Both the position numbers and the translations under genes were made by a program. The notes under the pieces were generated by a model that was given only the letters and a program-made list of their open reading frames with translations, was not told the DNA's origin and did not search any database. Positions 1 through 64,000 of a stretch of DNA of 64,000 nucleotides are shown here, piece after piece. The stretch is taken from positions 147,591-211,590 of the forward strand of contig JACQSC010000004.1 of NCBI GenBank assembly GCA_016206155.1, given 5' to 3'. How positions within the stretch are numbered: position 1 is the stretch's first letter; each line of letters starts with the position of its first letter. Source of the stretch: Candidatus Uhrbacteria bacterium (lineage in GTDB: Bacteria; Patescibacteriota; Patescibacteriia; JACQRZ01).

Positions 1-1365
1 GCCGCCGCGTACAGTTGCGCAGCATACAGGTTACCAAGACAATAGGTCGGAAAGTAGCCGAAATAACCGCATGACCAATGCACGTCCTGCAAGCAGCCGC
101 GTGCGTCGTCGGGTACATCAATCCCAAGATACGTCTTCACTTTCTGATTCCAGACCGCGGGAATATCGTCAACAGCAACCGTCCCTTCGATAATCTCTCG
201 CTCTATTTCATATCGGATGATAATGTGAAGATTGTACGTCACCTCATCCGATTCGGTGCGAATCAAAGAAGGCGTAACACGGTTGAGATGGCGATAAAAC
301 TGCTCAAATGGAATGTCGGCAAACGGCTTTGGAAATGCCTTTTGAAGTCGCGGATACATCAATGTCCAAAACGATTTTCCTTTTCCGACATGATTTTCCC
401 ACAAACGAGACTGCGACTCGTGAATGCCGAGCGAAAGTGACTCGCCAAGCGGCGTACCAAAATGCTCTGCGGACAAGCCAAGATCATAAAACGCGTGTCC
501 GGCTTCATGAATAGAACTTCCGATTGAAAAAAATACATTATCACGATCGTACCGTGTCGTGATACGCACATCGCCCGCATGAAATCCTTGGGTAAAGGGG
601 TGAGTTGTTTGATCAAGACGTCCTCGATCAAAGGAAAACCCCATGTGCGCAAGCATCTCCTTGCAAAACGCCTCTTGCGCCGCAGGATCAAAATCTCCCG
701 CAAAAATTGGGTCTGTGCCTGACCACATTTTTGCTATGAACGGCACCAAAAACCCCTTCACCTCTTCAAAAATGGGATCAAAATCCTCAATGGTTGTATC
801 TTGCTCAAACCCATCAAGAAGCGCATTATATGGCGACACTTCATATCCGTAATACTCGGCCTTTTGCCTGTTCAGCTCGATAATTTTTTTAAGCCATGGC
901 GAGAAGATTGAAAAATCAGACTTCGCGCGTGCCTCAACCCATGGCGCGTGTGCATCCGATGTCACCTGAGCAAATTCTGCCACAAATGCTTTGGGTAGCT
1001 TTTTCTCTCGCGTAAAATCTCGCCACACCTCCCGAACAACACACGCCATTTCTTCGGAGAAAATGGGGTCTGGCTCAGTTTTTGCTCCTGCAAAATCTGT
1101 GCCTGACCCCATTTTCTCCGCTGAGCCTGACCCCATTTTCTCCGACCCCATTTTCTCGTGCAATTCTGTTATCAGTTTTTCAAATTCCGGGGAGGTAAAC
1201 TTTTCATGACACAACGCGCTCAACACAGAGATGGTTTGCCCGCGCCGTGCCGCGCCATCCTTTGGCATGTACGTCTCAAGGTCCCAGTGCAAGAGAGCCG
1301 TTGCCGATGAAAGGTGCGTCAGTTCAATAAGTTTTTCTCTTAGCTCTTGATATCTTTTTTGCATA
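1..1365 (-). CDS. M32 family carboxypeptidase (Taq-like), partial: the start codon is at ~1365 and the C-terminus lies beyond the window edge. It carries an in-frame insertion of the dispersed palindromic repeat at ~1058-1158.
   Basis: Hand translation of the minus strand from the ATG at 1363-1365 gives HEAGHA (HEXXH) and DVHWSCGYFGYFPTYCLGN motifs typical of the M32 carboxypeptidase Taq family. The ORF runs off the window, so it is absent from the ORF track. Confidence 0.7.
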
Positions 1366-1496
1366 ATAGGCTGGTCGGGCTGCTGGGAATCGGACCCAGT
1401 CATCTTGGTCCCAAACCAAGCGTACTACCGGTATACGACAGCCCGAAATTATGGATTTATTCTACTCAAATCCACATAAATCTGCAACCCTCTCAA

Positions 1497-1532
1497 TATT
1501 GACTTCATCATTTCTCTCTGCTTTAATTGTTC
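1497..1532 (+). promoter_or_regulatory. Candidate sigma70-like promoter for rfbA: TTGACT, 17-nt spacer, TTTAAT.
   Basis: TTGACT at 1497-1502 and TTTAAT about 17 nt downstream, positioned upstream of the rfbA ATG at 1572. Confidence 0.3.
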
Positions 1533-1571
1533 TGCTATACCCTTTACCCTAAACCCTGTACCCTTCTGCTT

Positions 1572-2480
1572 ATGAAAGGAATCATTCTCGCCGGCGGGAG
1601 CGGCACGCGCCTCTACCCGATTACCCGAAGCGTTTGCAAACAACTTCTTCCGATTTATGATAAGCCGATGATCTACTATCCGCTCTCGGTCTTGATGCTT
1701 GCGCGCATTCGAGATATTCTTATCATCTCCACGCCGCAAGATCTTGGGCACTTCAAAGAAATGTTTGGTGACGGATCACAGCTCGGCCTCAATCTTTCAT
1801 ATAAGGAGCAGGCACACCCGAACGGCCTTGCGGAAGCGTTCATTATCGGCGAAGAATTTATCGGCGCCGATTCTTGTTGCCTCATCTTGGGCGACAATGT
1901 TTTCTTTGGCCATGGCTTTGTCGATCTCCTCGCAAAAGCAAAGAATGACAGTGCGTCGTTTGGCGGCGCAACAGTCTTTGGCTACTATGTCAACGACCCG
2001 CAGCGCTACGGTGTCGTAGAGTTCGATGACTCGGGCAAGGTGCTCTCGGTTGAAGAAAAACCAGTCTACCCAAAATCAAACTATGCGATCACGGGGCTGT
2101 ACTTTTATGACAACAATGTCGTTCGTGTTGCAAAAAATATCAAGCCATCGGATCGGGGCGAACTGGAAATTACCGACGTCAACAAAGTATACTTGGAGCG
2201 AAATAATCTGCGCGTTGAGCTCATGGGGCGAGGATACGCGTGGCTTGATACCGGCACGCACGAGAGTCTCTTGGAGGCAGGAGAGTTCATCGCGACAATT
2301 GAGCGTCGCCAGGGCCTCAAAATCGCCTGCGTTGAAGAAATCGCCTATACGCTTGGGCTTATCACCAAGGATACGCTTCTGAAAGCCGCGCAAGAACATG
2401 ACAAGAATGGCTACGGCGCCTATCTCAAACGTGTCGCGGAGCAAGAACCAACGCCCCAGACTCCAGTTCCAGAGGAATAA
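1572..2480 (+). CDS. rfbA: Glucose-1-phosphate thymidylyltransferase.
   Basis: [18 protein letters not shown] at the N-terminus and overall collinearity with the RmlA family. The track ORF starts at an upstream TTG; the true start is probably the ATG at 1572. Confidence 0.85.
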
Positions 2481-2735
2481 TATTTTGACAAATTTCTTAA
2501 ACTTCCTAGGATATGCTTGGAGGTGGCTCATGAGTATTCCTCTCGAGTCCCGTGCCGATTCGGCGCGGGAAGCAATTAGGGGGCTCGGGCTTCAAGACAC
2601 GGGTCTGGACGGATTCCTGGGAAGGATTGATCGAGCAATGGCTCGACAATCGCCTCAGGAACGGGAGATGGAGCTCCGTTCCATTGAGCAAGACATCGCT
2701 CGGTGGAAGAAAGTTGAGGGAGGGTGAGAAACAAA

Positions 2736-2766
2736 GACGGGCTCTCCGCAATAAAGAGGGCCCGTC
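2736..2766 (+). terminator. GC-rich hairpin downstream of rfbA: gacgggctctc, loop, gagggcccgtc. It may act as a terminator or a processing stem.
   Basis: A 10/11-bp inverted repeat. No adjacent T-tract, so intrinsic-terminator status is uncertain. Confidence 0.3.
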
Positions 2767-2780
2767 AAGATACCAACTCT

Positions 2781-2809
2781 TTCAAAAAGATTCTTTTTGT
2801 GGTATAATA
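2781..2809 (+). promoter_or_regulatory. Candidate promoter for tRNA-Ile: TTCAAA, 17 nt, extended TG followed by TATAAT.
   Basis: TTCAAA at 2781-2786 and tgtgg-TATAAT at 2804-2809, about 40 nt upstream of the tRNA 5' end. Confidence 0.35.
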
Positions 2810-2849
2810 ATAATAGGTATGCATTACGCATGCTGTGTTGTTATTACAT

Positions 2850-2926
2850 GGGCACGTAGCTCAGGTGGTTAGAGCGTTACACTGATAATGTAAAGGTCGG
2901 AGGTTCGAGTCCTCCCGTGCCCACCA
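2850..2926 (+). tRNA. tRNA-Ile (anticodon GAT), with CCA encoded.
   Basis: 7-bp acceptor stem GGGCACG/CGTGCCC, anticodon loop CTGATAA, T-loop GGTTCGAGTCC, 3' CCA. Confidence 0.85.
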
Positions 2927-2997
2927 GTAGATTACCAGGATACACTGCGGAAACATAATGTGAAGGTCACTGGTTCGAGTCCATGTACGCGCGCCAT
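2927..2997 (+). other. tRNA-like 3'-half remnant. It has a T-arm (GGTTCGAGTCC) and a 3' GCCA, but no complementary 5' acceptor strand.
   Basis: Its 3' half resembles the preceding tRNA-Ile, but no cloverleaf can be completed. Confidence 0.3.
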
Positions 2998-3016
2998 TTG
3001 ACAGGAAATACTACGC

Positions 3017-3038
3017 TGTATATACTTTATAGTATATG
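3017..3038 (+). promoter_or_regulatory. Palindromic candidate operator TATATACT-N4-AGTATAT, overlapping the -10 region and start codon of the DinJ-like antitoxin.
   Basis: Inverted repeat visible in the sequence. TA operons are typically autoregulated at such palindromes. Confidence 0.3.
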
Positions 3039-3305
3039 AATACGGTTATCAGTGTAAAATTAGACCTTTCAGTACGGGATTCGGCGCGGGAGGTTGCGCA
3101 GAGCGCGGGATTGACATTAAGCGCACTTATCAATGCGTACTTGCGACAGGTCATTGCTACGCGCCACATCGAACTCTACGCCCCGGAACCCATGACACCA
3201 AAACTTGAAAAGATGATCGGCAGAGCGGAGAAGGATATCGCCGCCGGGCGCGTGAGCAAAAAATTCGCGCGCGCAAAGGACTTTTTGGCAGACCTTAAAA
3301 CGTAG
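3036..3305 (+). CDS. Type II antitoxin, DinJ/RelB-like (ribbon-helix-helix).
   Basis: 89 aa. The N-terminal RHH-like segment resembles DinJ. It sits immediately upstream of a YafQ/RelE-like toxin with a 6-nt gap. Confidence 0.7.
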   Translation: MNTVISVKLDLSVRDSAREVAQSAGLTLSALINAYLRQVIATRHIELYAPEPMTPKLEKMIGRAEKDIAAGRVSKKFARAKDFLADLKT

Positions 3306-3311
3306 CGCCGT

Positions 3312-3572
3312 ATGACCGTTCAATATACGCCCGACTTCAAGAAACAATACAAAAAATTGCAAAAGAAGTTTCGGGCGCGATTTGATGAGCGGCTTAACCT
3401 TTTTCTTGAACATCCAACGCATCCACTCCTTCGCGTTCATCCGTTAAAGGGATCGTTTGCCGGATATTGGAGCATGAACATCACCGGTGATATTCGTGCA
3501 TTGTACAGAATGGATGGCAACGATAGTATTATTTTTGCTCTCATTGGCACCCATAGCAGACTTTACGGGTAG
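3312..3572 (+). CDS. Type II toxin, YafQ/RelE family mRNA interferase.
   Basis: HPLKGSFAGYWSMNITGDIRALYR...IGTHSRLYG matches the YafQ/RelE fold signature (HPLxG...GTHxxLF). Confidence 0.75.
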   Translation: MTVQYTPDFKKQYKKLQKKFRARFDERLNLFLEHPTHPLLRVHPLKGSFAGYWSMNITGDIRALYRMDGNDSIIFALIGTHSRLYG

Positions 3573-3623
3573 AAGCCCCTCTGGACATTTTTTTAATATG
3601 TGGTAGTCTTTTCTTCATTGGTG

Positions 3624-3680
3624 GAAATGGAAATGGGGTCTGGCTCAATTTCCGAAGGAATTTGTGCCTGATCCCATTTC
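3624..3680 (+). repeat. Copy 2 of the dispersed ~50-nt imperfect-palindrome element, intergenic.
   Basis: AAATGGGGTCTGGCTCAATTTCCGAAGGAATTTGTGCCTGATCCCATTT. Confidence 0.8.
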
Positions 3681-3839
3681 GCTCGTTTTCCGCGTCTCTC
3701 GAAGAAAGCGAATGTCAAACATTCTTTTTCTTCGGTAGGCGGTTTAGGTGGAACCGTCTCCGATGCCGTGGGAACAGGGAAGCGACGCCTGTTCTATAAG
3801 CCACGCGGCAGTCCCAGCAGTCGCTATATGGAGCAAAGA

Positions 3840-4017
3840 AATGACGCAACTCGCCGGCCTCCCGATCAATTTGCGCAAGCATTTCGATAGGGAGACAGTC
3901 GCAGAACTGCAAGCACTGTGCTACGTGGAGGGGGACGAGATCGACAAGATCATCACGGCGGCCGAGGCGCATGTCGCCCAGGCCGCGAGAGTTCGGGAGG
4001 TGGCTCTCCTGAACTAG
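3840..4017 (+). CDS. Small hypothetical protein of about 58 aa inside a GC-rich patch. The call is speculative.
   Basis: GGAG sits 7 nt upstream of an ATG. The peptide MTQLAGLPINLRKHFDRETVAELQAL... is helical-looking. An antisense 136-aa ORF (3715-4125) is the alternative. Confidence 0.3.
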
Positions 4018-4202
4018 TGTAAGCGAAGTCGATCGCACGCGCCCGTTGAGCGTCTGCCCCAAGCCCCGCATGGGGGATGGAGGTACAAATATATTGGGGG
4101 CAACAGTACGCTCAACGGGCCCCATTTCATTCTATGGCGTGATTCAATCCCTTCTTTGGCGATTGATTTTTTTTATCTCTTTGCTAGAGTATCTCATATT
4201 GA

Positions 4203-4274
4203 GCCGAGGTAGCTCAGTGGTAGAGCGAAGGACTGAAAATCCTTGCGTCGGGAGTCCGATTCTCCCCCTCGGCA
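4203..4274 (+). tRNA. tRNA-Phe (anticodon GAA).
   Basis: Acceptor GCCGAGG/CCTCGGC, anticodon loop CTGAAAA, T-loop GAGTCCGATTCTC. CCA is not encoded. Confidence 0.85.
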
Positions 4275-4282
4275 ATGAGGAA

Positions 4283-4310
4283 ACCTCCGAAGGGAGGTTT
4301 TTTCATTGGC
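4283..4310 (+). terminator. Rho-independent terminator after tRNA-Phe.
   Basis: AAACCTCC-gaag-GGAGGTTTTTTC: hairpin followed by a T-run. Confidence 0.7.
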
Positions 4311-4419
4311 GAGGGAGCGACAGAACTGCTTCTGTCGTGTGGAGGATTGAAGACCCCATTTTTTTATTCTTTTCCAGTAAACAGGCGATAAATTCTTGTG
4401 CTCAGTCAATCGTATTTCT

Positions 4420-4461
4420 GACTCTCGTGAGAGAGTCTCCACTTTGGTTTCCCAAAGTGGA
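4420..4461 (-). other. Two consecutive hairpins just 3' of the 16S rRNA: a 10-bp stem tccactttgg/ccaaagtgga and gactctc-gtga-gagagtc. They are likely processing or termination structures.
   Basis: Inverted repeats seen directly downstream (on the minus strand) of the 16S 3' end. There is no U-tract. Confidence 0.35.
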
Positions 4462-4634
4462 TCGACTAGTATCGAGATGTTACTCTCGATTGTGTCTCCC
4501 TAGAAAGGAGGTGATCCACCGACAGCTTCCGCTACCGGTGCCTTGTTACGACTTAGCCCTTGTTACCAATCTTACCCTAGGTCCTCGAACGAGGCACTTC
4601 AGGTACTACCGGCTCCCTTGGCTTGACGGGCGGT

Positions 4635-5568
4635 ATCGGGATCGTTCTCTTGTCGTAACAAGAACGTCCCACACCACTGGGCAAACGGTTTTCCCGTACC
4701 CTAGCGGTTCCTATAGTGCTTTTTTGAAAAAGCTCGCATCTGGTCGCGAATATGCAGGACAGCATTAAACCCTTCATCAGTAAGATGTTTTTTCTCTTTA
4801 ATCATAAAACATGCTTGACGAAAGAGTGAATAGACATCCTTCTTCTTCCCTTGAAGTTTGTGCTTGTCGAAGAAGGGGATAACAAACTGACAAAGATCGC
4901 GAACACTGCCTACTTTATACTTCGCGTGAGGCGCCCAATCATATCGCTTGTAGTGGAGATCATACAACGATCCGCATCCGATTGTTGCTTGGATGCGTTC
5001 TAATATCTCCCGATCGTCAATGCGTAGTTCAATCTCGAAAAGAGGACGAAGGTCCACTTTTCGTTTCATGGTTGTATGTTTCGATGCACCAATACAGAAA
5101 CATCCTTCGCCATCAACGAATCCAGCGACATAATTGGGGTCGAGCTTTTGAGCACTAAAGGTTCGGTCCTTCTCCGATTGCGTATCGGATACTATGACCT
5201 CTGCTGACTTCTTGCATTGCGTCGACATATCGTTACCGCTCTGTCTTAATTTCTCAGTGTTAGTATACTACAATTTTATAGTACCCCCAAGAAATACAAT
5301 ACAAGATCTCCCTGGGTCATGTCTTGTCCCGTTTTCCTTCATCTCCGGCATTCTTTACATGCGTACGTTTATTAATGAAAAGATGACTTCTCCCTATACA
5401 CGCGGGATCGTCACGTACCCATGCCTCAACAAATGCTCAAGCTGAAAGATGCTACTTTCATTCTCCACATGTATCCTCGCGGATACATGCTATAATTTCG
5501 CTTCAAAGAATCTTTTCTTTCTTTGGTGTGATTTTCACACACTGGCACAAAACACTACCAGGCGCTCC
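4635..5568 (-). mobile_element. 16S intron 1 (~934 nt, at about E. coli position 1391/1392) carrying a single-motif LAGLIDADG homing endonuclease.
   Basis: The exon sequence GACGGGCGGT at 4625-4634 resumes as GTGTACAAAATCTGAGAACGTATTCACCG at 5569. The intervening sequence has no rRNA similarity. Confidence 0.8.
4701..5228 (-). CDS. LAGLIDADG homing endonuclease, single motif (YVAGFVDGEGCF), encoded in 16S intron 1.
   Basis: 175 aa with a canonical LAGLIDADG block near the N-terminus, on the same strand as the rRNA. Confidence 0.85.
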   Translation of the reverse strand: MSTQCKKSAEVIVSDTQSEKDRTFSAQKLDPNYVAGFVDGEGCFCIGASKHTTMKRKVDLRPLFEIELRIDDREILERIQATIGCGSLYDLHYKRYDWAPHAKYKVGSVRDLCQFVIPFFDKHKLQGKKKDVYSLFRQACFMIKEKKHLTDEGFNAVLHIRDQMRAFSKKHYRNR

Positions 5569-5877
5569 GTGTACAAAATCTGAGAACGTATTCACCGCAC
5601 CATGGCTGATGCGCGGTTACTAGCGATTCCGGCTTCATGGAGGCGAGTTGCAGCCTCCAATCCGAACTGGGGTCACTTTTTAGGGATTAGCTCCGTCTCG
5701 CGACTTGGCGACCCGTTGTGGTGACCATTGTAGCACGTGTGTAGCCCAGGGCGTAAGAGCCATGCTGATTTGACGTCGTCCTCGCCTTCCTCCCCGTTAA
5801 CCGAGGCGGTTTCTCGTGAACAATGCAACACGAGATGAGGGTTGCGCTCGTTTGAGGACTTAACCCGACATTTCACA

Positions 5878-5909
<32 letters not shown>

Positions 5910-5985
5910 CTCAGCGTTCCCTTGCGGGCACTTTCCTGTTTCTAGGAAATTCGCTGGATGTCAAACCCTGGTGAGGTTCCTCGCT

Positions 5986-6022
<37 letters not shown>

Positions 6023-6174
6023 AGATTCCCGTCAATTCCTTTAAGTTTTAGCCTTGCGGCCGTACTTCCCAGGCGGGATGCTTAACGAGTTATCTTATGT
6101 AAACGGCACTGAAAGGGTCGATACTTCCAATACCTAGCATCCATCGTTTACGGCGTGGAATACGCGGGTATCTA

Positions 6175-7176
6175 CAATTATTGTTACGCTCCTGACAAAT
6201 GTCAGAGCGACTCGATTTCACTCGAGTTCCTCATATCGCTAATGAGGTTCGGACTATCTCATCACCTCTTGAAATTGAGGAAGTTGATATACGATCGCTG
6301 GCTGCCGATATGATTCAATCATTAGATTGAGAATCGACTGCTTCTCATAATCAAACCAAAACTTTGAATGAAGTGTTGCTGTCACACCCTTCACAAAGCC
6401 GATGCGTTCCTGAAAAAGCCGTATATCCCTTTCCGTCTCAATTTTTATTTTCCTGTCACATGGCACTTCTCGCGCACGAATACCATTCCACCGAAGAAGG
6501 GTAAGGTAATCCGTGCGAAGTTGTTTATGATTACATGCGAGAAAAATCGTCCGAATAAGCCGGAAGGTTTTTCTCTCATTCTTCCCTCGCCGAAATGCGG
6601 GATATAAACTAACTCCTCCATCGCAACTAAAAGCTGCCTGAAGAAAGTTACGATCATATCCACTGCTTCTCAGCTGAAGCACTGGAATGGTGGCATGCGG
6701 TATACTTCCGTCGGAGAATGACAATGTCCGAAATCCTCCGAACCGCTGAACCAAAGTATTACCGATCTCTTTCGAGTTAACAATCGCCTTAAAGAGACCG
6801 TCTCGCGTCATTCAGAGACGTACTCTCTGTGCATCAAGTGAAAATGCGCCGATCATACTTGATCGAAAAAGATCAACTAAACTTTTTGATTTACAGGCAA
6901 AGTATATTCGCCAACTTTCCTTCTTCTTTGGGGAAACACATCCGTCGGTATAAAGCAAACCGAGAAGTGTTGCCAGGTCTTTTCCAATTGAGGTGCCCGA
7001 CATATAGTCTCTGAGGAGCCCCTTCTTTTTAATAAGGGTTTCCTGCTGATTGACTGTACGAAACGCATTGTTACTCCTAGTATTGTACCATGAGTAGCGT
7101 TCGATTTCCAGTTGTTCCAGCATATAGTCGGGTTTTTTTCCTCTCGTCACCGAGAGGGTGGACCAGATACCATTTG
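6175..7176 (-). mobile_element. 16S intron 2 (~1.0 kb, in the 785-806 region) carrying a double-motif LAGLIDADG endonuclease ORF.
   Basis: Exon GGGTATCTA ending at about 6174 resumes as ATCCGCTTCTCTCCCCACGCTTTCG at about 7177. Confidence 0.8.
6254..7150 (-). pseudogene. Double-motif LAGLIDADG homing endonuclease split by an in-frame TGA at 6812-6814. Motif 1 is LLGLLYTDGCVS and motif 2 is LQAAFSCDGGVS.
   Basis: ORFs 6812-7150 and 6254-6811 are contiguous in the same frame, separated only by TGA. Each half carries one LAGLIDADG motif. Confidence 0.6.
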
Positions 7177-7573
7177 ATCCGCTTCTCTCCCCACGCTTTC
7201 GTCCCTGAGCGTCAGAACTGTTCCAGTACCCTGCCTTCGCTTTTGGTGTTCCTGCCGATATTAAAGCATTTTACTGCTACACCGGCAATTCCAGGTACCT
7301 CTCCCAGCCTCTAGCTCGATAGTATCGTGCGCGGTCCTGATGTTGAGCACCAGGATTTAACACACGACTTACCGGGCCGCCTGCGGACCCTTTACGCCCA
7401 ATAAAACCGGATAACGCTTGGACCACTCGTATTACCGCTGCTGCTGGCACGAGTTTAGCAGGTCCTTATTCGTACGGTACACTCAGAACTTGTTCCCGTA
7501 CAAAAGCAGTTTACGCCCCGAAGAGCTTCTTCCTGCACGCGGCGTCGCTCCCTCAGACTTTCGTCCATTGGGG

Positions 7574-7604
<31 letters not shown>

Positions 7605-7901
7605 TAGGACAGTGTCTCAGTTCCCATGAGGCGGGTCATGCTCCCACACCCGCTACTCGTCGTAGCCTTGGTAGGCCGTTACCCTACCAACTAGCTGATG
7701 AGGCATAGGCCCCTCTTCAAGCGGATTGCTCCTTTACATGAGAATGTCTTATGACCCCTCATGACTATCGGGAATTAGCTCGCCTTTCGGCTAGTTGTGC
7801 CCGACTCGAAGGTAGGTTACCAATGTGTTACTCACCCGTTTGCCACTAGCGCTATCCAGTATTGCTACCGAATAACGCCCGTTCGACTTGCATGCCTTAG
7901 A

Positions 7902-7940
<39 letters not shown>

Positions 7941-8225
7941 TGTTTATGAGTTTGTTGACTCTTGTTTTCTTTGTTGAAGTTTCAATGAAACTTCAGGAAT
8001 TGACTTGCACGTATACAGCACGATCCCGCTTGCGCAGTATCGTTCCGTATACAAATTTATCGCCTTTTTACTGTCAAAGAACTGTTCCTTTTTCCACTGT
8101 TTAGTGTAGAAAAAAGAGAGAAGCCATATTCTTGTAGACGGCCTCACTCTTTTTTCCAAAACCGCTTTACTGTATTGTAAAAGGGGAGTGTTTGAAGGCT
8201 GTTTTGTTGATAATTTACAGCCCGT

Positions 8226-8256
8226 TTATAGTAAACGATAACGACGAACGTGTCAA
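8226..8256 (-). promoter_or_regulatory. Candidate rRNA promoter on the minus strand: TTGACA (plus-strand coordinates 8251-8256), 17-nt spacer, TACTAT (8228-8233).
   Basis: Consensus -35 with a near-consensus -10 at correct spacing, about 280 nt upstream of the 16S 5' end. Confidence 0.45.
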
Positions 8257-8288
8257 TACCTTATGGTATCCACATCATATGCACAGCC

Positions 8289-8951
8289 TTATGCCCCTTT
8301 TGGGGATAATATACCGCCTCTTTTTGTCCGCCAGGCGGCAATGCGCGCGTGATCCCCGCTCAATAGTACCTTGGGGACACGATGCCCGTCAAAAACCTCC
8401 GGACGGGTATACTGCGGATATTTCTTCGTGGTGCCGCTGGTCCATGTCTCCTCTCTTATAGATTCGCTATTACCAAGCACGCCGGGAAGAAGGCGAAAAA
8501 CCGATTCGACAACCGCCATAGCCGCAACCTCACCGCCATTCAACACATAGGGACCGACAGAGATCTCCTCGTCGATGTAATTGGTAATGCGCGCATCGAC
8601 CCCTTCGTACCGACCACAGATAAGGATGATCTGGTCGTATCTGCGGGAAAGACGCGCGGCTTTTCTCTGCGTGAACTGCGTGCCGGAGGGAGAAAGAAGA
8701 ATAGTACGGGAACGCTTGAACTTTTTAATTTTTTTGAGTGTGCGCACCAAAGGATCTATCTTCATCAGCATACCCGCGCCCCCGCCGTACGGACGATCAT
8801 CGACTGTATGGTGCTTGTCGCGCGCACCCATCCGCGGATTATGATAGCGAAAGCGGATGCGTCCCTCCTGTTGTGCGCGCGCGACGATACTCTCGTTCGC
8901 AAATGAGTCAAACAGGGCTGGGAACAATGTCACAATATCAAATGTCATCAT
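8289..8951 (-). CDS. trmD: tRNA (guanine37-N1)-methyltransferase.
   Basis: 220 aa. Motifs ILLSPSGTQF and ICGRYEGVD plus the overall SPOUT/TrmD pattern. Confidence 0.85.
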   Translation of the reverse strand: MMTFDIVTLFPALFDSFANESIVARAQQEGRIRFRYHNPRMGARDKHHTVDDRPYGGGAGMLMKIDPLVRTLKKIKKFKRSRTILLSPSGTQFTQRKAARLSRRYDQIILICGRYEGVDARITNYIDEEISVGPYVLNGGEVAAMAVVESVFRLLPGVLGNSESIREETWTSGTTKKYPQYTRPEVFDGHRVPKVLLSGDHARIAAWRTKRGGILSPKGA

Positions 8952-8964
8952 ATCTCTGCTACGA

Positions 8965-9008
8965 AAAACCCTCTCGGGTGATGAGGGGGTTTTCTTTTTT
9001 TTCTTTTT
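8965..9008 (-). terminator. Hairpin ccctc-N9-gaggg flanked by an A-run and a T-run between the KH-protein gene and trmD. Bidirectional intrinsic terminator or attenuator.
   Basis: Stem-loop followed by TTTTTC on the minus strand and TTTTCTTTTTTTTT on the plus strand. Confidence 0.45.
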
Positions 9009-9020
9009 TGCGCGATGCCG

Positions 9021-9341
9021 CTAAATCTTGAGATCGTCGACAACGTTCATATCCGGAACGTTGGTATGCACATAGGGATTGCGGCGCATTCCTTCCGGTT
9101 CATAGATTTTCAGATTCACACGCGCGTTGTTTTTTGCACCGACAATCTTGAGAAGTGTTCGGAGCGAGCGGGCGGTTTGCCCCTTTCTTCCAATCACGTA
9201 CCCCATGTCTGCGGGGTTGATGTGAAGGGTAATGAGGACACCGCGCTCATCGATTGTCCGTTCGGTTCTGACATCTTCCGGATGATTGACGATTTCGCGT
9301 ACCACCATTTCAACAAACTTTGCGTCAGAAAATTCTTCCAT
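9021..9341 (-). CDS. khpA: KH-domain RNA-binding protein (KhpA/YlqC family).
   Basis: VIGRKGQTARSLRTLLKIVGAKNNARV KH-type GxxG motif. It sits in the conserved rpsP-ylqC-trmD neighbourhood. Confidence 0.75.
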   Translation of the reverse strand: MEEFSDAKFVEMVVREIVNHPEDVRTERTIDERGVLITLHINPADMGYVIGRKGQTARSLRTLLKIVGAKNNARVNLKIYEPEGMRRNPYVHTNVPDMNVVDDLKI

Positions 9342-9420
9342 AGACGAGATAAGTATTCATGATCAGTTTCGCACACTGTCGACCTTTATCCTCCAGTGTA
9401 TTCGTTTTCGTTTTGGAATA

Positions 9421-9738
9421 TTATGCGGTGGCCTTCTCGCTTTGAGCGCCTTCCTTCTGGGGCGCCTCCTTTGCCTTTATTCTTTTTTTGATAATAGGCT
9501 TTCCGCCAACAATGTTGCTCGCGACCAAAAGATTGTATACGGTCGGGGAGGCATGCGCACCCTTGCTTATCCAATAGAGAATCCGATCCTTATCAAGGGT
9601 AGTGGTTTTTGCGGCGGACAGGGGATCATAGGTCCCTACAATTTCGAGGGCATCACCAAAAAGATCGCGCGCCTTCTCTGAGACAACGACGCGATAGACG
9701 GGCTTGTTTTTCTTTCCCCGACGGGCAAGGCGAATCAT
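9421..9738 (-). CDS. rpsP: 30S ribosomal protein S16.
   Basis: MIRLARRGKKNKPVYRVVV N-terminus. The track ORF has 2 extra upstream codons. Confidence 0.9.
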   Translation of the reverse strand: MIRLARRGKKNKPVYRVVVSEKARDLFGDALEIVGTYDPLSAAKTTTLDKDRILYWISKGAHASPTVYNLLVASNIVGGKPIIKKRIKAKEAPQKEGAQSEKATA

Positions 9739-9747
9739 CAGCATAAA

Positions 9748-9768
9748 CAGGGGTTAGGGGTTAGGCCC
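9748..9768 (+). repeat. Telomere-like heptamer tandem GGGGTTA x2 (C-rich on the rpsP coding strand), directly upstream of the rpsP start codon.
   Basis: CAGGGGTTAGGGGTTAGGCCC. On the minus strand it reads CCTAACCCCTAACCCCTG-N3-ATG. Confidence 0.6.
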
Positions 9769-12363
9769 TTATAATACCATCGAGGTTTCGAATGTCAAGG
9801 CTTAAGGAATGGGAGACCCCCCCCTCACCCATCGTGATTCCATACAGCACATGACCAATGTGTATGGTTACGCGATTATGGGTAATGAGGATAAACTGGG
9901 TTTGCGTCGAAAGGTCATTAATAATTGAGGCGAATCGATTAGCGTTTGACTCATCGAGCGCCGCGTCAACCTCATCGAGCACGACAAAGGGAGAGGGATT
10001 CTGCGCTAAGATGGCGCAGAGAAGCGCAATGGCGGTCAACGCCTTCTCTCCTCCGGAAAGAAAACTGAGCGATTTGAATCGCTTGCCTGGAGGAGTTGCC
10101 TCGATTTCAATGCCAGCAATAGCGTCCTCACTGCCGCTCGCGTCATCCTCGCTCCCTGTTTCTTCATCGGCATCGGCCGCTTCCTTTTTTATCTCTCTGC
10201 GCAAAACCATGAGCCGAGCGGCGCCACCGCCAAAAAGCTGTTGAAAATACTGGCCAAATTTTATGCTAATACCTTCAATGTTTTTCTGAAAGAGCTCATG
10301 AATAATGGCATCGAGTTCTTCGATGGCTTTCTCGAGCGACCCCTTCGCCTGCGTGAGATCGGCAACCTGCGCTGTCAAAAATTCATACCGCCGCTTTGCT
10401 TCTTCGTGTTCTGCCATGGCGTCAGCATCAATCGTTCCAATCTGCTCAAGCTTGCGGCGCAGTCGTTCTGCATTCGCACGCGCTTCGTCCCGATCAAATG
10501 AGGGAACGTCGGCAAGGAATCCCAATTTCGAATATACCGTCTCGATACCATCATAGAGCTCGCGGCGAGCAGAGTCCTCAACACGGAGGTCATCGCACAG
10601 CTTGGCCAGCAATTCTTCTTGACGCGCTTCAAGCTTTGCAATCTCGAGGCTCACGCGAGTCAAGTCGTCGCGGAGCACATCGTGCTCTTTGGCCAAGGCT
10701 GACATTTCCTTCTGTAATGCAAGCAAAACGCGATGAACTTCTTTCTCGGACTCATAGAGCCGATCGATATCGCCCTGCGCGCGCTCAATCTTTTCTTCTA
10801 TCTCGTCGCGCTCTCGCACAAGGGCATCTTTCTCTGTCTTAGCCTGTGCGTGCTGATCGGAAGAGCTGGATAGGGAAAGATATTCAATCTCGCGAGTGGC
10901 CGTCTCTTGCTCGGCAACCGCTTTTTTCCTCTCGTCTTCCCGTAGACTCATGCGCGCGGAGAGAATCTCGCGGCGCGTCTGAATAGACCGGCGCTCATCC
11001 AGGAGCGCGACGCGCGACGCATCCACACCCGAAACGTCCGCACCCTCTTCCCGATAAGCAATAATACGCGCAAGTGCGCCTTTTAGCTTCTGAATGCGCT
11101 TGCCAATGGCATCGAGCATTTTTCGCAAGTTTGCAAGCGGCACATCCGGGGATGTCGCATCGCGGTGAAGTTGTTCGATTTCTTCAAGCGCTATGGCAGC
11201 GGAATGAACATCGGCGCCACCATCCGCCGTATGCTTGGCTATTGCATCAAGCTGCGCGCCAACCTCTTGTTCTCGCGCTCCCAATGCTTCGCACTCTTTT
11301 TGCGCAACAGAAAGGTCCTCATCAATCTTTTTGATCTGGCTTTTTAGATCGTCACTCCGCTGTGACAGCCACGCAAGCTGGCCCTTGCCGGATGCAATAA
11401 GCTCTGTTTGGAGTCGAGATTCAACAACAGAAAGACGAGTAAGAATTCGCTGTCGTTCATTCTGAAGCCCCGCAAGCACTCCAGAGAGTTCCTGATATGG
11501 CGAATGGTCGTCCGTGCGGATTGCGGCTTCATTTCGAATGAATTCTTGTTCGTGTTCCAGCTGTTTTTGCGCCAAAGCGGCAATCTTGTCTGAAATCGCA
11601 TCGCGCTCCTTACAGTACTCCGCCCTCGCAAATGCACTGTCGTTCCAGAGGGCATTGAGATACTGCTTTTGAACGGCGATATATTCTCGCTCGACTTCTT
11701 CGCGCTCTTCGAGGCGCTTAAGCTGACGGGCAAAAAACTTCATGCGCGGCTCAAGTTCTGAGAGTACCGTTGCGGCGTGAACGAGATTTTCATTTGTGCC
11801 CTTTAGCTTCGAAGATGCCGAGTCCCTCTTTATCTGATACTGGCGCACACCAACCGCTTCATTAAAAAATTCTTTCCGTTCGGCTGGAGCTGTCTGAAGA
11901 ATGGCATCAACCATCCCCTGACCAACTACGCTATAGCTGCGCTGGCCGATATGAGCCTGAGCCAACATGAGCGCAATATCAGAAAGGCGAACCTTATTTT
12001 TGTTCAAAAGGTACTCTGATGCGCCGTCACGATACAGCCGGCGCGTAATGACAACCTCGGCGTAGTCGACGGGAAAGGAGCGGTCATTATTGTTAAGGGT
12101 TAGCGACACCTCGCAGAATCCTTTTTGCGCTTTTTGTGTTGAACCAAAAAAAATTACATCCTCTGCGCGCTTGCTGCGCAAAAGCTTGAGACTCTGCTCC
12201 CCAAGCACCCACCGAATACTTTCTGCTATATTGCTTTTTCCTGATCCGTTCGGCCCGATCACGGCAGTGATGCCATAATGGTCACCTTCATGGCCGGGAA
12301 ACGAGAAGGTTGTTTTTTCCGAAAAAGATTTAAAACCCTGAATCTCTAATTTTTGTAAAAACA
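9761..12363 (-). CDS. smc: Chromosome segregation protein SMC (short form, about 867 aa from the MFLQKLEIQGFKSF start).
   Basis: N-terminal Walker A GPNGSGKSN, coiled-coil middle, and C-terminal LSGGEKALTAIALL...VLDEVDAALDE signature plus Walker B. Numerous antisense ORFs in the track are spurious. Confidence 0.85.
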
Positions 12364-12562
12364 TAGGTATGTCATCCCCGACACCGCGAGGATCCGGCAA
12401 ACAAATATACCGTACTGTATCATGACGTGGAATGAAAAACAATATGAAAAAGTGTAGGTCCTCGTGCGTATTGTATACGGCACACACGAGGAAAAGTTGG
12501 CTGCCGCTACCAAATATATGTAAACGATCGGCGACCCTCCATTGTCGTCTCTCGGTCGTTCG

Positions 12563-14899
12563 CTAGTTAGCTACAAGCCAGGGTTCACCATTGCGGATAA
12601 CAAACTGTTCGTCGACATCCCATGCGGCATACTTGCTGTCGTCCCACTGCTTGGGATCGTAGTCATAGGCATTGTAAATCGAACTCCACCACCCCACATA
12701 CGTGGCCAGCTTCCCTTTTCCGACCACGCGGACCCGGTTTCGTTGACCCGTGTTTAGCGGATCCTGAGTCCACTTCACGGGGGAGGCATAGAGCACGTAG
12801 TTGGTAACCTTGAGATGCCTCGTTCCATCCCATTCAGTTGGCTCGTTAGTGTCCCCGCCCCTAGGACCGAGCATGTCGAGGATCTTACGCTTTTCCTTAT
12901 CAGTAAGGATGTGCGTCTTCTCCTCCTCGCGCAGCTTATCCACCCGCGCGATGAGCCGGGTATTCATCCAGTCCCAGAGCTCGAGATCGCCCTCGACTGC
13001 TTCAAGATGGTCGCGACCAGGGAAGTCTTTCCACGCATCCACGAGTTGTGGCTTGCGGGATTCAGCCGCTCCCCGGTTTATGATTAACGCGCCGTATTTG
13101 CTACCCGGCGCGAGAATTGACGGACCGTCCTTGCAACCAAGTTGCTGACAGAATGTAAGCGCCCCATCGTTCACTGCGCTCTCGTTGGGGTTGGGATCAT
13201 TTGGCGCAATCGACGGCGCCTTCGCGATCACCGCGTTCATCCATGGAAGCGCGGCCTTCGCGAACTTCCTATGGAATCCCGCCTCGGTCTTATTCCGCCA
13301 AGCAAGCTCGAGCTTTGATTCTTCGCCGTACTCCTTCTCGAACTGGGCGATCTTTACTTGCTGTGAGCTGGTCGAGTCGTTGAGATAGCACACGGCAACA
13401 TCCATTTTGCCCAATGCCCACTCTGAACCAAACGACCACCACTTCTCATCAGCTACAGGTTCCCGCCGCAATGAAGTAAGCGCCCCCATTGCTTCGATGT
13501 AGTTGAACGTTGGAGTGGACTCCCCGACCCACGTGTACTTGTTCGGAGCGAGATTTCCAAGGTCGCTCGCCTCTGGCATTGTGAACCGACTGTTGGGCGA
13601 GAGCAGTCTCGAAAGATATCTTCCTCTGTCGAAAAATATATTCGAGTACCACTTATACGCCATTGTCGGAATTCCTGCGCCAACGCCGTTCCATGCCAGA
13701 GAACGCGCCCCCTCGTTATAGGGAGTAAAGCGCGATCCTGCGAGTAGGTCTTTGAGGAATATCTTCAACCTGGATTGTGGAAGAAGCATACCCCACTCCC
13801 ACTGAACAAGCGTACGTACGCTCGCCCAATGGGCGGCTTTTTCCTCATAGTTCATTGCTAGGCTTGCATCGGTGAGGTCTTTGATTGCCCAATGAGAGCC
13901 GCCGAGTACCGACGCGACGCCAATGATGCCACGATTATTCCCCTCGTATTCCTTTGGATCCTCGAGCATCGCCCTCCATACCTTCAGGCATCCAGCGCTG
14001 TGGCAGACATCCACCCACGATTCTCCAGCGACTCCGCATGGAGTTCGATTGTTGTTGTAATCATTTGCCGCAACTCCTGGTGCAGGTCCGCTATCCCACG
14101 GAGCAGGTACGTACGCGCGCACCCTTTCATTTAGCGCCGCCATGTTCGGCGAACTGGACCTGTTGTAGTCGACCCAGTTTTGGAATGAGTCTCTCGGATC
14201 ATCCGAGTTTCCGGCACCACGGTGCACATACACCGTCACCTTCGCTGGATACTCGGTATCCAGCGTAAGTTTACCGGCCCTTGGCGACGTATAGCCACCC
14301 CACTCGAGTTTTTTCTCCGGAATAGGAATTGCCGGACATCCGGACAACCACTGAACGCGATACTGCGTTTGTGGCATGTCGCCACCAAGCGGAACGTCCA
14401 TGAACGATGGAAGCCTCTCCTTTCCGGCGACTCGGAATGTCCCCGCCGTCGGAAGCGAGGCAGAAACCTCCGTGCTCGCTGGAAGGTCGGCGACAAGTTC
14501 CGTCTGACCGAATTGGTCATCCCTGACCTTGAAGAGCCGCAGTCCTTCCGTGGACTGCGGATGGATGGCGACGGTTCCGGCCCTATCGACCGAAAACTGA
14601 ATCGCCGACTCGAGTGCGGGATCACCAACGCGAACGTCGGTAATCGCCATGCTCGGATCCTGCGTGACCACTGGCACTTGTTCCGATGATGTCGCCACTG
14701 ACGACCCATCTGGTACTGGGGTTGGGGTTGACTTTATTTTTGCTTCTTGAACGGGAGCCGCCGTTACCATCGACGACGGAACTTTCGTATCCTCCTTTTT
14801 CTCCGGCGCGCTTGGCGCCGATGCCGCCGTCGTCGCTGGCTTGCCGAAGCAGCCGACCACGATCGTACCTACCAATACCAACGATACTACTGTGCGCAT
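12563..14899 (-). CDS. Large secreted lipoprotein of unknown function, with a compositionally GC-rich gene.
   Basis: Lipoprotein-type signal MRTVVSLVLVGTIVVGC (lipobox VVGC). Long ORF with no recognisable catalytic motif. GC is visibly higher than in neighbouring genes. Confidence 0.55.
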   Translation of the reverse strand: MRTVVSLVLVGTIVVGCFGKPATTAASAPSAPEKKEDTKVPSSMVTAAPVQEAKIKSTPTPVPDGSSVATSSEQVPVVTQDPSMAITDVRVGDPALESAIQFSVDRAGTVAIHPQSTEGLRLFKVRDDQFGQTELVADLPASTEVSASLPTAGTFRVAGKERLPSFMDVPLGGDMPQTQYRVQWLSGCPAIPIPEKKLEWGGYTSPRAGKLTLDTEYPAKVTVYVHRGAGNSDDPRDSFQNWVDYNRSSSPNMAALNERVRAYVPAPWDSGPAPGVAANDYNNNRTPCGVAGESWVDVCHSAGCLKVWRAMLEDPKEYEGNNRGIIGVASVLGGSHWAIKDLTDASLAMNYEEKAAHWASVRTLVQWEWGMLLPQSRLKIFLKDLLAGSRFTPYNEGARSLAWNGVGAGIPTMAYKWYSNIFFDRGRYLSRLLSPNSRFTMPEASDLGNLAPNKYTWVGESTPTFNYIEAMGALTSLRREPVADEKWWSFGSEWALGKMDVAVCYLNDSTSSQQVKIAQFEKEYGEESKLELAWRNKTEAGFHRKFAKAALPWMNAVIAKAPSIAPNDPNPNESAVNDGALTFCQQLGCKDGPSILAPGSKYGALIINRGAAESRKPQLVDAWKDFPGRDHLEAVEGDLELWDWMNTRLIARVDKLREEEKTHILTDKEKRKILDMLGPRGGDTNEPTEWDGTRHLKVTNYVLYASPVKWTQDPLNTGQRNRVRVVGKGKLATYVGWWSSIYNAYDYDPKQWDDSKYAAWDVDEQFVIRNGEPWLVAN

Positions 14900-14956
14900 T
14901 GCGCACTCCTTTCTTGTCAAAGATCTGCTAGACGACCATTCTAGTATACAGCGCGC

Positions 14957-15802
14957 TTAAATGATTTGGAATGGTCCCCAAGAACCAATCTCGAAAATAA
15001 CTCCAAGAGCGTACATGTAGATCGCCCACAAAATAAGATTGATGATAAAAAAATGCCGAGAAAGAAAAACAATTGATTGGAAAAAATATGTTTTCTTTGT
15101 CGCTCCCTCATAGTGCATGCTTTTGCAAATCAGTAGCGCGCATGTAAATGCATATGCCCCGAAAATCAGAGCGCATAAGACGGCAAAGAAAGTGTCCGCA
15201 AAAACCATAAACACATATGTTGCAAACGGAAGAATTGGTAATTCTAGAAAAAATAAAGCCTCGCTGCTAACCAGCGAACCGAAAACAACGACCAGTGAAA
15301 TCGCAATGGCGCCAATGCAACCAATGAGTGACTTGTTTTCTCTTACGGTTTCTATAGCTTTGAAAAAAAGAGTTCGACCACGATAACGGCAAAGCGCCGC
15401 AATCGTTCCCGAAAGTATCCAATAGCAAAAAAATGCCGTGGCGCTTGCTACGACCAAGGAAAACAGATTCGTTGGAGCAAATAACAGGTACTGATTGTCA
15501 ACAAGCGTCTGATTATATAATATAGTAGGAATAATACCAAAACCCACAACCAATAAAAGCCCGTGACCGGCTGTAAAAAGCGTGAAAAGCGCATTGGGCA
15601 TTGCCCATTTTTTTTGATTGAGGAAGGAAAATACAAAAAAGAGGGAGAGGGCAAATACGGCGAAGCAAAGAATTATCAGCCTTTGATAATTTTCTGATAT
15701 ATTTTCAAACCATAAGCCAACAGCTGCCGCGACAAGTCCAACAAGAAATAATCCGACATATGCTGCCCAGTGAACGAAGCGAATTTGAAACAATTGCTGC
15801 AT
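14957..15802 (-). CDS. Polytopic integral membrane protein, hypothetical.
   Basis: 281 aa with at least 7 hydrophobic helices. AT-rich. No family was recognised. Confidence 0.5.
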   Translation of the reverse strand: MQQLFQIRFVHWAAYVGLFLVGLVAAAVGLWFENISENYQRLIILCFAVFALSLFFVFSFLNQKKWAMPNALFTLFTAGHGLLLVVGFGIIPTILYNQTLVDNQYLLFAPTNLFSLVVASATAFFCYWILSGTIAALCRYRGRTLFFKAIETVRENKSLIGCIGAIAISLVVVFGSLVSSEALFFLELPILPFATYVFMVFADTFFAVLCALIFGAYAFTCALLICKSMHYEGATKKTYFFQSIVFLSRHFFIINLILWAIYMYALGVIFEIGSWGPFQII

Positions 15803-15825
15803 AGATTTCTTCTCATGATATGGAT

Positions 15826-15837
15826 ATAGTATACTAT
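15826..15837. promoter_or_regulatory. Perfect 12-bp palindrome ATAGTATACTAT in the divergent intergenic region.
   Basis: Seen in sequence between the membrane-protein gene and the PRTase gene. Confidence 0.25.
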
Positions 15838-15921
15838 ACTTATAGACGTCACACTATAAACTAACACTCCATAAATGAACCATCACGCGATCTTCTCGGG
15901 CTTCCCAAGAAAAAGCACTCA

Positions 15922-15951
15922 CTGTATCTACGGATACAGCTCGTATTTTTT
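15922..15951 (+). terminator. Leader hairpin CTGTATC-tacg-GATACAG followed by TTTTTTCTTG, upstream of the PRTase/prs genes. Possible attenuator.
   Basis: Terminator-like structure in a 5' leader with no upstream plus-strand gene. Confidence 0.3.
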
Positions 15952-16023
15952 CTTGCTCCAGCCCTTCGCATCTCATCGTGCTGGTTCATTTCTAAGTGCC
16001 ATTTCATAGAGTGACGCCTATAT

Positions 16024-16701
16024 ATGCCGTTTAAAAATCGTGAAGAGGCTGGAATGCGCCTGGCGGAAAAACTTCTCGCATACAAAGATAATCCGTATGT
16101 CACCGTTATCGCGCTGCCGCGCGGTGGCGTGGTATTGGGTCGCAAGATAGCTGACGCGCTTCACGCGCCGCTCGACATTGTCGTCCCAAGAAAATTGGGC
16201 GCTCCGGACAATGAAGAGTATGCCATCGGTGCGCTCACAGAGGACGGGGGTGTGGTGTGGAACGAACTCGAAAAAAAACGCTATGGCGATGAAATACTCG
16301 CAATAATAGTGAAGCGTGAACGAAAGGAAGCGCTGCGCCGGCTTTCGATCTATCGAAAGGGATTGCCGTCCCGCGTTCTCAAAAATAAAATCGTCGTCCT
16401 TGTTGATGACGGCGTTGCAACAGGCTACACAATTCGCTCGGCGATAAAAACGATTGAAATCGAACAACCTGAAAAAATCATCGCTGCGCTTCCGGGGGGT
16501 CCCGAAGATACCATCAGTCTTCTCAAGAAAGAGGTGGATGAGGTTATCGTCCTTGAGATTCCTCAATTCTTTGCCGCGGTTGGGCAACTCTATGAGGACT
16601 TTCCACAAGTAACGGATTCACAAGTCATTGCGCTATTGGGGAAATGGGGTCTGGCTCAATTTCCGAAGGAATTTGTGCCTGACCCCATTTCCCCGTTATA
16701 A
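16024..16701 (+). CDS. Phosphoribosyltransferase-domain protein (COG1926-like). The C-terminal 17 aa are encoded by a dispersed repeat copy.
   Basis: PRTase core VLVDDGVATGYTIRSAI (PRPP-binding motif). The C-terminus ...KWGLAQFPKEFVPDPISPL derives from the repeat at 16642-16690. Confidence 0.7.
   Translation: MPFKNREEAGMRLAEKLLAYKDNPYVTVIALPRGGVVLGRKIADALHAPLDIVVPRKLGAPDNEEYAIGALTEDGGVVWNELEKKRYGDEILAIIVKRERKEALRRLSIYRKGLPSRVLKNKIVVLVDDGVATGYTIRSAIKTIEIEQPEKIIAALPGGPEDTISLLKKEVDEVIVLEIPQFFAAVGQLYEDFPQVTDSQVIALLGKWGLAQFPKEFVPDPISPL
16642..16690 (+). repeat. Copy 3 of the dispersed ~50-nt palindromic element, forming the 3' end of the PRTase CDS.
   Basis: AAATGGGGTCTGGCTCAATTTCCGAAGGAATTTGTGCCTGACCCCATTT. 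Confidence 0.85.
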
Positions 16702-16706
16702 CCCCT

Positions 16707-17612
16707 ATGAACGTATACACCTTACCCAACCCGCGCCCGCTCGAAATCAGCATCGCAAAAAAACTGGACAAAGCATTCGCGCGCAACACTGAATGGCGGC
16801 AATTCACCAACGGTGAATGGTTTCTCCGCATTACCAAAACCGCATCGAGTGTTATCGTCCTCGGACGCACAGAGCCACCGGCCGACAATCTCCTCCAAAC
16901 GCTCTTGCTTCTTGATACCCTCAAGAGAAACGGCGCAAAAAAAATCATACTCGTTGTGCCGTACTTCGGATACGGTCGCCAGGATCGTGTCGTGCGCAAT
17001 GGCGACCATCTCCCCGCCGATCTTTTTCTCACCCTATTCAAAACATGCGGGGCAAATCGTGTCATTACCGTTGATATTCATAGCCAAGCGACAAAAAAAA
17101 GCTCGTCACTTCCATTATATACCGTGGACTTCATGCCCGCTGTTGCCTCGTTCATGAAAAAAGAATCTTTTACAAAAGACGCCTTCACCATCGTCTCTCC
17201 CGATCATGGAGGTCGGCGACGGGCAGATCAACTGCGCGATCTTCTCAGCCCATCCTCCTCAGTCTGTTGGCTAAAAAAAATCCGTGACCCCAAAACAGGG
17301 GCTGTTCATTCTCGCGAACTCTTTGGCATGAAAAGAGGAACAACCGCACTCATTGTTGATGATATTCTTGATACCGGCGGCACCATTGCGCAAGCGGTTG
17401 GCGTACTAAAAAAACACGGCTTTACTACCTTTTATCTTGCCTCCACCCATCCGATTTTTTCCGCGCGCGCAACACAAACCATTCGCGCCCTTCGTTTCAA
17501 AAAAATAGTTACCTCAAACACTCTGCCGCTTTTATCAAGCACACAAAAAACCCTGCCGATCGTTGTGATCGATATCGCGCAGGAACTCACCGGCGCGATA
17601 ATGAACCGATGA
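16707..17612 (+). CDS. prs: Ribose-phosphate pyrophosphokinase (PRPP synthetase).
   Basis: PYFGYGRQDR, the DIHS block, and the PRTase-type C-terminal motif LIVDDILDTGGT. Confidence 0.85.
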   Translation: MNVYTLPNPRPLEISIAKKLDKAFARNTEWRQFTNGEWFLRITKTASSVIVLGRTEPPADNLLQTLLLLDTLKRNGAKKIILVVPYFGYGRQDRVVRNGDHLPADLFLTLFKTCGANRVITVDIHSQATKKSSSLPLYTVDFMPAVASFMKKESFTKDAFTIVSPDHGGRRRADQLRDLLSPSSSVCWLKKIRDPKTGAVHSRELFGMKRGTTALIVDDILDTGGTIAQAVGVLKKHGFTTFYLASTHPIFSARATQTIRALRFKKIVTSNTLPLLSSTQKTLPIVVIDIAQELTGAIMNR

Positions 17613-17614
17613 AG

Positions 17615-17660
17615 TGGTGTCAGGTACAAATTCCTTCCGGAAATTGAGCCAGGCACCATT
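17615..17660 (-). repeat. Copy 4 (degenerate, opposite orientation) of the dispersed palindromic element, between prs and the plsC-HAD gene.
   Basis: GGTGTCAGGTACAAATTCCTTCCGGAAATTGAGCCAGGCACCATTT. Confidence 0.6.
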
Positions 17661-19094
17661 TCACTTCTCGTGAATAATGCGCATTCCCAAGTTCTTACAG
17701 CGCGCACCGAATGATTTTTTTGGATTGACCAGAGCCGCATGTCCGACGCCCCTCAACATGGCATAGTCGTGATAGGAGTCGCCATACGCATAACTTTTAG
17801 AAAGATCAAGGTTGTGTTTTTTTGCCAGCTCTATCATTTTCTCTCGTTTGTATTCATCTTTCATCAGATGGCCTACCACCTCGCCGGTAAATACTCCTTT
17901 TTCCTTTTCAAGTATGGTTCCAAAACATGGAACGCCAAGCAGTTTTGAAATCGGATCGAGAATCTCTTGGGGCTCCTCACTTATGATGAACACCGCGTTT
18001 CCTTTTTCTTGATGGGAGCGGACGAGCTCAAGCATCTGAGGATAAAACAGCTCTTTTTTGTGTTTTTTCAGGTATCCATAAAATCCACTTAAAAATTCAG
18101 TAGCGCGAATGCCTTTCAACATTCGAATGGCGGCGAGATAAAAGTACCCGTGTTTAAGCAGCATTCGCTTTACGAGCAGACGAGGAATTTTCTGGAAATT
18201 ACCCGCGCTGACGTGCGCCATGAGATATCGCACAACCAATTTTTGATAGATATTTGAGCGCGTCAGCGTGTCGTCAAGATCAAAAAACGCAGCCCTCTTT
18301 CCGTGAGGAATGTGGGGAATACTCTGCTCTGAAAAATATGACTTGGGAAGGTGCTTTTTTATTCTTCTCTCCAAATACACCACATCCTCCAAAACATTTG
18401 AAGAAACATCCCACAGCGCAACCGGGGGCATAATCGTTGCCTCGAGGTGAACCGGATGAATCGTCACATGGTGGGTTGGAAAAAACGTATCGACATGCGC
18501 CAAGGTAATGGGGACAACCGGCGCACACGCCTCAAGCGCGATTTTAGCAACCCCGAGGTGAAAAGGGAGAAGCCGTTTTTTAAACTCGCGGCGCCCTTCG
18601 GGAAAAATAAGAAGCGACGTTCCACTTTTAAGCGTCGTGACACATGCGGCGATAGCTTGCTCGGCATGAATCGTTTCCTCGTACCTCAGCTCCTCGAACA
18701 CATCGCGCGAAACGCTAATGCACCCCATATGCGCAAACCATCGCCGAATGATGGGGGGGAACTCATCAAAAGGCGCCGTTATGGCGGCAAAGGGTCGGCG
18801 AACAATATGTAAAATGACGAGTGGGTCAAGATAGCTCTGGTGGTTTGCGGCAAACACGACCGGACACTCCGGTATCTTTTCGCACCCCGTAACCTTGATT
18901 CGAACACGAACGAGAAAAAACAGCGTATCAATTAAATGAAGAGAGAGCTTTCGCCACGCCTCAATATTTTGTGCGCGTTTACTGTCTCCAAACCGTATGT
19001 GTCCGTACAGAAAAAAAAGATAGAGTAGCGCCAAAAAAATCGTGTAAAAATACACGCTATAGATAACGCACTTAAGCTGGTGTGTCGCTCTCTT
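17661..19094 (-). CDS. Fusion protein: N-terminal 1-acyl-sn-glycerol-3-phosphate acyltransferase (PlsC) domain plus C-terminal HAD-superfamily (subfamily IB-like) hydrolase domain.
   Basis: Acyltransferase motifs NHQSYLD (HX4D) and FPEGRR, then the HAD motif I FFDLDDTLT. The track ORF start extends upstream, and its first codons overlap the cyclase gene. Confidence 0.7.
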   Translation of the reverse strand, partial: KRATHQLKCVIYSVYFYTIFLALLYLFFLYGHIRFGDSKRAQNIEAWRKLSLHLIDTLFFLVRVRIKVTGCEKIPECPVVFAANHQSYLDPLVILHIVRRPFAAITAPFDEFPPIIRRWFAHMGCISVSRDVFEELRYEETIHAEQAIAACVTTLKSGTSLLIFPEGRREFKKRLLPFHLGVAKIALEACAPVVPITLAHVDTFFPTHHVTIHPVHLEATIMPPVALWDVSSNVLEDVVYLERRIKKHLPKSYFSEQSIPHIPHGKRAAFFDLDDTLTRSNIYQKLVVRYLMAHVSAGNFQKIPRLLVKRMLLKHGYFYLAAIRMLKGIRATEFLSGFYGYLKKHKKELFYPQMLELVRSHQEKGNAVFIISEEPQEILDPISKLLGVPCFGTILEKEKGVFTGEVVGHLMKDEYKREKMIELAKKHNLDLSKSYAYGDSYHDYAMLRGVGHAALVNPKKSFGARCKNLGMRIIHEK

Positions 19095-20763
19095 CATTAT
19101 CTTTAAATCCTCTGAATGAATATACTGTCTGCTCACCCATGTTCTTCAACACTATTACCTTTTCCTCAACCAACACCACCTCCTTCACGAACGCGTATGC
19201 ATTTGGACCGATCAGAATTTCGTTCACGCCCGCGGTTTGTTCGAGTCGTGCCGCAAAGTTAATTGTCTCGCCCAAGAAATCCCAGATGCGATCGTCGGCT
19301 GGTCCGATTTCACCGGCAATAAAGTCGCCATACTCGATACCGATGCGAATGTCCCAGCCCATCTCCCGTACAAGTATACCAATTTTTGTCGCCGCCTCCA
19401 ATGCGTTATGCGTCAAAACCGGGTAATCCTCGTTTTCCTTGTATCCGCCAAACACCGCCATTATGCCGTCCCCCATGTATTTATAGACCCACCCGTTGCG
19501 CGAACGAATAACGGTGTTTGAAATTTCGCAGTACCGATTCAGTTCCACCATCATCCCGCCAAAATCCTCTGTTGAATGCACGCGCTTACTAAACCCCACC
19601 AAATCTGCAAAAAAGACCACGCCGCTATGGCGCTTTGGCGCGAGCTTGTGAATGGTCATGCGCGATACCAGCTCGGTCGGCAGATGGGAGCTGAGGATTG
19701 CGGTAAGTTCATTCTTCAGGCGTTCAATTTCCTTCTTCTCTTCTGAAATAACTTTGTTGCGCTGACGCACCGCATCCTCAAGCTCTTGCGAGTATCGTTG
19801 AAAATAACTCGCGCGATCCTCGATCTCTTGAAGATAATTATCGGCGTGTTCGGGCCGTACGGCGCGCAATTTTTTTACCAATCGCTTGTGAAACGGCTCA
19901 TGTTGCCACTGCATGCGTAAAATAAAATAGGGCGCGTTATAAATCTGCCCCCGCTCTAGAAGTAAATAATTTTTATACCGATAATCTTTTGTAATCAAAA
20001 TGCCGCGATGCTCATCTGCTTCATGCGGGTCGCGATGCGATCCAACGTAATGAAAGTCACTGCCGACTTTTTCCTTTACGAGTCCGACAACCTTTCCGTG
20101 CGGCTCGCCCTCGACAAAAAGCATATCATCTCTGATCTCGGAAAGAATTGAAAACTGCTCGCGCAAAAGGCGCACAACGTCATACTCAAGAAGAATCTCC
20201 TGCACATCGGCGTGCGGTTGTTTCCAGATTCGCGGAATGCCCGCGATTACGCCTTTTACAATCGGCCCCGAGTGAAAGTCGTGCACGGGATCAATGTGAT
20301 CGCGAAATTTTACTTTAAAAAAAGCGTGCTCGCGGCCCAGATCGACAACATGGATATCTTTTGTCTTGTTAAAATATTGGTTGTACTTTGGCACGCGCCT
20401 AATCAGTACCTTTGGGTCGGCAAAAACCGAGGCGAGCATGCGCTTCATAACCTCAAGCATGCCCAAGCCGCCTTCAGACGTTGAGGATGCACCGATTTCG
20501 TAAAACACAGACGGGTCATTGTCGTGCAAAATGCGCGCGCGTTTGGTAATTTCCCGAAACACCGAGAATGGGATCCAATTGTCAGGATTCGTCAAATAGC
20601 TTTCGGGGTACCCCAAACCGGATAAAAGAGCATCCGGTGAGATGCTCCTTTTCTTGCAATATTCTACGATTAAATTCACGTTCCGCGTCGAAACGCTCAG
20701 TGGTTCATCGTTATCATTGTCATCCTGGCGAAGGCCGGGATCCAGTCCTTTTTGTAATCCCAT
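19072..20763 (-). CDS. Class III adenylate/guanylate cyclase with a ~350-aa N-terminal domain of unknown function.
   Basis: C-terminal catalytic core FADLVGFS...YMGDGIMAVFG...INFAARLE. The N-terminal region carries no recognisable motif. Confidence 0.75.
   Translation of the reverse strand: MGLQKGLDPGLRQDDNDNDEPLSVSTRNVNLIVEYCKKRSISPDALLSGLGYPESYLTNPDNWIPFSVFREITKRARILHDNDPSVFYEIGASSTSEGGLGMLEVMKRMLASVFADPKVLIRRVPKYNQYFNKTKDIHVVDLGREHAFFKVKFRDHIDPVHDFHSGPIVKGVIAGIPRIWKQPHADVQEILLEYDVVRLLREQFSILSEIRDDMLFVEGEPHGKVVGLVKEKVGSDFHYVGSHRDPHEADEHRGILITKDYRYKNYLLLERGQIYNAPYFILRMQWQHEPFHKRLVKKLRAVRPEHADNYLQEIEDRASYFQRYSQELEDAVRQRNKVISEEKKEIERLKNELTAILSSHLPTELVSRMTIHKLAPKRHSGVVFFADLVGFSKRVHSTEDFGGMMVELNRYCEISNTVIRSRNGWVYKYMGDGIMAVFGGYKENEDYPVLTHNALEAATKIGILVREMGWDIRIGIEYGDFIAGEIGPADDRIWDFLGETINFAARLEQTAGVNEILIGPNAYAFVKEVVLVEEKVIVLKNMGEQTVYSFRGFKDNEESDTPA
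20721..20748. repeat. GC hairpin mini-repeat ATCCTGGC-GAAG-GCCGGGAT. A related copy is at 23675-23700.
   Basis: 8-bp stem with a GAAG loop. It lies within the 5' end of the cyclase CDS and encodes GLDPGLRQDD. Confidence 0.5.
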
Positions 20764-20817
20764 AGCGTTCGTATCATACCTCCGTTATGCGCCAAAGTAA
20801 ATACGCGCCCAAGCGGG

Positions 20818-20872
20818 TTGACATTCCGTAAGGGGGGGCAGAATGGGTGTGTTCGCGCGGAAAGGGAGAGCT
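20818..20872 (+). promoter_or_regulatory. Conserved promoter/5'UTR module of small-protein cassette 1: TTGACA...GGGGGGGCAGAATGGG...GGAAAGGGAGAG before the ATG. It is about 90% identical to 22568-22623.
   Basis: Two copies in the window share a ~65-nt block including TTGACA and an SD-like GGAG. Confidence 0.6.
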
Positions 20873-21094
20873 ATGGAAACAATCAAGCGGATCGTCCGGG
20901 ATTTGTCCGGTGTGGTAGAAATTCTTCGGGAAAACGCTAGCCCAATAGAGCGATACAGCATGTATCGTGAAGTGAAGGCCATCGCGGCCGCTCTCGTGCT
21001 CAATGCAGAGTACGAGATGGACGAGGCCGGGCGTGAGGATCCGGCTGGAGTCGCAATACTCAGGAAGGCGCAGTGTTACCACCCTCACTGTTAG
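20873..21094 (+). CDS. Small hypothetical protein of 73 aa (cassette 1).
   Basis: Starts METIKRIVRDLSGVVEILREN..., downstream of the conserved UTR with GGAG 8 nt upstream, and followed by a conserved terminator. The antisense ORF 20774-21139 was rejected. Confidence 0.55.
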   Translation: METIKRIVRDLSGVVEILRENASPIERYSMYREVKAIAAALVLNAEYEMDEAGREDPAGVAILRKAQCYHPHC

Positions 21095-21110
21095 TCGCGA
21101 ACAACAAAGA

Positions 21111-21150
21111 GGGACGGATCGCCATTGTGTATCCGCCATTCAAAACTTTC
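21111..21150 (+). terminator. Conserved 3' module of cassette 1: hairpin GGACGGAT-N11-ATCCGCC followed by TTCAAAACTTTCTG. It is the homologue of 22881-22920.
   Basis: About 55 nt that is near-identical between the two cassettes, starting immediately after the stop codon (CGCGAACAACAAAGA...). Confidence 0.55.
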
Positions 21151-21249
21151 TGTTATCATCCAGGGCGCAGTCGAGAGACCTCCAGTGCTTTCCGTCTCAA
21201 CGATTTTCTCCAGAAAACACTCCTTGTAATACGAGGGCAATAAAATGGT

Positions 21250-21915
21250 TCATTGTTTTTTAAACATTTCCTTTATCCTTTTCTTCTCATCAGCAAACTG
21301 CTTTTGGTTCAGATTGAGTTCAGGGCATTCGACAGAGGTATCGAGAAGTGTAAGAATGCCAGAGATAAGAAACTCCTGCCCGAGCGCGCGTGTATGGTTT
21401 TTAAAAAGTGAGCCATCAAACGATGGATGAAAGAGAATGCTGAAAATATCAAGCTCATCTTTTTTTCCTTTCAGAGATCCTTTTCGGTCCTGATAGGCAT
21501 GACACTTCAGCAGGATCATTATTTCAATCTGCGGCACCGTGAATCCATCGACCGACTGCGTATGATCGCGAATAAAAGAAACGGGAATACCAAGATTGGA
21601 CCAGCCAGGAACATAGATGTCGATATCAAACCCCTCGTGCGGAATTTCATATTTTTTGAGTCGTTCATTTTTCTGAACGCCATAGCGGGTTTTTAAATCC
21701 GCGAGCGTATCAAATTCCACAATAATATCGATATCCTTTGATTTTAATGATCGAGTGTGAACGTACACCGCCCATCCGCCGATGAGAATGAAAAAAATCT
21801 GCTGTCTCAGCTCCTGGAGTACGATGAAACTTTTATCGGTGATGTTCTGATGCCAAAATGCCATAGGATTAGGAAAGTAACTCTTCAAGCTTTGGGAGGA
21901 TATCCTTTGCATACC
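21250..21915 (-). CDS. AbiEii-like nucleotidyltransferase toxin (DUF1814-like), tentative.
   Basis: Pol-beta-type NTase motif GGWAVYVHTRSLKSKDIDIIV. About 220-250 aa. It lies directly downstream of, and overlapping, an HTH regulator gene, which is the canonical abiEi-abiEii order. The start is uncertain. Confidence 0.55.
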   Translation of the reverse strand, partial: GMQRISSQSLKSYFPNPMAFWHQNITDKSFIVLQELRQQIFFILIGGWAVYVHTRSLKSKDIDIIVEFDTLADLKTRYGVQKNERLKKYEIPHEGFDIDIYVPGWSNLGIPVSFIRDHTQSVDGFTVPQIEIMILLKCHAYQDRKGSLKGKKDELDIFSILFHPSFDGSLFKNHTRALGQEFLISGILTLLDTSVECPELNLNQKQFADEKKRIKEMFKKQ

Positions 21916-22468
21916 ACTCAGGCGCGTTCCATATATCAGCAAACACTTGCTCAAGAAGCGGTTGGGGATAGCGAGAAAACAGCGGGTCCTTTTCAATAAC
22001 AAAAAAATTGGGGGCTAATCCACTATTCTTTTTCGAAACCCATACGCGTACACGATCACGAATCTCTGCACAGGTGTTTCGGTCGGCATACACATAGACA
22101 TGATCGTATTCCGTCGGCATCGCCGAGAGAAGAAATTGTGTCGCGCTATAGAGCCCAAAAGCGATCGCCGGTGGCATCGCCGCCTCAATGTCAAAGGAAC
22201 CTTTCTCAAGGCGCAGTGAAAACATCATGTCTTTTATCAACGAGCGCTCGGTCGCAAAAAGATAGAGAAGCTTTCTATAATCCTGTAGCACAAAAAAGCG
22301 CCCTGTCACACGGATGATTGACGTATCGCGAGCACTTTTAAGGGCATTAAAAACCGTGCTTGTTGAAATACCCAACGTGCTGGCAAGCTCTTTTTGGGTA
22401 AATCGAATCTGCCCATGTACCCGTTTTTGATAGAGAATCTCTCTATAAACAGCACATTTTTTATTCAT
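21869..22468 (-). CDS. AbiEi-like antitoxin/transcriptional regulator with an N-terminal winged HTH, tentative.
   Basis: HTH segment FTQKELASTLGISTSTVFNALK. 199 aa. It overlaps the downstream NTase gene. Confidence 0.5.
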   Translation of the reverse strand: MNKKCAVYREILYQKRVHGQIRFTQKELASTLGISTSTVFNALKSARDTSIIRVTGRFFVLQDYRKLLYLFATERSLIKDMMFSLRLEKGSFDIEAAMPPAIAFGLYSATQFLLSAMPTEYDHVYVYADRNTCAEIRDRVRVWVSKKNSGLAPNFFVIEKDPLFSRYPQPLLEQVFADIWNAPEWYAKDILPKLEELLS

Positions 22469-22530
22469 TTCGATTTTTTATCACAATTTATATACCCATT
22501 TCGATAATGCTCGAAATGAAATAATTTGTC
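22469..22530. promoter_or_regulatory. Candidate AbiEi operator: three copies of CATTTCGA(T/G), two direct and one inverted, in the abiEi promoter region.
   Basis: TCATTTCGAT at 22471, CCATTTCGAT at 22503, and CTCGAAATGA at 22517 (reverse complement). AbiEi proteins are known to autoregulate through inverted repeats. Confidence 0.35.
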
Positions 22531-22567
22531 AATACGACCAGTGGATTTGCCCAAACCTCTAGCAGTG

Positions 22568-22623
22568 TTGACATTCCGCGAGGGGGGGGCAGAATGGGGG
22601 TGTTCGCGTGGAAAGGAGAGGTT
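22568..22623 (+). promoter_or_regulatory. Conserved promoter/5'UTR module of small-protein cassette 2.
   Basis: GTTGACATTCCGCGAGGGGGGGGCAGAATGGGGGTGTTCGCGTGGAAAGGAGAGGTT then ATG. Confidence 0.6.
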
Positions 22624-22860
22624 ATGAACCGACATAAACAAGGATTGGGGGGACTTCGAATTCTTTATGAGGAGCTGGGACGGCTCCTCAGCCCGGATGA
22701 GATTCCGGTCAATAAAGAGGAATTTTTCATGAAAATAGCCGACTCAGCGGACGCCCTCCGGGTGTCTGCGCGTGGTCTGGCAAACGCCGGTCTCACCGAA
22801 GGTCAAATCATCACACGGATCGCAAGAAGTGCGTGGATGGAGGTTTTCGGGAAGAAATAA
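22624..22860 (+). CDS. Small hypothetical protein of 78 aa (cassette 2). It is a divergent paralogue of the cassette-1 protein.
   Basis: Starts MNRHKQGLGGLRILYEELGRLLSPDEIPVNKEEFFMKIADSADAL.... It has weak positional similarity to cassette 1 (L.G...IL.E...SP.E), and identical flanks. Confidence 0.55.
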   Translation: MNRHKQGLGGLRILYEELGRLLSPDEIPVNKEEFFMKIADSADALRVSARGLANAGLTEGQIITRIARSAWMEVFGKK

Positions 22861-22880
22861 GATGCGCGAACAACAAAGAA

Positions 22881-22920
22881 GGGCGGATCGCCATCGTGCA
22901 TCCGCCCTTCAACACTTTTT
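22881..22920 (+). terminator. Conserved terminator of cassette 2: GGGCGGAT-cgccatcgtgc-ATCCGCCC followed by TTCAACACTTTTT.
   Basis: 8-bp GC stem plus a T-run. Confidence 0.6.
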
Positions 22921-23015
22921 ACTCAATTTTTCCTATTCGTATATTACCGGCAAAGTCGGTTCTCCATATCTTGATTCGCTGACAAAAAATGCGCCGAGAA
23001 CGAACAAACACCATC

Positions 23016-23546
23016 TTATCGCTCTCCGTGGAGCAGTCGCTCAAACGCCTCCATATTCCCCAAAGCATCGTGAACGGGGTTGTGATCATGGGGTGTTCTG
23101 CGCAGTTTTTTCCATGACGACGCATCCGTGATATCGCCAACAAGGCCGGCGTAAAAATCTCCTATACGCCGCGCGGAATGGCCGAAAGGATTTTTGCCAA
23201 GCGTCCGCCAGAAACCATCATTGATCCATTGCCAGTCAAAGGCGGGGTTGTCACTGATAAAAATCGGACGTCCTTCCTTTTTTCCAAATACTGTTTTTTC
23301 ATCGCTTATTCTTTCTATAACAACAGGAATCGCCTGATTATGTTCAGCGGGTCTTGTTCGTGCGAGCACGCCGTGAAACTTCTCTTGGATCAAAACGTTT
23401 CGCGCAAGCTGGCTGAGGAACTTCAAGGAGATTTTCCAGGAACAGCCCATGTATATTTGTGCGGATTGCGTTTGAAAGAGAAAAGAAACACGGCTGTTTT
23501 CAAATTTTTTCACTGTAGCCGCTAAACGACTTCTTCCAAATAACAC
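23016..23546 (-). pseudogene. DEDDh (DnaQ-like) 3'-5' exonuclease fragment. Exo II and Exo III motifs are present, but the Exo I DxE motif is absent.
   Basis: DNPAFDWQWIND (Exo II-like) and HNPVHDALGN (Exo III H-x4-D). There is no N-terminal DxE block, so it appears N-terminally truncated. Confidence 0.45.
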
Positions 23547-25300
23547 TCTTTGCAGTAGACGCGCTCATCCAAAGCAGGGTCCCATGTCGTCTGGAATGGA
23601 CGCTTACACGGGGTCTGGCTCAATTTCGCTTGCGAATTTGTGCCTGACCCCATTTCCTGCCCGCCCCCGCTCTCATTCCGGCGAAGGCCGGAATCCAGTC
23701 CAGTTTTCAACTAATGCTGGCTGTGCGTCGCTTCACCACAATCACACGTCCCTGACCACAGCTGTTTTGGATTTCTCTTTGCCATTCGTGCCTTGTGGCG
23801 TTCAAGAAAACTTTTGTCTGGGACATGGATATTCAGGCGACGATAAAATGCCAGCTCTTGTTTGATATATTTGAACTTCTGGCCGGTGTCTTTATCTGCA
23901 AGAACTCTGTCACACCACGAGTCGTCGACGTCTTTGATGCTATCGGGAATTTCGGTTGCCTCGCCTCGCTTGATATCGGCAGAATCGTCCCAGCGAAATC
24001 CTTTTTCCAGTGCCTTCTCTTTTGAGAGGGGCATAAAAATCCCAGCATTGGATGTATTGTACGCAAAGGGACTGTACTCGGGTGGGAAGAACTCGCCCCA
24101 TTCGCCGGTTTCCTTCATATGCTCTATGAGTTTAGTGCGGAGCTTCTCATATTCATCTTTGGTGTATTGCTTGTTGAGGATGCAGTACTGGCCCTTTTTC
24201 AAGTTACTGCAGCCAAAACAATTTTGAATCGAGCGACAGAAATAGCAATAATCTACCTCAGCGCACCCCTCCATGACCCCCCAGCTCCACCGTATATTAT
24301 ACGAACTAAACCCGCAGACAGCCGAATAATAAAACCGGGAACTACCCTCCCCGCACTCAAACGTTTCATAACAATCCTTTATCGGTAAAAACGCTGCTTC
24401 ACAATACTTTGAATCCTCCACGCGAAACCCGTCATAACATTCAATCGCATTTTTTGAATTGATGAGATAATCACCAGTGCAATCAACATTACTCATCCCG
24501 TGCATATATTGCTTGGGAAATTTCTTTTTGTGCTCATCAAACTTTTCCGCCCACTCACGCACAACTGATCGGCGGGAAAGGTCGGCTCCCTGCAAACGTT
24601 TTTCGTATTCCTCCTTTGAGATCCTCTCGTTAAACCAATAGTACTCGGCATTTTTCAAATTCGCGCACCCAAAACAGTTTATACAGTTGGAGAGATTATA
24701 TCCGAAAATACATTCATTTGAGTCCTGAACATTTTGGCAATAGAAACATTTGTAGCATTTCAAACAGTCGATACATTCATAACACAGCTCTGATTCGCGC
24801 ACCTTCAAGCAGTCGACCGCGTCTTTACTGTTTTGAAGCGTATATGAATAATACGAATCTTCATTCACGTCGCTGTCAAAAACCAAATAACAGTTCTTTA
24901 CCGCGCTGCAATAGTTAATGTAATCGCTGTTTACGATATTCCCTTCAATAACAAAACGTGATGCGTGAGGGACGCTCCTATCGAGGTCTGCGAACTGCTC
25001 AAAAAATGGGCGAGAAAAATCAATATCGCGTGCGAAGGAACGCGCGTCCCATGAGTCGCCCCACCAGGCGGCATTGTTGTATACCGGGAATGGTGTACCC
25101 TCCGGGTACATTGCAAGTATCTGTTTTCCCGTGAGGTCGCATTTTCTTGGATAGAGCAATAATTCATTTTCCCACATGAGCTGAACCCGCCGCCGGCACG
25201 GATGGCACCGTCGTGGCGGAGGAACATCAAACGAACGAAAAAACTTGTGGTCTTTCTCATCAAATGAGAATTCTTTTTTACATTGAATGCAGATATTCAT
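23522..25300 (-). CDS. Cysteine-rich paralogue A of the unknown-function family. Its C-terminal zinc-ribbon region is disrupted by an in-frame TAG (23711-23713) plus two repeat insertions, so it is possibly a pseudogene.
   Basis: Collinear with paralogue B from MNICIQCKKEF to ...LWSGTCDCGEATHSQH, then a stop. The same frame continues LKTGLDSGLRRNESGGGQEMGSGTNSQAKLSQTPCKRPFQTTWDPALDERVYCKECYLEEVV, matching B's C-terminus. Confidence 0.6.
23609..23655 (-). repeat. Copy 5 of the dispersed palindromic element, inserted in-frame in the C-terminal region of paralogue A.
   Basis: GGGGTCTGGCTCAATTTCGCTTGCGAATTTGTGCCTGACCCCATTT. Confidence 0.8.
23675..23700. repeat. GC hairpin mini-repeat ATTCCGGC-GAAG-GCCGGAAT, adjacent to copy 5.
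   Basis: Perfect 8-bp stem, homologous to 20721-20748. Confidence 0.5.
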
Positions 25301-25370
25301 AGTACCGATACTATACATCTGCTTATGGCTGATGTCTATGTAGTCCTTCGCGTACTCTTTGAGCAACACC

Positions 25371-25937
25371 TCAAGTAAACTCGCTTAACAGCCGCTGGGT
25401 TAGCACCCACGGGAGACCGATAATACTCTCGCGTTCGCCCTCGATATGATCAATGAATGGCATGAAAAGAGAATCGACGATACTGAATCCGCCGGCGAGC
25501 TCATACGTCCGCGGGTAAGCAACAATCTGTGCAACAGCTTCGTGTTGTAACGCGCGAAACCATACCCTCCCACGATCAACGCCATCTGCCCGTTCCCCGG
25601 TCTCGGTATTAGTAACAACAACCGCCGTTACGGTTTCAGCGGGATGAGCTGTATACATTTGGAGCATAGCCCGTTCCTCATCTTCATTTTCCGGCTTCTC
25701 TAAAATTTCTCCGTTGCATAAGACGACTTGGTCTGAGGTAATAAGAAGCGCGGGCTTCTTGATTCGCGGAATCAACGCATCTGCTTTTGCGTGAGCAAGA
25801 AGGAGTACGAGTTTTTCCGGGTCCGGATCACGAATCGCCCTCTCGTCGATATCAGAACTCATGACATCAAAGCTAAAGCCCCTCTCTTCAAGGATTATTT
25901 TTCTGCCTTTTGACGCCGAACCCAAAATTATCTTCAT
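25371..25937 (-). CDS. maf: Maf-like nucleoside triphosphate pyrophosphatase (septum formation protein Maf family).
   Basis: MKIILGSASKGRKIILEERGFSFDVMSSDIDE N-terminus. Its ATG overlaps paralogue B's stop (ATGA). Confidence 0.75.
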   Translation of the reverse strand: MKIILGSASKGRKIILEERGFSFDVMSSDIDERAIRDPDPEKLVLLLAHAKADALIPRIKKPALLITSDQVVLCNGEILEKPENEDEERAMLQMYTAHPAETVTAVVVTNTETGERADGVDRGRVWFRALQHEAVAQIVAYPRTYELAGGFSIVDSLFMPFIDHIEGERESIIGLPWVLTQRLLSEFT

Positions 25938-27667
25938 ACAATCTCCTTTTGATAACACGCCTCGCAAAAAACTTTCTCGGAGCGGTCGGGGGCGTACGTT
26001 GTCTCAAACATGGTTGGACATTGACTGCCCGCCTTCGTCCGCCGTTGCTGAAGCTCTGGCGCGACTTCGGCGCGGGAACCATGGTCGTGCCCTGCGCGGT
26101 CGCACATACACTGGCGGTGCCACAGATGGCGGGGATTGCGCATGCGCATGCGCGCCATATGGCGACAATCAAAGCAACGGCGGGGGAGTGGCACGTTCAT
26201 TTTTTTATAAAATGATAACTCCGCTTTTACAATCTTAAAGTTTTTGCCGCAGTCACTACAGGCTAACACCTCGCGCATAATGGATTCGTCAATGTGCGCA
26301 ATGTCATCGGGAACGGAGCTCCACTCCTTTGTTGGTTTCCCGAACTTTCCTGCTGTCTCATCACACCAATTGAATCCTTGCCCCAATGCTTCCTCTTTTG
26401 AAAGAGGGAAGTCATCATTAGCGATTGTTTCATTGTACCCAAACGCGGAGAGATTGGCAGGAAAAAACTGACCATACTCACCACGACGCGACATATCTTC
26501 AATAATTCTCGCGCGCAATTTTTCGTACTCTTCTTGTGAATACTGCGTATTTAAAATACAAAACCTCGCCTTACGCAATCCCTGCGAACCAAAACAGTTG
26601 TCGCTGTTCATAACGTATGAACAATATTGAAGGTTTGAGCTCGCCCACGAGTATTGGCAAAACTGTTCGTTCATTGCCGGTTCAATATTGCTCAATACGT
26701 CACAGAATAACTCGCTACCCAGTGCAATATAATTACTGTCATAGCTGTCTTTTGTCGGACCGGGTGATATAACAATGTATTTACAATCCTCGAGATTTCT
26801 CGCATCAAAGCATTCATTTGCATTTACGCAGTTCAATAGGTAATTGCCGGTTGAATTCTCGCAACGGGTCTGTTGAGAATATTTATGTATCGCCACCGTA
26901 TGAATCATCGATATAAAATCTTGTTTTAACCCTTCTATCTTTGTGTAACTGCCAAAATAAATAGCGCTCATCCTTTTCTCATACTCGCCCCTATTAAGCT
27001 GCTCATTGTTGAACACATAGTTCTTGTTTTTGAGGTTTGCGGACATAAAGCAATTGGTGCATCCACTGCAGTCATAGAGGAAAGATGAATCCATACAATT
27101 GCTCGATTGCTGGCACCAGGAGCTGTTATACATTTTCTCGCAATCAACGAGTTCGTATCCCAGCTCGCTTCCGCGCGCGAACATTGAATCTACAACATTT
27201 TGACTCTCTGCAATCTGGAGGCCGTAGTAACAATCTTCATTTCCACCAGAGGAAATAAGGAGGTATCCATTTCTGTTTTCCCAACAATGCGCTGTGAAGT
27301 CAGAATTTTCTCCGCTTTTGCTCATCATCGCTATTTGCGGAACCGAACGAAAAAGATCTTTCAGCTGATCAAAAAATGGAGCCGAAGGATCGTACTTGCG
27401 AGCATACAAAAACGGATCCCAGTTGTCGGACCACCAGCATGGCTGGCAATAAACCGGGCCCGCGTAGGATGGAGAATAAAAATTTACCGTTATTTTTTTG
27501 CACAAATCGCATGCACGGCTGTATAGCGCGCGTTCATTGCGAAAAGCAAAACGCCTCTGCCGCCGACAATCAGGGCAGAACGTCGGCTCGGGGACCTTGA
27601 TACGACGATAGAATGCTCGATCCTGTTCGATAATTTCAAATTGCTTAATACACTGCCCACAAACCAT
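25934..27667 (-). CDS. Cysteine-rich paralogue B (578 aa), the only apparently intact member of the unknown-function family. It has an N-terminal CxxC...CxxC zinc-ribbon-like segment, a central region with repeated N-C-x2-C-x2-C/N-L-K-like motifs, and a C-terminal CxC...HDHG...CxxC segment.
   Basis: MVCGQCIKQFEI...CPDCRR at the N-terminus, ...NCFGSQGLRK... in the middle, and ...HRQCMCDRAGHDHGS...FETTYAPDRSEKVFCEACYQKEIV at the C-terminus. The ATG at 27665-27667 lies 5 nt after the relE stop. Confidence 0.7.
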   Translation of the reverse strand: MVCGQCIKQFEIIEQDRAFYRRIKVPEPTFCPDCRRQRRFAFRNERALYSRACDLCKKITVNFYSPSYAGPVYCQPCWWSDNWDPFLYARKYDPSAPFFDQLKDLFRSVPQIAMMSKSGENSDFTAHCWENRNGYLLISSGGNEDCYYGLQIAESQNVVDSMFARGSELGYELVDCEKMYNSSWCQQSSNCMDSSFLYDCSGCTNCFMSANLKNKNYVFNNEQLNRGEYEKRMSAIYFGSYTKIEGLKQDFISMIHTVAIHKYSQQTRCENSTGNYLLNCVNANECFDARNLEDCKYIVISPGPTKDSYDSNYIALGSELFCDVLSNIEPAMNEQFCQYSWASSNLQYCSYVMNSDNCFGSQGLRKARFCILNTQYSQEEYEKLRARIIEDMSRRGEYGQFFPANLSAFGYNETIANDDFPLSKEEALGQGFNWCDETAGKFGKPTKEWSSVPDDIAHIDESIMREVLACSDCGKNFKIVKAELSFYKKMNVPLPRRCFDCRHMARMRMRNPRHLWHRQCMCDRAGHDHGSRAEVAPELQQRRTKAGSQCPTMFETTYAPDRSEKVFCEACYQKEIV

Positions 27668-27671
27668 AGTA

Positions 27672-27929
27672 TTATCGGTATAGATTACTGTGCGTATCAA
27701 GATCAACAAAATAAGCGACATTCTCGCCATCCAGTCGGTATACTGCGCGGTAGTCTCCTGTTATGTTAATGCTACGATAGCCAATCCACCTTCCAACAAG
27801 AGCGTGATTGTTGAGAATTGGATAGTTGATATCTGCGGCAAATAAAATAATCCGTTCTCTTGCCTGGTCTTTAAGGAACGGATATTTTTTCAGCTTCTTT
27901 TCAAATTTTTTGTGAAGAACTACTCTCAT
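27672..27929 (-). CDS. Type II toxin, YafQ/RelE family.
   Basis: HALVGRWIGYRSINITGDYRAVYRLDGENVAYFVDLDTHSNLYR. Confidence 0.7.
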   Translation of the reverse strand: MRVVLHKKFEKKLKKYPFLKDQARERIILFAADINYPILNNHALVGRWIGYRSINITGDYRAVYRLDGENVAYFVDLDTHSNLYR

Positions 27930-28201
27930 AATGCGCGAAAATAGCGAGAGATTTCTTCTTTCGTCGAGAGGATGGGCGAAAGATTCTTTTTTCTTTTATA
28001 GTCGCGTTCAGCGACAGCAATGGTTTTCTCAAGTTGTGGGGTCATCCGCGGAGGTGCGGAAACGCGAAATTCTCGCGTGCGCAACAGCTCTCTAAAATAC
28101 GCGTTCACGATGGTGCTTACGGGCATGCCAATTTCTCGCGCAAATTCCTGCACACCCTCCTTTACCTCTTTGTCGGTTTTGATGCTCATCATCGTCTTCA
28201 T
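27926..28201 (-). CDS. DinJ/RelB-like antitoxin.
   Basis: M(KTM)MSIKTDKEVKEGVQEFAREIGMPVSTIVNAYFRELL parallels the DinJ-like protein at 3036. It overlaps the toxin gene by 4 nt. The track ORF is over-extended upstream. Confidence 0.65.
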   Translation of the reverse strand: MKTMMSIKTDKEVKEGVQEFAREIGMPVSTIVNAYFRELLRTREFRVSAPPRMTPQLEKTIAVAERDYKRKKNLSPILSTKEEISRYFRAL

Positions 28202-28241
28202 ATATCTATAGTATATACACCGGCTTATTTGTGTCAAACAA

Positions 28242-28508
28242 TTAGATGATTTCCTTTTGATAACACGCCTCGCAAAAAACCTTTTCCGGTCGATCTGGGG
28301 AGTAGGTGGTTTCGAATTCCCTTGAACAGCGCCCCATATGTTCGTGACCCGCGCTGCTTGCCCGCCTTTGTGCGGGGTCGCACATACACTGGCGGCGCCA
28401 AAGCTGATGGAGATTGCGGAGCGAGCGGCGAGAATCATATCTGCTCTGCGCGCAAGGTTTCATAGATAGTGCGAGCTCATCGGTAGATATTCTTTCGGTT
28501 ACCAACAT
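28242..28508 (-). pseudogene. C-terminal remnant (about 60-85 aa) of a fourth cysteine-rich paralogue.
   Basis: ...LWRRQCMCDPAQRRASSAGHEHMGRCSREFETTYSPDRPEKVFCEACYQKEII aligns with the C-termini of B and C. It lies immediately downstream of a RelE/ParE toxin, as the intact copies do. Confidence 0.6.
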
Positions 28509-28737
28509 CGATGAGAATAATCTCTATTGGCGAGTCGAAACGAAAAATCACGCGCCAATCGCGCGTGATTCGAAAAGAGTAAAGCCCCGCAAGCTCGCCG
28601 GTCAGTGGTTTAGTATGAAGAAGTGAATGATAGGGGTTTGCTTCAAGAACTTCAAGAAGTCGAGCGAGTTTCTTTTGTTGGGGTTTGGGAAGCGCTCGCG
28701 CATTTTTAAGAAAATGATCGCCGTAGCGCAGGATCAT
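28477..28737 (-). CDS. Type II toxin, RelE/ParE family.
   Basis: KPLTGELAGLYSFRITRDWRVIFRFDSPIEIILIDVGNRKNIYR. Confidence 0.75.
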   Translation of the reverse strand: MILRYGDHFLKNARALPKPQQKKLARLLEVLEANPYHSLLHTKPLTGELAGLYSFRITRDWRVIFRFDSPIEIILIDVGNRKNIYR

Positions 28738-28991
28738 GTCTTTAGGTGTTCAAGAAAAGTTTTTGCATTGCTGAAGCGATAGGTCGGCTGATCGTTCATG
28801 GCGACGAAAACGCGATTTACAAATTCTGGACGATAGATGCCTTCGCCATCTTTTCCGGCAACACCAATAAGAAATGACCGAAGAAGTGTCATCTCTTTCT
28901 TGAGTGTCTTGATGTCTGCCGTGGCTGTGATCATAAGAGTATCTTTCCTCATGTACAGCGTAGCAAAATTTATGGCGCTGTCAAGCGCCAT
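28734..28991 (-). CDS. Cognate antitoxin of unassigned family.
   Basis: 85 aa, with a 4-nt ATGA overlap onto the downstream toxin. Confidence 0.5.
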   Translation of the reverse strand: MALDSAINFATLYMRKDTLMITATADIKTLKKEMTLLRSFLIGVAGKDGEGIYRPEFVNRVFVAMNDQPTYRFSNAKTFLEHLKT

Positions 28992-28994
28992 ATG

Positions 28995-30453
28995 TCACAC
29001 GATCTCCTTCTGATAGCATCCCTCGCAATAAATCTTCTCCGGGCGGTCGGGGGCATAGGTGGTTTCAAATTCTATCGGACAGCGACTGCCGTGATCATGG
29101 CCTTGGCGATCACACATGCACTGCCGGTGATAAAATTCAAAAGCGTTGCGATGGTTCATTCGCTGTCTATGCCGTTCTTCCGGGTGCAAGCGGGGGAGTG
29201 GAAGATTAAAGCGTTTATAGAACGCCAACTCTTGTTTGATAATTTTGTAATTCTTCCCCGTCTTTTCACATGCCAATATTTCTTTGCAGATCGACTCATC
29301 TACCGCTTGAATGTCGTTTGGTATATCGCCCCATGAGATTGTCTCCTTTCCTGTTGTAACGGGGATATCGTCTTGCCAGTTGTATCCTTGTGCAAGCGCC
29401 GCTTCTTTTGAGAGGGGATAAAAATCCATTGCGACTGTTTCGTTATATCCAAACGGAGAGATGCGAGGATCAAACGACAGCCCCCACTCGCCCGTCTTCT
29501 TCATGTGCTCAATAATCTTTTCGCGCAGGACTGCGTATTCGTCTTTTGAGTGTTGCGTATTGAAAATACAGTATTGTTTTACTTTTACTCCGCTGCACCC
29601 AAACAGATTGGTTGACGACAAACAGAATTCGCTGTAGTCAACGTCAGAGGATTTGCTCACGACAACGATACACCACCGAAGGCGCTGACAGTCGGCGCCA
29701 CTGGCAAGCGACTCGTATACAAGCTCGGCCCGTTCGCCAACATAGCAGGACCGCAGTGAATCGCGCAAACCGGGAAAACCCGTATGAACATCGCGGCAGT
29801 TTTCTCCTTCGTACATTTGATAACAATCAACGCAGTTCTTTGACTTCGTAATATATTCGCCAACACATCCTTCAGAATTGTAATTGTAATTGCACCGACG
29901 GGGAAAGCCCCGCACATACTGCTCGAAAAAAGCCTTCTGTTCATCAAGCGGCCTTTGTCTGAACTCTTTGGCTTTTTGTTCGTATTCTTCTTTGCTGTAC
30001 TGCGTGTTCATGAAACAATGGCTCTTGTGTTTCATGTTGCAGCAGAGGAAGCAGTCAGAACAATCCGAGCAGTCCTTGAGAAACTGCGAGGAATGACAGT
30101 TCTGTGAGTCGACCACATACTGGCACGCATAACACTGCTGGATGCCGACACATTCGTAGCACAGCTCGCTTCCAAGCGCGTAATCAGTGTCGACGCAGCT
30201 GCGGCTTTCTTGCGCCAAATTACAGTAGAGGCAATCCTCCATCATGTTTCCCGCAAATGACAGGTAGGAATTTTTTGTGTGGTAACTATAATTGATGTAG
30301 TCGGCGTTTTCGTTATTCGCAACCATCCGCGCCGCGCGCGGCACACTTTTTAGTAGAACATACTGCGGGCTCCGGTACGTTCAGCCGTTCCAATAATCCC
30401 CGATTCGCATCGGTGATCTCAAATTGATTCTTACACTGCGCACAGGGATTCAT
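28995..30453 (-). pseudogene. Cysteine-rich paralogue C. Its N-terminal zinc-ribbon segment (30313-30453) is frame-shifted relative to the body (28995-30344), and about 85 codons are deleted between them.
   Basis: The upstream frame reads MNPCAQCKNQFEITDANRGLLERLNVPEPAVCS...stop. The body frame reads ...SPQYVLLKSVPRAARMVANNENADY..., matching B's ...FFDQLKDLFRSVPQIAMMSKSGENSDF. The C-terminus ...HRQCMCDRQGHDHGSRCPIEFETTYAPDRPEKIYCEGCYQKEIV is intact. Confidence 0.6.
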
Positions 30454-30829
30454 AGAGTTCCAGTCCGGGGATATCTCGAAAATGCTTTACATTAAGGGTG
30501 TAAAGTTGTGCGCAATGCATTATTGCGGTTGCCGCTATTGCTGCGTCTGCAAATTCAATGGGTTGTTTTGCGTCCCGCGAAATTTCTCCGGCACGCCGCG
30601 CCACATCCGTTGTATAGGGAAGAGTGGTAAATGGCGCCATCACCAGGTAGAGTGCGTTCTGCTTTTCGCGATCCTTTGAGCTCTTCCCTTCAAACAATTC
30701 TTGGATGGAAATGGTGGAAATTGCGAGTTCCGCAAGGGGGACAACGGCGGTAATGCGCAGAAGCTGCGTATCGGCTCCGCTTCGTTGGCGGAGGTGACCA
30801 ATAATAATATTGGTATCAAGAATTACCAT
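30431..30829 (-). CDS. vapC: VapC PIN-domain toxin.
   Basis: MVILDTNIIIGHL... PIN signature. Its last codons overlap, in another frame, the ATG of the paralogue-C N-terminal segment. Confidence 0.75.
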   Translation of the reverse strand: MVILDTNIIIGHLRQRSGADTQLLRITAVVPLAELAISTISIQELFEGKSSKDREKQNALYLVMAPFTTLPYTTDVARRAGEISRDAKQPIEFADAAIAATAIMHCAQLYTLNVKHFRDIPGLELYESLCAV

Positions 30830-31119
30830 GATGATGCCCTTCGTTTCCTGGCCGCCGAGAGTTCGCGCGCCCGATGCGCCTTCTCATGTTTCTCATCGAT
30901 CTCTCCCCAGCTTCCTTTTGTCTTCAGCAGCATCTTTTGATATGCGCTCGCTGCGGGACCATTGGAAAAAACACTATGAATCGGGTGAAGATAAAGGCCG
31001 TCTTCATAGGGGATAATATTGACCGATGACCGATCGGTTATCCCAAACCTCTCCCTCAATTCCTTAGGGATAACTACCTGTCCTTTAGTATTGGGTTGGG
31101 TGATATATCCAGGTTGCAT
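30823..31119 (-). CDS. vapB: VapB-type antitoxin with an AbrB/MazE/SpoVT domain.
   Basis: GQVVIPKELRERFGI swapped-hairpin motif. 7-nt overlap with vapC. Confidence 0.7.
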   Translation of the reverse strand: MQPGYITQPNTKGQVVIPKELRERFGITDRSSVNIIPYEDGLYLHPIHSVFSNGPAASAYQKMLLKTKGSWGEIDEKHEKAHRARELSAARKRRASSW

Positions 31120-31378
31120 AGAAGTAATACTTTATATACTTTATTACCTTTACAATACCATGATACCTCAACACCGTCAACAAGCCTTGCTCCGTTGCTA
31201 TTCTATCGCTCTATGTATCCACACTGCTCTAATGCAGGATCAACATCGGGATAAAAATTTCTTTCCCATGAGTGTTTCGCGAATTCCTGCATCAACCCCC
31301 ATGGATTTCCCGCGATCTTCCACGTTCCCATGCCAACCTCCGATACGTTCAGTCCTGTTTTTCCAAGAGCTCTATAGT

Positions 31379-31765
31379 TCATTTTTTTGTAGGATGCGCG
31401 GACGGAGACCCCTCATGTCTTTTTACATTACGTTCATGCAGAGTATAGAAGGCGATACCGTAGCAAATCGTTCGTAGAAAATTTCCGGTTTTGCCCGTCT
31501 CGCGAAGCGCTGTGTCTACTTCCTCAAATAAATCAATGAGTTCTTCTCTGGCGTTTTGATACTCCGAGGAGTAAATGTTTTCACTGTTGGTGTACAATAT
31601 ATTTTGTATTTTTTCCAAACGAGCAAATCGTTCGGGGCTGTACCAGGGATCAACACTCCCTTGCTTTTCTAGTCCCTTCTTCTGCTCGTCCATTATTTCA
31701 TGAACAACCCTTGCTACGCCCGAACAGTGGCTATATTTTCTTATTCTGTCCTCGATGTTCTCCAT
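31379..31765 (-). CDS. Hypothetical protein of 128 aa.
   Basis: An ORF with plausible composition. No motif was recognised. Confidence 0.4.
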   Translation of the reverse strand: MENIEDRIRKYSHCSGVARVVHEIMDEQKKGLEKQGSVDPWYSPERFARLEKIQNILYTNSENIYSSEYQNAREELIDLFEEVDTALRETGKTGNFLRTICYGIAFYTLHERNVKRHEGSPSAHPTKK

Positions 31766-31778
31766 ATGTAATCAAATT

Positions 31779-31852
31779 TGGTGGACCTAGGCGGAATCGA
31801 ACCGCCGTCTGTGCAATGCGAATGCACTGTGCTACCACTATACCATAGGCCC
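31779..31852 (-). tRNA. tRNA-Ala (anticodon CGC), with CCA encoded.
   Basis: Reverse complement GGGCCTATGGTATAGTGGTAGCACAGTGCATTCGCATTGCACAGACGGCGGTTCGATTCCGCCTAGGTCCACCA, with the G3:U70 Ala identity pair. Confidence 0.8.
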
Positions 31853-31859
31853 ATTACCC

Positions 31860-31933
31860 TGGTGCCCCCGGCGTGAATCGAACACACATTACCTCGTTAG
31901 GAGTGAGGAGTTCTATCCGTTGAACTACGGGGG
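31860..31933 (-). tRNA. tRNA-Arg (anticodon CCT), with CCA encoded.
   Basis: Reverse complement GCCCCCGTAGTTCAACGGATAGAACTCCTCACTCCTAACGAGGTAATGTGTGTTCGATTCACGCCGGGGGCACCA. Anticodon loop CTCCTAA. Confidence 0.75.
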
Positions 31934-32643
31934 CCGGCTGTCATATTAAACAGGTATTGCTGGCCAATTGCAAGCACTGTTTGAAAAAACCAATAGAGCC
32001 CCAAACCACTCGGAAACTGGTAGGTCATCACGCCGGTGATAATTGGCATAAAAAACATCATCTGCTTGCTCATCACCGCAGCCATGTCCTCATCCTTTGA
32101 GCCCGGCACTTTTGGAGGACGCTTTGCGATCATAAGCTTTGACTGCCAAAACTGAATGCCCCCAACAATAACTGCGAGAATAATATTTTGGCTCTGGGAA
32201 AGCGAGAAAAGGCCAAGAAACGTGTGGTTCAGTGTTCCGGGATTTTGAATAAAGGGGTAGAGAAGATTTGCGTATCCTTCATCCTTTAGTCCGTTGGTAA
32301 AAACATAAAACAGCGCGATGAGGAACGGAAGCTGAACAAGAAGCGGGAGACACGACGAAAGGGGATTGATTTTCTCCTCTTTGAAAAACTTCATCTGCGC
32401 CTGCGCGAGCCCTTGCTTGTCATCCTTGTATTGCGCCTTTAGCGCCTCAATTTTAGGCTGGATGTCTTGGAGTTGTTTTTGGCTTTCTAGCTGTTTCCAC
32501 GAAAGAGGGTAAAGCGCGAGTTTTACAAGAATGGTCAAAATAATAATGGAGAGCCCAAGATCGTGGTTTGGCAAAATATTGTAGGTCCAAATCAACAGGT
32601 TGAGAAGTGGCTGATAAAATACGGCTGTGAATAGTTCTTGCAT
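31897..32643 (-). CDS. yidC: Membrane protein insertase YidC (short form). The ORF's last ~12 codons overlap tRNA-Arg.
   Basis: 248 aa with multiple TM helices and the conserved YidC/Oxa1 C-terminal region (FPSGLGLYWFFQT). Confidence 0.75.
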   Translation of the reverse strand: MQELFTAVFYQPLLNLLIWTYNILPNHDLGLSIIILTILVKLALYPLSWKQLESQKQLQDIQPKIEALKAQYKDDKQGLAQAQMKFFKEEKINPLSSCLPLLVQLPFLIALFYVFTNGLKDEGYANLLYPFIQNPGTLNHTFLGLFSLSQSQNIILAVIVGGIQFWQSKLMIAKRPPKVPGSKDEDMAAVMSKQMMFFMPIITGVMTYQFPSGLGLYWFFQTVLAIGQQYLFNMTAGPRSSTDRTPHS

Positions 32644-32665
32644 ACATTATTGCATCTCAGAAATC

Positions 32666-32896
32666 TTAAATATGTTCTATTCCCCCCTTGTTCCAGGGAT
32701 TGCAGCGGACGATCCGCCACAATCCGCGCATCGCCCCATGTAGAAATCCATAGCGAATTATCGCATCTCTCATATAAAAAGAACAGGTGGGATGAAAGCG
32801 GCAATATCCGTACGGGAAAAACGCTTTGACCCAACTGTGGTCGGGGGAAAGCAGTTTTTGATAGAGCGAAATAGCGAGTAGCGCGATGTGTTTCAT
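32666..32896 (-). CDS. yidD: Membrane protein insertion efficiency factor YidD.
   Basis: CRFHPTCSFYMRDAIIRYG conserved YidD block. Confidence 0.8.
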   Translation of the reverse strand: MKHIALLAISLYQKLLSPDHSWVKAFFPYGYCRFHPTCSFYMRDAIIRYGFLHGAMRGLWRIVRCNPWNKGGIEHI

Positions 32897-33261
32897 TTTT
32901 TGTTATCCCTCCTCGATGCGGTGTGGCGTCGCTGTATATACGAAAGCGTGCGAACAATCTCGGGTTCCAACAGGGCAGATTTCGCGCCCAGAGCGCTTTG
33001 CTTTACGACAATCACCACGTCTACGGGGCTTGTACACAGTACAATATTTTTTCTCACACACTCGCGCAGTCGCCTTTTGATGGTATTCCGCTCGGTTGCC
33101 TTTTTGGATATTTTGTTCGCGACAACAAAGCCGAAGCGGGGAACAGAAAGAGCGTTCTCGCGCCACCGCACGGTATAAAAGGGAGTCGCCGCGCGCTCTC
33201 CTTTTAAAAAAACCCTCTGAAAATCGTCTTTTCCAGAAAGGCGGTGAATGCGGGACAACAT
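32893..33261 (-). CDS. rnpA: Ribonuclease P protein component.
   Basis: RLSGKDDFQRVFLKGERAATPFYTVRW...RNTIKRRLRE RnpA motifs. Confidence 0.8.
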   Translation of the reverse strand: MLSRIHRLSGKDDFQRVFLKGERAATPFYTVRWRENALSVPRFGFVVANKISKKATERNTIKRRLRECVRKNIVLCTSPVDVVIVVKQSALGAKSALLEPEIVRTLSYIQRRHTASRRDNKK

Positions 33262-33262
33262 G

Positions 33263-33406
33263 TTACGATGCAACAGTCAATTTTTTACGCCCTTTTGCTC
33301 GCCGCCGCTTGAGAACGGTGCGTCCTGTTTTTGTCTCCATACGCGCGCGAAACCCGTGTGTTTTTGCCTTTTTCCTTTTTTTTGGCTGATACGTCCGCTT
33401 TGGCAT
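33263..33406 (-). CDS. rpmH: 50S ribosomal protein L34 (47 aa; absent from the ORF track because it is under 60 aa).
   Basis: Hand translation gives [47 protein letters not shown]. Confidence 0.85.
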
Positions 33407-33616
33407 ATCGAATAAAGCTCATGAATCTTTCACTAGCATACCGTATGTAATAAAAAATGTAAACGAGGGGCTTGCTTTTTTTCTTATTCACATTACACTG
33501 GTTGTTATTCACATGATATCCACACTCTATACACTCGCTCGTTCTTTTATTGTTTTTGGTCCCATGCTACAATCCACGCGTTCTCAATTTACTCTTTCTT
33601 CAATCCTTTTGTGCAT
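33407..33616. promoter_or_regulatory. rpmH-dnaA intergenic region with DnaA-box-like 9-mers: TTATTCACA x2 at 33484 and 33505, ATATCCACA at 33516.
   Basis: One-mismatch matches to TTATCCACA, located at the classical origin position. Confidence 0.5.
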
Positions 33617-35002
33617 ATGAATACCGTCCAGCTCTGGCAGGCTACGCTCGGTGAGCTTGAGATCCTCTTGAGTAAACCGAATTTCAGCACATGGTTCCGC
33701 GAAACATTTGTTGTTTCGCATGAGAATAATAAGGTTGTCATTGGTGTCCCAAACGCGTTTACAAAAACCTATCTCGAAAAAAAGTATCATGTTCTCATCG
33801 TTCGCGCGCTTCGCAATGTGGCGCCCGAGACAATCAAAGATGTGCTCTACAAAGTTGAACTCAAAGATCTCAGAAAACAGGCTGACCCACCCTTCGCTTC
33901 CGAACCCGACGTGTTCAGCCAAGCTCTCGGCCAGTCATTTGCCAAGCAAAGCGCTCCTAGGCCCGAACACGTTACTCCGGCAGGTCTGAATCCGCGCTAT
34001 ACCTTTCATAATTTCATTGTCGGGAAATACTGCGAGCTTGCACATGCGGCTTGCCAGGCGGTCTGTGACACGCCCGGTGAAACATACAACCCGCTATTTA
34101 TCTATGGGGGGGTGGGCCTTGGAAAAACACACCTCCTCCAGGCGGTTGGTCACGAGATCCTTACTCGCAGTCCTGAGAAGCGGGTGTTGTTTGTTACGTG
34201 TGAAAAGTTTTCAAACGACTACATTCAAGCCGTTCGCTCGGGGCGCGCAAAGGAGCTTAAAGACACCTACCGCAGCGTTGACGTTCTCATCATCGACGAT
34301 GTTCAGTTCCTTTCAAGTAAAGAGGGGACCCAGGAAGAGTTCTTTCACACCTTTAATGCGCTCCATCAAACAAATCGTCAGCTTATTATATCTTCAGACC
34401 GCCCGCCAAAAGCAATCCCAGCAATCGAGGGGCGTCTTCTCTCCCGCCTCGAGTGGGGCATGATCGCCGACATTACCAGCCCCGACCTTGAAACGCGCAT
34501 CGCTATTTTAGAAACAAAATGCAAGGAGAAGGGTGTTCGGGTTTCCGGCGATATTATCAACTATATCGCAACAATGGTGCACAACAACATCAGGGAGCTT
34601 GAGGGGGCGCTCAACCGCATTTTGGCGTACAGCCAGCTCAACAACGAGGAGCTTGGGTTTGAAAAAATAAAACAAATCCTCTCGTCCCTTACGATGAGCT
34701 ATGCTAAAAAATCAATCACACCAAAACAGATTGTTTCACTTGTCGCTGAATTTTATAATCTCGCGATTGGCGATCTTATCGGTGAGTCGCGAAAGCGAGA
34801 ACTTGCCATTCCGCGTCAAATTAGCATGTATCTCATGCGCGAGGAAATAAAGTGTTCCTTCCCGACAATCGGACAAGAAATAGGGGGGCGCGACCACACA
34901 ACCGCCATACACGCATACAATAAAATTCAGCGGGATGTTGACGAAAGTCCAAAAGTAAAACAGGATATTGATCTTATTCGCCAACGTATGTACAACATCT
35001 AA
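33617..35002 (+). CDS. dnaA: Chromosomal replication initiator DnaA.
   Basis: Walker A GGVGLGKTHLLQAVG, an AAA+ core, and the C-terminal DNA-binding helix region. Confidence 0.9.
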   Translation: MNTVQLWQATLGELEILLSKPNFSTWFRETFVVSHENNKVVIGVPNAFTKTYLEKKYHVLIVRALRNVAPETIKDVLYKVELKDLRKQADPPFASEPDVFSQALGQSFAKQSAPRPEHVTPAGLNPRYTFHNFIVGKYCELAHAACQAVCDTPGETYNPLFIYGGVGLGKTHLLQAVGHEILTRSPEKRVLFVTCEKFSNDYIQAVRSGRAKELKDTYRSVDVLIIDDVQFLSSKEGTQEEFFHTFNALHQTNRQLIISSDRPPKAIPAIEGRLLSRLEWGMIADITSPDLETRIAILETKCKEKGVRVSGDIINYIATMVHNNIRELEGALNRILAYSQLNNEELGFEKIKQILSSLTMSYAKKSITPKQIVSLVAEFYNLAIGDLIGESRKRELAIPRQISMYLMREEIKCSFPTIGQEIGGRDHTTAIHAYNKIQRDVDESPKVKQDIDLIRQRMYNI

Positions 35003-35213
35003 TAACCCTGTGATGAATGTGTGAATAATGCGTGTATACATTAATTCTGTCCGTGGTGGTACACAGACTATTCGAAACTTTTCCAAGTATCCATCCACAG
35101 TAAAAAATATAAACTCCCTTTTATAAAAAGAAAAAACACCCTTATCCACTCCGTCCACACCCCTTATTATTATTACTATCTTTAGATATATATAAATAGA
35201 AATAGATACCCTT
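35003..35213. promoter_or_regulatory. Putative oriC core: DnaA boxes (TGTGAATAA at 35020, TATCCATCCACA at 35089, TTATCCACT at 35143) plus an AT-rich unwinding element (35165-35210).
   Basis: Seen in sequence. The dnaA-dnaN intergenic region is a common oriC site. Confidence 0.5.
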
Positions 35214-36332
35214 GTGAATATCTCTTGCCTTCAAGAAAATCTCTCCTCATCACTTTCACTCGTACGCGCAGGTATTGGAAAGGAAACCGGACTCACTATT
35301 CTTTCAACAATCCTTATTCGCGCCGAGGAAAAGTTTATTTATCTCAACACAACAAATCTTGAGGTTGCCATTCAGTGTACTGTTCGGGGCAAAGTTGAAG
35401 AAGAAGGAAGTATTGCATTACCAGCAAAAACATTTACTGACTTTATTTCACTTCTTCCAAAAGAAAAAATTGAACTTAAAAAAATCGACACCACACTCGA
35501 GATTACATGTGGAGCGTACCATACAAAAATTCACGGGATGGTTCCTGATGAATTTCCACTTATCCCACCGCCAGAAGGCGGAAGCGTTCTTACGTGTTTA
35601 CAGAAGGATTTAAAGGGCGCGCTTTTCTCTGTGGGCCATGCGGCCTCACAACAAGAAACACGTCCCGAACTTCATGGTGTATTATTTCAATGGGTACAAG
35701 AAAAAAATCACTGTGTGTGCGTCGGAACAGACGCATATCGGCTCGCCGAAACGTTTATTAAGGCGCGCGGAAACACACCGGATGTTTCGTGCATCATCCC
35801 CCTAAAAACAGTATATGAACTTTCACGAACGCTTCTCTCCGATGATGACAGTGAATGTGAGGTTTGTATTACCGACACGCAAGTGAGCATAAAAACAGAT
35901 ATGGTTGAGTGTGTGTCAAAGATTGTTCAAGGGGCATTTCCCGATTATCACAGCATTATTCCCCAACACATCGTTACGCGCGCCGTGCTTGAGCGTGACG
36001 AATTAAACCGCGCGGTGAAGGCAACAAGCCTTTTTTCTCGAGGGGGGCTGCATGATGTGGTTTGTCACCTTGTTCCAACCGACGGGACCCGCGGCACCGT
36101 TACTCTATCATCATCAAATGCAAGCGTAGGTGAAAACACCGTTACTCTCGATGCAGAAATGACCGGCAGTGAGAATACTATCACGCTTAATTATCGCTAT
36201 CTTCTCGATGGGCTTTCCCATATGGAGTCAGATGTCGTTTCGTTTGAAGTTGTTGACACACAAAGCCCCTGTATTTTAAGGCCTGCGGGTAAGGGGGAGC
36301 TTACCTATCTCATCATGCCAATCCGCGAATAA
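35214..36332 (+). CDS. dnaN: DNA polymerase III beta sliding clamp.
   Basis: 372 aa immediately after dnaA. Three-domain length and the C-terminal MPIRE are typical of the family. GTG start. Confidence 0.8.
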   Translation: MNISCLQENLSSSLSLVRAGIGKETGLTILSTILIRAEEKFIYLNTTNLEVAIQCTVRGKVEEEGSIALPAKTFTDFISLLPKEKIELKKIDTTLEITCGAYHTKIHGMVPDEFPLIPPPEGGSVLTCLQKDLKGALFSVGHAASQQETRPELHGVLFQWVQEKNHCVCVGTDAYRLAETFIKARGNTPDVSCIIPLKTVYELSRTLLSDDDSECEVCITDTQVSIKTDMVECVSKIVQGAFPDYHSIIPQHIVTRAVLERDELNRAVKATSLFSRGGLHDVVCHLVPTDGTRGTVTLSSSNASVGENTVTLDAEMTGSENTITLNYRYLLDGLSHMESDVVSFEVVDTQSPCILRPAGKGELTYLIMPIRE

Positions 36333-38915
36333 TTATTGAAGGAGAATGTTGAGGATCATACGCGCTTCACGCGTCCTCCCTTTTGTATCGGTACTTACGA
36401 CGCGCAGAGTTCTAAACCCATTATCAACACCCTGGAGCGTTGAGAAGAGCTCAAACGGGCTCTGGGTGATGACACCGAGAAGTTTGTTGTCAAGGTAGTA
36501 GGCCACAGAGGCAACACCGTCAGAAGACGAGGTTGTAACTGTTGCGTGAAGGAGGGACTCTGAAATTGTGTCGTTTTCGTGAGGAGATTCAATAGTGAGC
36601 GCAAGATCACCGGCATCCTGGATTGGGGGTGCTTTTTCTTGCACTAAAACGTCTGGTGATTCCTTAATGTTTTCGCGCTTTACCCAATCGCGCACTGATT
36701 GTTCCCATCGCGAAAATTGTGCATCCTGCTCGGGATGTTCTGGGATTGCGCCTCGAGGATCGTCCTTGTTCACATAGAAGAGCGTGTCGTGGATAGCCCT
36801 GCTTGTTCGCTCTTCGATCTCCTCGAAGGGATTTCCTTTCGCGGGAAGGCCGGTCCGCCTGTCAATGCGTATAATCATCTCTTGCCCGATCTGTCCATCA
36901 AGAATCCCCTTTCCCGTTGTGATGGGGAGCGGACGCGTGAAGGACTCTGCCGTATCGCGCGCAAGCGTTCTCCTCATGTAGCCATTCCAGATTGGTGCGG
37001 CAACCACCGAGCCGTCACTCCGCTTGTTCATAGACGAATTATCGTTATTGCCAACCCACACCCCCGTTACAATTGAGGGAGTGTATCCGACGGTCCATGC
37101 GTCGCGGAAGTCGTTCGTTGTTCCTGTTTTTACGGCGACTTCTCTTCCGGAAAGCGTAAGATAATTCTGTTTTCCAAAAATATATTCCCGCGCGCCGTTA
37201 TCAGAGATCATGTCGGTGATGTTCCTGGTGGTTTCCGGTTCGAGCGAGGTTTTTGTTTGTTTGTGCTGCGCTTCATGTAGAAGCGCTCCCTTCGAGTCGC
37301 GCACAGAGAGAATGGCGATTGGTTGTGCGCGTACGCCATCTTGCGCAAGGGCGGTATATGCGGCGACGTGTTCAAGCAGCATGACCTCGCCGCCGCCAAG
37401 GACAAGTGAGAGGCCAAAACGGCTTGGGTCGCGAAGCGTTGAATAGCCAAGATTTTCCGCGAGGCCCAGAACCGCGGGAAGACCCGCAAGATAGAGCACC
37501 TTTACCGCGGCGATGTTAAGTGAGCCGGCAAGCGCTTTTTTGAGCGTAACTGGACCATACTCTTTATTCGTATAATTTTGGGGGGTGTATGGTTTTTCTC
37601 CGGTGGTGTCAAAGTCTGTTTTAAGATCAAAAATAATCGTTGATGGCGTGTATCCCTTTTGCAGCGCCGCGGCGTAAACGATCGGCTTAAAGGAAGATCC
37701 GGGTTGGCGCGGACGAAGAACAACGTTGACGTTACCGTCGACGCTTTCATCAAAATAATCTTTTGATCCAACAAGCGCAAGGATGTCGCCAGTGCGCGCG
37801 TCGAGAGACACAAGCGCCGCATTCGAAGCGTTTTGCTTTGCGTTGCGCGCCGCTCCTTCTCGCACCTCCTCCTCGGCGACTTTTTGTTTTTCGTAATCAA
37901 GCGTTGTGATGACAGAGAGTCCCCCCTCTTCCACGAGCTTGTCGCCAAACAATGACGAAAGCTGTTCGCGTACCATCATGACAAAATGCGGGGCGCGGAT
38001 GCTGTTTGCCTGCGATCGAAATGCGAGTTTTTCTTCTTTTGCAAGCCGCGCCTCTTCCTCGGTGATGTATCCCTCCTCTGCCATTTGATCGATCACGGCG
38101 CGTTGGCGCGCAATGAGCTTGTCGCGATTGTTTCCCCATGGCGAATAGTAGGTGGGCGCCTTTGGGAGAACCGCCAATACAGCGCTTTCCGCAAGGTTGA
38201 GACGGCGTACGTCCTTGTCAAAATACATCCCGGCCGCCGCGCTGACGCCATAGGCGGTTGAGCCGTATGGAATTTCGTTAAGATAGAGCTGCAAGATTTG
38301 ATCTTTAGTAAATGACTGTTCAATGCGATAGGCAAGAATAAGCTCTTTGAATTTGCGAGCAATGGTTTTTTCGTTCGAGAGGAGCGCATTTTTAATAAGT
38401 TGTTGGGTAATCGTGGACCCTCCCTGCACCTTGCCGCCGCGAACAACATCCATGACAAGGGCGCGGACAATACCCTTCATGTCAAAGCCCCTATGTTGGT
38501 AAAAGCTGCGATCCTCGGCAACAACGGTTGCCTTTTTTAGCATGTCGGGAATTTCATTGAGCGTGACGAGCGTGCGCTGCTGGTCGCCGTGAAATTGAAA
38601 CAAGAGAACGTCGCCCGTGCGGTCGTATATTTTTGTGCTTTGGGGCAACGCGCGTTCAATCAGCCTGTTGGGGTTTGGGAGGTCGCGCGAGAACCAACCG
38701 ATAAGGGCAACAAACGCAAAAACTCCAAGGATAACAAGAACGACCGCCGCGCTTATGAGCGCCTTTATGCTAAAGCGTTTTTTGCGCGCCTGTTTTTGCG
38801 GGATAGCCGCCTTTTGTGGTTTGGCATAGGAGAGGCGCTTTTTTTTGAAGCGTGCCCGTTCGCGATGGTAGTCGTATGAGAGGCGCATAGGGGTTAGCAC
38901 ATAAACGCTCCGCAA
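36333..38915 (-). CDS. Penicillin-binding protein 1A (bifunctional glycosyltransferase/transpeptidase).
   Basis: GT51 motifs (RGFDMKGIVRALVMDVVRGGKVQGGSTITQQLIKN), the transpeptidase SSFKP motif and KTGTTND. It has an N-terminal cytoplasmic tail plus a TM segment. Confidence 0.85.
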   Translation of the reverse strand: MRSVYVLTPMRLSYDYHRERARFKKKRLSYAKPQKAAIPQKQARKKRFSIKALISAAVVLVILGVFAFVALIGWFSRDLPNPNRLIERALPQSTKIYDRTGDVLLFQFHGDQQRTLVTLNEIPDMLKKATVVAEDRSFYQHRGFDMKGIVRALVMDVVRGGKVQGGSTITQQLIKNALLSNEKTIARKFKELILAYRIEQSFTKDQILQLYLNEIPYGSTAYGVSAAAGMYFDKDVRRLNLAESAVLAVLPKAPTYYSPWGNNRDKLIARQRAVIDQMAEEGYITEEEARLAKEEKLAFRSQANSIRAPHFVMMVREQLSSLFGDKLVEEGGLSVITTLDYEKQKVAEEEVREGAARNAKQNASNAALVSLDARTGDILALVGSKDYFDESVDGNVNVVLRPRQPGSSFKPIVYAAALQKGYTPSTIIFDLKTDFDTTGEKPYTPQNYTNKEYGPVTLKKALAGSLNIAAVKVLYLAGLPAVLGLAENLGYSTLRDPSRFGLSLVLGGGEVMLLEHVAAYTALAQDGVRAQPIAILSVRDSKGALLHEAQHKQTKTSLEPETTRNITDMISDNGAREYIFGKQNYLTLSGREVAVKTGTTNDFRDAWTVGYTPSIVTGVWVGNNDNSSMNKRSDGSVVAAPIWNGYMRRTLARDTAESFTRPLPITTGKGILDGQIGQEMIIRIDRRTGLPAKGNPFEEIEERTSRAIHDTLFYVNKDDPRGAIPEHPEQDAQFSRWEQSVRDWVKRENIKESPDVLVQEKAPPIQDAGDLALTIESPHENDTISESLLHATVTTSSSDGVASVAYYLDNKLLGVITQSPFELFSTLQGVDNGFRTLRVVSTDTKGRTREARMILNILLQ

Positions 38916-39367
38916 TAGGCAATTGCAAGCGCGTCGGCAGCATCGTCTTGCCGCGGAAGAGAAGGAAGATTGAGAAGAAGTTTCATCATGTGTTGCACTT
39001 GTCGCTTTTCAGCCTTTCCGTACCCCGTTACAGCGAGTTTTACTTGGAGTGGCGTGCATTCAATAATCGGAAGGCCGGAAAGGGCTGCGGCGAGGAGAAT
39101 CACTCCCCGGGCCTGAGACACGTCGATTGCTGTTTTTGTATTTTTTTCAAAAAAAAGCTTTTCAATGGCTATGCGTGATGGCTGATACGTTGCAACAAAC
39201 TCAATCACTTTTTCGTAAATCAACATCAATCGTTTCGGAAAGGATAAGCCGCTCGGTGTGGTAAAACAGCCATAATCAAGCGCGCGCACATCTCCCCCCT
39301 TAACACGAACAATGCCATATCCAATGGATCCAAACCCGGGATCGATTCCAAGCACCACCAACCCCAT
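38894..39367 (-). CDS. ruvC: Holliday junction resolvase RuvC.
   Basis: MGLVVLGIDPGFGSIGYGIV N-terminus with catalytic D. The track ORF is over-extended upstream. Confidence 0.85.
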   Translation of the reverse strand: MGLVVLGIDPGFGSIGYGIVRVKGGDVRALDYGCFTTPSGLSFPKRLMLIYEKVIEFVATYQPSRIAIEKLFFEKNTKTAIDVSQARGVILLAAALSGLPIIECTPLQVKLAVTGYGKAEKRQVQHMMKLLLNLPSLPRQDDAADALAIAYCGAFMC

Positions 39368-39443
39368 TTTGTCATTCCGGTCCATCTGGGGCACTCGGGA
39401 TAAACTCCGGGCGGGATCCGGACCATAAAAATGTTTTTTCATT

Positions 39444-40157
39444 CTACGCAAGATTTGAAGACACGCTCACAACATCAGGCATCCCTTCAAGGACTTCAAC
39501 AAGTTTTTCAATCTTTTCTTGTTGGTCGGGAGGGAGCGTCACGCGTTCTTTTGGCGCGAGATCGATTTCCGCAAACACGAGAGTGGCGCCAATTCCCTCA
39601 AGATATTCCTTGATTGATTGAAATTGTTCCGGTGTGGTGAGGATGGTGCACCCATCGTCATCTTTTATAATATCTTCTGCGCCGCGTTCAATCAAGGCAA
39701 GCTCATGTTCATCGGTACACACAGCGGCATCAATCCCAATACTGCCGCGGCGCTCAAACATCCACCGGACGCTGTTTGCGGCGCCGAGGTTGCCGCCGTG
39801 TTTTGAAAGTGCGTGCTTGATCTCCGACACGCTTCTATTGCGATTGTCGGTCAGTGTCTGAATAATGAGGGCAACGCCGCCGGGGCCAAAGCCCTCATAA
39901 GTGATCTCCTCAAGGGATTCGCCCGCAAGCTCGCCGGTTCCGCGCTTGATGGCGCGCTCAATATTCTCTTTTGGCATGTTGACGCCGCGGGCTTTATCGA
40001 TGGCGAGGCGCAGGGAAAAGTTTGTTTCTGGGTCACCGCCCTTTTCGCGCGCGGCAATGGTAATAACGTGCGCGACTTTAGTAAAGTTTACCGCACGCTT
40101 TGCGTCTACAACCGCCTTCGCCCGTTTTGTGGTTGCCCATTTAGAGTGACCAGACAT
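39444..40157 (-). CDS. yebC: YebC/PmpR family DNA-binding regulator.
   Basis: MSGHSKWATTKRAKAVVDAKR... hallmark N-terminus. Confidence 0.85.
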   Translation of the reverse strand: MSGHSKWATTKRAKAVVDAKRAVNFTKVAHVITIAAREKGGDPETNFSLRLAIDKARGVNMPKENIERAIKRGTGELAGESLEEITYEGFGPGGVALIIQTLTDNRNRSVSEIKHALSKHGGNLGAANSVRWMFERRGSIGIDAAVCTDEHELALIERGAEDIIKDDDGCTILTTPEQFQSIKEYLEGIGATLVFAEIDLAPKERVTLPPDQQEKIEKLVEVLEGMPDVVSVSSNLA

Positions 40158-40166
40158 AGGAGAGCA

Positions 40167-40195
40167 GGGGTTAGGGTAGAGGGTTTAGGGTTTAG
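40167..40195 (+). repeat. Telomere-like heptamer tandem GGGTTAG/GGGTTTAG x4 (C-strand on the yebC coding strand), directly 5' of the yebC ATG.
   Basis: GGGGTTAGGGTAGAGGGTTTAGGGTTTAG. Confidence 0.6.
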
Positions 40196-40317
40196 AAAAA
40201 AGCCAAAACCAAACATAACAGAATTGCTCTGCCCATGAATTCAGTATAGCACAAATTACCTCCTATTGCAAGACGGGGTTGTGGCAAATTGGTTGGCGTG
40301 ATAAGGTTGTTCTTATG

Positions 40318-41409
40318 AACATCGGAATCGTTGGCTTGCCCAACGTAGGAAAATCAACACTGTTTAAGGCGTTGACAAAAAAACAGGTCGATATTGCAAA
40401 CTATCCGTTCTGCACCATTGATCCCAATGTTGGTGTTGTGAAGGTGCCGGATGAACGGCTTGCACGATTGGCGGAACTCTCGCATTCGGCAAAGATTGTT
40501 CCGACGAGCATTGAATTTGTTGATATCGCCGGACTCGTAAAGGGTGCGTCTCAAGGAGAGGGGCTAGGCAACAAGTTTCTTTCACACATTCGCGAAGTGG
40601 ACGCGATTGCGCACGTTGTGCGCGTGTTCCATGACAAAAACATCATTCATGTTGCCGGCGAACCAAAGCCAATTGAAGACATCGATGTTATTAATCTTGA
40701 ACTGATCTTTGCCGACATGGCGACGCTTGAAAAGAGAATTGGCGCAACAAAGAGCCAGATGAAAAGCGGCAAAACGCGTATTCTCGAGGAGCAACTTTGT
40801 ATATACGAGAAGGTATATACATGCCTTGAGTCGGGTGCGCCAGCAAACAGGCTTGATCTTTCCGATGAGGAAAAAGAGACAACGCGCGACCTTCATCTTT
40901 TGACGCTCAAGCCATTTCTTTACGTGCTCAATGTTGACGAGGAAATGGGGTCTTGCTCAGTTTCCCGAAGGGAATCCGCGCCTGACCTCATTTCAGAGAT
41001 TGAGCAAAGACTCGCGGGCTATACAATCGTGGCGCTCTGCGCTCAAGCCGAGGCCGATATGGCCGACCTTTCGGACGAAGAGGTGCGCGAGCTTGGAATG
41101 AAGCGAACAGGCCTTGACACGTTTATTACCGTCGCTTACAAACTTCTAGACCTGATTACATTTTTGACAACCGGGCCGGACGAAACCCGTGCGTGGACCA
41201 TTCGTAACGGGACAAAGGCGCCGCAAGCGGCAGGCGTGATTCATACCGACTTTGAAAAAGGATTTATCCGTGCTGAAACAATTAACTGGAAAGACCTTGT
41301 CGACGCCGGCGGTGAAGTTGCCGCAAAAGAGAAGGGGCTTATCCGTCTTGAAGGGAAAGAATATATTGTTCGCGATGGCGACGTGATGGTCTTTCGGTTC
41401 AGCGTGTAA
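40318..41409 (+). CDS. ychF: Ribosome-binding ATPase YchF. It carries an in-frame insertion of the dispersed repeat (encoding EMGSCSVSRRESAPDLIS) at 40943-40993.
   Basis: MNIGIVGLPNVGKSTLF G1 motif, a C-terminal TGS domain, and an insertion between conserved blocks. Confidence 0.85.
   Translation, partial: NIGIVGLPNVGKSTLFKALTKKQVDIANYPFCTIDPNVGVVKVPDERLARLAELSHSAKIVPTSIEFVDIAGLVKGASQGEGLGNKFLSHIREVDAIAHVVRVFHDKNIIHVAGEPKPIEDIDVINLELIFADMATLEKRIGATKSQMKSGKTRILEEQLCIYEKVYTCLESGAPANRLDLSDEEKETTRDLHLLTLKPFLYVLNVDEEMGSCSVSRRESAPDLISEIEQRLAGYTIVALCAQAEADMADLSDEEVRELGMKRTGLDTFITVAYKLLDLITFLTTGPDETRAWTIRNGTKAPQAAGVIHTDFEKGFIRAETINWKDLVDAGGEVAAKEKGLIRLEGKEYIVRDGDVMVFRFSV
40943..40993 (+). repeat. 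Copy 6 of the dispersed palindromic element, in-frame inside ychF.
   Basis: AAATGGGGTCTTGCTCAGTTTCCCGAAGGGAATCCGCGCCTGACCTCATTT. Confidence 0.75.
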
Positions 41410-42706
41410 CTTTTTCAAACACAAACAATTCGCGGGCGACACGAGCATCGGGTCTGGAAATGACAAGAGAGCCGCGCTCGGTTACGCCCGAAAGAACGCG
41501 ACGCAGAGAGTCTGGAACCGTTACGTTTATAAAGCCTTGCTTCATCAGCGCGTTGAGGCAGGGAATATGTCGTTGCCGGGAGTCGGCCATCCAAACTGGG
41601 AAAACAATCACAACGCGACCCGCGCGCGCGAGCGCCTCGTGAAATGAGCGGAAGCTTTGAATATAGAGATCGCAGAGCGCATCAATTTCTTTTTCAGAAA
41701 CATGTTGGTGGCGCGCTGAAAGCGCTGGTCCCAGCGTTGGCTCAGTGACGATCGCACCGATTGAGCGCTTTGGAAAGCACGACGCGAGTTTTTGCGCGTC
41801 ACAGTGCTTTACGGATACGCAAACGGGGTCAGGCACAGATTTTGCAGCAGCAAAAACTGAGCCAGACCCCGTTTGAGCCAGACCCCATTTCTTAAGCCAC
41901 GAAATATTCTCTTTTGTCGCACCGACGTTCTTCTCATCAATATCGCTTCCTGATACATTGGTATATTCAAGCAGCAGCGCCTCCTGCAAGACAGTCCCAA
42001 GTCCACAAAACGGATCAAGAAGCGACGCATCTTTTTCGGCCCTCGCGAGATTAATCATGATGCGGGCAAGCTTTGGGGGGAGGAGGCCGGTTTTCATGTC
42101 TCGATGCGGACGGCCGTAATCACGGCGCGCATATTCTTCAAATTCCTGCACCGCGGCGGTGATGCCGATGTCGATCGTATCATTATCGATCAACAAAACG
42201 TATTCAACGTTCGGCTCTGTCACGAGATGATTTTTTTCAACAACAACCGATGACAGGGCTGTTGCGCCGTGCTGTGGAGCGACAAAACGCGCAGAAACGC
42301 CATGTTCCCGCAGACACTTTTTAAGAGCAATTCCTTCTCTCTGGATCCAAAGCGCGATGCGACGCGCTTCATTTCCCTTGAGCGGTTTTTGTGATACGCT
42401 GTATGCACTGACGCCAAAGGTTATTCGTTCGTGTGCGGCAGTCGATCGTCCCAAAAGATCGTTCGTGATATATGCGGCAGCGCAAGAAAAATCTTTTTTT
42501 GTTGAACCCATGACCCTGCCACCCTTTATGGCTCCGCCAAGACGATGGATGAGGGGCACAGTATCAAGAACACCATCAAAGGAAAATGGTATTGCCTCAC
42601 TTCCGGCGCGATCAAGAGCGAGCGACCCGCCGTTATGTGAGAGGACGGCGCATAACTCAAGTAATGAAAGTGAGGGAAGCCGTCCCGGAATAAGGAAGTA
42701 GTTCAT
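41399..42706 (-). CDS. THUMP-domain RNA methyltransferase (UPF0020/Trm11/RlmL-like). It carries an in-frame insertion of the dispersed repeat at 41824-41890.
   Basis: Class I SAM motif DPFCGLGTV. The internal segment KWGLAQTGSGSVFAAAKSVPDPV is encoded by the repeat. The start is probably the ATG at 42704-42706. Confidence 0.7.
   Translation of the reverse strand: MNYFLIPGRLPSLSLLELCAVLSHNGGSLALDRAGSEAIPFSFDGVLDTVPLIHRLGGAIKGGRVMGSTKKDFSCAAAYITNDLLGRSTAAHERITFGVSAYSVSQKPLKGNEARRIALWIQREGIALKKCLREHGVSARFVAPQHGATALSSVVVEKNHLVTEPNVEYVLLIDNDTIDIGITAAVQEFEEYARRDYGRPHRDMKTGLLPPKLARIMINLARAEKDASLLDPFCGLGTVLQEALLLEYTNVSGSDIDEKNVGATKENISWLKKWGLAQTGSGSVFAAAKSVPDPVCVSVKHCDAQKLASCFPKRSIGAIVTEPTLGPALSARHQHVSEKEIDALCDLYIQSFRSFHEALARAGRVVIVFPVWMADSRQRHIPCLNALMKQGFINVTVPDSLRRVLSGVTERGSLVISRPDARVARELFVFEKVTR
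41824..41890 (-). repeat. Copy 7 of the dispersed palindromic element (with a partial duplication), in-frame inside the methyltransferase gene.
   Basis: Reverse complement GGGGTCTGGCTCAAACGGGGTCTGGCTCAGTTTTTGCTGCTGCAAAATCTGTGCCTGACCCCG. Confidence 0.8.
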
Positions 42707-44008
42707 ATGTTTCAAGTGATCATTATTGTATGTGCGCTTGTCGGCTTTGCGTATGTTGCGTGGCGCAGTCGAGAGCAGGCTGTTGCTCTTATTGTCTTTG
42801 CGCTTCCGCTGTATCTGATGCGCTTTTCAATCTGGTCCGTTCCGTCAACGCTCCTTGAAGGAGCGATCCTCATTCTTTTTATCGTATGGGTATTGAAAAA
42901 AGGAGGGGTCAGCGGTGCTGTGCGTTGCATGCAAGACAGGATCAATGGTGCGCAGCGTGCGGAGCGCTTGCTCTATCTCTTTCTCTTTTTTCTTGTTCTC
43001 TCCGCAACGGTGAACATTGCGTTTTCTCCGGATATGCGGGCTGGCCTTGGCGTGTGGCGTGCGTACTTTGTGGAGCCGGCACTCTTTTTTATCGTTTTTC
43101 TTGACACCATGAGATCTGCCGAACAGGTTCGCCGCGCGATCTCCGCGAGCATCCTTTCAGGGGCGCCGATCGCGTTGTTGGCAGTATATCAAAAACTTAC
43201 CGGATGGAATATCCCCGCGCCATGGGATGTTGAGAGGCGGGTAACGAGTATCTACCCTTACCCCAATGCCGTTGGACTCTATTGTGCGCCGATCATATGG
43301 CTTGCCATAGGAAGAATACGAGAGTCAATCGGCGAGAAGAAAATTTTTCATGCATTTGGCATGGCGGGGACCGCTCTTCTTTTGGTTATTGCGTTGACAT
43401 TCTCTAAGACAGAGGCCGCCGTTGTGGCGCTTGCCGTTTCTTTTTTTGGGGTTGGCATGCTATGGAGCGTGCGTGCGCGTATCGTCACGCTTGGCATCGC
43501 GGCGGTCGGACTGTTGATTTTTTTCTTTGTTCCGATGGTGTCTGCACCCCTTACAGAAAAAATGCTCTTGAAGGATTGGTCTGGACAAGTACGGATAGCG
43601 ACCTGGACAGAAACGGTCGCGATGCTTAAAGACCATCCGTTCACCGGAGCGGGCTTGGCCGGATATCAGATGTCGCTTGAGCCGTACCACACGCATGAGT
43701 ATCTGGAAATTTTTCTCTATCCCCACAGCATCATCTTAAACTTTTGGAGCGAGACGGGACTGTATGGCGCTGTAAGCATCATGTTGGTTTTTGTAACACT
43801 TTTTGTCCTGTGCGCAAAAACGATCCGTAAAAAAAGGCACAGGGACACCATGATAGGCACGACCGCTTTTGCTATCGTCGCAGCGCTTGTGACAATCCTC
43901 GTCCACGGTCTTGTTGATGTGCCCTATTTTAAAAACGATTTGGCGATTTTTTTCTGGTTTCTTGCGGCAAGCGTTATTGCCCTTCATCGTCTGTCATATG
44001 AATCGTAG
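42707..44008 (+). CDS. O-antigen ligase/polymerase (Wzy_C)-like polytopic membrane protein.
   Basis: 433 aa with at least 10 TM segments and a large periplasmic loop. Family assignment is by topology only. Confidence 0.5.
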   Translation: MFQVIIIVCALVGFAYVAWRSREQAVALIVFALPLYLMRFSIWSVPSTLLEGAILILFIVWVLKKGGVSGAVRCMQDRINGAQRAERLLYLFLFFLVLSATVNIAFSPDMRAGLGVWRAYFVEPALFFIVFLDTMRSAEQVRRAISASILSGAPIALLAVYQKLTGWNIPAPWDVERRVTSIYPYPNAVGLYCAPIIWLAIGRIRESIGEKKIFHAFGMAGTALLLVIALTFSKTEAAVVALAVSFFGVGMLWSVRARIVTLGIAAVGLLIFFFVPMVSAPLTEKMLLKDWSGQVRIATWTETVAMLKDHPFTGAGLAGYQMSLEPYHTHEYLEIFLYPHSIILNFWSETGLYGAVSIMLVFVTLFVLCAKTIRKKRHRDTMIGTTAFAIVAALVTILVHGLVDVPYFKNDLAIFFWFLAASVIALHRLSYES

Positions 44009-46286
44009 CACGCATTGGTTTTTCATTGGTCTCTGCGCCGTCTGGCTTATTGGCGGCGGGCTCTTTGTTTTTGCGCAACAACCATTTACGAACTGGGAGA
44101 AGAGGATCAACCCTTCCGAGTTCCATTGTCACAACACCGCGTGCGAAACAGGAGAGATCGCAATTCCACTTGATGCGCAAACACTTGGTCTCAGCGTTCA
44201 GCATGGGGATGTGCTCGAGGTGCGCTTGCGCGATGAAGGGGGGTGGACGGGATGGATGCGCGTTGAAGGAGAGACAGATGCGCCTGATTTTGAAAAAGAC
44301 TCTCGTCCCTATGCGCTCTATGTGTCGCGCGGCATCAGGGCATTACGCATACGAGCTCCTCTGGGGGGGCAACACGATATTGATGTTGTGGCTCTCTCCT
44401 CACCGACAGGGACCGCGAAGGATGGGCGTGTTACTATTGCCGCCGTGACAGAAGGACCGCAATCAGAAGAAGACGGGATCATTTCTCGAGAGTCGTGGCT
44501 TTCTGGCGGTGGGGCGTTTTCTGAGAACGAACAACAAATATTGTGGAGCCCTCACTACGCGCAGCCAAAAAAAATAGTCATTCACCATACAGCCACAATC
44601 GTGCGGGACATGAACGGAGACGGAATTATTGATCGCAGCGATTACAGAGATGCTATTCGCGCCATCTATTCTTTCCATGCGCGATCGCGGCGGTGGGGTG
44701 ATATTGGGTATAATTATATCATCGCCCCCGACGGTTCGGTGTGGGAGGGGCGTGGCGGTGGCGACGGTATTGTGGCGGGGCATACGGTTCGGAGCGCCTC
44801 GTGCACAAAATTCACCAAAGCCGGAGTAGGGTTCAACGACGGCTCTATCGGTATTGCGGTGCTTGGCACCTATACCAGCGATGGCATTTCGTTCGCCGCC
44901 GTGAACGCTCTTACAGATCTCATTGCGGAGAAATCATGGGAATTCGGCATTCATCCTTCCGGATCGGGATTCTTCAAGGATGCAGTTTATCCAAATGTGC
45001 TTGGGCACCGTGATCTTGACTGCACATCCTGTCCCGGAGAGAGCATGCACTGGGTGCTGTCTGACATCGTGCGTATGGCGCAGAAGGCATACGAGAAGCT
45101 CGTCGAATCAAAGCCGCGTCAATACAAAGCTGAGCTAGTTGATATTGCTCCACGGCGCGTACTATTCCACGCAGGCGAGAAAGAAAAGGAGGTTATCGTA
45201 CGATTTAAAAACACCGGAATCATTTCATGGAGAAACTATGGAGATGAAAGCTTGCGCATTGCGCGTGCAGATATTGCCAAGAAGCTATCCGCACTTGATA
45301 CGGTGCGCATGGCAACTGTTGAGGATCAAAAAGATGAAGAGGTAAACACGGCGAACAAAAAGGAAGAGCCGGCATCATCATATGTTGTCGCAACGCTTCT
45401 CGCGCCAAATGTTGCTCCTGGCCAGACAGGGGCGTTTCGATTACGCTTTACGGTCCCGAATCAATTTATCGGCGCAGAAAAATTCGTTCTCGCCGTTGGC
45501 GAGCGAGGATGGCTTTCTGGTACAGAATATACCATTGAGACCGTCAACGGCAACCGCCCGCTTGCCGCGTTGCTTGAAAATAAAGACGCGCGCGCATTCT
45601 CCGACGATTGGGACGATTTGGTTTCGTTTGAGTTTAGAAACATGGGGACCGAGAGTTGGAAACGCGGCGAGGTTGTGCTTTCTATTCGTGACGCCGAGCT
45701 GTTCAGAACTACAAAATGGAAAAATGACGACGGCCAGTTTGTATTTGAGGAGAAAACCGTAGGACCAGGCGAGATGGCGCATTTCAACGTCCCAGCTCGT
45801 TTCGAAAAGCCTGGGCGCAGTGAGTTCAAACCGGCACTTCTTAAGCTTAAGAAAAAAGAGGTGATTGAGGGGAGCGACCTCTCTACCGTTCTTGCGACAA
45901 TTAACCCGGCGCGCATTGTTGAGGTAGATACAACCCGCATTCCGCCGGCGGTGTTGGCGGCGTGGAGGCCGGTATTCTCTGTGCGAATTAAGAACAATGG
46001 AGAAAAACAGTTAAAAAATGTCACACTTGTCGCTGCCGATAATGAAAAGAAAAGCGCTTGGTATCATCGTTCATGGAATGGTAAAACAATCATTGAGAGC
46101 GTTAAAGAGATAAAACCCGGTGAGAGTGCGACAATGCTCTTCCGCGTGACGCCACCGCAGAAAGCGGGAAGTCACGAGCTGAAGCTTTCCTTGCGCGCAG
46201 ACGGGAAGCAAGTATATAGCGGGAGTATTGACAGCTATTCGCCCCTCGTCGCCAGGGTGGTTCGCGTTGACGAGCAAAAGAAGTAA
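43998..46286 (+). CDS. Large secreted protein with an N-acetylmuramoyl-L-alanine amidase (Amidase_2/PGRP) domain.
   Basis: VIHHTAT...GDIGYNYIIAPDGSVWEGRGG...GHRDLDCTSCPG zinc-amidase signature. N-terminal TM/signal segment. Confidence 0.75.
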   Translation: MNRSTHWFFIGLCAVWLIGGGLFVFAQQPFTNWEKRINPSEFHCHNTACETGEIAIPLDAQTLGLSVQHGDVLEVRLRDEGGWTGWMRVEGETDAPDFEKDSRPYALYVSRGIRALRIRAPLGGQHDIDVVALSSPTGTAKDGRVTIAAVTEGPQSEEDGIISRESWLSGGGAFSENEQQILWSPHYAQPKKIVIHHTATIVRDMNGDGIIDRSDYRDAIRAIYSFHARSRRWGDIGYNYIIAPDGSVWEGRGGGDGIVAGHTVRSASCTKFTKAGVGFNDGSIGIAVLGTYTSDGISFAAVNALTDLIAEKSWEFGIHPSGSGFFKDAVYPNVLGHRDLDCTSCPGESMHWVLSDIVRMAQKAYEKLVESKPRQYKAELVDIAPRRVLFHAGEKEKEVIVRFKNTGIISWRNYGDESLRIARADIAKKLSALDTVRMATVEDQKDEEVNTANKKEEPASSYVVATLLAPNVAPGQTGAFRLRFTVPNQFIGAEKFVLAVGERGWLSGTEYTIETVNGNRPLAALLENKDARAFSDDWDDLVSFEFRNMGTESWKRGEVVLSIRDAELFRTTKWKNDDGQFVFEEKTVGPGEMAHFNVPARFEKPGRSEFKPALLKLKKKEVIEGSDLSTVLATINPARIVEVDTTRIPPAVLAAWRPVFSVRIKNNGEKQLKNVTLVAADNEKKSAWYHRSWNGKTIIESVKEIKPGESATMLFRVTPPQKAGSHELKLSLRADGKQVYSGSIDSYSPLVARVVRVDEQKK

Positions 46287-46327
46287 ATAATGGACAGCCA
46301 CCATTTCTCCTTAAACCATTATACGCT

Positions 46328-47974
46328 ATGAAGAATAGGGGATTCACATTGATTGAACTGCTGATCGCGCTTGGAATAGGGGGGATCATTTCCGCCGCTA
46401 TTTTTGCGGCGATTGATCCCGGGCGGCGATTGGCAGAGGCGCGCGACAGTCAGCGATGGGGGCACGTGAAAAACATTCGTGATGCTGTGTATCAATACCA
46501 GATTGGCACACAAGGAGCGGCGCTGGCAGGTGTTGATGCGCAAATGCGTCAAATTGGTACTGCTGGCGCCGGGTGCGCCATTCCATGTTTTTTTGGAGAA
46601 GAGTCTGGTGTGACAAATACATTTATTGATGACACGCAAACAGAGTTTGATGCAGGGGTATATGCAAATACGCAATGGATCGCATCGGCGCTTTCGTTGT
46701 CTTCTCTTCCGATCGGAACCTACACATCGCGCATTTTCAACGCGGGGACAACGACGCCATGGACCACGCTTTCATGGGTACCGCGCGCGCCGTATGGGAA
46801 ACCACTTCCAAACGGCGGACAGTCAGAAACAGGATATGCGTCAGCAAACGCAGGGATGAGTGGGAATGGCGCACTATGGCATCTCGATGAAGGGTCTGGA
46901 CAGATTACGGATAGTTCGGGGAATGGGCGACACTCCACGGTTCAGAGCGGCATTGTATATGGAGCAAGCGGCGTGTATGGATCGGCGCTGACATTCAACG
47001 GATCGGCATACGCGGATTTTCCATCGATATTTCCGTATTCACCGCACGCCGCCGATATTACCGAATTAACCGCGGAGCTTTGGATGCGCTCTTCGGTGAA
47101 TCCGGCAAGCGCCGGCGTGATGGCATGGCAGGGATGGGGCGGAACGTATGTTCTGCAAGTAAACGCGCAGGGTCAGATAAGCTTTGTCGTCAAACAGACA
47201 AAGAATAGCTGTACCCATTATGACGGGGCGTGGATCGGCGCGAATTCAAGTCCCGACGCATACACCAATGGGCAGTGGCATCACGTTGCGGGGCGTTATC
47301 ATCGCGCGGAAAACACCATTCAGCTTTATGTTGACGGTATGTTAAAGAACACAGCGACGCTCAACGCGAATGAGTGTCTCTCCGATCCGACCACAACCCA
47401 TCCTCCAATCCTCGGCGCCGCGTCACAGTATCCGAACAACCGCGTAAATTTTTATACAGGCAATCTTGATGAGGTCGCGCTGTATGGCCGCGCGCTGTCA
47501 GCAGACGAAATACGAGAGCGGTATGAGCGTGGAGCAAGCAATATACGCGTGCAAGTTCGTTCGTGCGAAAATTTCCAATGCAATGGCAGTAATTTTGTCG
47601 GACCCAATGGTACAGCAAATGATTATTATGACGAGACAATGAATGCGGCACTGGCGCCGCCTTCCCTTCCTGTCACCAACATTCCCGCGGGCCGCTACGC
47701 GCAATACAGGATGACATTTTCCGCGAGTGGAGGGGTGCCACTGCCGTCAGTGGTCAGCGCCACAGTTTCAAACGCCGCATCTGGAAGTGCGTTATTGCCG
47801 GATGCATGCGTTGATATCACGCCGGCGCTTGCGCGGTATCTTCCTGTTATGCCCCGCGATATGAGTATCGGCACGCCAGAGCGGAGCGGATATGCAATAG
47901 GAACGACAGCCGGCGGCGCGTTTATCGTTCGGGCATGCAATCCCGAGCGCGAAGAAATCATTGAAGCGCGATAA
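46328..47974 (+). CDS. Type IV pilin-like protein with a C-terminal LamG/concanavalin-like domain.
   Basis: Prepilin leader and N-methylation motif MKNRGFTLIELLIALGI. A Laminin_G_3-like region follows. Confidence 0.7.
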   Translation: MKNRGFTLIELLIALGIGGIISAAIFAAIDPGRRLAEARDSQRWGHVKNIRDAVYQYQIGTQGAALAGVDAQMRQIGTAGAGCAIPCFFGEESGVTNTFIDDTQTEFDAGVYANTQWIASALSLSSLPIGTYTSRIFNAGTTTPWTTLSWVPRAPYGKPLPNGGQSETGYASANAGMSGNGALWHLDEGSGQITDSSGNGRHSTVQSGIVYGASGVYGSALTFNGSAYADFPSIFPYSPHAADITELTAELWMRSSVNPASAGVMAWQGWGGTYVLQVNAQGQISFVVKQTKNSCTHYDGAWIGANSSPDAYTNGQWHHVAGRYHRAENTIQLYVDGMLKNTATLNANECLSDPTTTHPPILGAASQYPNNRVNFYTGNLDEVALYGRALSADEIRERYERGASNIRVQVRSCENFQCNGSNFVGPNGTANDYYDETMNAALAPPSLPVTNIPAGRYAQYRMTFSASGGVPLPSVVSATVSNAASGSALLPDACVDITPALARYLPVMPRDMSIGTPERSGYAIGTTAGGAFIVRACNPEREEIIEAR

Positions 47975-48018
47975 GCGGCTTGATTTTCGTTGTTTAATTT
48001 CCTATACTACGTCAACAC

Positions 48019-48110
48019 GGAGGGGTCGCATAGTCAGGTCGAGTGCGCGGCTCTCGAAAAGCCGTAGGGCAGCAATGTCCTCGAGGGTTCGAATCCCTCC
48101 CCCTCCGCCA
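48019..48110 (+). tRNA. tRNA-Ser (anticodon CGA), type II with a long variable arm. CCA is encoded.
   Basis: Acceptor GGAGGGG/CCCCTCC, anticodon loop CTCGAAA, variable arm TAGGGCAGCAATGTCCTC. Confidence 0.8.
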
Positions 48111-48525
48111 AAATTGAAAATCGGAATTGGAAGCCGAAATGGGGTCGCGCCGCAGGCGCGACACAAACGCATTCCCCCCAAAAAATCCTGAATCTGCAAG
48201 GGTTCGCCGCGCTCCGCGTGGTTCAATAAGTACGGTTCGATCCTTAATTTGAAAGTTCGAACCGACTTTTTTGTACAAATGAATAAAGGCAAATAAAGGG
48301 GCAAATAAAGGGGTCAGGTACCTTTTTGGCATAATGTGATAATTGTGCTATCCAGATTATTTCTGGTTTTGAAGGGTGTGTGAATTGTTTTCTACGGAGC
48401 AACTCACCACCCCTTTGATTTTATGGTATACTGTCAGAGACGTCATAGGGATTTGGGTTAAAGTTTCCATCCCTATTTTAATCCAAAAACCTCATTTTGA
48501 GGAGTTTCGCAATTCAAAAGCATAT

Positions 48526-48837
48526 ATGAAGTTATTCCTAAAAATTATTGTGATAATCGCAGTCCTCTTTTTTGCGTTGGTGGTTATATCAAATCTTTTT
48601 CGTTTTTTTCTTGCTATGGATTATCGTACGTCGGATACAAGTGTTCAGTGGAAAGTTCGGTCAATAATGTGCTCATTTTCTGGAAGAGGATTTGGCATAA
48701 CGAATAATTGTTCGGATAGTTGCGAAGCCCGAAGAAATGAGAGTGTGGCCTGTGCAACCAATGTGTATCTGGATTGCAGATGCTACGAGGGACAGTGCTG
48801 GAACGGAAAAAAATGCGAGCCAACCATAAAGAGATAA
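48526..48837 (+). CDS. Small cysteine-rich secreted or membrane-anchored protein (about 103 aa, 8 Cys), hypothetical.
   Basis: N-terminal hydrophobic helix MKLFLKIIVIIAVLFFALVVI, then a C-terminal Cys cluster CSDSCEARRNESVACATNVYLDCRCYEGQCWNGKKCE. AT-rich gene. Confidence 0.45.
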   Translation: MKLFLKIIVIIAVLFFALVVISNLFRFFLAMDYRTSDTSVQWKVRSIMCSFSGRGFGITNNCSDSCEARRNESVACATNVYLDCRCYEGQCWNGKKCEPTIKR

Positions 48838-48852
48838 AACATCAAAAGCGTG

Positions 48853-48929
48853 GGAGAAACTAGGGACAGTCACCGTTTTTGAACTGGCATGAGTCATTGT
48901 TATACTTTGCAGAAACGGTGGCTGTCCCC
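48853..48929. promoter_or_regulatory. 16-bp inverted repeats GGGACAGTCACCGTTT...AAACGGTGGCTGTCCC, 45 bp apart, bracketing a TTATACT -10-like element upstream of tag.
   Basis: 15/16 complementary bases. Confidence 0.3.
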
Positions 48930-48956
48930 GTTTCCCGTTCAAGGGAGAGAATTAAT

Positions 48957-49538
48957 GTGACAAAGAGAACAAAAACGCGATGCGCCTGGTCAGGTGAAAA
49001 CCCTCTTATGATTGCCTACCATGACAGAGAGTGGGGCGTTCCGGTGCACGATGATCGTGCGCTTTTTGAGCTTCTTACTTTGGAAGGCGCTCAGGCCGGA
49101 CTTACCTGGCAAACAGTGCTTAACAGAAGAGAGGGCTACGGAAAAGCATTTAACGATTTTGATGCAAGAAAAATTGCTCGCTATGGAGAGAAAGAGATCC
49201 TGCGGCTTTTATCTGACGTTGGTATTATCCGCAATCGTTCTAAAATTGTCGCGACAATAAAAAATGCCAAAATGTTTTTGGAAGTGCAAAAGGAATTCGG
49301 TTCTTTCGACAGCTACGTCTGGCAGTTTGTAAGAGGAAAACCTATTATCAATAGAATCGTGTCGATGAAAGATATCCCACAATCCACAACGGAGTCAGCC
49401 ACCATGAGTAAGGATCTATTGAAGCGAGGGTTTGCATTCGTTGGTCCCACCATCTGTTATGCGTTCATGCAAGCAGTCGGTATGGTGAACGATCATGAGG
49501 TTGACTGTTTCAGATATAAAGCGCCAAACTCGAAGTAA
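48957..49538 (+). CDS. tag: DNA-3-methyladenine glycosylase I.
   Basis: RCAWSGENPLMIAYHDREWGVP and the rest of the Tag family pattern. GTG start with GGGAGAG 8 nt upstream. Confidence 0.8.
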   Translation: MTKRTKTRCAWSGENPLMIAYHDREWGVPVHDDRALFELLTLEGAQAGLTWQTVLNRREGYGKAFNDFDARKIARYGEKEILRLLSDVGIIRNRSKIVATIKNAKMFLEVQKEFGSFDSYVWQFVRGKPIINRIVSMKDIPQSTTESATMSKDLLKRGFAFVGPTICYAFMQAVGMVNDHEVDCFRYKAPNSK

Positions 49539-49563
49539 TATCTTATTTTAACGTAAAGCACAT

Positions 49564-50031
49564 ATGCAACCAGCGATGGATTTTTTAAAAAACCAACAAC
49601 TCATGGCGATTGCATGTGTGGACGAGCATGGCCCATGGATTGCGAACGTGTATTATGGCGCCGGGGATGATGGGCGCACGTATTTCATCAGCCAAGAAAA
49701 GAATCGGCATAGCGCGGCAATTCTTAATGACCCCAACGTTGCATTTACCGTTGCATGGTTTGATCCGAAAAATCACACAAACCGAAAAGCAGTACAGGGG
49801 CTCGGCATGTGTCGCCTTGCAAAAAATCTAGCCGAAATAGCAGTTGGCATTAAACTGCTGTATAATAAATTTCCCGATCTTCGCGCCATCCTTACGGTTA
49901 AGTGGATAAAGACGAATGCATGGGGGTCAAAAGTATGGGTCCTCACGCCGACGTATTTGAAATACTGGGATGATGAGCTGTATGGCGAAGATGAGAGCAA
50001 AGAATTTTTTATAAAGCAAACCGCGAGATGA
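49564..50031 (+). CDS. Pyridoxamine 5'-phosphate oxidase-like FMN-binding split-barrel protein.
   Basis: 155 aa. The assignment is tentative, based on the general pattern. Confidence 0.45.
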   Translation: MQPAMDFLKNQQLMAIACVDEHGPWIANVYYGAGDDGRTYFISQEKNRHSAAILNDPNVAFTVAWFDPKNHTNRKAVQGLGMCRLAKNLAEIAVGIKLLYNKFPDLRAILTVKWIKTNAWGSKVWVLTPTYLKYWDDELYGEDESKEFFIKQTAR

Positions 50032-51734
50032 TGACTCAAGAAGAAGCCCTTGCGATATTGAAGAGCGGGGAGTCGGTGTTTCTCACCGGGGAGCCGGGAA
50101 GCGGCAAGTCGCATACTGTCAATCAGTATGTTCGTTGGTTGCGCGACAGGGGTGTTAGCGTTGTCGTAACTGCGTCAACCGGTATTGCGGCAACGCATAT
50201 CGGCGGGCGCACTGTCCATTCGTGGAGCGGAATTGGCGTGAAGGGCACGCTGACCTCATCAGATATTCGCGCTATTGAAAAAAATGCGCGCACGGCAAAG
50301 AATATAAAAAAACCCCGCGCACTTATCATTGATGAGCTGTCAATGCTTTCCGCAGATACTCTGACTGCGGTTGAAACCGTGTGTAGAAAGGTGCGCGGTA
50401 ATGAAGAACCGTTCGGCGGGCTCCAAGTTGTACTGGTTGGTGATTTTTTTCAATTGCCGCCGGTGGTTCGCTTTGATCCGGCCCACCATCATCAGCAGAC
50501 ACTGTTGTCAACAGAACAAAACCGTTCACCATTCGCGTTTTCATCGCCCGCGTGGAGCGCGCTTAATCCAACCGTGTGTTATTTGTCCGAACAGCATCGG
50601 CAGGAGGATCCGGTATTTCTTGACCTCCTCACGGCTTTGCGCAACGGCGTGTTTACTGACGCGCATCGTGCGCTTCTGCGCAGCCGTCCCACGACCGCTC
50701 CGCACGCAGGCATCACGCAATTGTTTACGCACAACATTGACGTTGACCGGATAAATAACGTGGAACTGACCAAACTTTCAGGAGAGGTGCGGGAATTTGC
50801 CATGACGAGTGTTGGACCATCGTCGCTTGTTGTCCAGCTTCGGCGCGGGTGCCTGTCCCCTGAAAATCTCCAATTGAAAAACGGCGCGGTTGTGATGTTT
50901 ACGAAAAATGATCCGACGCTGAAATTCGTGAACGGAACGACCGGCAGGATTATAGGATTTTCAAAAGAAACCGGTGCGCCGCTTGTGCAAACGCGCGCCG
51001 GACGTGTTGTGTCCGCAGAGCCGGCTGACTGGAGTATTGATGATGGCACAAGCGTTCTTGCGCGCATTACGCAAGTTCCTTTGCGTCTCGCGTGGGCGCT
51101 GACCGTGCACAAGAGCCAAGGTATGTCTTTGGATGCGGCACATATGGACCTCTCACGTGTTTTTGAATATGGGCAAGGATACGTTGCGCTCTCACGCGTG
51201 CGCACATTGGCGGGATTGACGCTTGTTGGCATCAACGAGCGCGCGCTTCATATTCATCCGGAAGTACGCGCGCAGGACGCCGCGTTCCGCACGCATTCTA
51301 CAAAGGCGCAAGAACGCATCGCTATGCTTTCTGACTCAATCCGCGCACGCAGCGCAATACATGCACACAAGAAAAAGCGAAAGAAGGATACATTATCAGA
51401 AACCAAACTATGCGCGCTTCGCGGGCGTTCTATCGCGCAAATAGCGGCAGAGCGCGCGCTGACCGCGGGCACGATTGTGCACCATCTGGAGCAGCTTGTA
51501 CAAAAGGGCGCGCTTATTCCCTCGCGCGATCTTCCCCATATTGCACCGTCCCCGGATCGTCTCGCGCAAATCCGCCACGCATTCGAGCGCACGCGGCTGC
51601 AGGAATCCGTTTCGGAGCAGGAGGGCGGGCGCGATGGCGCGGACCGCATCAAACTTTCACCAGCGCGCGCTCTTCTTGGCGAATCATTTACGTTTGACGA
51701 GCTCCGCCTCGCGCGATTATTCCTCTATCCATAG
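50028..51734 (+). CDS. PIF1/RecD-like ATP-dependent DNA helicase.
   Basis: Walker A GEPGSGKSH, DEAD-like IIDELSM, and the conserved C-terminal helicase blocks. Confidence 0.75.
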   Translation: MMTQEEALAILKSGESVFLTGEPGSGKSHTVNQYVRWLRDRGVSVVVTASTGIAATHIGGRTVHSWSGIGVKGTLTSSDIRAIEKNARTAKNIKKPRALIIDELSMLSADTLTAVETVCRKVRGNEEPFGGLQVVLVGDFFQLPPVVRFDPAHHHQQTLLSTEQNRSPFAFSSPAWSALNPTVCYLSEQHRQEDPVFLDLLTALRNGVFTDAHRALLRSRPTTAPHAGITQLFTHNIDVDRINNVELTKLSGEVREFAMTSVGPSSLVVQLRRGCLSPENLQLKNGAVVMFTKNDPTLKFVNGTTGRIIGFSKETGAPLVQTRAGRVVSAEPADWSIDDGTSVLARITQVPLRLAWALTVHKSQGMSLDAAHMDLSRVFEYGQGYVALSRVRTLAGLTLVGINERALHIHPEVRAQDAAFRTHSTKAQERIAMLSDSIRARSAIHAHKKKRKKDTLSETKLCALRGRSIAQIAAERALTAGTIVHHLEQLVQKGALIPSRDLPHIAPSPDRLAQIRHAFERTRLQESVSEQEGGRDGADRIKLSPARALLGESFTFDELRLARLFLYP

Positions 51735-51789
51735 CGCGGTTTGACACGCGCGGATTCGACCAGTACTCTAACAAACAAGAAGGAATGAG

Positions 51790-51818
51790 CTAAACTCTAA
51801 ACTCTAAACTCTAAATCC
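51790..51818 (+). repeat. Heptamer tandem CTAAACT x3 (then CTAAATCC), immediately 5' of the SPFH gene ATG.
   Basis: TAAACTCTAAACTCTAAACTCTAAATCCT then ATG. Confidence 0.6.
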
Positions 51819-51819
51819 T

Positions 51820-52632
51820 ATGGCATTAAACTACGAAACAATGGAGCAGATTAAAAAGATTAAAAAGAATATCGTCGGAATTGCAACAATAGTGGTCGTT
51901 GCCGTTATCATGCTGGGCGCCGTTGGCACCATTGGCGCCGGAGAACGAGGCATTCTTTTGCAGTTCGGCGCGGTGCAGGGCAAAGTTTTTGAAGAGGGGC
52001 TGTATTTTAAAATTCCGTTTGTACAGGAGGTGGTGAAGATGGATGTGAAAATTCAAAAAGACGAAGTGCCGGCAAGTGCCAGTTCAAAAGACTTGCAAAT
52101 TATTACTTCGAAGGTTGCGATTAATTATCACCTTGAGCCCGATAAAGTGAACAGTATTTGGCAGGAAGTCGGGCGAGAATATAATACACGCATTATCGCG
52201 CCGTCAATCCAAGAAGCGGTTAAGGCGGTGACCGCGCGGTTTACCGCCGAGGAGTTGATTATCAAACGCGAAGAAGTCAAAGATCAGATTAAGACTAATC
52301 TCGCCGAACGTCTGATTAAGAATAACATTATCGTGGATGAAATTAACATCACAGCGTTTGACTTTTCTCAAGCGTTTAACGAGGCGATTGAGGCAAAGGT
52401 AACAGCCGAGCAACTCAAGCTCAAGGCCGAACGCGACCTTGATAGAATAAAGATAGAGGCGGATCAAAAAATAGCGGAGGCGCAAGGCAAAGCAAAGGCG
52501 ATTCAAATAGAGGCCGAGGCGCTTCGCTCAAACCCCCAAGTGGTTGAACTGCGCTGGATCGAAAAGTGGGACGGTAAAACCCCAACCTATTGGGGACAGG
52601 CAAGCCCATTCGTTGGGATTGACAAGAAGTAG
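51820..52632 (+). CDS. SPFH/band-7 (prohibitin/HflC-like) membrane protein.
   Basis: N-terminal TM segment, then an SPFH core followed by a coiled-coil tail. Confidence 0.75.
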   Translation: MALNYETMEQIKKIKKNIVGIATIVVVAVIMLGAVGTIGAGERGILLQFGAVQGKVFEEGLYFKIPFVQEVVKMDVKIQKDEVPASASSKDLQIITSKVAINYHLEPDKVNSIWQEVGREYNTRIIAPSIQEAVKAVTARFTAEELIIKREEVKDQIKTNLAERLIKNNIIVDEINITAFDFSQAFNEAIEAKVTAEQLKLKAERDLDRIKIEADQKIAEAQGKAKAIQIEAEALRSNPQVVELRWIEKWDGKTPTYWGQASPFVGIDKK

Positions 52633-52683
52633 GGTAAAGCAGGGGAAGCGCGTGGAGCGTTTTAGGAATATGCAAAATAGAGC

Positions 52684-53274
52684 ATGAACATCTGTATTTT
52701 TGGCGACAGCATTACGTGGGGCGCGAACGATTTTGAATACGGCGGATGGGCGGCTCGTTTTAGGAATTATTTGTACGAAAAAGATAAGAGCGATGTCTAT
52801 AATCTTGGAATAAGCGGAGAAATAACAACAGACACCATCAAGCGCATTGACTGCGAAGCCGAGGCGCGCGAGGCGGATGTTATTATCTTTGTCCTTGGCA
52901 TCAATGATTCGGCATATCTTAAATCAAAAGGCGAGCGCTGGACGCCGCTTGAAGCATTCAAACAAAACCTCGTATTGTTATATGAAAAGGCGAGATCGCT
53001 TACCGAGAAGATATTTTTTGTCGGTTTGGCGCCAATTGATGAGACACTATTACAGCCCGCGCCGTGGGCACCTGACTATTTCGTTGACGTAAAACTGCGA
53101 ATGAGTACAATGGAACCATTAGAACATTTTGCGAGGAGAAAAACATTCCATATATTTCACTGGATGGAGTATTGACTCTGGACGATTTACCCGACGGCCT
53201 TCATCCCAACGCCGAAGGCCATAGAAAAATGTTTGAAAAAATTAAAAGCGAGATTGAAAAAACGGGACTATGAA
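52684..53274 (+). pseudogene. SGNH/GDSL hydrolase with a +/-1 frameshift at an A5 run (53139-53143). The downstream frame restores block V DGLHPNAEGH.
   Basis: Block I IFGDSIT in frame 1. After the A-run the alternate frame reads ...IPYISLDGVLTLDDLPDGLHPNAEGHRKMFEKI. Confidence 0.6.
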
Positions 53275-53707
53275 AATATACGTTCTTGGGAGCAATCATT
53301 TTATGAAGGAAATGGTCGATGTGTGCCACCATCTGCAGGCACTGGGGCTTGATGGCAGGATTCATCCTGACTATGAGGCAATGGTTGCCGGGGCGATGCC
53401 CGAGAAACTTTCGCGCATACAGAACGGAGAGCGCGTTGCAGTTAAGCGTGAACATAATACACTGCGCGATCACTATGCGCGGATTCTTGAGAGCGACGCG
53501 GTGCTTTTCATAAACGGCGTAAAGAACGGCGCTGAAAACTACATCGGCGGCAACGTACTTATAGAAATGGGACAGGCATACGTGAACAATAAGGCGATTT
53601 TTTTTCTCTACGGTATGCCATTGGGCCTCTCATACCAGGATGAGATCGATGCCATGGATCCGATTTGTTTGTTCGGTAACCTGGAGAGTATAAAAAATCA
53701 TTTGTGA
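53270..53707 (+). CDS. Hypothetical protein of 145 aa.
   Basis: ORF only. Confidence 0.4.
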   Translation: MKIYVLGSNHFMKEMVDVCHHLQALGLDGRIHPDYEAMVAGAMPEKLSRIQNGERVAVKREHNTLRDHYARILESDAVLFINGVKNGAENYIGGNVLIEMGQAYVNNKAIFFLYGMPLGLSYQDEIDAMDPICLFGNLESIKNHL

Positions 53708-53777
53708 AGACGAGCGTATTGCCACGTTTGCGAAATATGATATAATAAGAAACATATTATTTTTTATCATAGACGTT

Positions 53778-54449
53778 ATGAAAACAAAGACGAAGGACAC
53801 AGAGGAGGAGAGCGCCGTTGAGGAAGCGACGCCTGCGCCAACAAAACAATCGCCGACCGTGGTTGTTCGCCTTAATGCGAAGCTCCTTGGTTGGATAGGT
53901 GTCATTTTTGTTATTGTTGGGGGGCTTTTTTTTGCAAAGAGTTTGTTTGTTGTCGCTATCGTAAACGGAACGCCTATTACGCGCCTTGCGATTGTTAAAG
54001 AGTTGGAGAAACGCTCGGGCAAGGCTGCGCTTGAGTCAATAATTACAAAGAAGCTTGTTGATGATGAGCTGCAGAAAAAGAATGTGAGTGTTGGCGAGGA
54101 GGAGGTTACACAGGAAATACAGAAAATAGAGGCGCAGATCGCTCAGCAAGGAGGGACGTTGCAGGCGATTCTTGACGAGCAAGGAATGAGCCTGGCCGAG
54201 CTTTCCGAACAGATCGCAAACCAAAAAAAGCTCGAAAAACTTTTTTCGTCCGCGGCTACGGTAAACGATGCGGATGTCGCGGAATACATTAAGAATACAA
54301 AGACAACCATTTCTGATGGCGAGGCGGGGGCGGCACAAACCGCGCAAATAAAAGAACAGCTTCGCCAGCAAAAACTCTCAAGCGAAATTGATCAATGGAT
54401 TGCAGGTCTTAAAAAGGCGGCCTCTATCAAATATCTCAAAACGTACTAA
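53778..54449 (+). CDS. SurA N-terminal domain-like periplasmic chaperone, membrane-anchored.
   Basis: N-terminal TM segment followed by a SurA_N-like helical region. Confidence 0.55.
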   Translation: MKTKTKDTEEESAVEEATPAPTKQSPTVVVRLNAKLLGWIGVIFVIVGGLFFAKSLFVVAIVNGTPITRLAIVKELEKRSGKAALESIITKKLVDDELQKKNVSVGEEEVTQEIQKIEAQIAQQGGTLQAILDEQGMSLAELSEQIANQKKLEKLFSSAATVNDADVAEYIKNTKTTISDGEAGAAQTAQIKEQLRQQKLSSEIDQWIAGLKKAASIKYLKTY

Positions 54450-54451
54450 TA

Positions 54452-57097
54452 CTATTTGATAAAACGCGCCACTTTTTCGATGCGGAAGGCGCTGCCGGCA
54501 TCGAGGACGATTTTGTCGCGGCGGCTGACTTTTTGTTCAAGCAGTATTTTTGCAAGGGTGTCATTAACGCGTTGTTGAATAACGCGACGGAGGGGGCGGG
54601 CGCCAAATTCGGGATCAAAGCCCGCGAGAGCAAGTTCGGCAACCGCCGCGTCGGTTACCTCAAAGAAAACACCCTTTTTCTCCATTTGATGTTGGACGCT
54701 GTTTACCATGAGGCGCGCGATCTGTCTGATATGCTCCTCTGAGAGCGTTTGGAAAATAATGATATCATCGAACCGGTTGAGAAATTCGGGTGTGTAGTAA
54801 TGACGAAGTTCGTCTTCGAGCAGTCCGGTTTTTATTTCTACTGTCGGAGTATGCGCGCGGAGCGCATCCTGAATATATTGGGATCCGGCATTTGATGTCG
54901 CAATAATAATCGTGTTGGTAAAATCGATGAGCTCTCCGGTATTGTCAGTCAGACGCCCATCTTCAAAGACTTGCAGAAAAAGATTGCGCACATCGAGCGC
55001 CGCCTTTTCCAGCTCATCAAGAAGGAGGAGGGAGAACGGCGCTTTTCGAACTGCTTCTGTCAGCATTCCTCCGCGCACATCAGAGCCGGTAATGCCGGTA
55101 AGGCGCTGGATCGCTGTTGCGTCTTGGTATTCCGACATATCAAGGCGGATCATTGTTTCCTCAGAGCCAAAGTAAACCTCGGCGAGCGTTTTTGCAAGTT
55201 CGGTTTTTCCCACGCCGGTCGGACCCAAAAAAAGAAAGACGGCCACGGGACGCTTCGCTTCCCGCAGCTCGACGCGCGCACGGCGCATGGCGTTTGCAAC
55301 CGCAGAGACTGCCGTTTCTTGGTCAACCATGCGCTCATGAATTTTGTCCTCTAGGTTGAGCAAGACGGTACGCTCATCACCCTCGACCATCCCGACTTTT
55401 GTATGTGTACGCTGTTCAAGAACGTGCGCAATATCCGCAGGAGTGATAACTGTTCGGACCTTTCGTTTTTTGCCGCCAAGTTCAAGTGCGGCCTGCTCGC
55501 AAAGATCAATCGCCTTTTGGGGATTGTGAGTATCTGGCAGGTATCTTCCAGAGAGCTGAACTGCCGTAGCGATTGCATCATAGGTAAAATAGACAGCATG
55601 GCGCGACTCGAAAATTGGAATATGCGCCTCGACAATTTGAATCGTGGTTTGCTCATCGGGTTCCCGCACATCGATTCGATCAAAAAGCGAGGTGATAAGC
55701 TGCCCCTCTAGGTAGCGATGGAAGTCGCCAGGTGTCGTTGTCGCAAAAACCATAAGCCCCGTCCGCTCAATGGTTTCTGCAAGCATCTCCGCCAAGTCAA
55801 AGCCGGCGAGGCCCTTGTGGCCGGTGAAATCATGGATGTTTGAGATAACGAGAAGAATGTTTCCGCTCATAAGCGCTTCGTCAAGGAGTTCTTGAAACAA
55901 TGCGGGCGGATTCGATGATGCGGCAATGTGTCCGGCAGAAATCTGAACAAGCCGCTTATCTTTAAGCCGATGGGGCACTTGCTCACCCGCCATGGCATAG
56001 GCAATGCCATTGATCAGCGTTGATTTTCCCGTACCGGTATCACCAACAAGCAAAATATTTTTTGCCGTTGATCCAATCGTCGTCAATAACGAGTCAAGAA
56101 TTTCATCTCGCCCTACAGGAAAAATGAGTTTCCCATACTGGGCGAGTCGCGTGAGATCGCCCCCATATTGATTGAGGAGGTGGGTTGCCCGTCCGGTCAT
56201 GGCGCGATCGATATCTGCCCGTGGACGCAATGCAGCAACGCTGGCTATCTCTGCGCGTTTGTGCCGGAATACTTTTTCCGCATTGAACCAGGCAACAATG
56301 CTGTCTATGGTTTCGAGTTTCACGCCAAGCTCCTCCATCAATTCGCGCGCATGCGTTTCGTCGTCGAGAGTTGCGACAAAGAGATCGATGCAGTCAACGG
56401 TTTTTTTTCGCGCGTCTTGGGCGTGGCGATAGGCCCGCAGAAGGAGCGAATAAAAACTCTCAGTTCCGACAGGAGCGCTTGTCCCGACGGGGATTGTTGC
56501 AAGAGCCGCGTGCATGCCCTGTTTCAGCGCCGCCGGATCAAGCGAGATGCGCGCCGCAATATGTTGGATGACCGGATTTTGGAAAAGCACGATAAAGAGA
56601 TGCAGCGGTGTCAACTCTTTTGATTTGTGGCGCTGCGCAAAGAGGAGCGCATCGCCCAACGCATGGAGCGCTGCGGTATCATAGACAGAAAGAAGGTCGA
56701 ACGTTTTGTCCTGTCGTTGTTCCTTGTATGATTCTTCCTCATCGCGCGAAAGAACCTGTGTGCGGGTGCGATATTCGCGGTTGATGCGTTGGATAAACCA
56801 CATGTCGAAGAGAAGCGAGATCCAGAAAAGCTGGGCAGTCCAGTGAGTCGATTGAATAAAAAAGAGCGGTGACGCCTGATCCGTTGCGACAACAGGCACG
56901 TGGACAACGGCAAAAAGAAAGAACGATCCAAGACCAACCATCAAGAGTATCCCATCAATGATGACGCGAAGAATGTTTTGTGCGTGCATGCCGCGAATGG
57001 CTGCGGGAGTCAAAAGAAACGGCCATTCATAGATGACGTTTTCTGTGGCAAAGGAAATTTTTTGGGCGATGACCGGGCGAGGGACTGAAGGGTTCAT
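54452..57097 (-). CDS. ClpB/ClpC-family AAA+ ATPase with a ~120-aa N-terminal transmembrane extension.
   Basis: Clp_N repeats, two AAA modules (GDTGTGKST; GPTGVGKTELAKTLA), and N-terminal hydrophobic helices. Confidence 0.75.
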   Translation of the reverse strand: MNPSVPRPVIAQKISFATENVIYEWPFLLTPAAIRGMHAQNILRVIIDGILLMVGLGSFFLFAVVHVPVVATDQASPLFFIQSTHWTAQLFWISLLFDMWFIQRINREYRTRTQVLSRDEEESYKEQRQDKTFDLLSVYDTAALHALGDALLFAQRHKSKELTPLHLFIVLFQNPVIQHIAARISLDPAALKQGMHAALATIPVGTSAPVGTESFYSLLLRAYRHAQDARKKTVDCIDLFVATLDDETHARELMEELGVKLETIDSIVAWFNAEKVFRHKRAEIASVAALRPRADIDRAMTGRATHLLNQYGGDLTRLAQYGKLIFPVGRDEILDSLLTTIGSTAKNILLVGDTGTGKSTLINGIAYAMAGEQVPHRLKDKRLVQISAGHIAASSNPPALFQELLDEALMSGNILLVISNIHDFTGHKGLAGFDLAEMLAETIERTGLMVFATTTPGDFHRYLEGQLITSLFDRIDVREPDEQTTIQIVEAHIPIFESRHAVYFTYDAIATAVQLSGRYLPDTHNPQKAIDLCEQAALELGGKKRKVRTVITPADIAHVLEQRTHTKVGMVEGDERTVLLNLEDKIHERMVDQETAVSAVANAMRRARVELREAKRPVAVFLFLGPTGVGKTELAKTLAEVYFGSEETMIRLDMSEYQDATAIQRLTGITGSDVRGGMLTEAVRKAPFSLLLLDELEKAALDVRNLFLQVFEDGRLTDNTGELIDFTNTIIIATSNAGSQYIQDALRAHTPTVEIKTGLLEDELRHYYTPEFLNRFDDIIIFQTLSEEHIRQIARLMVNSVQHQMEKKGVFFEVTDAAVAELALAGFDPEFGARPLRRVIQQRVNDTLAKILLEQKVSRRDKIVLDAGSAFRIEKVARFIK

Positions 57098-57447
57098 AGG
57101 AGCAAGCGGGTAATTTGCCAGACGACCAAAGGTGGGAAAAGCATCCAGGCAGCCACAAAAAGACTAAGAAATACGAGCAGAAGCGCAAAGACAAAGACAT
57201 CCCATAGAAGAATAATCGTCCGCATCACAAAGCTGACAACGCGTCCCTGCCATGTTCTCTCGCCATACATTGGTTTGAAGAGGCTTCTTGCCCACACGCC
57301 AATGCCGATCATGTTGGCGCCATAGCGGACGTTGCGCGTAAAAAAACGAAAAACACAAACCGCCCCTTCGGTGTACCACCAGATTGGTGAATAGAGCGCA
57401 TCGAGTACAACATCAAAAAAGAGAAATGCCAGCAACCCCGTCCTCAT
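57094..57447 (-). CDS. Small membrane protein, hypothetical.
   Basis: 117 aa with 3 hydrophobic helices. Confidence 0.4.
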   Translation of the reverse strand: MRTGLLAFLFFDVVLDALYSPIWWYTEGAVCVFRFFTRNVRYGANMIGIGVWARSLFKPMYGERTWQGRVVSFVMRTIILLWDVFVFALLLVFLSLFVAAWMLFPPLVVWQITRLLL

Positions 57448-57529
57448 AGTGAATATAGTGTATCATATTCTTGCAACACTGACCACGGAGGTGTAGGGTA
57501 TTATGGTCAGAAAAAGCATACGCTGTTTT

Positions 57530-57756
57530 ATGAATAGTATCAAAATAGTTTTTGCGACAAGAAATAAAGGGAAGCTAAAAGAGATTCGGACGCTTCTCGC
57601 ACAGGGCCCGAGCAATCCAAAAAATGAAGGAATTTATGGCCGGATAGGAAGATTGAAAAAACTGTGGGTTTCTGCTACTATTACGCTGTATGCAATTCGT
57701 GATCTGACGGGCGCGGAGCGGCGGGAGATATTATCAATAAAGGAACTTATTTAATA
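57530..57756 (+). pseudogene. Remnant of the ham1/rdgB (non-canonical NTP pyrophosphatase) gene.
   Basis: IKIVFATRNKGKLKEIRTLLA matches the Ham1 N-terminus and then diverges. There is a stop after about 75 codons. Only about 230 nt of non-coding DNA remain before the next gene. Confidence 0.45.
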
Positions 57757-57839
57757 GTCTGGATTCCCCGGCAGAGCCGGGCAAGCTGGCCGGAGTTTAT
57801 CCCGAGTATTACCGAGGGACCGGAACGACAATCGAATAT

Positions 57840-58355
57840 ATGAAATTATCTGGAAAACGCATCGCGATATTTGCAGAGCAGAAGTATGAGGATATGGAGC
57901 TCTGGTATCCCTATTATCGCTTGAAAGAGGAGGGCGCTGTCGTGACGATTGTGGGATCTGGAACTGCAAAGGAATATTTTGGTAAATACGGATATCCAGT
58001 GAAAGTTGACAAGGATATCAATGACGTGAGAGCTGATGAATTTGACGCTCTTGTTATCCCTGGCGGATTTGCGCCAGATCATATGCGCCGGAACGAGGCG
58101 ATGGTGCAGTTCGTCCGCGACATGAACACCAAAGGAAAGGTTATTGCGGCAATTTGTCACGGGCCATGGATGATGACCACCGCAGAGATTGTAAACGGCA
58201 AAAACGTCACTTCATTTTACGCAATAAAATCAGATCTTGTCCATGCCGGAGGAGTGTGGCAAGATAAGGAGGTCGTACGCGATGGCAATCTTATCACCTC
58301 GCGCAAGCCATCCGACCTCCCCGCGTTTTGTCGTACAATCATTGAATCATTTTAG
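57840..58355 (+). CDS. DJ-1/PfpI family protein.
   Basis: Nucleophile elbow AICHGP and overall class I glutamine amidotransferase-like pattern. Confidence 0.8.
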   Translation: MKLSGKRIAIFAEQKYEDMELWYPYYRLKEEGAVVTIVGSGTAKEYFGKYGYPVKVDKDINDVRADEFDALVIPGGFAPDHMRRNEAMVQFVRDMNTKGKVIAAICHGPWMMTTAEIVNGKNVTSFYAIKSDLVHAGGVWQDKEVVRDGNLITSRKPSDLPAFCRTIIESF

Positions 58356-58376
58356 TCACATAAAAAACAGTATCCT

Positions 58377-58697
58377 ATGAATACCGAAGCAACAGAACCG
58401 CCAAAAAGATCGTATGAAACCGTGTTCGGCGAGGTCAATGCGAAGTTTAATGCGCTTATAGATTCGTCGAGGAAAGACAGCGCGCCTCTTGATCTTAATC
58501 GAAGCGGCGCGCTCCTGCCTGATTATGAGAGCCTGCGCACATATCTTGAAGCTGTTCGCGAGGAAGTTAACACGCTCGACATTCTCGAGAAGTTTAAAGA
58601 CGAACTCGCGGGGGTAATAGAGAGCAGATTATTGACTGTCCAAAACTACATCAATATTTTGCAGGCCGAAGAAGATCGAAAGAAGGGAAGCGCGTGA
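58377..58697 (+). CDS. Hypothetical protein of 106 aa.
   Basis: ORF only. Confidence 0.4.
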   Translation: MNTEATEPPKRSYETVFGEVNAKFNALIDSSRKDSAPLDLNRSGALLPDYESLRTYLEAVREEVNTLDILEKFKDELAGVIESRLLTVQNYINILQAEEDRKKGSA

Positions 58698-58698
58698 C

Positions 58699-59103
58699 AT
58701 GAAAAAAAAGAAGCAGATAGCCATTGTCGTCGCAGAGTTTCATAAAGAGATTGCCGATACAATGGTTGCAGAGGCAGAAAGAACGGCGCACGATCTCGGC
58801 GCGCGGGTGCACGCGATTATAGGCGTGCCCGGATGTTTTGAGATGCCGTTGTCGGTAAAACGTTTGATTCAAAAAAAGAGCGTAGACGCGGTGGTGGTTC
58901 TCGGTTTCATTGAAAAAGGCGAGACGCTTCATGGTGAGGTTATGGGCCATGTCGTTCATCATGCGCTTATGCAACTCCAGCTTTCGACGATGAAACCAAT
59001 CGGTTTTGGGATCATTGGTCCTGGCGCGACAGAAAGGGCTGCGCGAGTACGAATGAAAGGAGCGGCTCGGGCTGCCGTGCGAGCAGCATTGTCGCAAGCA
59101 TAA
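58699..59103 (+). CDS. ribH: 6,7-dimethyl-8-ribityllumazine synthase.
   Basis: IAIVVAEFH...GVPGCFEMP...VVVLGFIEKGETLHGEVMG lumazine synthase pattern. Confidence 0.7.
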   Translation: MKKKKQIAIVVAEFHKEIADTMVAEAERTAHDLGARVHAIIGVPGCFEMPLSVKRLIQKKSVDAVVVLGFIEKGETLHGEVMGHVVHHALMQLQLSTMKPIGFGIIGPGATERAARVRMKGAARAAVRAALSQA

Positions 59104-59271
59104 CTTTTTTATGCCGACACTTCATCACCTCATTCGCCACATACAATCATACGGCCAGCAACACAGAATATTATATCTTTTAGGTCTTATACAATTCCAT
59201 TGTGGAGTTGAACTTCACGGCGATATGAGTTATGGTATGAAGCGGACGGCGGGTGCGAAATAGTAAAAAGT

Positions 59272-59586
59272 ATGGAACAAGAAGGAATACATGATTTTTC
59301 CCCAAAGCCAAGGCGCCCCACGCTCACGAAGCAGGAGCTTGAAGAGAGCATTCGAACGCTCCTTGGCAAGAAGTCAAAACTTGCCTATGCGCTCACCGGC
59401 ATACCTATCGAAACTGACGAGAATGGATTTTTGACGCGAGCCACTTTTGGCAATATATTTAGCCTTACCCGTGAGTGGCTCATCAGTACTCCCAATGAGA
59501 ACATTCGGGGAACGTACCAAGCGTTTCTTGACTTCCTTAAAGAACATCACCCCAACCGTGAGGATGTGTCACAATCAGAGACATGA
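59272..59586 (+). CDS. Hypothetical protein of 104 aa.
   Basis: ORF only. Confidence 0.4.
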   Translation: MEQEGIHDFSPKPRRPTLTKQELEESIRTLLGKKSKLAYALTGIPIETDENGFLTRATFGNIFSLTREWLISTPNENIRGTYQAFLDFLKEHHPNREDVSQSET

Positions 59587-60308
59587 CAATACCAAAAATA
59601 GTTTTTTTTGACATGGAGGGGACGCTGTTTGGAAGCGTCGGACGCAGAGCCGACGGAACCAAGGCGCTGAGCGCATGGCCGCTTCTTGCCGAAGCGCTCG
59701 GTCCTCATGTCATCAAGGCCGACTTTGCCTATTATCAAAAATGGCTTCGCGGCGAGTATCCAAATTTCGTACCATGGATGGAGGACACCAGCACGCTATT
59801 CAAAACTCACGGACTGACCCGCGCAGTGTTTGATGCGGTTATTCAATCGATTGAATATTTTTTTGGAGTAAAAGAAGTGTGTGACGCACTTCATAGCAAC
59901 AACGTGCGCACAGCCGTGATTACGGGTGGGTTTTATGAACAGGCAGAGCGCGCTTCGCGCGATTTGGGCATTCATCACATTCGCGCAAGCTGCCGTTTTT
60001 TCTGGGACGAAAAGGACGCGCTGTCTCATTGGGAGCTTGAAGAGCACGGTCTTGAAGGGAAGGTTGACGCGGCAAAATCCATTGCCGCACAGCATAATGT
60101 TTCCCTTGAGGAGTGCTGCTTTGTCGGCGATGGCGCCAACGACGTTCATATAGCGCGGGCAGTCGGCACCTCTATTGCGTTTAATGGAGAGGATGCGTTG
60201 CGCGCCGTCACGACACATATGATTAGTCAGCCGGAAGATGCGCTGGATTTCCGCGCGGTTCTGGAATATCTTTTACCGTATGTCCGTTCCGGAAGGATTG
60301 CCAGCTAG
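59583..60308 (+). CDS. HAD-superfamily hydrolase (phosphoserine phosphatase-like).
   Basis: Motif I FFDMEGTLF and motif IV GDGANDV. Confidence 0.7.
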   Translation: MTIPKIVFFDMEGTLFGSVGRRADGTKALSAWPLLAEALGPHVIKADFAYYQKWLRGEYPNFVPWMEDTSTLFKTHGLTRAVFDAVIQSIEYFFGVKEVCDALHSNNVRTAVITGGFYEQAERASRDLGIHHIRASCRFFWDEKDALSHWELEEHGLEGKVDAAKSIAAQHNVSLEECCFVGDGANDVHIARAVGTSIAFNGEDALRAVTTHMISQPEDALDFRAVLEYLLPYVRSGRIAS

Positions 60309-60849
60309 CGCGCGACAAGTATTTAAGGGTGAGATTTGGGAGATTTGGCAATGGGAACAGGAGGAGTTTGATGGGAGCGTAAAGATCTATGAGCGCGCGG
60401 TCCGCGCCGATTCAGTCACGGTTATTCCAATTGTTGGCGATAAGATTCTTATCCAGCATCAGGAGCAGCCGTTTCGCGGAGCATTTCTTTCTCTTCCCGG
60501 GGGTTTTCGCGAGGATGAGGACCCGCTTCACGATGGGATGCGCGAGCTTCTTGAGGAGACCGGGCATATATCAGATGAGTGGCGCCACTATTTTACCTGG
60601 TCGCCCACAGCCTCCAAGCTGATGTGGAAGAATCATTTTTATATAGCCAGTCGGTGCAGAAAAATTCAAGAAATGACCCTTGATCCGGGAGAGAAAATAT
60701 CACTCGACCTCATTTCCTATGATGATTTTATTGCACTGGCCGATAATCCCGCATGGCGTCATCGCGATCTGGTCCCCACACTCCTGCGGGCACGATATGT
60801 GCCGGAAAAATATAGGGAGCTCAGGAATAGATTATTTGGAGTTCCATAA
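60280..60849 (+). CDS. Nudix hydrolase.
   Basis: Nudix box GGFREDEDPLHDGMRELLEETG. Confidence 0.75.
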   Translation: MSVPEGLPASARQVFKGEIWEIWQWEQEEFDGSVKIYERAVRADSVTVIPIVGDKILIQHQEQPFRGAFLSLPGGFREDEDPLHDGMRELLEETGHISDEWRHYFTWSPTASKLMWKNHFYIASRCRKIQEMTLDPGEKISLDLISYDDFIALADNPAWRHRDLVPTLLRARYVPEKYRELRNRLFGVP

Positions 60850-60866
60850 AACGAATATGTGCTGTA

Positions 60867-60940
60867 AAAAACGAAGAATCAAGAATTAAGCAGAACCACG
60901 AAGGGAGAGGAGCATTCTTAATTCTCGATTCTTAATTCTA
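60867..60940 (+). promoter_or_regulatory. Large hairpin with 15-bp arms (AGAATCAAGAATTAAG...CTTAATTCTCGATTC) and a loop containing GAAGGGAGAGGAG, immediately 5' of the HD-domain gene ATG.
   Basis: Inverted repeat seen in the sequence. Confidence 0.3.
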
Positions 60941-60946
60941 TTCTCT

Positions 60947-62146
60947 ATGGTATCACCAGAGCTTATTAGAAAACTTTTTTCCGCAGCGTATATCAAACGA
61001 TGGAACGACAAGCTTCGCCCCATTGATTTTGTTGAGTTTGACAAAGCGGCGCACAAGATGTTCATCGCGTATATTCTCGGTGCATGTGAAGAGCGGAAAG
61101 AGCCTATTGTATGGCGTGATGTTATTGAGGGCGGGCTTTTTTCGTTGCTGCAGAAAGTCGTTCTTACCGATCTGAAGCCAACAGTGCTTTCACTGATAAA
61201 AAAAGATCCGGTGAAGAGCGCTCAGCTCAATACGTACGTGTATTCCGAGCTTGCGAGCATGATCGAGCCATTTGGGGAGGAGTTTTGTCAGCGGTTTCGC
61301 CGTTATTTTGAGCCAGGGGAGGAAACGCGGGAAAAAAAGATTTTGAACGCGGCGAGCATTCTTTCAACCACATGGGAGTTTGATATTATTGAGCGCGCCG
61401 ATCCGCACGGTTTTGAAACCGCGGAAATTAAAGAAAATCTAGAAAAGAAGCTTGAGCAGTACACGGATCTTGAGGGCATGAAAGAATATTATAGCCACGT
61501 GTCTCTGCGGCATTTCGTAGATTTGTGCGGGCAGCTGCGCTTTCATGAACGCTGGGCATATGTTCATCGTATCCCAAAAACCTCGGTTTTGAGCCATTGT
61601 CTTTTTGTCGGCTTCCTTGCTTATCTCTTTTCGCTTCAGCATCATGCGTGTAGCCGCCGACTCTATAATAATTTTTTTGCCGGTTTGTTTCATGATTTTC
61701 CCGAAACACTCACCCGCGACATCGTAACCGGAGTAAAGCGTTCAGTCGAGGGCTTGCGAGATATCATTATTCAGTATGAGAAGAGCGAAATGAAAAAACG
61801 CGTGTACCCACTTCTCCCCGAAGATGTGCATATTGAGGTGCGCATGTTTACCGAGATTGACGACCGCAATCGAGTTGTCATCGATGGGGAAGAGCGGTAC
61901 GTGCTGTGTGGGGAAATTGCAGAGAAGTATAATGACGACAAGTACGACCCCTGTGAGGGTGAATTGGTCAAGGCGTGTGATGAACTGACGGCGTTCGTAG
62001 AAGCGGATGAGGCAATCAAAAACGGATGCGTCAGCGAGCGCTTCGAACTCGCGAAAGAGAGTGTTATAAAAAAATACGGCAACAAAACTGTCTGCGGAAT
62101 TTCATTGAGCGCGATCGCCGAAAAATATGAGAGAGATAGAGGTTAA
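60947..62146 (+). CDS. HD-domain phosphohydrolase (YfbR-like) with an N-terminal extension.
   Basis: H..HRIPKTSVLSHCLFVG and the LFHDFPE HD motif. Confidence 0.6.
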   Translation: MVSPELIRKLFSAAYIKRWNDKLRPIDFVEFDKAAHKMFIAYILGACEERKEPIVWRDVIEGGLFSLLQKVVLTDLKPTVLSLIKKDPVKSAQLNTYVYSELASMIEPFGEEFCQRFRRYFEPGEETREKKILNAASILSTTWEFDIIERADPHGFETAEIKENLEKKLEQYTDLEGMKEYYSHVSLRHFVDLCGQLRFHERWAYVHRIPKTSVLSHCLFVGFLAYLFSLQHHACSRRLYNNFFAGLFHDFPETLTRDIVTGVKRSVEGLRDIIIQYEKSEMKKRVYPLLPEDVHIEVRMFTEIDDRNRVVIDGEERYVLCGEIAEKYNDDKYDPCEGELVKACDELTAFVEADEAIKNGCVSERFELAKESVIKKYGNKTVCGISLSAIAEKYERDRG

Positions 62147-62654
62147 AATTCTTGAGATAGATAGGAGGGCGCTCGAGGCGAAGCTTCGCGCGCTTGGCGC
62201 AAAAAAAACATTCGACGGGCCAGTTGACGTTCGAATGTATGACACCCTGCGGGGTGAGTTAAAAAAAAGAGGGATTATTTTTCGTTTACGGAAGAAGGGT
62301 GCGAGTGGCGAGCTTACCGTTAAGACAGACTTCAAAAGAACGCTTCGCGCAAAGACATCGGCGGAGTATGAGACGAATGTTGATTTTATCGCCACTCAAA
62401 AAATGTTGAAAGTGCTGGGATACGCAGAATCGTTCCGCATGAAGAAACGACGCATTGAATACGTTATTGGATCCGTCCATTTTGAAATCGATAAAATTTC
62501 AGGTATTCCGTGGTTTCTTGAAATTGAGGCCCCGAGTGAGAAACAGCTTATGATCTGGATAAAAAAACTTGGATATAAGCCATCAGATGCAAAGAGCTGG
62601 TGGTGGCACGAGGTGTTAGGGCATTATGGACATTCGTACAAACAGCAACGCTGA
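62127..62654 (+). CDS. CYTH-domain protein (class IV cyclase/triphosphatase fold).
   Basis: EIEVKILEID N-terminal signature of CYTH. Confidence 0.7.
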   Translation: MREIEVKILEIDRRALEAKLRALGAKKTFDGPVDVRMYDTLRGELKKRGIIFRLRKKGASGELTVKTDFKRTLRAKTSAEYETNVDFIATQKMLKVLGYAESFRMKKRRIEYVIGSVHFEIDKISGIPWFLEIEAPSEKQLMIWIKKLGYKPSDAKSWWWHEVLGHYGHSYKQQR

Positions 62655-63339
62655 ATTGCTTGGGCAAGAAGCTCGAACCGTGCTCGCGAAGTTCTTGAAG
62701 AACAATGCCCGGCGTTCAATTCTTCTTCTCTGTTCAGGGGGGTCTGCGCTTGATCTTTTGCAGGATACTCCAAAAGACTGTCTTGGTCCTAATATGACGC
62801 TCGGGGTTCTTGACGAGCGATATAGTAGCGATGAAGCCATTAACAATTTCGCGCAACTCGAAAAAACATCATTTTTCCAAGCGGCACGGCGTGCTGGCGC
62901 ACACGTAATTGACACGCGTCCCAAAGAAGGTGAGACACACGAGCAACTCACTTTACGTTTTGAAAGTGAGCTGCGATCGTGGATGAAGGACCATCCAGGC
63001 GGAATCATAGTCGCGACGATGGGGATTGGTTCGGATGGGCATACGGCTGGCATTATGCCGTTTCCCGAAGACGAAACATTATTTTGGGCATTGTTTGGTG
63101 AGCTTGGAAGGTTTGTTCAAGACTATGATGCAGGAGACAAAAACCAACATCCGCAGCGCATAACCATTACGCTATCATTTTTGGTGATGATCAATCATGC
63201 GATTGTATACTGTGTCGGCGAAGGAAAACGAATCGCGCTTGAGCGTGTTATGGCCGAGGAGGGATCATGCGCGCACACTCCCGCGCGAATCATTCGCGAG
63301 ATGAAAGACGTTTTGTTGTTTACCGATATCACGCTTTGA
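62626..63339 (+). CDS. pgl: 6-phosphogluconolactonase/glucosamine-6-phosphate deaminase family protein.
   Basis: GIGSDGHTAGI motif. Confidence 0.7.
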   Translation: MDIRTNSNAELLGQEARTVLAKFLKNNARRSILLLCSGGSALDLLQDTPKDCLGPNMTLGVLDERYSSDEAINNFAQLEKTSFFQAARRAGAHVIDTRPKEGETHEQLTLRFESELRSWMKDHPGGIIVATMGIGSDGHTAGIMPFPEDETLFWALFGELGRFVQDYDAGDKNQHPQRITITLSFLVMINHAIVYCVGEGKRIALERVMAEEGSCAHTPARIIREMKDVLLFTDITL

Positions 63340-64000
63340 TGAGCGCGTTCCAGTCAGCGGCAAACCGCTCAATGCCCTTGTCGGTCAATGGATGAGATAT
63401 GTCCAGAACGCGCCAGTCGCTATCAAGCGAAATTTGTCGGTAGAGAATTGGCGCGAGATTTTTTGTATCATAGACATAGTCCTTAGCCGGTATCGGCATT
63501 CCTTGATCTGCCCATTCAAGAAGAATAGTGCTGGGCGCTGTAATAATATCAGCGCCATAGAATAGTGATGCAAGAAAGTGATCAATACTGCGGATACTCG
63601 CGCTCAATATCTCTACGTGACTTTGTTGCTCGCGGTACATTGCGAGGATATTTTTTATGAGATCCATGCCATTCTCACCAATGTCGTCCAGCCGACCGAC
63701 AAACGGTGAAACGAAAACGCCTCCTTTTTTGCTCATGCGCGTTGCGCAGTGAACTGCGGCGGCCTGTTGTTGCGAAAAGCAGAGGGTCATATTGACGCGT
63801 ATATCTTCTGCAGTCGCACGCTCTGAAGCCTCGAGACCCGCTGCGGTAATAGGGAATTTAATGTGTGCATTAGGAATCCAATCAAACATTTGTTTACAAT
63901 TGTTAAACATTTGTTCAACATTTGTTGATCTTTCCGCATACACTTCCACTGATATCGATCCACGGGGAATCAGCGCGGACATCTCTTGAACAACGGATTT
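63329..64000 (-). CDS. tal: Transaldolase (Tal/FSA family), partial: the N-terminus lies beyond the window edge.
   Basis: VFVSPFVGRLDDIGENGMDLI and ADIITAP motifs. The alignment implies about 45 aa are missing upstream of 64000. Confidence 0.75.
   Translation of the reverse strand, partial: KSVVQEMSALIPRGSISVEVYAERSTNVEQMFNNCKQMFDWIPNAHIKFPITAAGLEASERATAEDIRVNMTLCFSQQQAAAVHCATRMSKKGGVFVSPFVGRLDDIGENGMDLIKNILAMYREQQSHVEILSASIRSIDHFLASLFYGADIITAPSTILLEWADQGMPIPAKDYVYDTKNLAPILYRQISLDSDWRVLDISHPLTDKGIERFAADWNALIKA

Follow-up and report, generated by a model that had tools for sequence, protein, structure and literature searches.

Small open reading frames without detectable relationship share conserved flanks, a predicted promoter-leader and a stem-loop, at a single locus in Candidatus Uhrbacteria

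Why should the non-coding flanks of a small gene be kept far better than the gene itself? The question is raised by two cassettes in a 64-kb stretch of Candidatus Uhrbacteria DNA (64,000 nucleotides, hereafter the window). They lie in direct orientation on either side of a minus-strand gene pair encoding an HTH protein and a nucleotidyltransferase (NTase) (21250-22468; Table 1), and have in common an upstream block of ~57 nt and a downstream block of ~54-62 nt, with about 90% identity. The cassette pair is situated in a variable, toxin-antitoxin-rich island next to a class III adenylate cyclase operon, which in related loci also includes an acyltransferase/HAD gene according to Pfam labels. 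A 552-aa Cys-rich ORF is listed among the neighbouring ORFs. The hosts are tiny groundwater bacteria of the CPR, a group with tiny genomes, and to our knowledge almost nothing is known of cis-regulatory RNA and gene acquisition in CPR bacteria.

Table 1. Features of the two cassettes and of the module between them (positions within the window).
Feature	Position	Strand	Basis or remark
Upstream block, cassette 1	20817..20872	+	Alignment of nine type-A upstream blocks from eight genomes
Cassette 1 predicted -35 box TTGACA	20818-20823	+	Alignment
Cassette 1 G7 tract	20832-20838	+	Alignment
Cassette 1 predicted -10 box CAGAAT	20839-20844	+	Alignment
Cassette 1 5' arm UGUUCGCG	20850-20857	+	Sequence
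Cassette 1 SD AAGGGAGAG	20862-20870	+	Sequence
ORF1 (HY623_02870), 73 aa	20873..21094	+	Soluble, predicted three-helix protein without relatives
Downstream block, cassette 1	21096..21157	+	Covariance model match, 66.5 bits
Cassette 1 3' arm CGCGAACA	21096-21103	+	Followed by A-rich linker
Cassette 1 stem-loop	21109-21141	+	Two mismatched stem pairs in this copy
NTase-like gene, 208 aa, second gene of module	21250..21876	-	Pfam DUF6036 E=0.018, sub-threshold
HTH protein gene, 199 aa, first gene of module	21869..22468	-	Pfam HTH_Crp_2 E=7.9e-7, 29.4 bits (cut-off 27)
Perfect inverted repeat CATTTCGA-N6-TCGAAATG	22497..22518		Over predicted -10 of HTH gene
Upstream block, cassette 2	22567..22623	+	Promoter scan and alignment
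Cassette 2 predicted -35 box TTGACA	22568-22573	+	Promoter scan
Cassette 2 G8 tract	22582-22589	+	Alignment
Cassette 2 predicted -10 box CAGAAT	22590-22595	+	Promoter scan
Cassette 2 5' arm UGUUCGCG(U)	22601-22609	+	Sequence
Cassette 2 SD GGAAAGGAGAGG	within 22567..22623	+	Sequence
ORF2 (HY623_02885), 78 aa	22624..22860	+	Soluble, predicted four-helix protein; marginal link to 'position 2' ORF class
Downstream block, cassette 2	22865..22926	+	Covariance model match, 82.3 bits
Cassette 2 3' arm CGCGAACA	22865-22872	+	Followed by linker ACAAAGA
Cassette 2 stem-loop	22878-22910	+	CAACACUUUUUAC also in block

The two cassettes could be aligned unambiguously over their upstream blocks (20817-20872 and 22567-22623), with 94% identity in a 34-nt core, and over 54 nt of their downstream blocks (21096-21149 and 22865-22918), with 89% identity. 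Searching the window with a tolerance of three mismatches recovered only the two known copies where shuffled sequences are expected to give none, which rules out a chance origin of the blocks, and a covariance model of the downstream block run on the window found exactly two copies. Similarity ends directly after GTGTTCGCG on the 5' side and restarts at CGCGAACA directly after the stop codon; since it is confined to the blocks, it does not form part of a larger segmental duplication, a possibility raised in an earlier note on this DNA. The same note had seen faint positional similarity between the 73-aa and 78-aa ORFs, of which we could detect none: BLASTP returned no alignment of ORF1 with ORF2 at E<=100, their global alignment scored no better than shuffles (p=0.31), and similarity of the interior DNA was not significant (z=1.6).

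Related loci were identified with the upstream-block pattern, which led to one related MAG with the same cyclase-adjacent site, and then via cyclase orthologues. A search of 185,579 species genomes with the pattern gave one match per genome. In total, 10 distinct cassettes with the same flanks were collected at syntenic loci of eight genomes (that of the window and seven related ones) from one narrow clade, Candidatus Uhrbacteria, and each related genome has one or two cassettes, all at one locus. Between genomes cyclase dS exceeds 1, and identity is 75% over cyclase nucleotides, 76% in the downstream block and 87% in the upstream core. Because neutral sites are saturated (42% identity at cyclase 4-fold sites) and the upstream core is nevertheless 87% identical, we conclude that the flanks are under strong constraint. 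Their much stronger conservation compared with the coding sequence, first noticed in the window, holds across all eight genomes.

The nine type-A upstream blocks in these genomes are invariant at GTTGA.ATT, the G-tract, CAGAAT and GTTCGC. The block can be read as a promoter of sigma-70 type that includes the invariant G-tract and is followed by a short leader; promoter activity and a transcription start site are predicted from it. A promoter scan scored cassette 2 at 10 of 12 matches (TTGACA-16-CAGAAT); the scan requires a spacer of 16-18 nt and that of cassette 1 is 15 nt, so that only the second copy was listed. Spacers of 15-16 nt are short for sigma-70. A conserved structured 5' leader RNA had been proposed as one explanation of the flanks. 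No conserved local fold was found in the upstream block (RNAalifold on the nine blocks: -4.7 kcal/mol, no covariation), and the conserved RNA features are instead those described below, a covarying 3' stem-loop together with long-range pairing between the 5' and 3' ends.

Across nine copies of the downstream hairpin, 96.3% of cells are paired and three pairs show compensatory double changes (8 cells), whereas sliding the partners lowers pairing to 50% or less. The sense-strand hairpin includes five G-U cells, and these favour a role at the RNA level. The U-run lies 8 nt beyond the stem, which is not a canonical intrinsic terminator, and the opposite strand is likewise U-rich after the stem; the element is a candidate terminator that could also serve a convergent gene. 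A read-through peptide from the block was rejected, as its frame relative to the stop codon varies among cassettes and stops intervene. The covariance model of this block marks the toxin-antitoxin-rich variable island in Uhrbacteria.

The first 7-10 bases of the leader pair with bases just 3' of the stop codon in nine of the ten cassettes; the cassette designated L018a lacks this 5'-3' clamp. Pair probabilities are 0.6-1.0 in all eight type-A full-length RNAs, the interiors of which are unrelated, and in L011, which has a different promoter type, the stem is compensated (UUGUC.CGG / CCG.GACAA, p~0.9). In the alignment, 81% of cells are paired, a share that falls to 50% or less once the partners are slid; covariation is modest, since 14 of 500 shuffles equal the observed score, the double changes come from single sequences and most pairs are invariant. 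The clamp may stabilise the mRNA or couple its translation. Pairing of the extreme 5' end near the 3' end, enclosing a whole small ORF, is a feature of type I toxin mRNAs (hok, aapA1 and similar), which the cassette mRNAs resemble in this predicted respect. They differ in that the clamp leaves the SD unsequestered, in that no antisense RNA gene is evident in the cassettes, and in that the proteins are hydrophilic and helical (73-99 aa, GRAVY -0.84 to 0.14, with helical-bundle models for ORF1 and ORF2) rather than membrane peptides. The blocks showed no sign of a conserved antisense promoter. We know of no promoter-leader-terminator frame with a 5'-3' mRNA clamp described in the CPR lineage, and the locus offers a strongly conserved non-coding element in which such a frame can be tested.

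The cassette ORFs are protein-coding. An open frame of 73-99 aa is found in each of the ten, with an SD at the right distance; ORF1 and ORF2 show codon-position GC periodicity (GC1>GC2<GC3); and ORF2 gives a confident helical AF2 single-sequence model (pLDDT 83.6, pTM 0.71). The model of ORF1 has three helices at a pLDDT of 68. In the only family that can be aligned, family A, dN/dS is 0.26-0.67 with saturated dS, and the positive or diversifying selection suggested for these proteins is thus not demonstrated. ORF1 matched only itself among 5.8e9 proteins, had no match in Pfam, PADLOC or PHROG and one sub-threshold match in NCBIfam, and found nothing usable in the PDB. ORF2 likewise matched only itself in a word-indexed search and a full HMMER scan of 1.8e9 representatives, and fold searches with its model were uninformative.

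Sequence comparison placed the ORFs of L002, L013, L019 and L011 in family A (z 3.3-41), together with that of L018a by profile (14 bits; none of 500 shuffles scored as high), and those of L015 and L018b in family B (z 4.7). ORF2 and the L014 ORF are marginal to family B (p 0.01-0.04; ORF2 against the L015 and L018b profile, p=0.04), and ORF1 is unrelated, in any frame, to either family or the remaining ORF classes by shuffle-calibrated alignments, profile HMMs of both families or six-frame translations. As the earlier note had envisaged, therefore, the same flanks enclose different ORFs in related genomes, comprising at least three classes without detectable sequence relationship. Should the small proteins turn out to determine specificity or immunity, strain-level diversification in these symbionts could be accounted for by the locus.

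The cassettes combine promoter type, ORF class and hairpin version in ways that do not follow the genome phylogeny. A type-A promoter accompanies a family A ORF in L002, L013 and L019 and a family B ORF in L015 and L018b, and a type-B promoter accompanies a family A ORF in L011 and L018a; the cyclases of L018 and L019 are 91% identical, and their cyclase-adjacent cassettes differ in promoter type. At the same site, the close relative L002 carries one cassette only and lacks the NTase-HTH module. The upstream flank of that cassette matches cassette 1, and its downstream block and flank match cassette 2, the downstream blocks being 98% identical. The cyclases of the window and L002 are 88% identical and yet ORF1 has no similarity to the L002 ORF, a pattern that favours arrival of ORF1 by replacement over divergence in place.

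Taking these patterns together, we favour, with a probability of roughly 0.55, a reading in which a chassis of promoter, leader and stem-loop is conserved and a cargo of small helical proteins turns over by fast divergence and flank-mediated replacement. The chassis would be a self-contained expression frame in Candidatus Uhrbacteria, its products being one or two proteins that are small (73-99 aa), soluble and entirely helical. It would consist of a sigma-70-type promoter, in which TTGACA is followed by a 15-16-nt spacer ending in the invariant G7-8 tract and then by CAGAAT; a short leader, the first 7-10 nt of which (GUGUUCGCG) would pair with CGCGAACA, 0-14 nt after the stop codon; and an A-rich linker, a GC-rich stem-loop and a U-run. 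The 5'-3' stem would close the folded mRNA, so that the two ends of the ORF come to lie next to each other. Strong purifying selection would hold the non-coding parts, and the ORF would change by two routes, very fast divergence and replacement of whole segments through homologous recombination in the conserved flanks, the second of which is suggested by the mosaic patterns only. In the genome of the window, a segment running from ORF1 through a downstream block, the NTase-HTH module and an upstream block to ORF2 seems to have taken the place of the family A ORF that is resident in the closest relatives.

A simpler account, which we consider unlikely, is that these are ordinary paralogues and orthologues of one small gene that underwent tandem duplication, and that weakly constrained proteins diverged beyond recognition with no ORF replacement, the promoter and terminator being kept by purifying selection and perhaps by within-genome gene conversion. 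Such a history would accommodate the marginal scores of ORF2 and L014 with the family B profile, as well as the likeness of all the ORFs in length, solubility, helicity and high GC, traits that a single ancient and rapidly diverging family could equally have. Family A ORFs already fall to 22-38% identity between genomes with cyclases about 80% identical, and hairpin version tracks genome clade and not cassette position, as within-genome homogenisation predicts. However, ORF1 stands where the closest relatives have a family A ORF and yet shows no similarity in any frame, although about 60% identity would be expected at the family rate (the family A proteins of L002 and L013 are 58% identical, with cyclases 85% identical). 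Cassette 1 of the window also carries an RBS segment typical of position-2 cassettes, and the combinations of promoter type with ORF class are at odds with the cyclase tree. Finally, over 1690 nt the Logan contig L001 (1752 nt) matches the window exactly, and all of its 11 differences fall within the upstream block, a pattern that also counts against this account.

On the reading that we favour, the NTase-HTH pair appears to be cargo between two chassis copies rather than a demonstrated functional partner of the small ORFs. It had been described as AbiE-like. AbiE (AbiEi/AbiEii) is a type IV toxin-antitoxin/abortive infection module, and the pair in the window shares its organisation as a two-gene operon with the HTH gene first, the nucleotidyltransferase gene second, overlapping genes (here by 8 nt) and an inverted-repeat operator in the promoter. 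Neither protein, however, reaches the AbiEi or AbiEii family thresholds. The NTase scored 15.3 bits with DUF6036 (cut-off 23.6) and 12.9 bits with the PADLOC AbiEii model (E=0.018), had no PF08843 (AbiEii domain/DUF1814) match in the Pfam scan and shows weak Lnu-type NTase similarity; the HTH protein matched PADLOC AbiEi at E=0.031 only, over residues 9-61, and its C-terminal 130 aa carry no domain assignment. The AbiE label is thus weakly supported by sub-threshold matches. A true AbiEii (PF08843, E=4.5e-16) is encoded at the equivalent place in L015, but is not homologous cargo to the NTase of the window. The promoter scan placed a minus-strand promoter-like site at 22532-22504 upstream of the HTH gene, and the inverted repeat there is likely an autoregulatory operator, separate from the upstream block.

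The direct repeats had also been thought able to mediate excision or duplication of the module. Consistent with this, the module is absent beside the single cassette of L002, and the two cassettes of L018 enclose a different four-gene module. In the source population, by contrast, no empty site, excision variant or recombination intermediate was seen, five Logan contigs (L008, L010, L022-L024) being 100% identical to the window. It is improbable, in our view, that the locus is a dedicated mobile cassette system, in which block-ORF-block plus module excises as a small circle and integrates at the blocks with GTTCGCG/CGCGAAC as the crossover or recognition site. Such a system would call to mind the PeSL mini-circles of T4-type phages (see below) and, at a greater distance, integron cassettes. 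Equally doubtful is its extension to a gene-swapping device of the CPR chromosome, in which promoter, ORF and stem-loop with toxin-antitoxin cargo would leave as a ~1.75-kb circle and re-enter at another copy, the 5'-3' mRNA clamp being a new post-transcriptional module through which any small ORF, once captured, could be expressed from a standard frame. The limits of the variable segment coincide exactly with the GTTCGCG/CGCGAAC inverted repeat, two direct copies flank differing cargo in two genomes, and L001 has the length of exactly one repeat unit, with ends that would join plausibly. Yet the ends of L001 do not overlap, and a single crossover cannot derive its upstream block from that of the window; only one or two copies occur per genome, at one locus; the G-U pairs of the stem point to RNA; and no recombinase, integrase or transposase adjoins the cassettes among the scanned neighbours (adenylate cyclase, NTase, HTH protein and exonuclease-like protein). 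In JGI metagenomes and IMG/VR the blocks gave chance matches only, inside unrelated genes (both metagenome scans and two viral-contig scans), and BLAST against phage and plasmid collections likewise gave no more than chance matches. A match on contig L003 was a chance one in a high-GC IS110 context.

Integron cassettes carry attC sites (RYYYAAC ... GTTRRRY) that form a bulged hairpin, stand beside a tyrosine-recombinase integrase (IntI) and attI, and commonly hold toxin-antitoxin cargo. The Uhrbacteria cassettes resemble them in enclosing unrelated ORFs of promoterless size between conserved repeats, with inverted GTT.../...AAC motifs at the boundaries, but have no integrase among the scanned neighbours, form no array and each have their own promoter; their upstream and downstream blocks differ, with inner parts that are not complementary and no attC-like bulged hairpin. 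An attC identity was rejected, as the boundaries read CGCGAAC / GTTCGCG with C and not R at core position 4, and the downstream hairpin has no GTT core at its 3' end.

The closest analogue is the PeSL (promoter-early stem-loop) mobile regulatory cassettes of T4-type phages (Arbiol et al. 2010, PMC2839356; Comeau et al. 2014, PMC4122927). Each phage genome has about 50 of these, in the form of a single composite motif between genes of hyperplastic regions, their stem-loops often hold poly-G/poly-C tracts, and recombination between motifs has been proposed as the shuffling mechanism (PMC2839356; PMC4122927). In both systems a sigma-70-like promoter and a GC-rich stem-loop flank small ORFans, and where related genomes differ by insertion, deletion or replacement, the motifs mark the limits of the change, here that from the family A ORF of L002 to ORF1...ORF2 of the window between GTGTTCGCG and CGCGAACA. 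In contrast to PeSLs, the promoter and stem-loop of Uhrbacteria are separate blocks with an additional 5'-3' mRNA clamp. Copy number is also low, with one or two copies at one locus on the chromosome of a CPR bacterium (two in the 64 kb of the window) and no phage or plasmid matches. PeSL-flanked ORFans form mini-circles in phages phi1 and RB49 (PMC2839356), for which the only sign here is the unit-length contig L001. The locus would nonetheless be a natural case of modular shuffling, with unrelated orphan proteins in one frame as for PeSL, on a cellular chromosome.

We regard as very unlikely that the functional product is RNA, either the 3' block as a 3'-UTR-derived or dual-function sRNA (seed AACAACAAAGAAGG plus terminator) or the whole structured transcript with ORFs incidental or secondary: conservation of the 3' UTR does exceed that of the CDS, and it contains a covarying hairpin, but the open ORFs with their SDs, the codon periodicity, dN/dS below 1 and the confident ORF2 model speak against it, as does Rfam, which gave no match to the cassette sequence at gathering thresholds or at E<=1. 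Small RNAs derived from 3' UTRs, such as CpxQ and SroC, provide a parallel for an element that starts at the stop codon, ends in a terminator hairpin and is better conserved than the upstream CDS; the single-stranded stretch of the cassettes differs in being SD-like and not anti-SD, with no sign of processing or targets. A retron-like ncRNA was rejected, given that the ORFs are coding and no reverse transcriptase lies close by. The ORF RNAs are unusually structured in five of the ten cassettes (fold z < -2.8), which could stem from complementary Glu and Leu codons.

The best-supported reading of the two cassettes is that they are a conserved expression chassis for small helical proteins. This chassis would combine a G-tract promoter, a leader clamped 5'-3' and a stem-loop with covariation, and the proteins it serves would turn over in two ways, by diverging rapidly and by being replaced through homologous recombination in the flanks. 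Alignment of the two regions within 20500-23300 confirmed the shared upstream and downstream blocks described in the earlier note: the sequence common to both upstream blocks is GTTGACATTCCG..GGGGGGGCAGAATGGG.GTGTTCGCG.GGAAAGG, and the downstream blocks are 89% identical over the 54 nt compared. A pattern search allowing three mismatches and a covariance model found just these two copies in the 64-kb window, where none is expected by chance. Similarity between the cassettes stops directly after GTGTTCGCG and restarts at CGCGAACA beside the stop codon, these two sequences being mutual inverted repeats. The enclosed ORFs have the sizes first assigned to them, at corrected coordinates (see the table). 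The faint positional similarity once ascribed to them was not borne out, since BLASTP gave no alignment and, when calibrated against shuffles, neither the protein alignment nor that of the interior DNA was significant.

Coordinates of the cassettes and of other features in the window and related contigs
Feature	Sequence	Position	Strand	Remark
Upstream block, cassette 1	window	20817-20872
ORF1	window	20873-21094		73 aa; matches NCBI gene call HY623_02870
Downstream block, cassette 1	window	21096-21149
Inverted repeat	window	22497-22518		8 bp, perfect
Upstream block, cassette 2	window	22567-22623
ORF2	window	22624-22860		78 aa; matches NCBI gene call HY623_02885
Downstream block, cassette 2	window	22865-22918
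Exonuclease-like gene	window	23016-23546	-	PADLOC effector exonuclease, E=8.6e-11
Cys-rich protein, tandem paralogues	window	23711-25369 and about 25.9-29.4 kb	- (first)	552 aa
16S rRNA gene	window	5505-7947	-
Group I intron	window	6229-7186
Group II intron D1-D4 fragment	window	5166-5248	-
Palindromic repeats, ~52 nt	window	1055-1145, 3629-3680, 16640-16691, 17611-17662, 23602-23658, 40939-40975, 41820-41875
Palindromic repeat, ~52 nt	L002	2650-2700		after cassette, at contig end
D5 repeat	window	20720-20753, 23673-23706		copies 85% identical
Conserved hairpin abutting -35 box	L002	2160-2228
Conserved hairpin abutting -35 box	L018	575-650	-
Regions compared for the deletion	L012; L011	525-774; 5546-5886

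A single scan of 185,579 species genomes with the core of the upstream block recovered L002, a related Uhrbacteria MAG. There the same adenylate cyclase gene, with 83% nucleotide identity to that of the window, is followed by the upstream block known from the window; next come an ORF of 96 aa, the third and unrelated to the other two, and a downstream block that shares 98% identity with the one in cassette 2. L002 has this one cassette and no NTase-HTH module. The second match, L003, lay by chance within an unrelated gene, as did all matches from metagenome and viral scans. Syntenic loci fetched by anchoring on cyclase orthologues (77-84% identity) contained more cassettes, and a further, diverged one was picked up in L014 with a downstream-block covariance model. 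The total is 10 distinct cassettes in 8 genomes: W1 and W2 of the window, those of L002, L013, L019, L015, L014 and L011, and L018a and L018b, which belong to a single genome. The L011 cassette is also known as a deletion variant, L012; their cyclase proteins are identical, and a deletion of about 150 nt in L012 has cost the small ORF its 3' half and the clamp its 3' arm, which suggests either that the small gene is dispensable or an assembly error.

Classes of ORF were defined by shuffle-calibrated Smith-Waterman scores and profile HMMs. Family A (L002, L013, L019 and L011, joined by L018a through its profile) is cyclase-adjacent in every case; family B (L015 and L018b, with W2 and L014 as marginal members only, p 0.01-0.04) is always distal, beside toxin-antitoxin-type modules. 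Neither method detected a relationship between the two families, and W1 had no detectable relation to the other cassette ORFs in any reading frame. The idea that related genomes might hold the same flanks around different ORFs was thus upheld by families A and B and by W1.

Between genomes, synonymous sites of the cyclase are saturated (dS > 1, with 42% identity at 4-fold sites) and the whole gene shows 75% DNA identity, as against 87% for the upstream core (42 columns) and 76% for the downstream block. The non-coding blocks are therefore no less conserved than their strongly constrained protein-coding neighbour. Family-A ORFs have a non-synonymous rate 4-7 times that of the cyclase (dN 0.3-1.1 versus 0.07-0.16). 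A dN/dS of 0.26-0.67 points to weak purifying selection on them, and the diversifying selection proposed at first could not be demonstrated.

One alternative, in keeping with these rates, is that all of the ORFs form one fast-diverging family with no replacement, which we consider unlikely. The cyclases of L002 and L013 are 85% identical and their family-A proteins 58%, whereas those of the window and L002 are 88% identical but W1 and family A share no similarity, a pattern that favours replacement over divergence for W1. The cassettes combine promoter type, ORF class and hairpin version in several ways, and these are discordant with the cyclase tree. Type A promoters are found with family A and with family B, type B promoters with family A, and W1 combines a type A promoter with a family-B-type RBS. 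L018 and L019, with cyclases 91% identical, differ in the promoter of their cyclase-adjacent cassettes. Compared with L002, the place of one family-A ORF is taken in the window by ORF1, a downstream block, the NTase and HTH genes, an upstream block and ORF2, and the limits of the swapped segment are the two arms.

A contig from another sample (L001/L009; Logan SRR12113433_543542) matches the window base for base along 1690 nt, from ORF1 through the HTH gene, and its 11 mismatches all fall within the upstream block. Its length of 1752 nt is exactly one upstream-block-to-upstream-block repeat unit. The contig might represent a tandem unit, a circular one such as a dedicated mobile mini-circle system would produce, or a strain whose promoter allele has been converted; we regard such a system as improbable, more so than a single diverging family.

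The invariant positions of the upstream block (GTTGA.ATT, A plus a G7-8 tract, CAGAAT and GTTCGC) correspond to a predicted -35 box, a spacer ending in the G-tract, a -10 box and the first bases to be transcribed. Elsewhere the spacer is variable, as is the segment near the RBS, and copies have either 7 or 8 G in the tract. Neither a conserved local fold nor an Rfam match was obtained for the block, contrary to the suggestion of a conserved structured leader. In the downstream block there is a stem-loop with 96% pairing across nine copies and compensatory double substitutions at three pairs; sliding the partners drops pairing to 50% or less. Its G-U pairs favour the sense strand, and U-rich tracts follow the stem on either strand, so that it is plausible as a bidirectional terminator.

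Partition-function folding of each full-length predicted mRNA pairs the 5' GUGUUCGCG with the post-stop CGCGAACA (pair probabilities 0.6-1.0 in all eight type-A cassettes, whose interiors are unrelated). The type B cassette of L011 retains this clamp in compensated form, and L018a lacks it. Column counts give 81% pairing, compared with at most 50% in slid controls, but covariation support is moderate because most clamp pairs are invariant. The 3' arm lies 0-14 nt from the stop codon and the SD a few nucleotides past the 5' arm. Transcription is predicted to begin at GUGUUCGCG or no more than 2 nt from it, and the transcript's 3' end to lie beyond the stem-loop. In two genomes a hairpin with a 12-15-bp stem (CCCCGTTAGAGA ... 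TCTCTAACGGGG), its right arm continuing into GGGGTTGAC, adjoins the -35 box; a remnant (CTCTAGCAGTGTTGAC) precedes cassette 2.

Searches for homologues returned only the self match for each ORF among 5.8 billion clustered proteins, and for ORF2 also when 1.8 billion representatives were scanned in full with HMMER. Neither ORF matched a family in Pfam, PADLOC or PHROGs, and NCBIfam and PDB sequence searches gave single sub-threshold matches only. These orphans look like real genes, with GC1>GC2<GC3 and an SD at the proper distance. AlphaFold2 single-sequence models predict helical bundles for ORF2 (pLDDT 83.6, pTM 0.71) and ORF1 (pLDDT 68), which found generic helical matches only in fold searches. 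GC is 52-62% (GC3 54-74%) across all ten cassette ORFs, compared with 42-48% in adjoining genes. Function at the RNA level only, which could accommodate the folding of five of the ten ORFs (z < -2.8 versus dinucleotide shuffles) and would leave their gene-like features aside, is very improbable.

As a chassis for small proteins, the cassettes differ from their closest analogue, the PeSL cassettes of T4-type phages, in residing on a cellular chromosome, in having one or two copies at a single locus, in keeping promoter and stem-loop as separate blocks and in possessing an mRNA clamp.

The intervening NTase-HTH module resembles AbiE in gene order, an 8-nt overlap and an inverted repeat over the promoter. 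Membership of that family was not established; the NTase matches only the DUF6036 and AbiEii models, both below threshold. The HTH protein reaches threshold for Pfam HTH_Crp_2. The repeat, CATTTCGA-N6-TCGAAATG, extends over the -10 predicted for the HTH-NTase operon and is probably its autoregulatory operator, unrelated to the cassette blocks. Cargo specifics vary from genome to genome: a RelE/ParE-like pair, an RNase T-like gene and a 173-aa ORF lie between the two cassettes of L018, and the cassettes of L015 and L014 are divergently oriented to a true AbiEii gene and an MNT-HepT fusion, respectively. Together with the window, these loci indicate that the cassettes mark a toxin-antitoxin-rich variable island. 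Downstream of cassette 2 are an exonuclease-like gene and, past it, a Cys-rich protein with tandem paralogues.

Elsewhere in the window, a group I intron splits the 16S rRNA gene, and directly downstream is a fragment of a group II intron. Introns are typical of 16S genes in CPR bacteria. A palindromic intergenic repeat family (GGAAATGGGGTCTGGCTCAATTTCC ... GGAATTTGTGCCTGACCCCATTTCC) is REP- or MITE-like. The D5 repeat, GTCATCC.GGCGAAGGCCGG.ATCCAGTCC, falls within the initial codons of two genes on the minus strand (the cyclase and an ORF of 62 aa); sequences like it are found in L002 and L013 at the 5' end of the cyclase, and in L015 past the downstream end of the cassette.

Follow-up and report, generated by a model that had tools for sequence, protein, structure and literature searches.

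Why should large cysteine-rich genes begin almost at the stop codons of type II toxin genes? A Candidatus Uhrbacteria contig raises this question, and a preliminary description of the locus suggested that each antitoxin-toxin pair forms a three-gene module with the Cys-rich gene behind it. We favor a different reading, at a probability of roughly 0.6, in which the locus is a paralogue array of zinc-finger/beta-helix proteins with selfish two-gene toxin-antitoxin (TA) cassettes lodged between the copies, rather than a three-component system.

A partly decayed array beside the replication origin

Four homologous minus-strand copies of the gene for this ~560-aa Cys-rich family, in differing states of decay as first reported, lie at positions 23522-30453 of the window (the whole 64-kb stretch of DNA that was analyzed). 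The array consists of partly decayed paralogues of a very large, uncharacterized, Patescibacteria-only family and is located beside the replication origin. Its features are as follows.

23522..23710, minus strand: copy A tail, an insert of about 26 codons and then a diverged last zinc ribbon
23711..25300, minus strand: copy A body, open 529-codon frame with ATG at 25300 (family HMM positions 3-529)
25371..25937, minus strand: maf, nucleotide pyrophosphatase (Pfam Maf, 1e-42)
25934..27667, minus strand: copy B, intact family gene of 577 aa (ATG at 27667, stop at 25934-25936)
27672..27929, minus strand: YafQ/RelE-family toxin (Pfam/NCBIfam)
27926..28201, minus strand: YafQ-module antitoxin, weakly similar to DUF6364
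28210..28237, minus strand: promoter-like site TTGACA-16-TATACT (11/12 consensus matches; consensus match only)
28242..28463, minus strand: remnant, the fourth copy, last ~70 codons only (from alignment)
28477..28737, minus strand: RelE/YoeB-like toxin ("RelE2"; Pfam/NCBIfam)
28734..28934, minus strand: RelE2-module antitoxin, 66 aa (65% identical to the 66-aa antitoxin of locus L002)
28995..30344, minus strand: copy C body, 449-codon ORF (family HMM positions 113-561)
30358..30453, minus strand: copy C N-terminal fragment, out of frame with the body, 32 family codons
30431..30829, minus strand: VapC (PIN-domain) toxin (PIN, 1e-14; NCBIfam VapC models)
30823..31119, minus strand: AbrB/MazE-type antitoxin, VapB-like (Pfam/NCBIfam)

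Copy B is indeed a single intact ORF, and its product is 100% identical to P0001, the NCBI entry "hypothetical protein HY623_02905, Candidatus Uhrbacteria". It aligns with the family HMM over positions 3-561 (E 4e-251) and, compared with the family, contains 17 extra in-frame residues, RAEVAPELQQRRTKAGS. Two related Uhrbacteria have orthologues that are 75% and 64% identical. The first ~90 nt of the gene are only ~50% identical to these orthologues, versus 76-87% further on, and the step at about nt 90 is abrupt (0.51 to 0.87); from its sequence, copy B seems chimeric at its 5' end. At the other end, the ATG of maf overlaps the copy B stop codon (ATGA), with the maf Shine-Dalgarno sequence AAGGAG located within the final codons of copy B, and the overlap of a family gene with maf recurs in locus L001.

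The remaining copies are damaged, and the proposed birth-and-death pattern of the array is real. The frame of copy A is ended by an in-frame TAG (23711-23713), and Cys ligands have been lost from its second N-terminal finger and its C-terminal zf_Tbcl domain. The insert that follows carries the palindrome GGATTCCGGCCTTCGCCGGAATGA at 23673-23696, a second copy of which is found at 20720-20743, with none expected by chance. Beyond the insert, the last zinc ribbon (CKRPFQTTWDP...CKECYLEEVV) matches HMM positions 528-561 (E 3e-8). The repeated motifs and conserved C-terminus that had been quoted for all copies are present, but the copy A tail has diverged (~40% identity). In copy C, ~80 codons are missing and the frame shifts after the 32 N-terminal codons, and the body lacks the N-terminal zinc-finger module and three Cys of the C-terminal zf_Tbcl. 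The remnant is a paralogue of the L001_7732/L002_12196 type, in which KPCAQSRYDSRRSLRN aligns with LCPQCRYDARRNLRN; the start previously assigned to it, 28508, lies inside the RelE gene in a portion without homology to the family. Judging from these lesions, copy C and the remnant are dead and copy A is truncated, such that two of the three TA-linked copies would be dead while their TA genes are intact. With open frames of 529 and 449 codons, A and C may be recent casualties or may still yield truncated proteins.

The neighborhood had been called a defence island. However, the genes around the array are rnpA, yidD, yidC, dnaA, dnaN, maf, prs, ruvC, yebC and trmD, which is the housekeeping content of an oriC region. 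A position a few kb from dnaA/oriC is conserved: the order near dnaA in L001 is rnpA-yidC...TrmB-family-family-maf, and the arrangement in L002 is similar.

Family distribution and predicted architecture

Homologues of the Cys-rich protein number 1497 in a 90%-identity collection, and clustering at 50% identity gives at least 2445 groups at E<1e-30, or 6164 at E<1e-3. GTDB species genomes contributed at least 593 loci and metagenomes at least 574; all source-given names, and all informative titles among the 79 genome loci listed, denote Patescibacteria. Another family gene stands directly upstream of 63/165 and 54/145 family genes, and tandem runs reach up to five. The family is therefore Patescibacteria-wide, usually multi-copy and cytoplasmic, with neither a transmembrane segment nor a signal peptide predicted (maximum KD19 0.94). 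As anticipated, no characterized family was matched: the only hits were to the Pfam zinc-finger domains zf_Tbcl and zf_Tbcl_2, each found in 7 of 12 diverse members and both in copy B (23.2-24.7 bits, with a cut-off of 24), whereas NCBIfam, PADLOC, a PDB sequence profile search and Foldseek against the PDB gave no match to the family.

The fold had been guessed to combine zinc ribbons with a Cys-ladder beta-solenoid core, and this guess is backed by an AlphaFold (AF2) model of copy B (pLDDT 87) and by the strict period-3 register of Cys/Ser columns in the central region. Together, the data support a predicted fold in which duplicated treble-clef zinc-finger modules surround two tight beta-helix lobes with 12 residues per coil. 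Full-length members carry a basic double treble-clef module at each end, the two being homologous, which makes four Cys4-type sites in all; the N-terminal ~78 aa resemble residues ~470-558. The conserved Cys are 3, 6, 31, 34 / 53, 56, 74, 77 in the N-terminal module, where the spacing is CxxC-N24-CxxC rather than the N20 first given, and 470, 473, 498, 501 / 520, 522, 550, 568, 571 in the C-terminal module. The central Cys columns have a 12-residue super-period and co-occur at i+9 to i+12, and the lobe interior is a ladder of Cys, Ser and small residues. A cap consisting of the motif NLRNKxYCIxNKQYSKEEY and a following helix closes each lobe, and a highly conserved acidic linker (FGYNET...W.D) connects the lobes to the C-terminal module.

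Association of toxin-antitoxin modules with family genes

Pfam and NCBIfam confirm the three toxins named earlier (YafQ/RelE, RelE/YoeB-like and VapC). Only these three TA modules were found in the window, each directly upstream of a family copy, and the 40 other small ORFs gave no match to TA families. The assertion that every copy follows a toxin is correct for three of four (behind the RelE/YafQ, RelE/YoeB and VapC types) and wrong as a general statement because copy A follows maf, after a 70-nt gap that contains a promoter-like site of its own. The YafQ stop codon and the copy B ATG are separated by 4 nt, the RelE2 stop codon and the remnant ATG at 28463 by 13 nt, and the copy C ATG overlaps the VapC 3' end by 23 nt.

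Such junctions invite the hypothesis that the Cys-rich protein is a sensor, effector, chaperone or regulator of the upstream TA pair, co-transcribed and translationally coupled with it. Consistent with this possibility, corresponding junctions in L002 are -8 and +14 nt, and two Uhrbacteria species share the junctions that lead from YafQ and RelE2 into family genes. RelE2-type toxins also precede family genes twice in L149 and once in L160, and in L145 a family gene comes after each of two MazF-like genes that have no visible antitoxin. TA modules are, moreover, over-represented in the upstream slot in two independent samples. Nevertheless, we consider this functional three-gene module unlikely. 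Whether homologues always follow RelE or VapC genes had been raised as a check; a TA gene lies directly upstream of only ~5% of family genes, and neither related Uhrbacteria genome has a TA upstream of its copy B orthologue. The linked toxins belong to at least six unrelated types with differing targets (RelE/ParE, VapC-PIN, PIN_3, MazF, HicA and AbiEii-like, plus a BrnA antitoxin). Moreover, the same TA can precede different paralogues, as in L002, which has orthologues of the YafQ and RelE2 modules of the window (72% identity for the YafQ-type toxin, 87% for its antitoxin and 78% for the RelE2 toxin) and where the YafQ module stands before a paralogue that is not orthologous to copy B, and the same paralogue can follow different TAs, as in L086, where the orthologue of L002_9982 has a CopG/BrnA antitoxin upstream. 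Among 271 RelE2 homologues, those in four independent long contigs form plain two-gene modules, the upstream antitoxins of several of them bearing a weak DUF2683 mark, with a family gene downstream in 0/4. The decay of two of the three TA-linked copies beside intact TA genes and the lack of a PADLOC match also argue against a joint function, as does the spacing, since tight junctions are generic in such genomes (≤20 nt for 53-58% of junctions from other genes into family genes and for ~40% of those into non-family genes).

Another improbable explanation is that the family is an intracellular recognition or immunity repertoire, with the variable solenoid as sensor and TA modules clustered as in a defence island. 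Tandem paralogues share no more than 35-42% identity, the termini being conserved and the core varying more, and their birth-and-death turnover would suit such a role. In addition, TA modules occur at both ends of family genes, a VirD4/TraD-like ATPase and a TrmB-type regulator recur as neighbors, and the Cys-ladder repeat is shared with phrog_15341 and Campylobacter phage proteins. However, the family protein has no NTPase, nuclease or other effector domain, PADLOC is again silent, and a search of IMG/VR for the family returned no copy. Most of the genes next to it have housekeeping roles (GrpE, ScpB, RluA, ribosomal proteins and oriC genes), and the near-universal family looks vertically inherited with conserved synteny, unlike sporadic island cargo.

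If tight junctions are generic, 95% of family genes lack an upstream TA and toxin types are heterogeneous, perhaps the adjacency is purely a coincidence of compact genomes and the arrays attract nothing. This too is quite improbable. The upstream co-directional slot holds 8 of ~13 TA toxins within ±5 kb, versus ~1.4 expected (binomial P = 1e-5; Fisher odds ratio 6-15, P 1e-4 to 2e-3), although the fold-enrichment is approximate because the census of non-adjacent toxins was made partly by eye and considered only ORFs of 70-150 aa. A second sample, of 80 metagenome loci, showed the pattern again, and all three modules of the window conform to it. The adjacency is a real statistical association and not a fixed system, and it could reflect a functional benefit to family genes placed under TA promoters.

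Least probable is a metal/thiol store or redox buffer (metallothionein-like or iron-sulfur, the Cys ladder serving as a metal-binding wire). Two things might point to it: each protein contains 27-48 Cys (median 38) that face inward in a regular register, and Patescibacteria are mostly anaerobic, with few known redox systems. However, central columns are 20-85% Cys and freely exchange it for Ser, Val, Leu, Ile or Ala, their weak co-occurrence (r no higher than 0.48) implies no conserved ligand sets, and copy B itself lacks most of the central Cys. Conservation is confined to the four zinc-finger sites at the termini.

Proposed history of the array and comparison with known systems

For the array with lodged TA cassettes, the most likely mechanism, judged by architecture alone, is that a nucleic acid or protein would be bound through the zinc-finger modules, while paralogues would differ in specificity through their variable solenoid faces; the array would then amount to a repertoire of binders. 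The VapBC, RelE2-type and YafQ-type pairs would be canonical, self-sufficient type II modules with their own promoters that settled in the short gaps separating family copies. Later remodelling of the array, by recombination and deletion among paralogues, would have left the addictive TA genes intact; in L149, too, a RelE2-type TA is followed by an N-terminal family fragment. More generally, dispensable, recombination-prone arrays are best regarded as preferred sites for the insertion or retention of selfish TA cassettes. An antitoxin-toxin-B-maf transcript is likely to be driven from the promoter-like site at 28210-28237, a consensus match that lies directly after the remnant stop codon and ahead of the YafQ-type antitoxin gene. 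With only 4 nt between it and the toxin gene and an overlap with maf, copy B is probably transcribed by read-through from this TA promoter, and its expression would then track TA autoregulation.

At the domain level, the "probable treble clef" models zf_Tbcl (PF13451) and zf_Tbcl_2 (PF23477) match both the N- and C-terminal modules, but they have no assigned function and are silent on the ~350-aa core and the overall architecture. For the core, the closest known counterparts are insect antifreeze beta-helices, namely the Tenebrio molitor protein (12-residue Cys-ladder coils, Pfam PF02420) and that of spruce budworm (PDB 1m8n). However, the PF02420 HMM did not match the family, whose proteins are cytoplasmic rather than secreted, have two lobes between zinc-finger modules, show no sign of ice binding and conserve their central Cys only partly; disulfides are unlikely.

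The TA pairs share with canonical type II systems (RelBE, DinJ-YafQ, YefM-YoeB-like and VapBC) the antitoxin-then-toxin order, overlapping genes, toxin size (85-132 aa) and Pfam/NCBIfam matches, and their homologues stand alone elsewhere; the difference is that a large Cys-rich gene, whole or wrecked, comes almost immediately after each pair. Three-component TA systems (TAC with a HigBA-SecB-like chaperone, paaR-paaA-parE and omega-epsilon-zeta) likewise have three packed, co-directional genes with the TA pair first. Their third gene is consistently tied to one TA family, whereas the present family fails this expectation in both directions and its member is often a pseudogene. The chromosomal superintegrons of Vibrio carry TA cassettes within their cassette arrays and these are proposed to stabilize the dispensable arrays. 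Although the array described here is built from paralogues of one family and not from unrelated cassettes, in both settings selfish TA pairs sit amid a recombination-prone, dispensable array, and TA genes survive while their neighbors decay or vanish.

The array, its toxin-antitoxin pairs and its surroundings

The minus strand of the window carries four copies of one protein family between 23522 and 31119. The preliminary description of this array was largely right, because sequence and profile comparisons confirm that the four copies are homologous and that three of them have the toxin gene of a toxin-antitoxin (TA) pair directly upstream. The array is organized as follows, in the direction of transcription.

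31119-30431 (-), VapBC: an AbrB/MazE-type antitoxin and a VapC-PIN toxin (Pfam/NCBIfam)
30453-30358 (-), first 32 codons of copy C, followed by a 449-codon ORF (profile positions 113-561)
28934-28477 (-), a 66-aa antitoxin and a RelE/YoeB-like toxin, here called RelE2 (ParE_toxin)
28463-28242 (-), remnant of a fourth copy: about 70 C-terminal codons, matching only the last ~70 profile positions
28201-27672 (-), an antitoxin with weak DUF6364 similarity and a YafQ/RelE toxin (TIGR02385)
27667 (ATG) to 25934-25936 (stop) (-), copy B, intact, 577 aa
25300 (ATG) onward (-), copy A, with an in-frame TAG at 23711-23713 (profile positions 3-529, tail 528-561)

Copy B matches the 561-position family profile over its full length (positions 3-561, E 4e-251) and is identical to an NCBI 'hypothetical protein' from the 288-kb contig of a Candidatus Uhrbacteria MAG. 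Beyond its TAG, copy A continues through about 26 foreign codons into a diverged last zinc ribbon. The insertion that truncates it holds a 24-nt palindrome, GGATTCCGGCCTTCGCCGGAATGA (23673-23696, minus strand), of which a second copy with three mismatches lies in the first codons of an adenylate-cyclase-like ORF (20720-20743, minus strand). None is expected by chance, and the element looks like a small mobile palindromic repeat. Copy C lacks about 80 codons after codon 32 and changes frame, and the remnant (KPCAQSRYDSRRSLRN) aligns with LCPQCRYDARRNLRN of one paralogue type found in relatives. All four conserved Cys clusters are present in B, whereas A is without the second and third and C is without the third; the second is also lost in intact members of the family, such as P0077 and P0065. 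Furthermore, B carries an in-frame 17-aa insertion, RAEVAPELQQRRTKAGS (26024-26075, minus strand), in the loop before the last zinc ribbon. Because the TAG and palindromic insert of A and extra residues of the remnant fall in the same place, this loop appears to be an insertion hot spot. A 176-aa ORF at 23016-23546 (minus strand) shares 25 nt with the end of copy A and may encode a DnaQ-like exonuclease domain; it matches the PADLOC 'Exonuclease' effector model PDLC00753 (E 9e-11) and has no Pfam match at E<=0.001.

The three TA pairs are canonical type II systems and are ordinary in their composition. VapBC scores 55.6 bits for PIN, 27.2 bits for MazE_antitoxin and 34.5 bits for AbrB (TIGR01439). 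The RelE2 toxin (28477-28737) reaches 24.1 bits for ParE_toxin (cut-off 23), and the YafQ toxin (27672-27929) reaches 35.4 bits for TIGR02385 (cut-off 27.9). The ORFs that lie upstream of both RelE-type toxins and overlap them are orthologues of the antitoxins at L002, a related Uhrbacteria locus. It had been proposed that every copy begins within 0-5 nt of, or overlapping, the stop codon of a toxin gene. A toxin gene does directly precede C (-23 nt), the remnant (+13 nt) and B (+4 nt), but not A, which is located behind maf after a 70-nt gap with a promoter-like site. The stop codon of B overlaps the maf start codon (ATGA), and the maf Shine-Dalgarno sequence lies inside the last codons of B.

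The array had also been assigned to a defence-island neighbourhood, and this assignment must be abandoned. In the direction of transcription, the array is directly preceded by rnpA, yidD, yidC and two tRNA genes, with dnaA and dnaN on the other strand (33611-36332, plus strand). These last two genes and a cumulative GC skew minimum at ~34-36 kb place the replication origin within the window, 3-10 kb from the array. The other neighbours are maf, the adenylate-cyclase-like gene, a PlsC/HAD fusion, prs, ruvC, yebC and trmD, and no further TA genes were found among the 40 other small ORFs scanned in the window.

Several additional features of this region were observed. The two tRNA genes, tRNA-Ala(CGC) and tRNA-Arg(CCT), occupy 31779-31934 (minus strand) between yidC and the array, and tRNA-Arg(CCT) extends into the 3' end of yidC as this ORF was mechanically called. 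Integration commonly targets tRNA genes, and the proximity of these two may bear on the build-up of TA modules just downstream. The 16S rRNA gene (5505-7947, minus strand) is 2443 nt long compared with a 1533-nt model, and is interrupted by a group I intron at 6229-7186 (Rfam RF00028, 53 bits). One small ORF of the window matches LAGLIDADG_3 and is probably the ORF of this intron (6254-6811 or 6812-7150). Insertions of this kind are a known feature of rRNA genes in CPR bacteria. The 16S gene is closely followed downstream by a fragment of a group II intron, D1-D4 (5166-5248, minus strand; RF01998, 55.8 bits). Finally, two plus-strand cassettes (20800-21150 and 22551-22920) share a promoter-like 5' block, GTTGACATTCCG...GGGGGGGCAGAATGGG.GTGTTCGCG.GGAAAGG...ATG, and a hairpin-like 3' block, CGCGAACAACAAAGAGGGACGGATCGCCATTGTGTATCCGCCATTCAAAACTTT. 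These blocks enclose small, mutually unrelated ORFs (83 and 88 aa) without Pfam or Rfam matches, and the repeated elements at 20.6-23.2 kb match nothing in Rfam at a permissive threshold.

Linkage of family genes to TA modules

The tight junctions had suggested three-gene modules composed of antitoxin, toxin and Cys-rich protein. This reading, like that of a defence island, is not supported, because the family does not consistently co-occur with TA pairs as the third component of a TA system would. A TA toxin lies directly upstream of 8 of the 165 family genes in the genome sample, and a TA component lies directly upstream of 5 to 7 of the 145 in the metagenome sample, so that only ~5% of homologues follow such genes in either collection. 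The orthologues of B in L001 (the closest relative) and L002 have a divergent TrmB gene upstream rather than a TA pair. L002 has orthologues of both RelE-type modules of the window, with 72-87% identity for YafQ and 65-78% for RelE2, and yet the YafQ module of L002 precedes a paralogue that is only 42% identical to B. An orthologue of this YafQ-linked paralogue at a further locus, L086 (65.5% identity), has a CopG/BrnA antitoxin upstream instead. On four independent long contigs, homologues of RelE2 occur as plain antitoxin-toxin pairs followed by an aminoacyl-tRNA synthetase gene or by convergent genes, with no family gene downstream in any of the four contexts. The spacing itself is also generic, as junctions of <=20 nt make up 53-58% of those from other genes into family genes and ~40% of those into non-family genes. 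We also considered whether the TA-linked members form a distinct subfamily, but they are dispersed across the tree of the family, and in many cases an orthologue is without TA genes. Gene spacing alone in compact genomes is therefore no basis for annotating a 'three-component TA system'.

TA genes are nevertheless enriched next to family genes. Among 75 genome loci, ~13 TA toxins lie within +-5 kb of family genes, and 8 of these are directly upstream and co-directional where ~1.4 would be expected, although non-adjacent toxins were counted in part by eye and within a limited range of ORF sizes, making the fold-change approximate. The enrichment of the upstream position has a binomial P of 1e-5 and a Fisher odds ratio of 6-15. 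Another three toxins adjoin a family gene at its 3' end. The metagenome sample repeats the upstream pattern with other toxin types (PIN_3, MazF, RelE and AbiEii-like).

We propose that the TA pairs are selfish modules, self-sufficient and equipped with promoter-like sites (most clearly TTGACA-16-TATACT at 28237-28210), that have gathered in the spacers of a dispensable, recombination-prone array of paralogues. It is well established that deletions removing TA genes are counter-selected by post-segregational killing, and we infer that TA genes outlive their neighbours for this reason. Of the three TA-linked copies in the window, two are wrecked, and none of the six TA genes is damaged. Nor is the window unique in having a family copy that decays behind a TA pair, since a metagenome contig from a different Patescibacteria lineage (L149, 129-5965) carries a family gene, an antitoxin-RelE2-type pair, an N-terminal fragment of a family gene and, further on, a RelE-like gene, a family gene and another antitoxin-RelE2-type pair. 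On the proposed reading, the arrays are hot spots where TA cassettes gather and outlive their neighbours, and they offer a tractable natural case of selfish TA persistence in streamlined genomes.

The order of the shared TA modules differs from that in L002, the paralogue following RelE2 is cut to its last 70 codons, and C carries a deletion; the array of the window has thus been remodelled. The DNA identity of B to its L001 and L002 orthologues is ~0.50 over the first ~90 nt (27578-27667, minus strand) and 0.76-0.87 thereafter, and homology with the YafQ locus of L002 continues for ~100 nt across the toxin-B junction. Together these fit a recombination breakpoint near codon 30 of B, and the alignments suggest that its 5' end is chimeric, with the TA-proximal end of one paralogue joined to the body of another. 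At 58% DNA identity, the first 30 codons are not clearly of the same type as the paralogue behind YafQ in L002 (L002_9982); the step relative to B's own orthologues is still sharp. Neither the 4-nt spacer between YafQ and B nor the last toxin codons contain a visible Shine-Dalgarno sequence. B is probably expressed through putative read-through from the TA promoter, with termination-reinitiation behind YafQ.

Alternatively, family members might repeatedly be placed under the autoregulated promoters of diverse TA systems (RelE, VapC, PIN_3, MazF, HicA and AbiEii-like), be made when stress or phage derepresses these systems, and act as a downstream binder, sensor or effector. The enrichment of diverse toxins in the upstream position could reflect a benefit of such placement, but we regard this reading as improbable. 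If true, it would represent a modular response built on a phylum-specific protein family. At some loci the family protein may even be the partner of the toxin. For example, at L145 (4523-8965) two family genes are each immediately preceded by one of a pair of paralogous MazF/PemK-like genes (125 and 145 aa), without a visible antitoxin ORF of >=50 aa; the first MazF/PemK-like gene is separated from a divergent gene by only 57 nt.

Range and organization of the family

The family is very large, with 1497 matches in the collection clustered at 90% identity and 2445 clusters at 50% identity (E<1e-30). There are at least 570 confirmed loci in the genome collection, which was scanned with a 12-sequence alignment, and at least 570 in the metagenome collection. 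All source-given names, and every informative title among the 79 genome loci listed, are those of Patescibacteria. The groups represented are Uhr-, Falkow-, Nomura-, Sung-, Lipton-, Harrison-, Staskawicz-, Giovannoni- and Jorgensenbacteria, Paceibacteria, Gracili-, Peregrini-, Peri- and Abawacabacteria, and MAGs labelled Saccharibacteria. No full-length member was found in IMG/VR viral contigs.

Tandem arrays are the norm for this family. The gene directly upstream is itself a family member for 63 of 165 family genes in the genome sample and for 54 of 145 in the metagenome sample, and runs of as many as five occur. The duplications are old, as indicated by the identity between paralogues within a genome (35-42%) compared with that between orthologues of different Uhrbacteria species (64-80%). 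L001 has the order dnaN-dnaA / rnpA-yidC-...-TrmB(-)-family-family-maf-TrmB(-), with no TA genes, and the second relative (L002-L004) has the order ...TrmB(-)-family-AKR-NUDIX-[antitoxin-YafQ]-family-[antitoxin-RelE2]-family. Across the sampled loci there is no universal neighbour of family genes. TrmB-type regulators (10 loci) and a VirD4/TraD-like ATPase (11 loci) recur, as do lineage-specific housekeeping genes such as grpE, scpB and rpsI.

Patescibacteria genomes are ~1 Mb in size, and many of them carry several tandem copies of a 560-aa protein. Because the family is widespread, costly to encode and confined to one phylum, it likely matters for Patescibacteria biology. NCBI labels its members 'hypothetical' or 'zinc-ribbon domain containing protein'. 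That it belongs to no characterised family, as initially stated, agrees with our profile and Foldseek searches (Pfam, NCBIfam, PADLOC, and PDB by sequence profile and structure), which returned zinc-finger domains only. We found no paper on this family when searching the literature for it, for Cys-rich or treble-clef proteins and for TA systems in CPR bacteria. As far as these tools show, its architecture, Cys/Ser-ladder register and recurrent lodging of TA modules are undescribed. The window offers a decaying array with apparently selfish inserts, and draws attention to a very large family, specific to one phylum, that merits experimental study.

Architecture, proposed function and comparison with known folds

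The only Pfam domains in the family are zf_Tbcl and zf_Tbcl_2 ('probable treble clef'), located near both termini. B is borderline for zf_Tbcl (PF13451; 24.7 and 23.2 bits in two runs, gathering threshold 24 bits), and other members match it with E values down to 4.7e-10. By BLAST, residues ~1-78 resemble ~470-558, indicating that the zinc-finger module has been duplicated. The 16 or 17 conserved Cys (one partly His) form four clusters: 3, 6, 31, 34; 53, 56, 74, 77; 470, 473, 498, 501; and 520, 522, 550, 568, 571. An AlphaFold2 model built from 106 sequences has a mean pLDDT of 87 and a pTM of 0.88, with pLDDT >90 for the termini and linker and 65-85 for two central lobes. Each lobe ends in NLRNKxYCIxNKQYSKEEY and a helix, and the linker motifs FGYNET and W.D are near-invariant.

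Among 571 aligned members, every lobe 1 column congruent to 2 mod 3 (B residues 119-212) holds C/S/V/I/L/A/T/N. Columns rich in Cys return with a spacing of 12 residues (134, 146, 158, 170, ~182, 191 and 203), with co-occurrence of Cys strongest at i+9 to i+12. This register would fit a beta-helix that is wound very tightly, at 12 residues per coil, and in which every third position turns a small residue towards the interior. The predicted architecture therefore has two Cys/Ser-ladder 12-residue beta-helices, with the duplicated treble-clef zinc-finger modules on either side. An early guess of a zinc-ribbon protein with a Cys-ladder beta-solenoid core was a good one, given the terminal zf_Tbcl matches, the period-3 and 12-residue register and the AlphaFold2 model.

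If we commit ourselves to a guess, made with low confidence, the family comprises cytoplasmic zinc-dependent binders or scaffolds. The two basic double-treble-clef modules (charges +2 and +4) would hold nucleic acid or protein, and specificity would come from the solenoid faces, which differ from one paralogue to another, such that the array would constitute a repertoire. B has neither a signal peptide nor a membrane segment. A role as defence sensor is conceivable but improbable; the proteins have no effector domain, and A, B and C have no PADLOC-DB v2 match at E<=0.01. A role as metal store, which the many central Cys might bring to mind, is unlikely given how poorly these residues are conserved. 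Individual central Cys are 20-85% conserved and freely replaced by Ser or aliphatic residues, and most are gone in B, which makes them packing residues rather than fixed metal ligands. Partial occupancy and weak co-variation likewise led us to reject conserved metal-cluster ligation. We also set aside DNA mimicry by a strongly acidic solenoid, as in pentapeptide-repeat proteins, because the lobes carry only about -3 each (the linker carries -6).

Matches to phage proteins were also observed. Lobe 1 of A and C matches phrog_15341, which has no assigned function (E 8e-8 and 1e-5), and the lobe 1 Cys-ladder repeat matches hypothetical proteins of CP220-like Campylobacter phages (CP21, CPt10, CP20 and others; tblastn E 1e-4), for example at NC_027996.1 139007-139294. 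Weak Pfam matches to 'insect antifreeze protein' are mentioned in the record of CPt10. Tight 12-residue coils in which every third residue is small and faces the interior are also seen in the Tenebrio antifreeze-type fold. The insect antifreeze repeat PF02420 gives no match to the family even at E<=10, and the two are analogous in periodicity and fold class only.

Follow-up and report, generated by a model that had tools for sequence, protein, structure and literature searches.

Heptanucleotide repeats next to bacterial genes have been described in several lineages. The GGGAATC heptamers of Xanthomonas and the GGGGA(C/T)T heptamers of Nostoc, which are of the STRR type, are over-represented in non-coding DNA (Rehm 2015, PMC4692102). 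Their G-rich strand lies preferentially antisense, at most 50 bp upstream of ORFs, with four units as the preferred number; the same sites are occupied in related genomes with varying length and sequence, and the neighbouring genes have no common function (PMC4692102). Roles at the DNA level, by means of G-quadruplexes (G4) or i-motifs, have been proposed for the two heptamers, and Mrazek 2007 is cited in the same article for a general excess of heptamers among bacterial simple sequence repeats (SSRs) and for a slippage hypothesis (PMC4692102). Heptamers also occur near the start codons of recF and recO in Nostoc (preprint 10.1101/2022.06.06.494920). In marine Beggiatoaceae and in some Cyanobacteria and Bacteroidetes, TAACTGA repeats end a few nucleotides before start codons devoid of a Shine-Dalgarno (SD) sequence, and S1, Csp and CsrA have been proposed as their binders (MacGregor 2015, PMC4679880). 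The (ATCTTTC)n repeat in the 5'UTR of Haemophilus influenzae hmw1A and hmw2A base-pairs with a G-rich segment of the same leader, and RNase III cleaves it (PMC12721329). As to the translation apparatus of the CPR bacteria, the anti-SD motif is lost or little detected in part of the Parcubacteria, and the CPR S1 protein is short (Tsurumaki et al., PMC9297842).

The window analysed here is a whole stretch of 64,000 nucleotides from a Candidatus Uhrbacteria bacterium, with a GC content of 48.8%; the exact or nearest matches to its YebC, SPFH and S16 proteins bear the names Candidatus Uhrbacteria or Patescibacteria. The preliminary description of this DNA had placed C-rich repeats just before the starts of rfbA, rpsP, yebC and an SPFH gene; all four are present in the sequence, and Tandem Repeats Finder (TRF), run on the 64-kb window, returned each of them as a period-7 tandem array. 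The rfbA-like leader carries CTATACC CTTTACC CTAAACC CTGTACC CTT at 1535-1567 on the plus strand, ahead of the ATG at 1572 (TRF: 1538-1565, 4.0 copies). The array of rpsP is short, (CCTAACC)2 CCTGTTT at 9745-9766 on the minus strand (TRF: 9749-9765, 2.4 copies), and the TAA stop codon of the upstream SMC gene (9763-9761) falls in its first unit. The start of rpsP is set at the ATG at 9744, and not at 9738 as had been read before, because the 107-aa S16 protein of NCBI matches exactly and the N-terminus MLMIRLAR is in keeping with the family. Before yebC, CTAAACC CTAAACC CTCTACC CTAACCC CTGCTCT CCT occupies 40158-40198 on the minus strand and directly adjoins the ATG at 40157 (TRF: 40166-40195, 4.3 copies). 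The SPFH/prohibitin leader holds a perfect array, (CTAAACT)3 CTAAATC CT at 51788-51819 on the plus strand, adjoining the ATG at 51820 (TRF: 51790-51815, 3.7 perfect copies); for this gene the orthologues support a start 7 codons upstream of the one given by NCBI. A fifth such array, ATTCTTA ATTCTCG ATTCTTA ATTCT ATTCTCT, lies at 60911-60946 on the plus strand and adjoins the ATG at 60947 of a gene for a YfbR-like HD-domain protein; TRF delimits it as (ATTCTTA/ATTCTCT)n and places it at 60914-60939, its end being 8 nt away from that ATG. The genes downstream of the other four were assigned by Pfam as NTP_transferase (rfbA-like), Ribosomal_S16 (rpsP), TACO1_YebC (yebC) and Band_7 (SPFH). Hence the genes concerned are of mixed housekeeping kind: a nucleotidyl (NTP) transferase, S16, YebC, an SPFH protein and an HD hydrolase.

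All five arrays are G-poor on the mRNA strand and most of their units are G-free. The unit sequences vary by gene in the window (CCCTAAA, CCCCTAA, CTCTAAA/CTAAACT and ATTCTTA), although a skeleton CT-N-N-A-Y-Y, read by eye, is common to all of them. The idea of a single shared leader motif does not hold, as the units differ between genes and also between orthologues.

Of the eight period-7 arrays that TRF found in the window, five have their end 5-9 nt before a start codon; an array end at most 12 nt upstream was counted as proximal. The binomial probability of this arrangement is P ~1e-8 with the whole window as background, and P ~3e-4 if arrays are taken as limited to non-coding DNA, which represents 12% of the window. 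A lag scan, independent of TRF, detected seven period-7 regions in the window against 1.8 in shuffles. The control set consisted of 80 loci from other phyla (~500 kb), obtained from a YebC scan dominated by the universal MSGHSKWA motif and giving only relatives of at most 52% identity. It yielded 17 lag-7 arrays against 2-6 at other non-triplet lags and 1.3 in shuffles, and several of these arrays are placed just before ATGs, for instance (CCCCCAA)n-tgacg-ATG in a Methylomirabilota MAG. The word CCCTAAA is not enriched in the window, with four occurrences on both strands against about eight expected per 128 kb by our own arithmetic. It is therefore the tandem arrangement and the position that are non-random, and not the 7-mer CCCTAAA itself. 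In the other leaders of the clade the mean autocorrelation at lag 7 was 0.284, against 0.253 at lag 6 and 0.279 at lag 8; since this rise is marginal, heptamer periodicity belongs to a subset of leaders. G-poor tracts, defined as at least 28 nt with no more than one G, did not discriminate: about 150 were matched in 64 kb, and most of them lie opposite a coding strand. Counted from the ATG, the CT dinucleotide falls in the same register in four of nine arrays by our own count, which is not significant (P ~0.17).

The reading of the arrays as chance low-complexity sequence, meaning nothing beyond base composition, would agree with the lack of enrichment of single 7-mers in the window and with the shortness of the arrays. 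It is opposed by the positional probabilities, even the conservative one, by the lag-7 excess over shuffles in the window and in the control loci, and by the relatives of this genome, where the yebC leader of locus L086 has a homologous array and the SPFH orthologue of locus L091 a period-7 array. Chance is effectively refuted by the lag scan, the yebC homology with L086 and the position statistics together, and its probability is negligible. A different matter is the resemblance to telomeres noticed in the preliminary description. The plant-type telomere repeat, with its telo-box, is (CCCTAAA)n, and the 7-mer is identical to it. The arrays of the window are internal, with 2-4 degenerate units between promoter and start codon, and no terminal arrays were found. 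A telomere assignment was rejected for these arrays of a bacterial genome, the likeness being a coincidence of sequence only.

The arrays have the defining features of bacterial heptanucleotide SSRs near ORFs. As in the Xanthomonas and Nostoc heptamers, the sense strand shows C3-4 followed by 3-4 A/T-rich bases, about four units are common, and the repeats are non-coding and lie by ORFs. Upstream of an ORF, the sense strand of all five arrays of the window is either rich in C or poor in G, and the same intergenic site is used in relatives with variable units (yebC in the window, L085 and L086; SPFH in the window and L091). They differ from those heptamers in that units of the CCCTAAA/CCCCTAA kind coexist with units devoid of C-tracts, CTAAACT and ATTCTTA, and in that the host is a CPR bacterium. 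Moreover, only two of the five arrays fit a G4 pattern, and the lineage, in which the arrays stop 5-9 nt short of the ATG, is without SD enrichment.

This comparison bears on whether the arrays act as DNA, with a G4 on the template strand or an i-motif on the coding strand, just past the promoter, modulating transcription. A search for at least four G3+ tracts with loops of 1-7 nt showed that the window has only two canonical four-tract G4 motifs, one on the template strand of the rfbA array (1540-1563) and one on that of the yebC array (40167-40190, where the plus strand is the template), both recognised as sequence patterns. These two arrays have about four units, the number preferred in PMC4692102, and their orientation is also the one reported there, with the G-rich strand antisense and at most 50 bp upstream of the ORF. 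However, three of the five arrays have no capacity for an intramolecular G4, as rpsP has two G-tracts and the SPFH and HD genes have none; the total of two motifs in the window is no excess over the 1.07 expected from shuffles; and the orthologous arrays in L085 and L091 have no G3 tracts. A role as DNA structure is accordingly considered quite improbable.

Promoter-like sequences upstream of the arrays place them in the 5' leaders. The sequence TTGCAA-17-TATACT with an extended TG is found upstream of yebC at 40243-40271 on the minus strand. Five orthologous loci (L085, L086, L088, L095 and L096) have TTGCAA-17-TATACT/TATGCT upstream of yebC; in L094 only a TATACT box is visible within the stretch read. 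Upstream of rpsP, TTGACA-16-TATTAT with an extended TG (9771-9798, minus strand, 11 of 12 matches) is conserved in the orthologues L099, L100 and L101, and the predicted 5'UTR of ~20 nt is nearly all repeat. The rfbA site, TTGACT-17-TTTAAT at 1499-1527 on the plus strand, was read by eye and is below the threshold of the consensus scan; it is kept in the orthologue L101 as TTGACC-17-TTAAAT. Because conserved sigma-70-like promoters lie upstream of yebC, rpsP and rfbA, the arrays are, judging from these predicted sites, transcribed 5' leader (5'UTR). The earlier placement of the repeats at the SD position, C-rich on the coding strand and in leaders downstream of promoters, thus stands.

Other assignments of the units were rejected. 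TAAACT and TACCCT fit TANNNT and could be taken as -10 boxes of leaderless transcripts, but their spacing to the ATG is inconsistent, and the conserved promoters of yebC, rpsP and rfbA are further upstream. Units acting as stop codons that close all three frames, one per unit over three units, are true of SPFH only; the yebC and rpsP arrays block two frames and the rfbA array contains a single TAA. A site for a transcription factor on double-stranded DNA, which had been suggested beside a C-rich enhancer, an S1 or KH-protein site and i-motif DNA, appears unlikely, since the units follow one another in contiguous 7-bp phase and their strand asymmetry is strict.

In four of the five leaders the predicted folding is not stronger than in shuffled sequence (z = +0.5 to +0.7). 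For the yebC leader, at z = -2.5 to -2.6, the prediction pairs the G/U-rich 5' part (40199-40242, minus strand) with both the C-rich array and the AUG. The same 5' part holds a 14-codon ORF, which starts 6 nt past the -10 box and has the first TAA of the array as its stop. The heptamers of the HD gene have an inverted copy of 17 nt, AAGAATCAAGAATTAAG at 60874-60890 on the plus strand, which is 94% complementary to 60917-60933 across a 26-nt loop. No inverted partner was found for the rfbA, rpsP and SPFH arrays.

The arrays could then be one arm of a hairpin, serving RNase III-type processing, mRNA stabilisation, masking of the start codon or termination of the upstream gene. The yebC fold, with array and AUG paired, and the upstream copy at the HD gene would conform to this, and so would metagenomic CCCTNNA arrays, several of which have an inverted G-rich GGGTNNA arm with strong predicted hairpins (in L160 with z = -7.9, followed by U8 and the ATG; in L162 with z = -7.8). 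The (ATCTTTC)n leader of hmw (PMC12721329) offers a precedent by analogy. It is likewise a pyrimidine-rich, G-free heptamer SSR in a 5'UTR, with a hairpin comparable to those of the yebC and HD-gene leaders, although it has at least 11 units, is phase-variable and belongs to an adhesin, whereas here 2.4-4.3 units precede housekeeping genes. Against the hairpin, the rfbA, rpsP and SPFH arrays are unpartnered and fold no better than shuffles, the hairpin of the HD gene is not significant (z = -0.57), and the arrays of L085 and L086 follow directly after the -10 box and are without a partner. As a general explanation of the arrays it is therefore regarded as highly improbable.

The 3' end of the 16S rRNA is canonical, with GGATCACCTCCTTTCT at 4516-4501 on the minus strand and an intact anti-SD, and the earlier statement that the repeats are unable to pair with the anti-SD is correct for that reason. 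Upstream of this end, the 16S gene (minus strand) is interrupted by two introns, one of group I and one of group II, which both contain LAGLIDADG ORFs. The use of SD was analysed at 138 starts, 44 of them curated in the window and 94 from gene calls on related loci, by searching for 4-mers or longer pieces of AGGAGGT whose end lies 4-13 nt before the start. Such SD-like 4-mers precede 14 of the 138 starts (10.1%) and 10.7% of random positions taken from the window, and no 4-mer or longer piece of AGGAGGT is present in the array-bearing leaders. There is thus no SD enrichment in this Uhrbacteria-like clade, and the SD-less leader is the norm. In the same clade T is found at position -1 in 98 of the 138 starts (71%), and from -14 to -5 the leaders are A-rich, with G at ~0.15-0.2. 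The repeats had been seen as a gene-specific alternative among neighbours that use SD; since the lack of SD is a rule of the whole clade, they are no gene-specific alternative to normal SD use.

Initiation independent of SD is a feature of Bacteroidetes and cyanobacteria. The present lineage resembles them in its lineage-wide lack of SD, in its A-rich unstructured leaders and in the presence of a position-specific context at the start. It differs from Bacteroidetes, for which A-rich Kozak-like positions are reported, in that the context signal is U at -1, and from the part of the Parcubacteria with a lost or faint anti-SD in that the canonical motif is kept. The placement of the arrays, in forward orientation and ending 5-9 nt before SD-less ATGs, is the one known for TAACTGA repeats. 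[quoted passage not shown] However, there the one unit TAACTGA dominates genome-wide, in 169 sets, while the unit of the window differs by gene and is mostly G-free. With CCCTAAA, CCCCTAA, CTAAACT and ATTCTTA as units, the arrays were not assigned to the TAACTGA family.

Orthologous leaders revealed both turnover and conservation. The yebC leader of the window was compared with those of six orthologues of 72-82% amino acid identity, and arrays are present in three of the seven loci, namely the window, L086 and L085, all with period-7/14 leaders of the CCTAAA type; none was found in L088, L094, L095 and L096. One of the two SPFH orthologues, L091 (91% amino acid identity), has (TAAATCG/TAAATCT)3.7 at the same place, the unit having changed at this high identity, and L092 (80%) has no array. 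The rpsP orthologues L099/L100 (85%) and L101 (74%) lack an array, that is, none of two lineages has one, and the single rfbA orthologue, in L101, has none either. Further units seen in orthologues are TAAATCG and CCTACAA/CCTAATT. The comparison of sequences thus indicates frequent gain, loss and unit drift of arrays over conserved promoters. Absence from the leaders of close relatives had been named beforehand as evidence against an alternative leader motif, and the outcome is divided: arrays are absent at rpsP and rfbA and partly at yebC, and one is present in the closest SPFH orthologue.

At least one array, that of yebC, has apparently been kept under constraint. The arrays of the window and L086 are homologous, with ~79% identity (30 of 38 positions, own count on the alignment), and the variant unit CTCTACC sits at the same place in both, whereas the third codon positions of yebC are 40% identical between the two loci. 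This difference implies a constraint at the sequence level beyond that on any G-poor filler. No difference in copy number was seen: the yebC leader is identical in four further assemblies of the same organism and the SPFH leader in two, a limited sample of consensus sequences from one study. The arrays do not resemble phase-variable contingency SSRs: no copy-number polymorphism was seen in those consensus assemblies of one study, and none of the five genes belongs to the surface, virulence or restriction-modification classes associated with such SSRs.

The conservation of the yebC array far above synonymous sites would agree with arrays that are platforms for a single-stranded RNA-binding protein. 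Such a protein, for example one with a cold-shock domain, a shortened S1 or KhpA/KhpB, would cover ~7 nt and be bound one per unit. It would keep the leader open or recruit the 30S subunit, and the array would be a true SD-substituting enhancer or regulator of translation. By analogy, the 7-nt register and the richness in pyrimidines fit CspB, of which one molecule per heptamer binds pyrimidine-rich ssDNA/RNA (PMC1904285, PMC1636342), and binding of the CspB type has been discussed for the TAACTGA repeats (PMC4679880). The shared CT-N-N-A-Y-Y skeleton, the occurrence of the same unit family in other SD-poor lineages, both CPR and Bacteroidota, and the KhpA gene adjoining rpsP point in the same direction. 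Nevertheless, the units are too diverse for one specific site (compare ATTCTTA with CCCTAAA), many orthologous leaders are without an array, a search of the window and of four related loci revealed no cold-shock-domain motif, and the units keep no significantly fixed phase to the ATG (the four of nine arrays mentioned above). On balance a protein platform is unlikely, although it deserves to be taken seriously.

Arrays of this type are also found outside the clade. An exact-pattern scan of metagenome contigs for CTAAACNCTCTACCCTAA gave at least 120 matches; among the matches listed, part are long telomere-like arrays, probably eukaryotic, and many are arrays of 3-6 units within unique sequence. 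At least eight metagenomic arrays end 3-21 nt before ATGs of housekeeping genes, among them those of S13, ThrRS and a GatA-type amidase; other ORFs following such arrays we take to be LipB, MraY and Hsp20. The CCCTAAA/CCCTCTA/CCCTATA family precedes housekeeping genes in a contig of Candidatus Staskawiczbacteria, a CPR lineage, and in a contig that matches Prevotella. Orientation in 34 short metagenomic arrays is mildly biased, with 14 ORFs starting beyond the C-rich end and 9 beyond the G-rich end, in a test based on crude ORF calls and on contigs of which some are probably eukaryotic. The recurrence of CCCTAAA, CCCTCTA and CCCTATA in unrelated contigs hints at a more specific selected property, for example the C3 tracts or a binding protein.

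In its widest form, such a property would make the CCCTNNA-type arrays a cross-phylum element for initiation that substitutes for SD, where a conserved Csp-, S1- or KhpA-like protein, bound in a 7-nt register, hands the mRNA to the 30S subunit. This is a bold proposal with little probability of being right. If true, it would explain why heptamers, and not other non-triplet repeats, are in excess in bacterial non-coding DNA, and why start-proximal arrays are reported mainly in the SD-poor Beggiatoaceae, Cyanobacteria, Bacteroidota and CPR.

The position of the arrays, their strand bias, their promoter context, the lack of SD in the clade, the turnover between orthologues and the heptamer excess in other phyla are observed facts. 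The best explanation for them, which has about an even chance of being correct, is that the arrays are heptamer SSRs born by slippage and kept as unstructured, G-poor leaders free of start codons. Polymerase slippage would create heptanucleotide SSRs inside the short 5'UTRs of individual genes, and the arrays would persist in one orientation only, that which is G-poor on the mRNA. As initiation proceeds without sign of SD pairing, the leader would need chiefly to be single-stranded, with no AUG, GUG or UUG and no G-rich structure; a leader without G is necessarily without those three codons. The G-free repeat of C, A and U may then function as a landing or standby region for the ribosome before the preferred U(-1)AUG. 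Since such a repeat would satisfy the needs of the leader, the arrays would be interchangeable low-complexity leaders and not a shared regulatory motif, selection retaining the unstructured and start-codon-free property in place of a given unit. Four findings count against this explanation: the yebC array is conserved above third codon positions, the CCCTAAA/CCCTCTA/CCCTATA family recurs ahead of housekeeping genes in unrelated contigs, the typical leaders of the clade are A-rich and not C-rich, and no copy-number polymorphism was seen in the four yebC and two SPFH assemblies from one study.

Heptamer repeats by bacterial genes have been known since the cyanobacterial STRRs, and later from Xanthomonas and the Beggiatoaceae; a CPR lineage is now added. 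The case is useful for the combination that it offers, namely arrays that make up almost the whole 5'UTR, no SD signal despite an intact anti-SD, and one conserved array next to others that turn over. In genomes of this kind, gene callers and ribosome-binding-site models that assume SD will misplace starts, as exemplified by the NCBI start of the SPFH gene. The U(-1)AUG context is a candidate for what determines initiation without SD in Patescibacteria. Moreover, these leaders turn into a testable question whether a G-free 7-nt repeat in front of a start codon is a tolerated unstructured leader or a recognised element.

Tandem repeats with a period of seven are not peculiar to this genome. In the 80 unrelated bacterial loci used as controls (L005-L084), period-7 arrays were 3-8 times commoner than arrays of periods 4, 5, 8, 10, 11 or 13, and these loci thus reproduce independently a heptamer excess that is already published. 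One of them, a Saccharibacteria MAG (L079), carries a perfect (AAAACTC)5.4 array at 3428-3465, within the region aligned to YebC by tblastn. Because this 38-nt non-triplet repeat falls inside a coding match, the sequence suggests that the gene is frameshifted or split, or that the locus was mis-assembled. In the window itself the sole further multi-copy non-triplet array is an 11-nt tandem unit, about AACATTTGTT, present in four copies at 63885-63926, either before the minus-strand gene 63329-63982 or in its 5' end.

Where a CCCTNNA array occurs in a metagenomic contig, it frequently has as partner an inverted GGGTNNA array located 10-30 nt upstream, and the pairs form very stable predicted hairpins, with z down to -7.9 (L160 3620-3703 and L162 4760-4854; also L106, L124 and L109). 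The hairpin of L160 is followed by a U8 run and then by the thrS ATG; the heptamer palindrome there resembles a terminator for the gene upstream, set right against the next start codon.

Another repeated element of the window is the 10-mer GACCCCATTT, found at 24 sites against 4.3 expected when one mismatch is allowed. The majority of its copies are arranged as inverted pairs, AAATGGGGTC ... GACCCCATTT, with a spacing of about 30-45 nt, as at 1061-1070/1105-1114, 3631-3640/3670-3679, 16642-16651/16681-16690, 40943-40952/40984-40993 and 41821-41830/41865-41874; tandem copies occur at 1097-1157 and 41858-41890. Judged by its sequence, the family is one of palindromic elements, REP-like or terminator-like. 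The probable replication origin lies near dnaA (33617-35002) and dnaN (35214-36332), at 33000-33620 and 35000-35213, where DnaA-box-like sites are found at about 33484-33525 (TTATTCACA twice and ATATCCACA) and an AT-rich tract with short repeats at 35164-35213, immediately upstream of dnaN.

The minus-strand 16S rRNA gene (4505-7947) is interrupted twice, by a group I intron at about 6229-7186 that contains LAGLIDADG-like ORFs (6254-7150), and by a group II intron at about 4635-5500, in which 5166-5248 and 5326-5486 match Rfam D1-D4 and a LAGLIDADG_1 ORF lies at 4701-5228. The Rfam SSU alignment stops at 5505, short of the 3' exon (4505-4634) that bears the anti-Shine-Dalgarno (anti-SD) sequence. 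Although this anti-SD is canonical, SD motifs were not enriched in the Uhrbacteria-like clade, preceding 10.1% of 138 starts, taken from the window and the related loci L085, L086, L088, L091, L094-L096, L099 and L101, versus 10.7% of random positions.

The yebC leader contains a 14-codon minus-strand ORF, MGRAILLCLVLAFF (40193-40237), that starts 6 nt past the yebC -10 box, a leaderless geometry, and is closed, 36 nt upstream of the yebC ATG, by the first TAA within the heptamer array; it is not conserved in L085 or L086 and is therefore probably fortuitous. For the SPFH gene, the NCBI protein (263 aa) starts at 51841, 7 codons downstream of the first ATG at 51820. Orthologues are 270-271 aa long and their alignment begins at that first ATG, so the NCBI start is likely a mis-call in an SD-less genome.

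The same 138 starts have T at -1 in 71% of cases and are A-rich from -14 to -5. Together with the lack of SD enrichment, this strong preference at -1 and the A-rich stretch suggest that initiation in the Uhrbacteria-like clade would be SD-independent, possibly through an extended codon-anticodon contact; that U-1 would touch A37 in the initiator tRNA is our inference.
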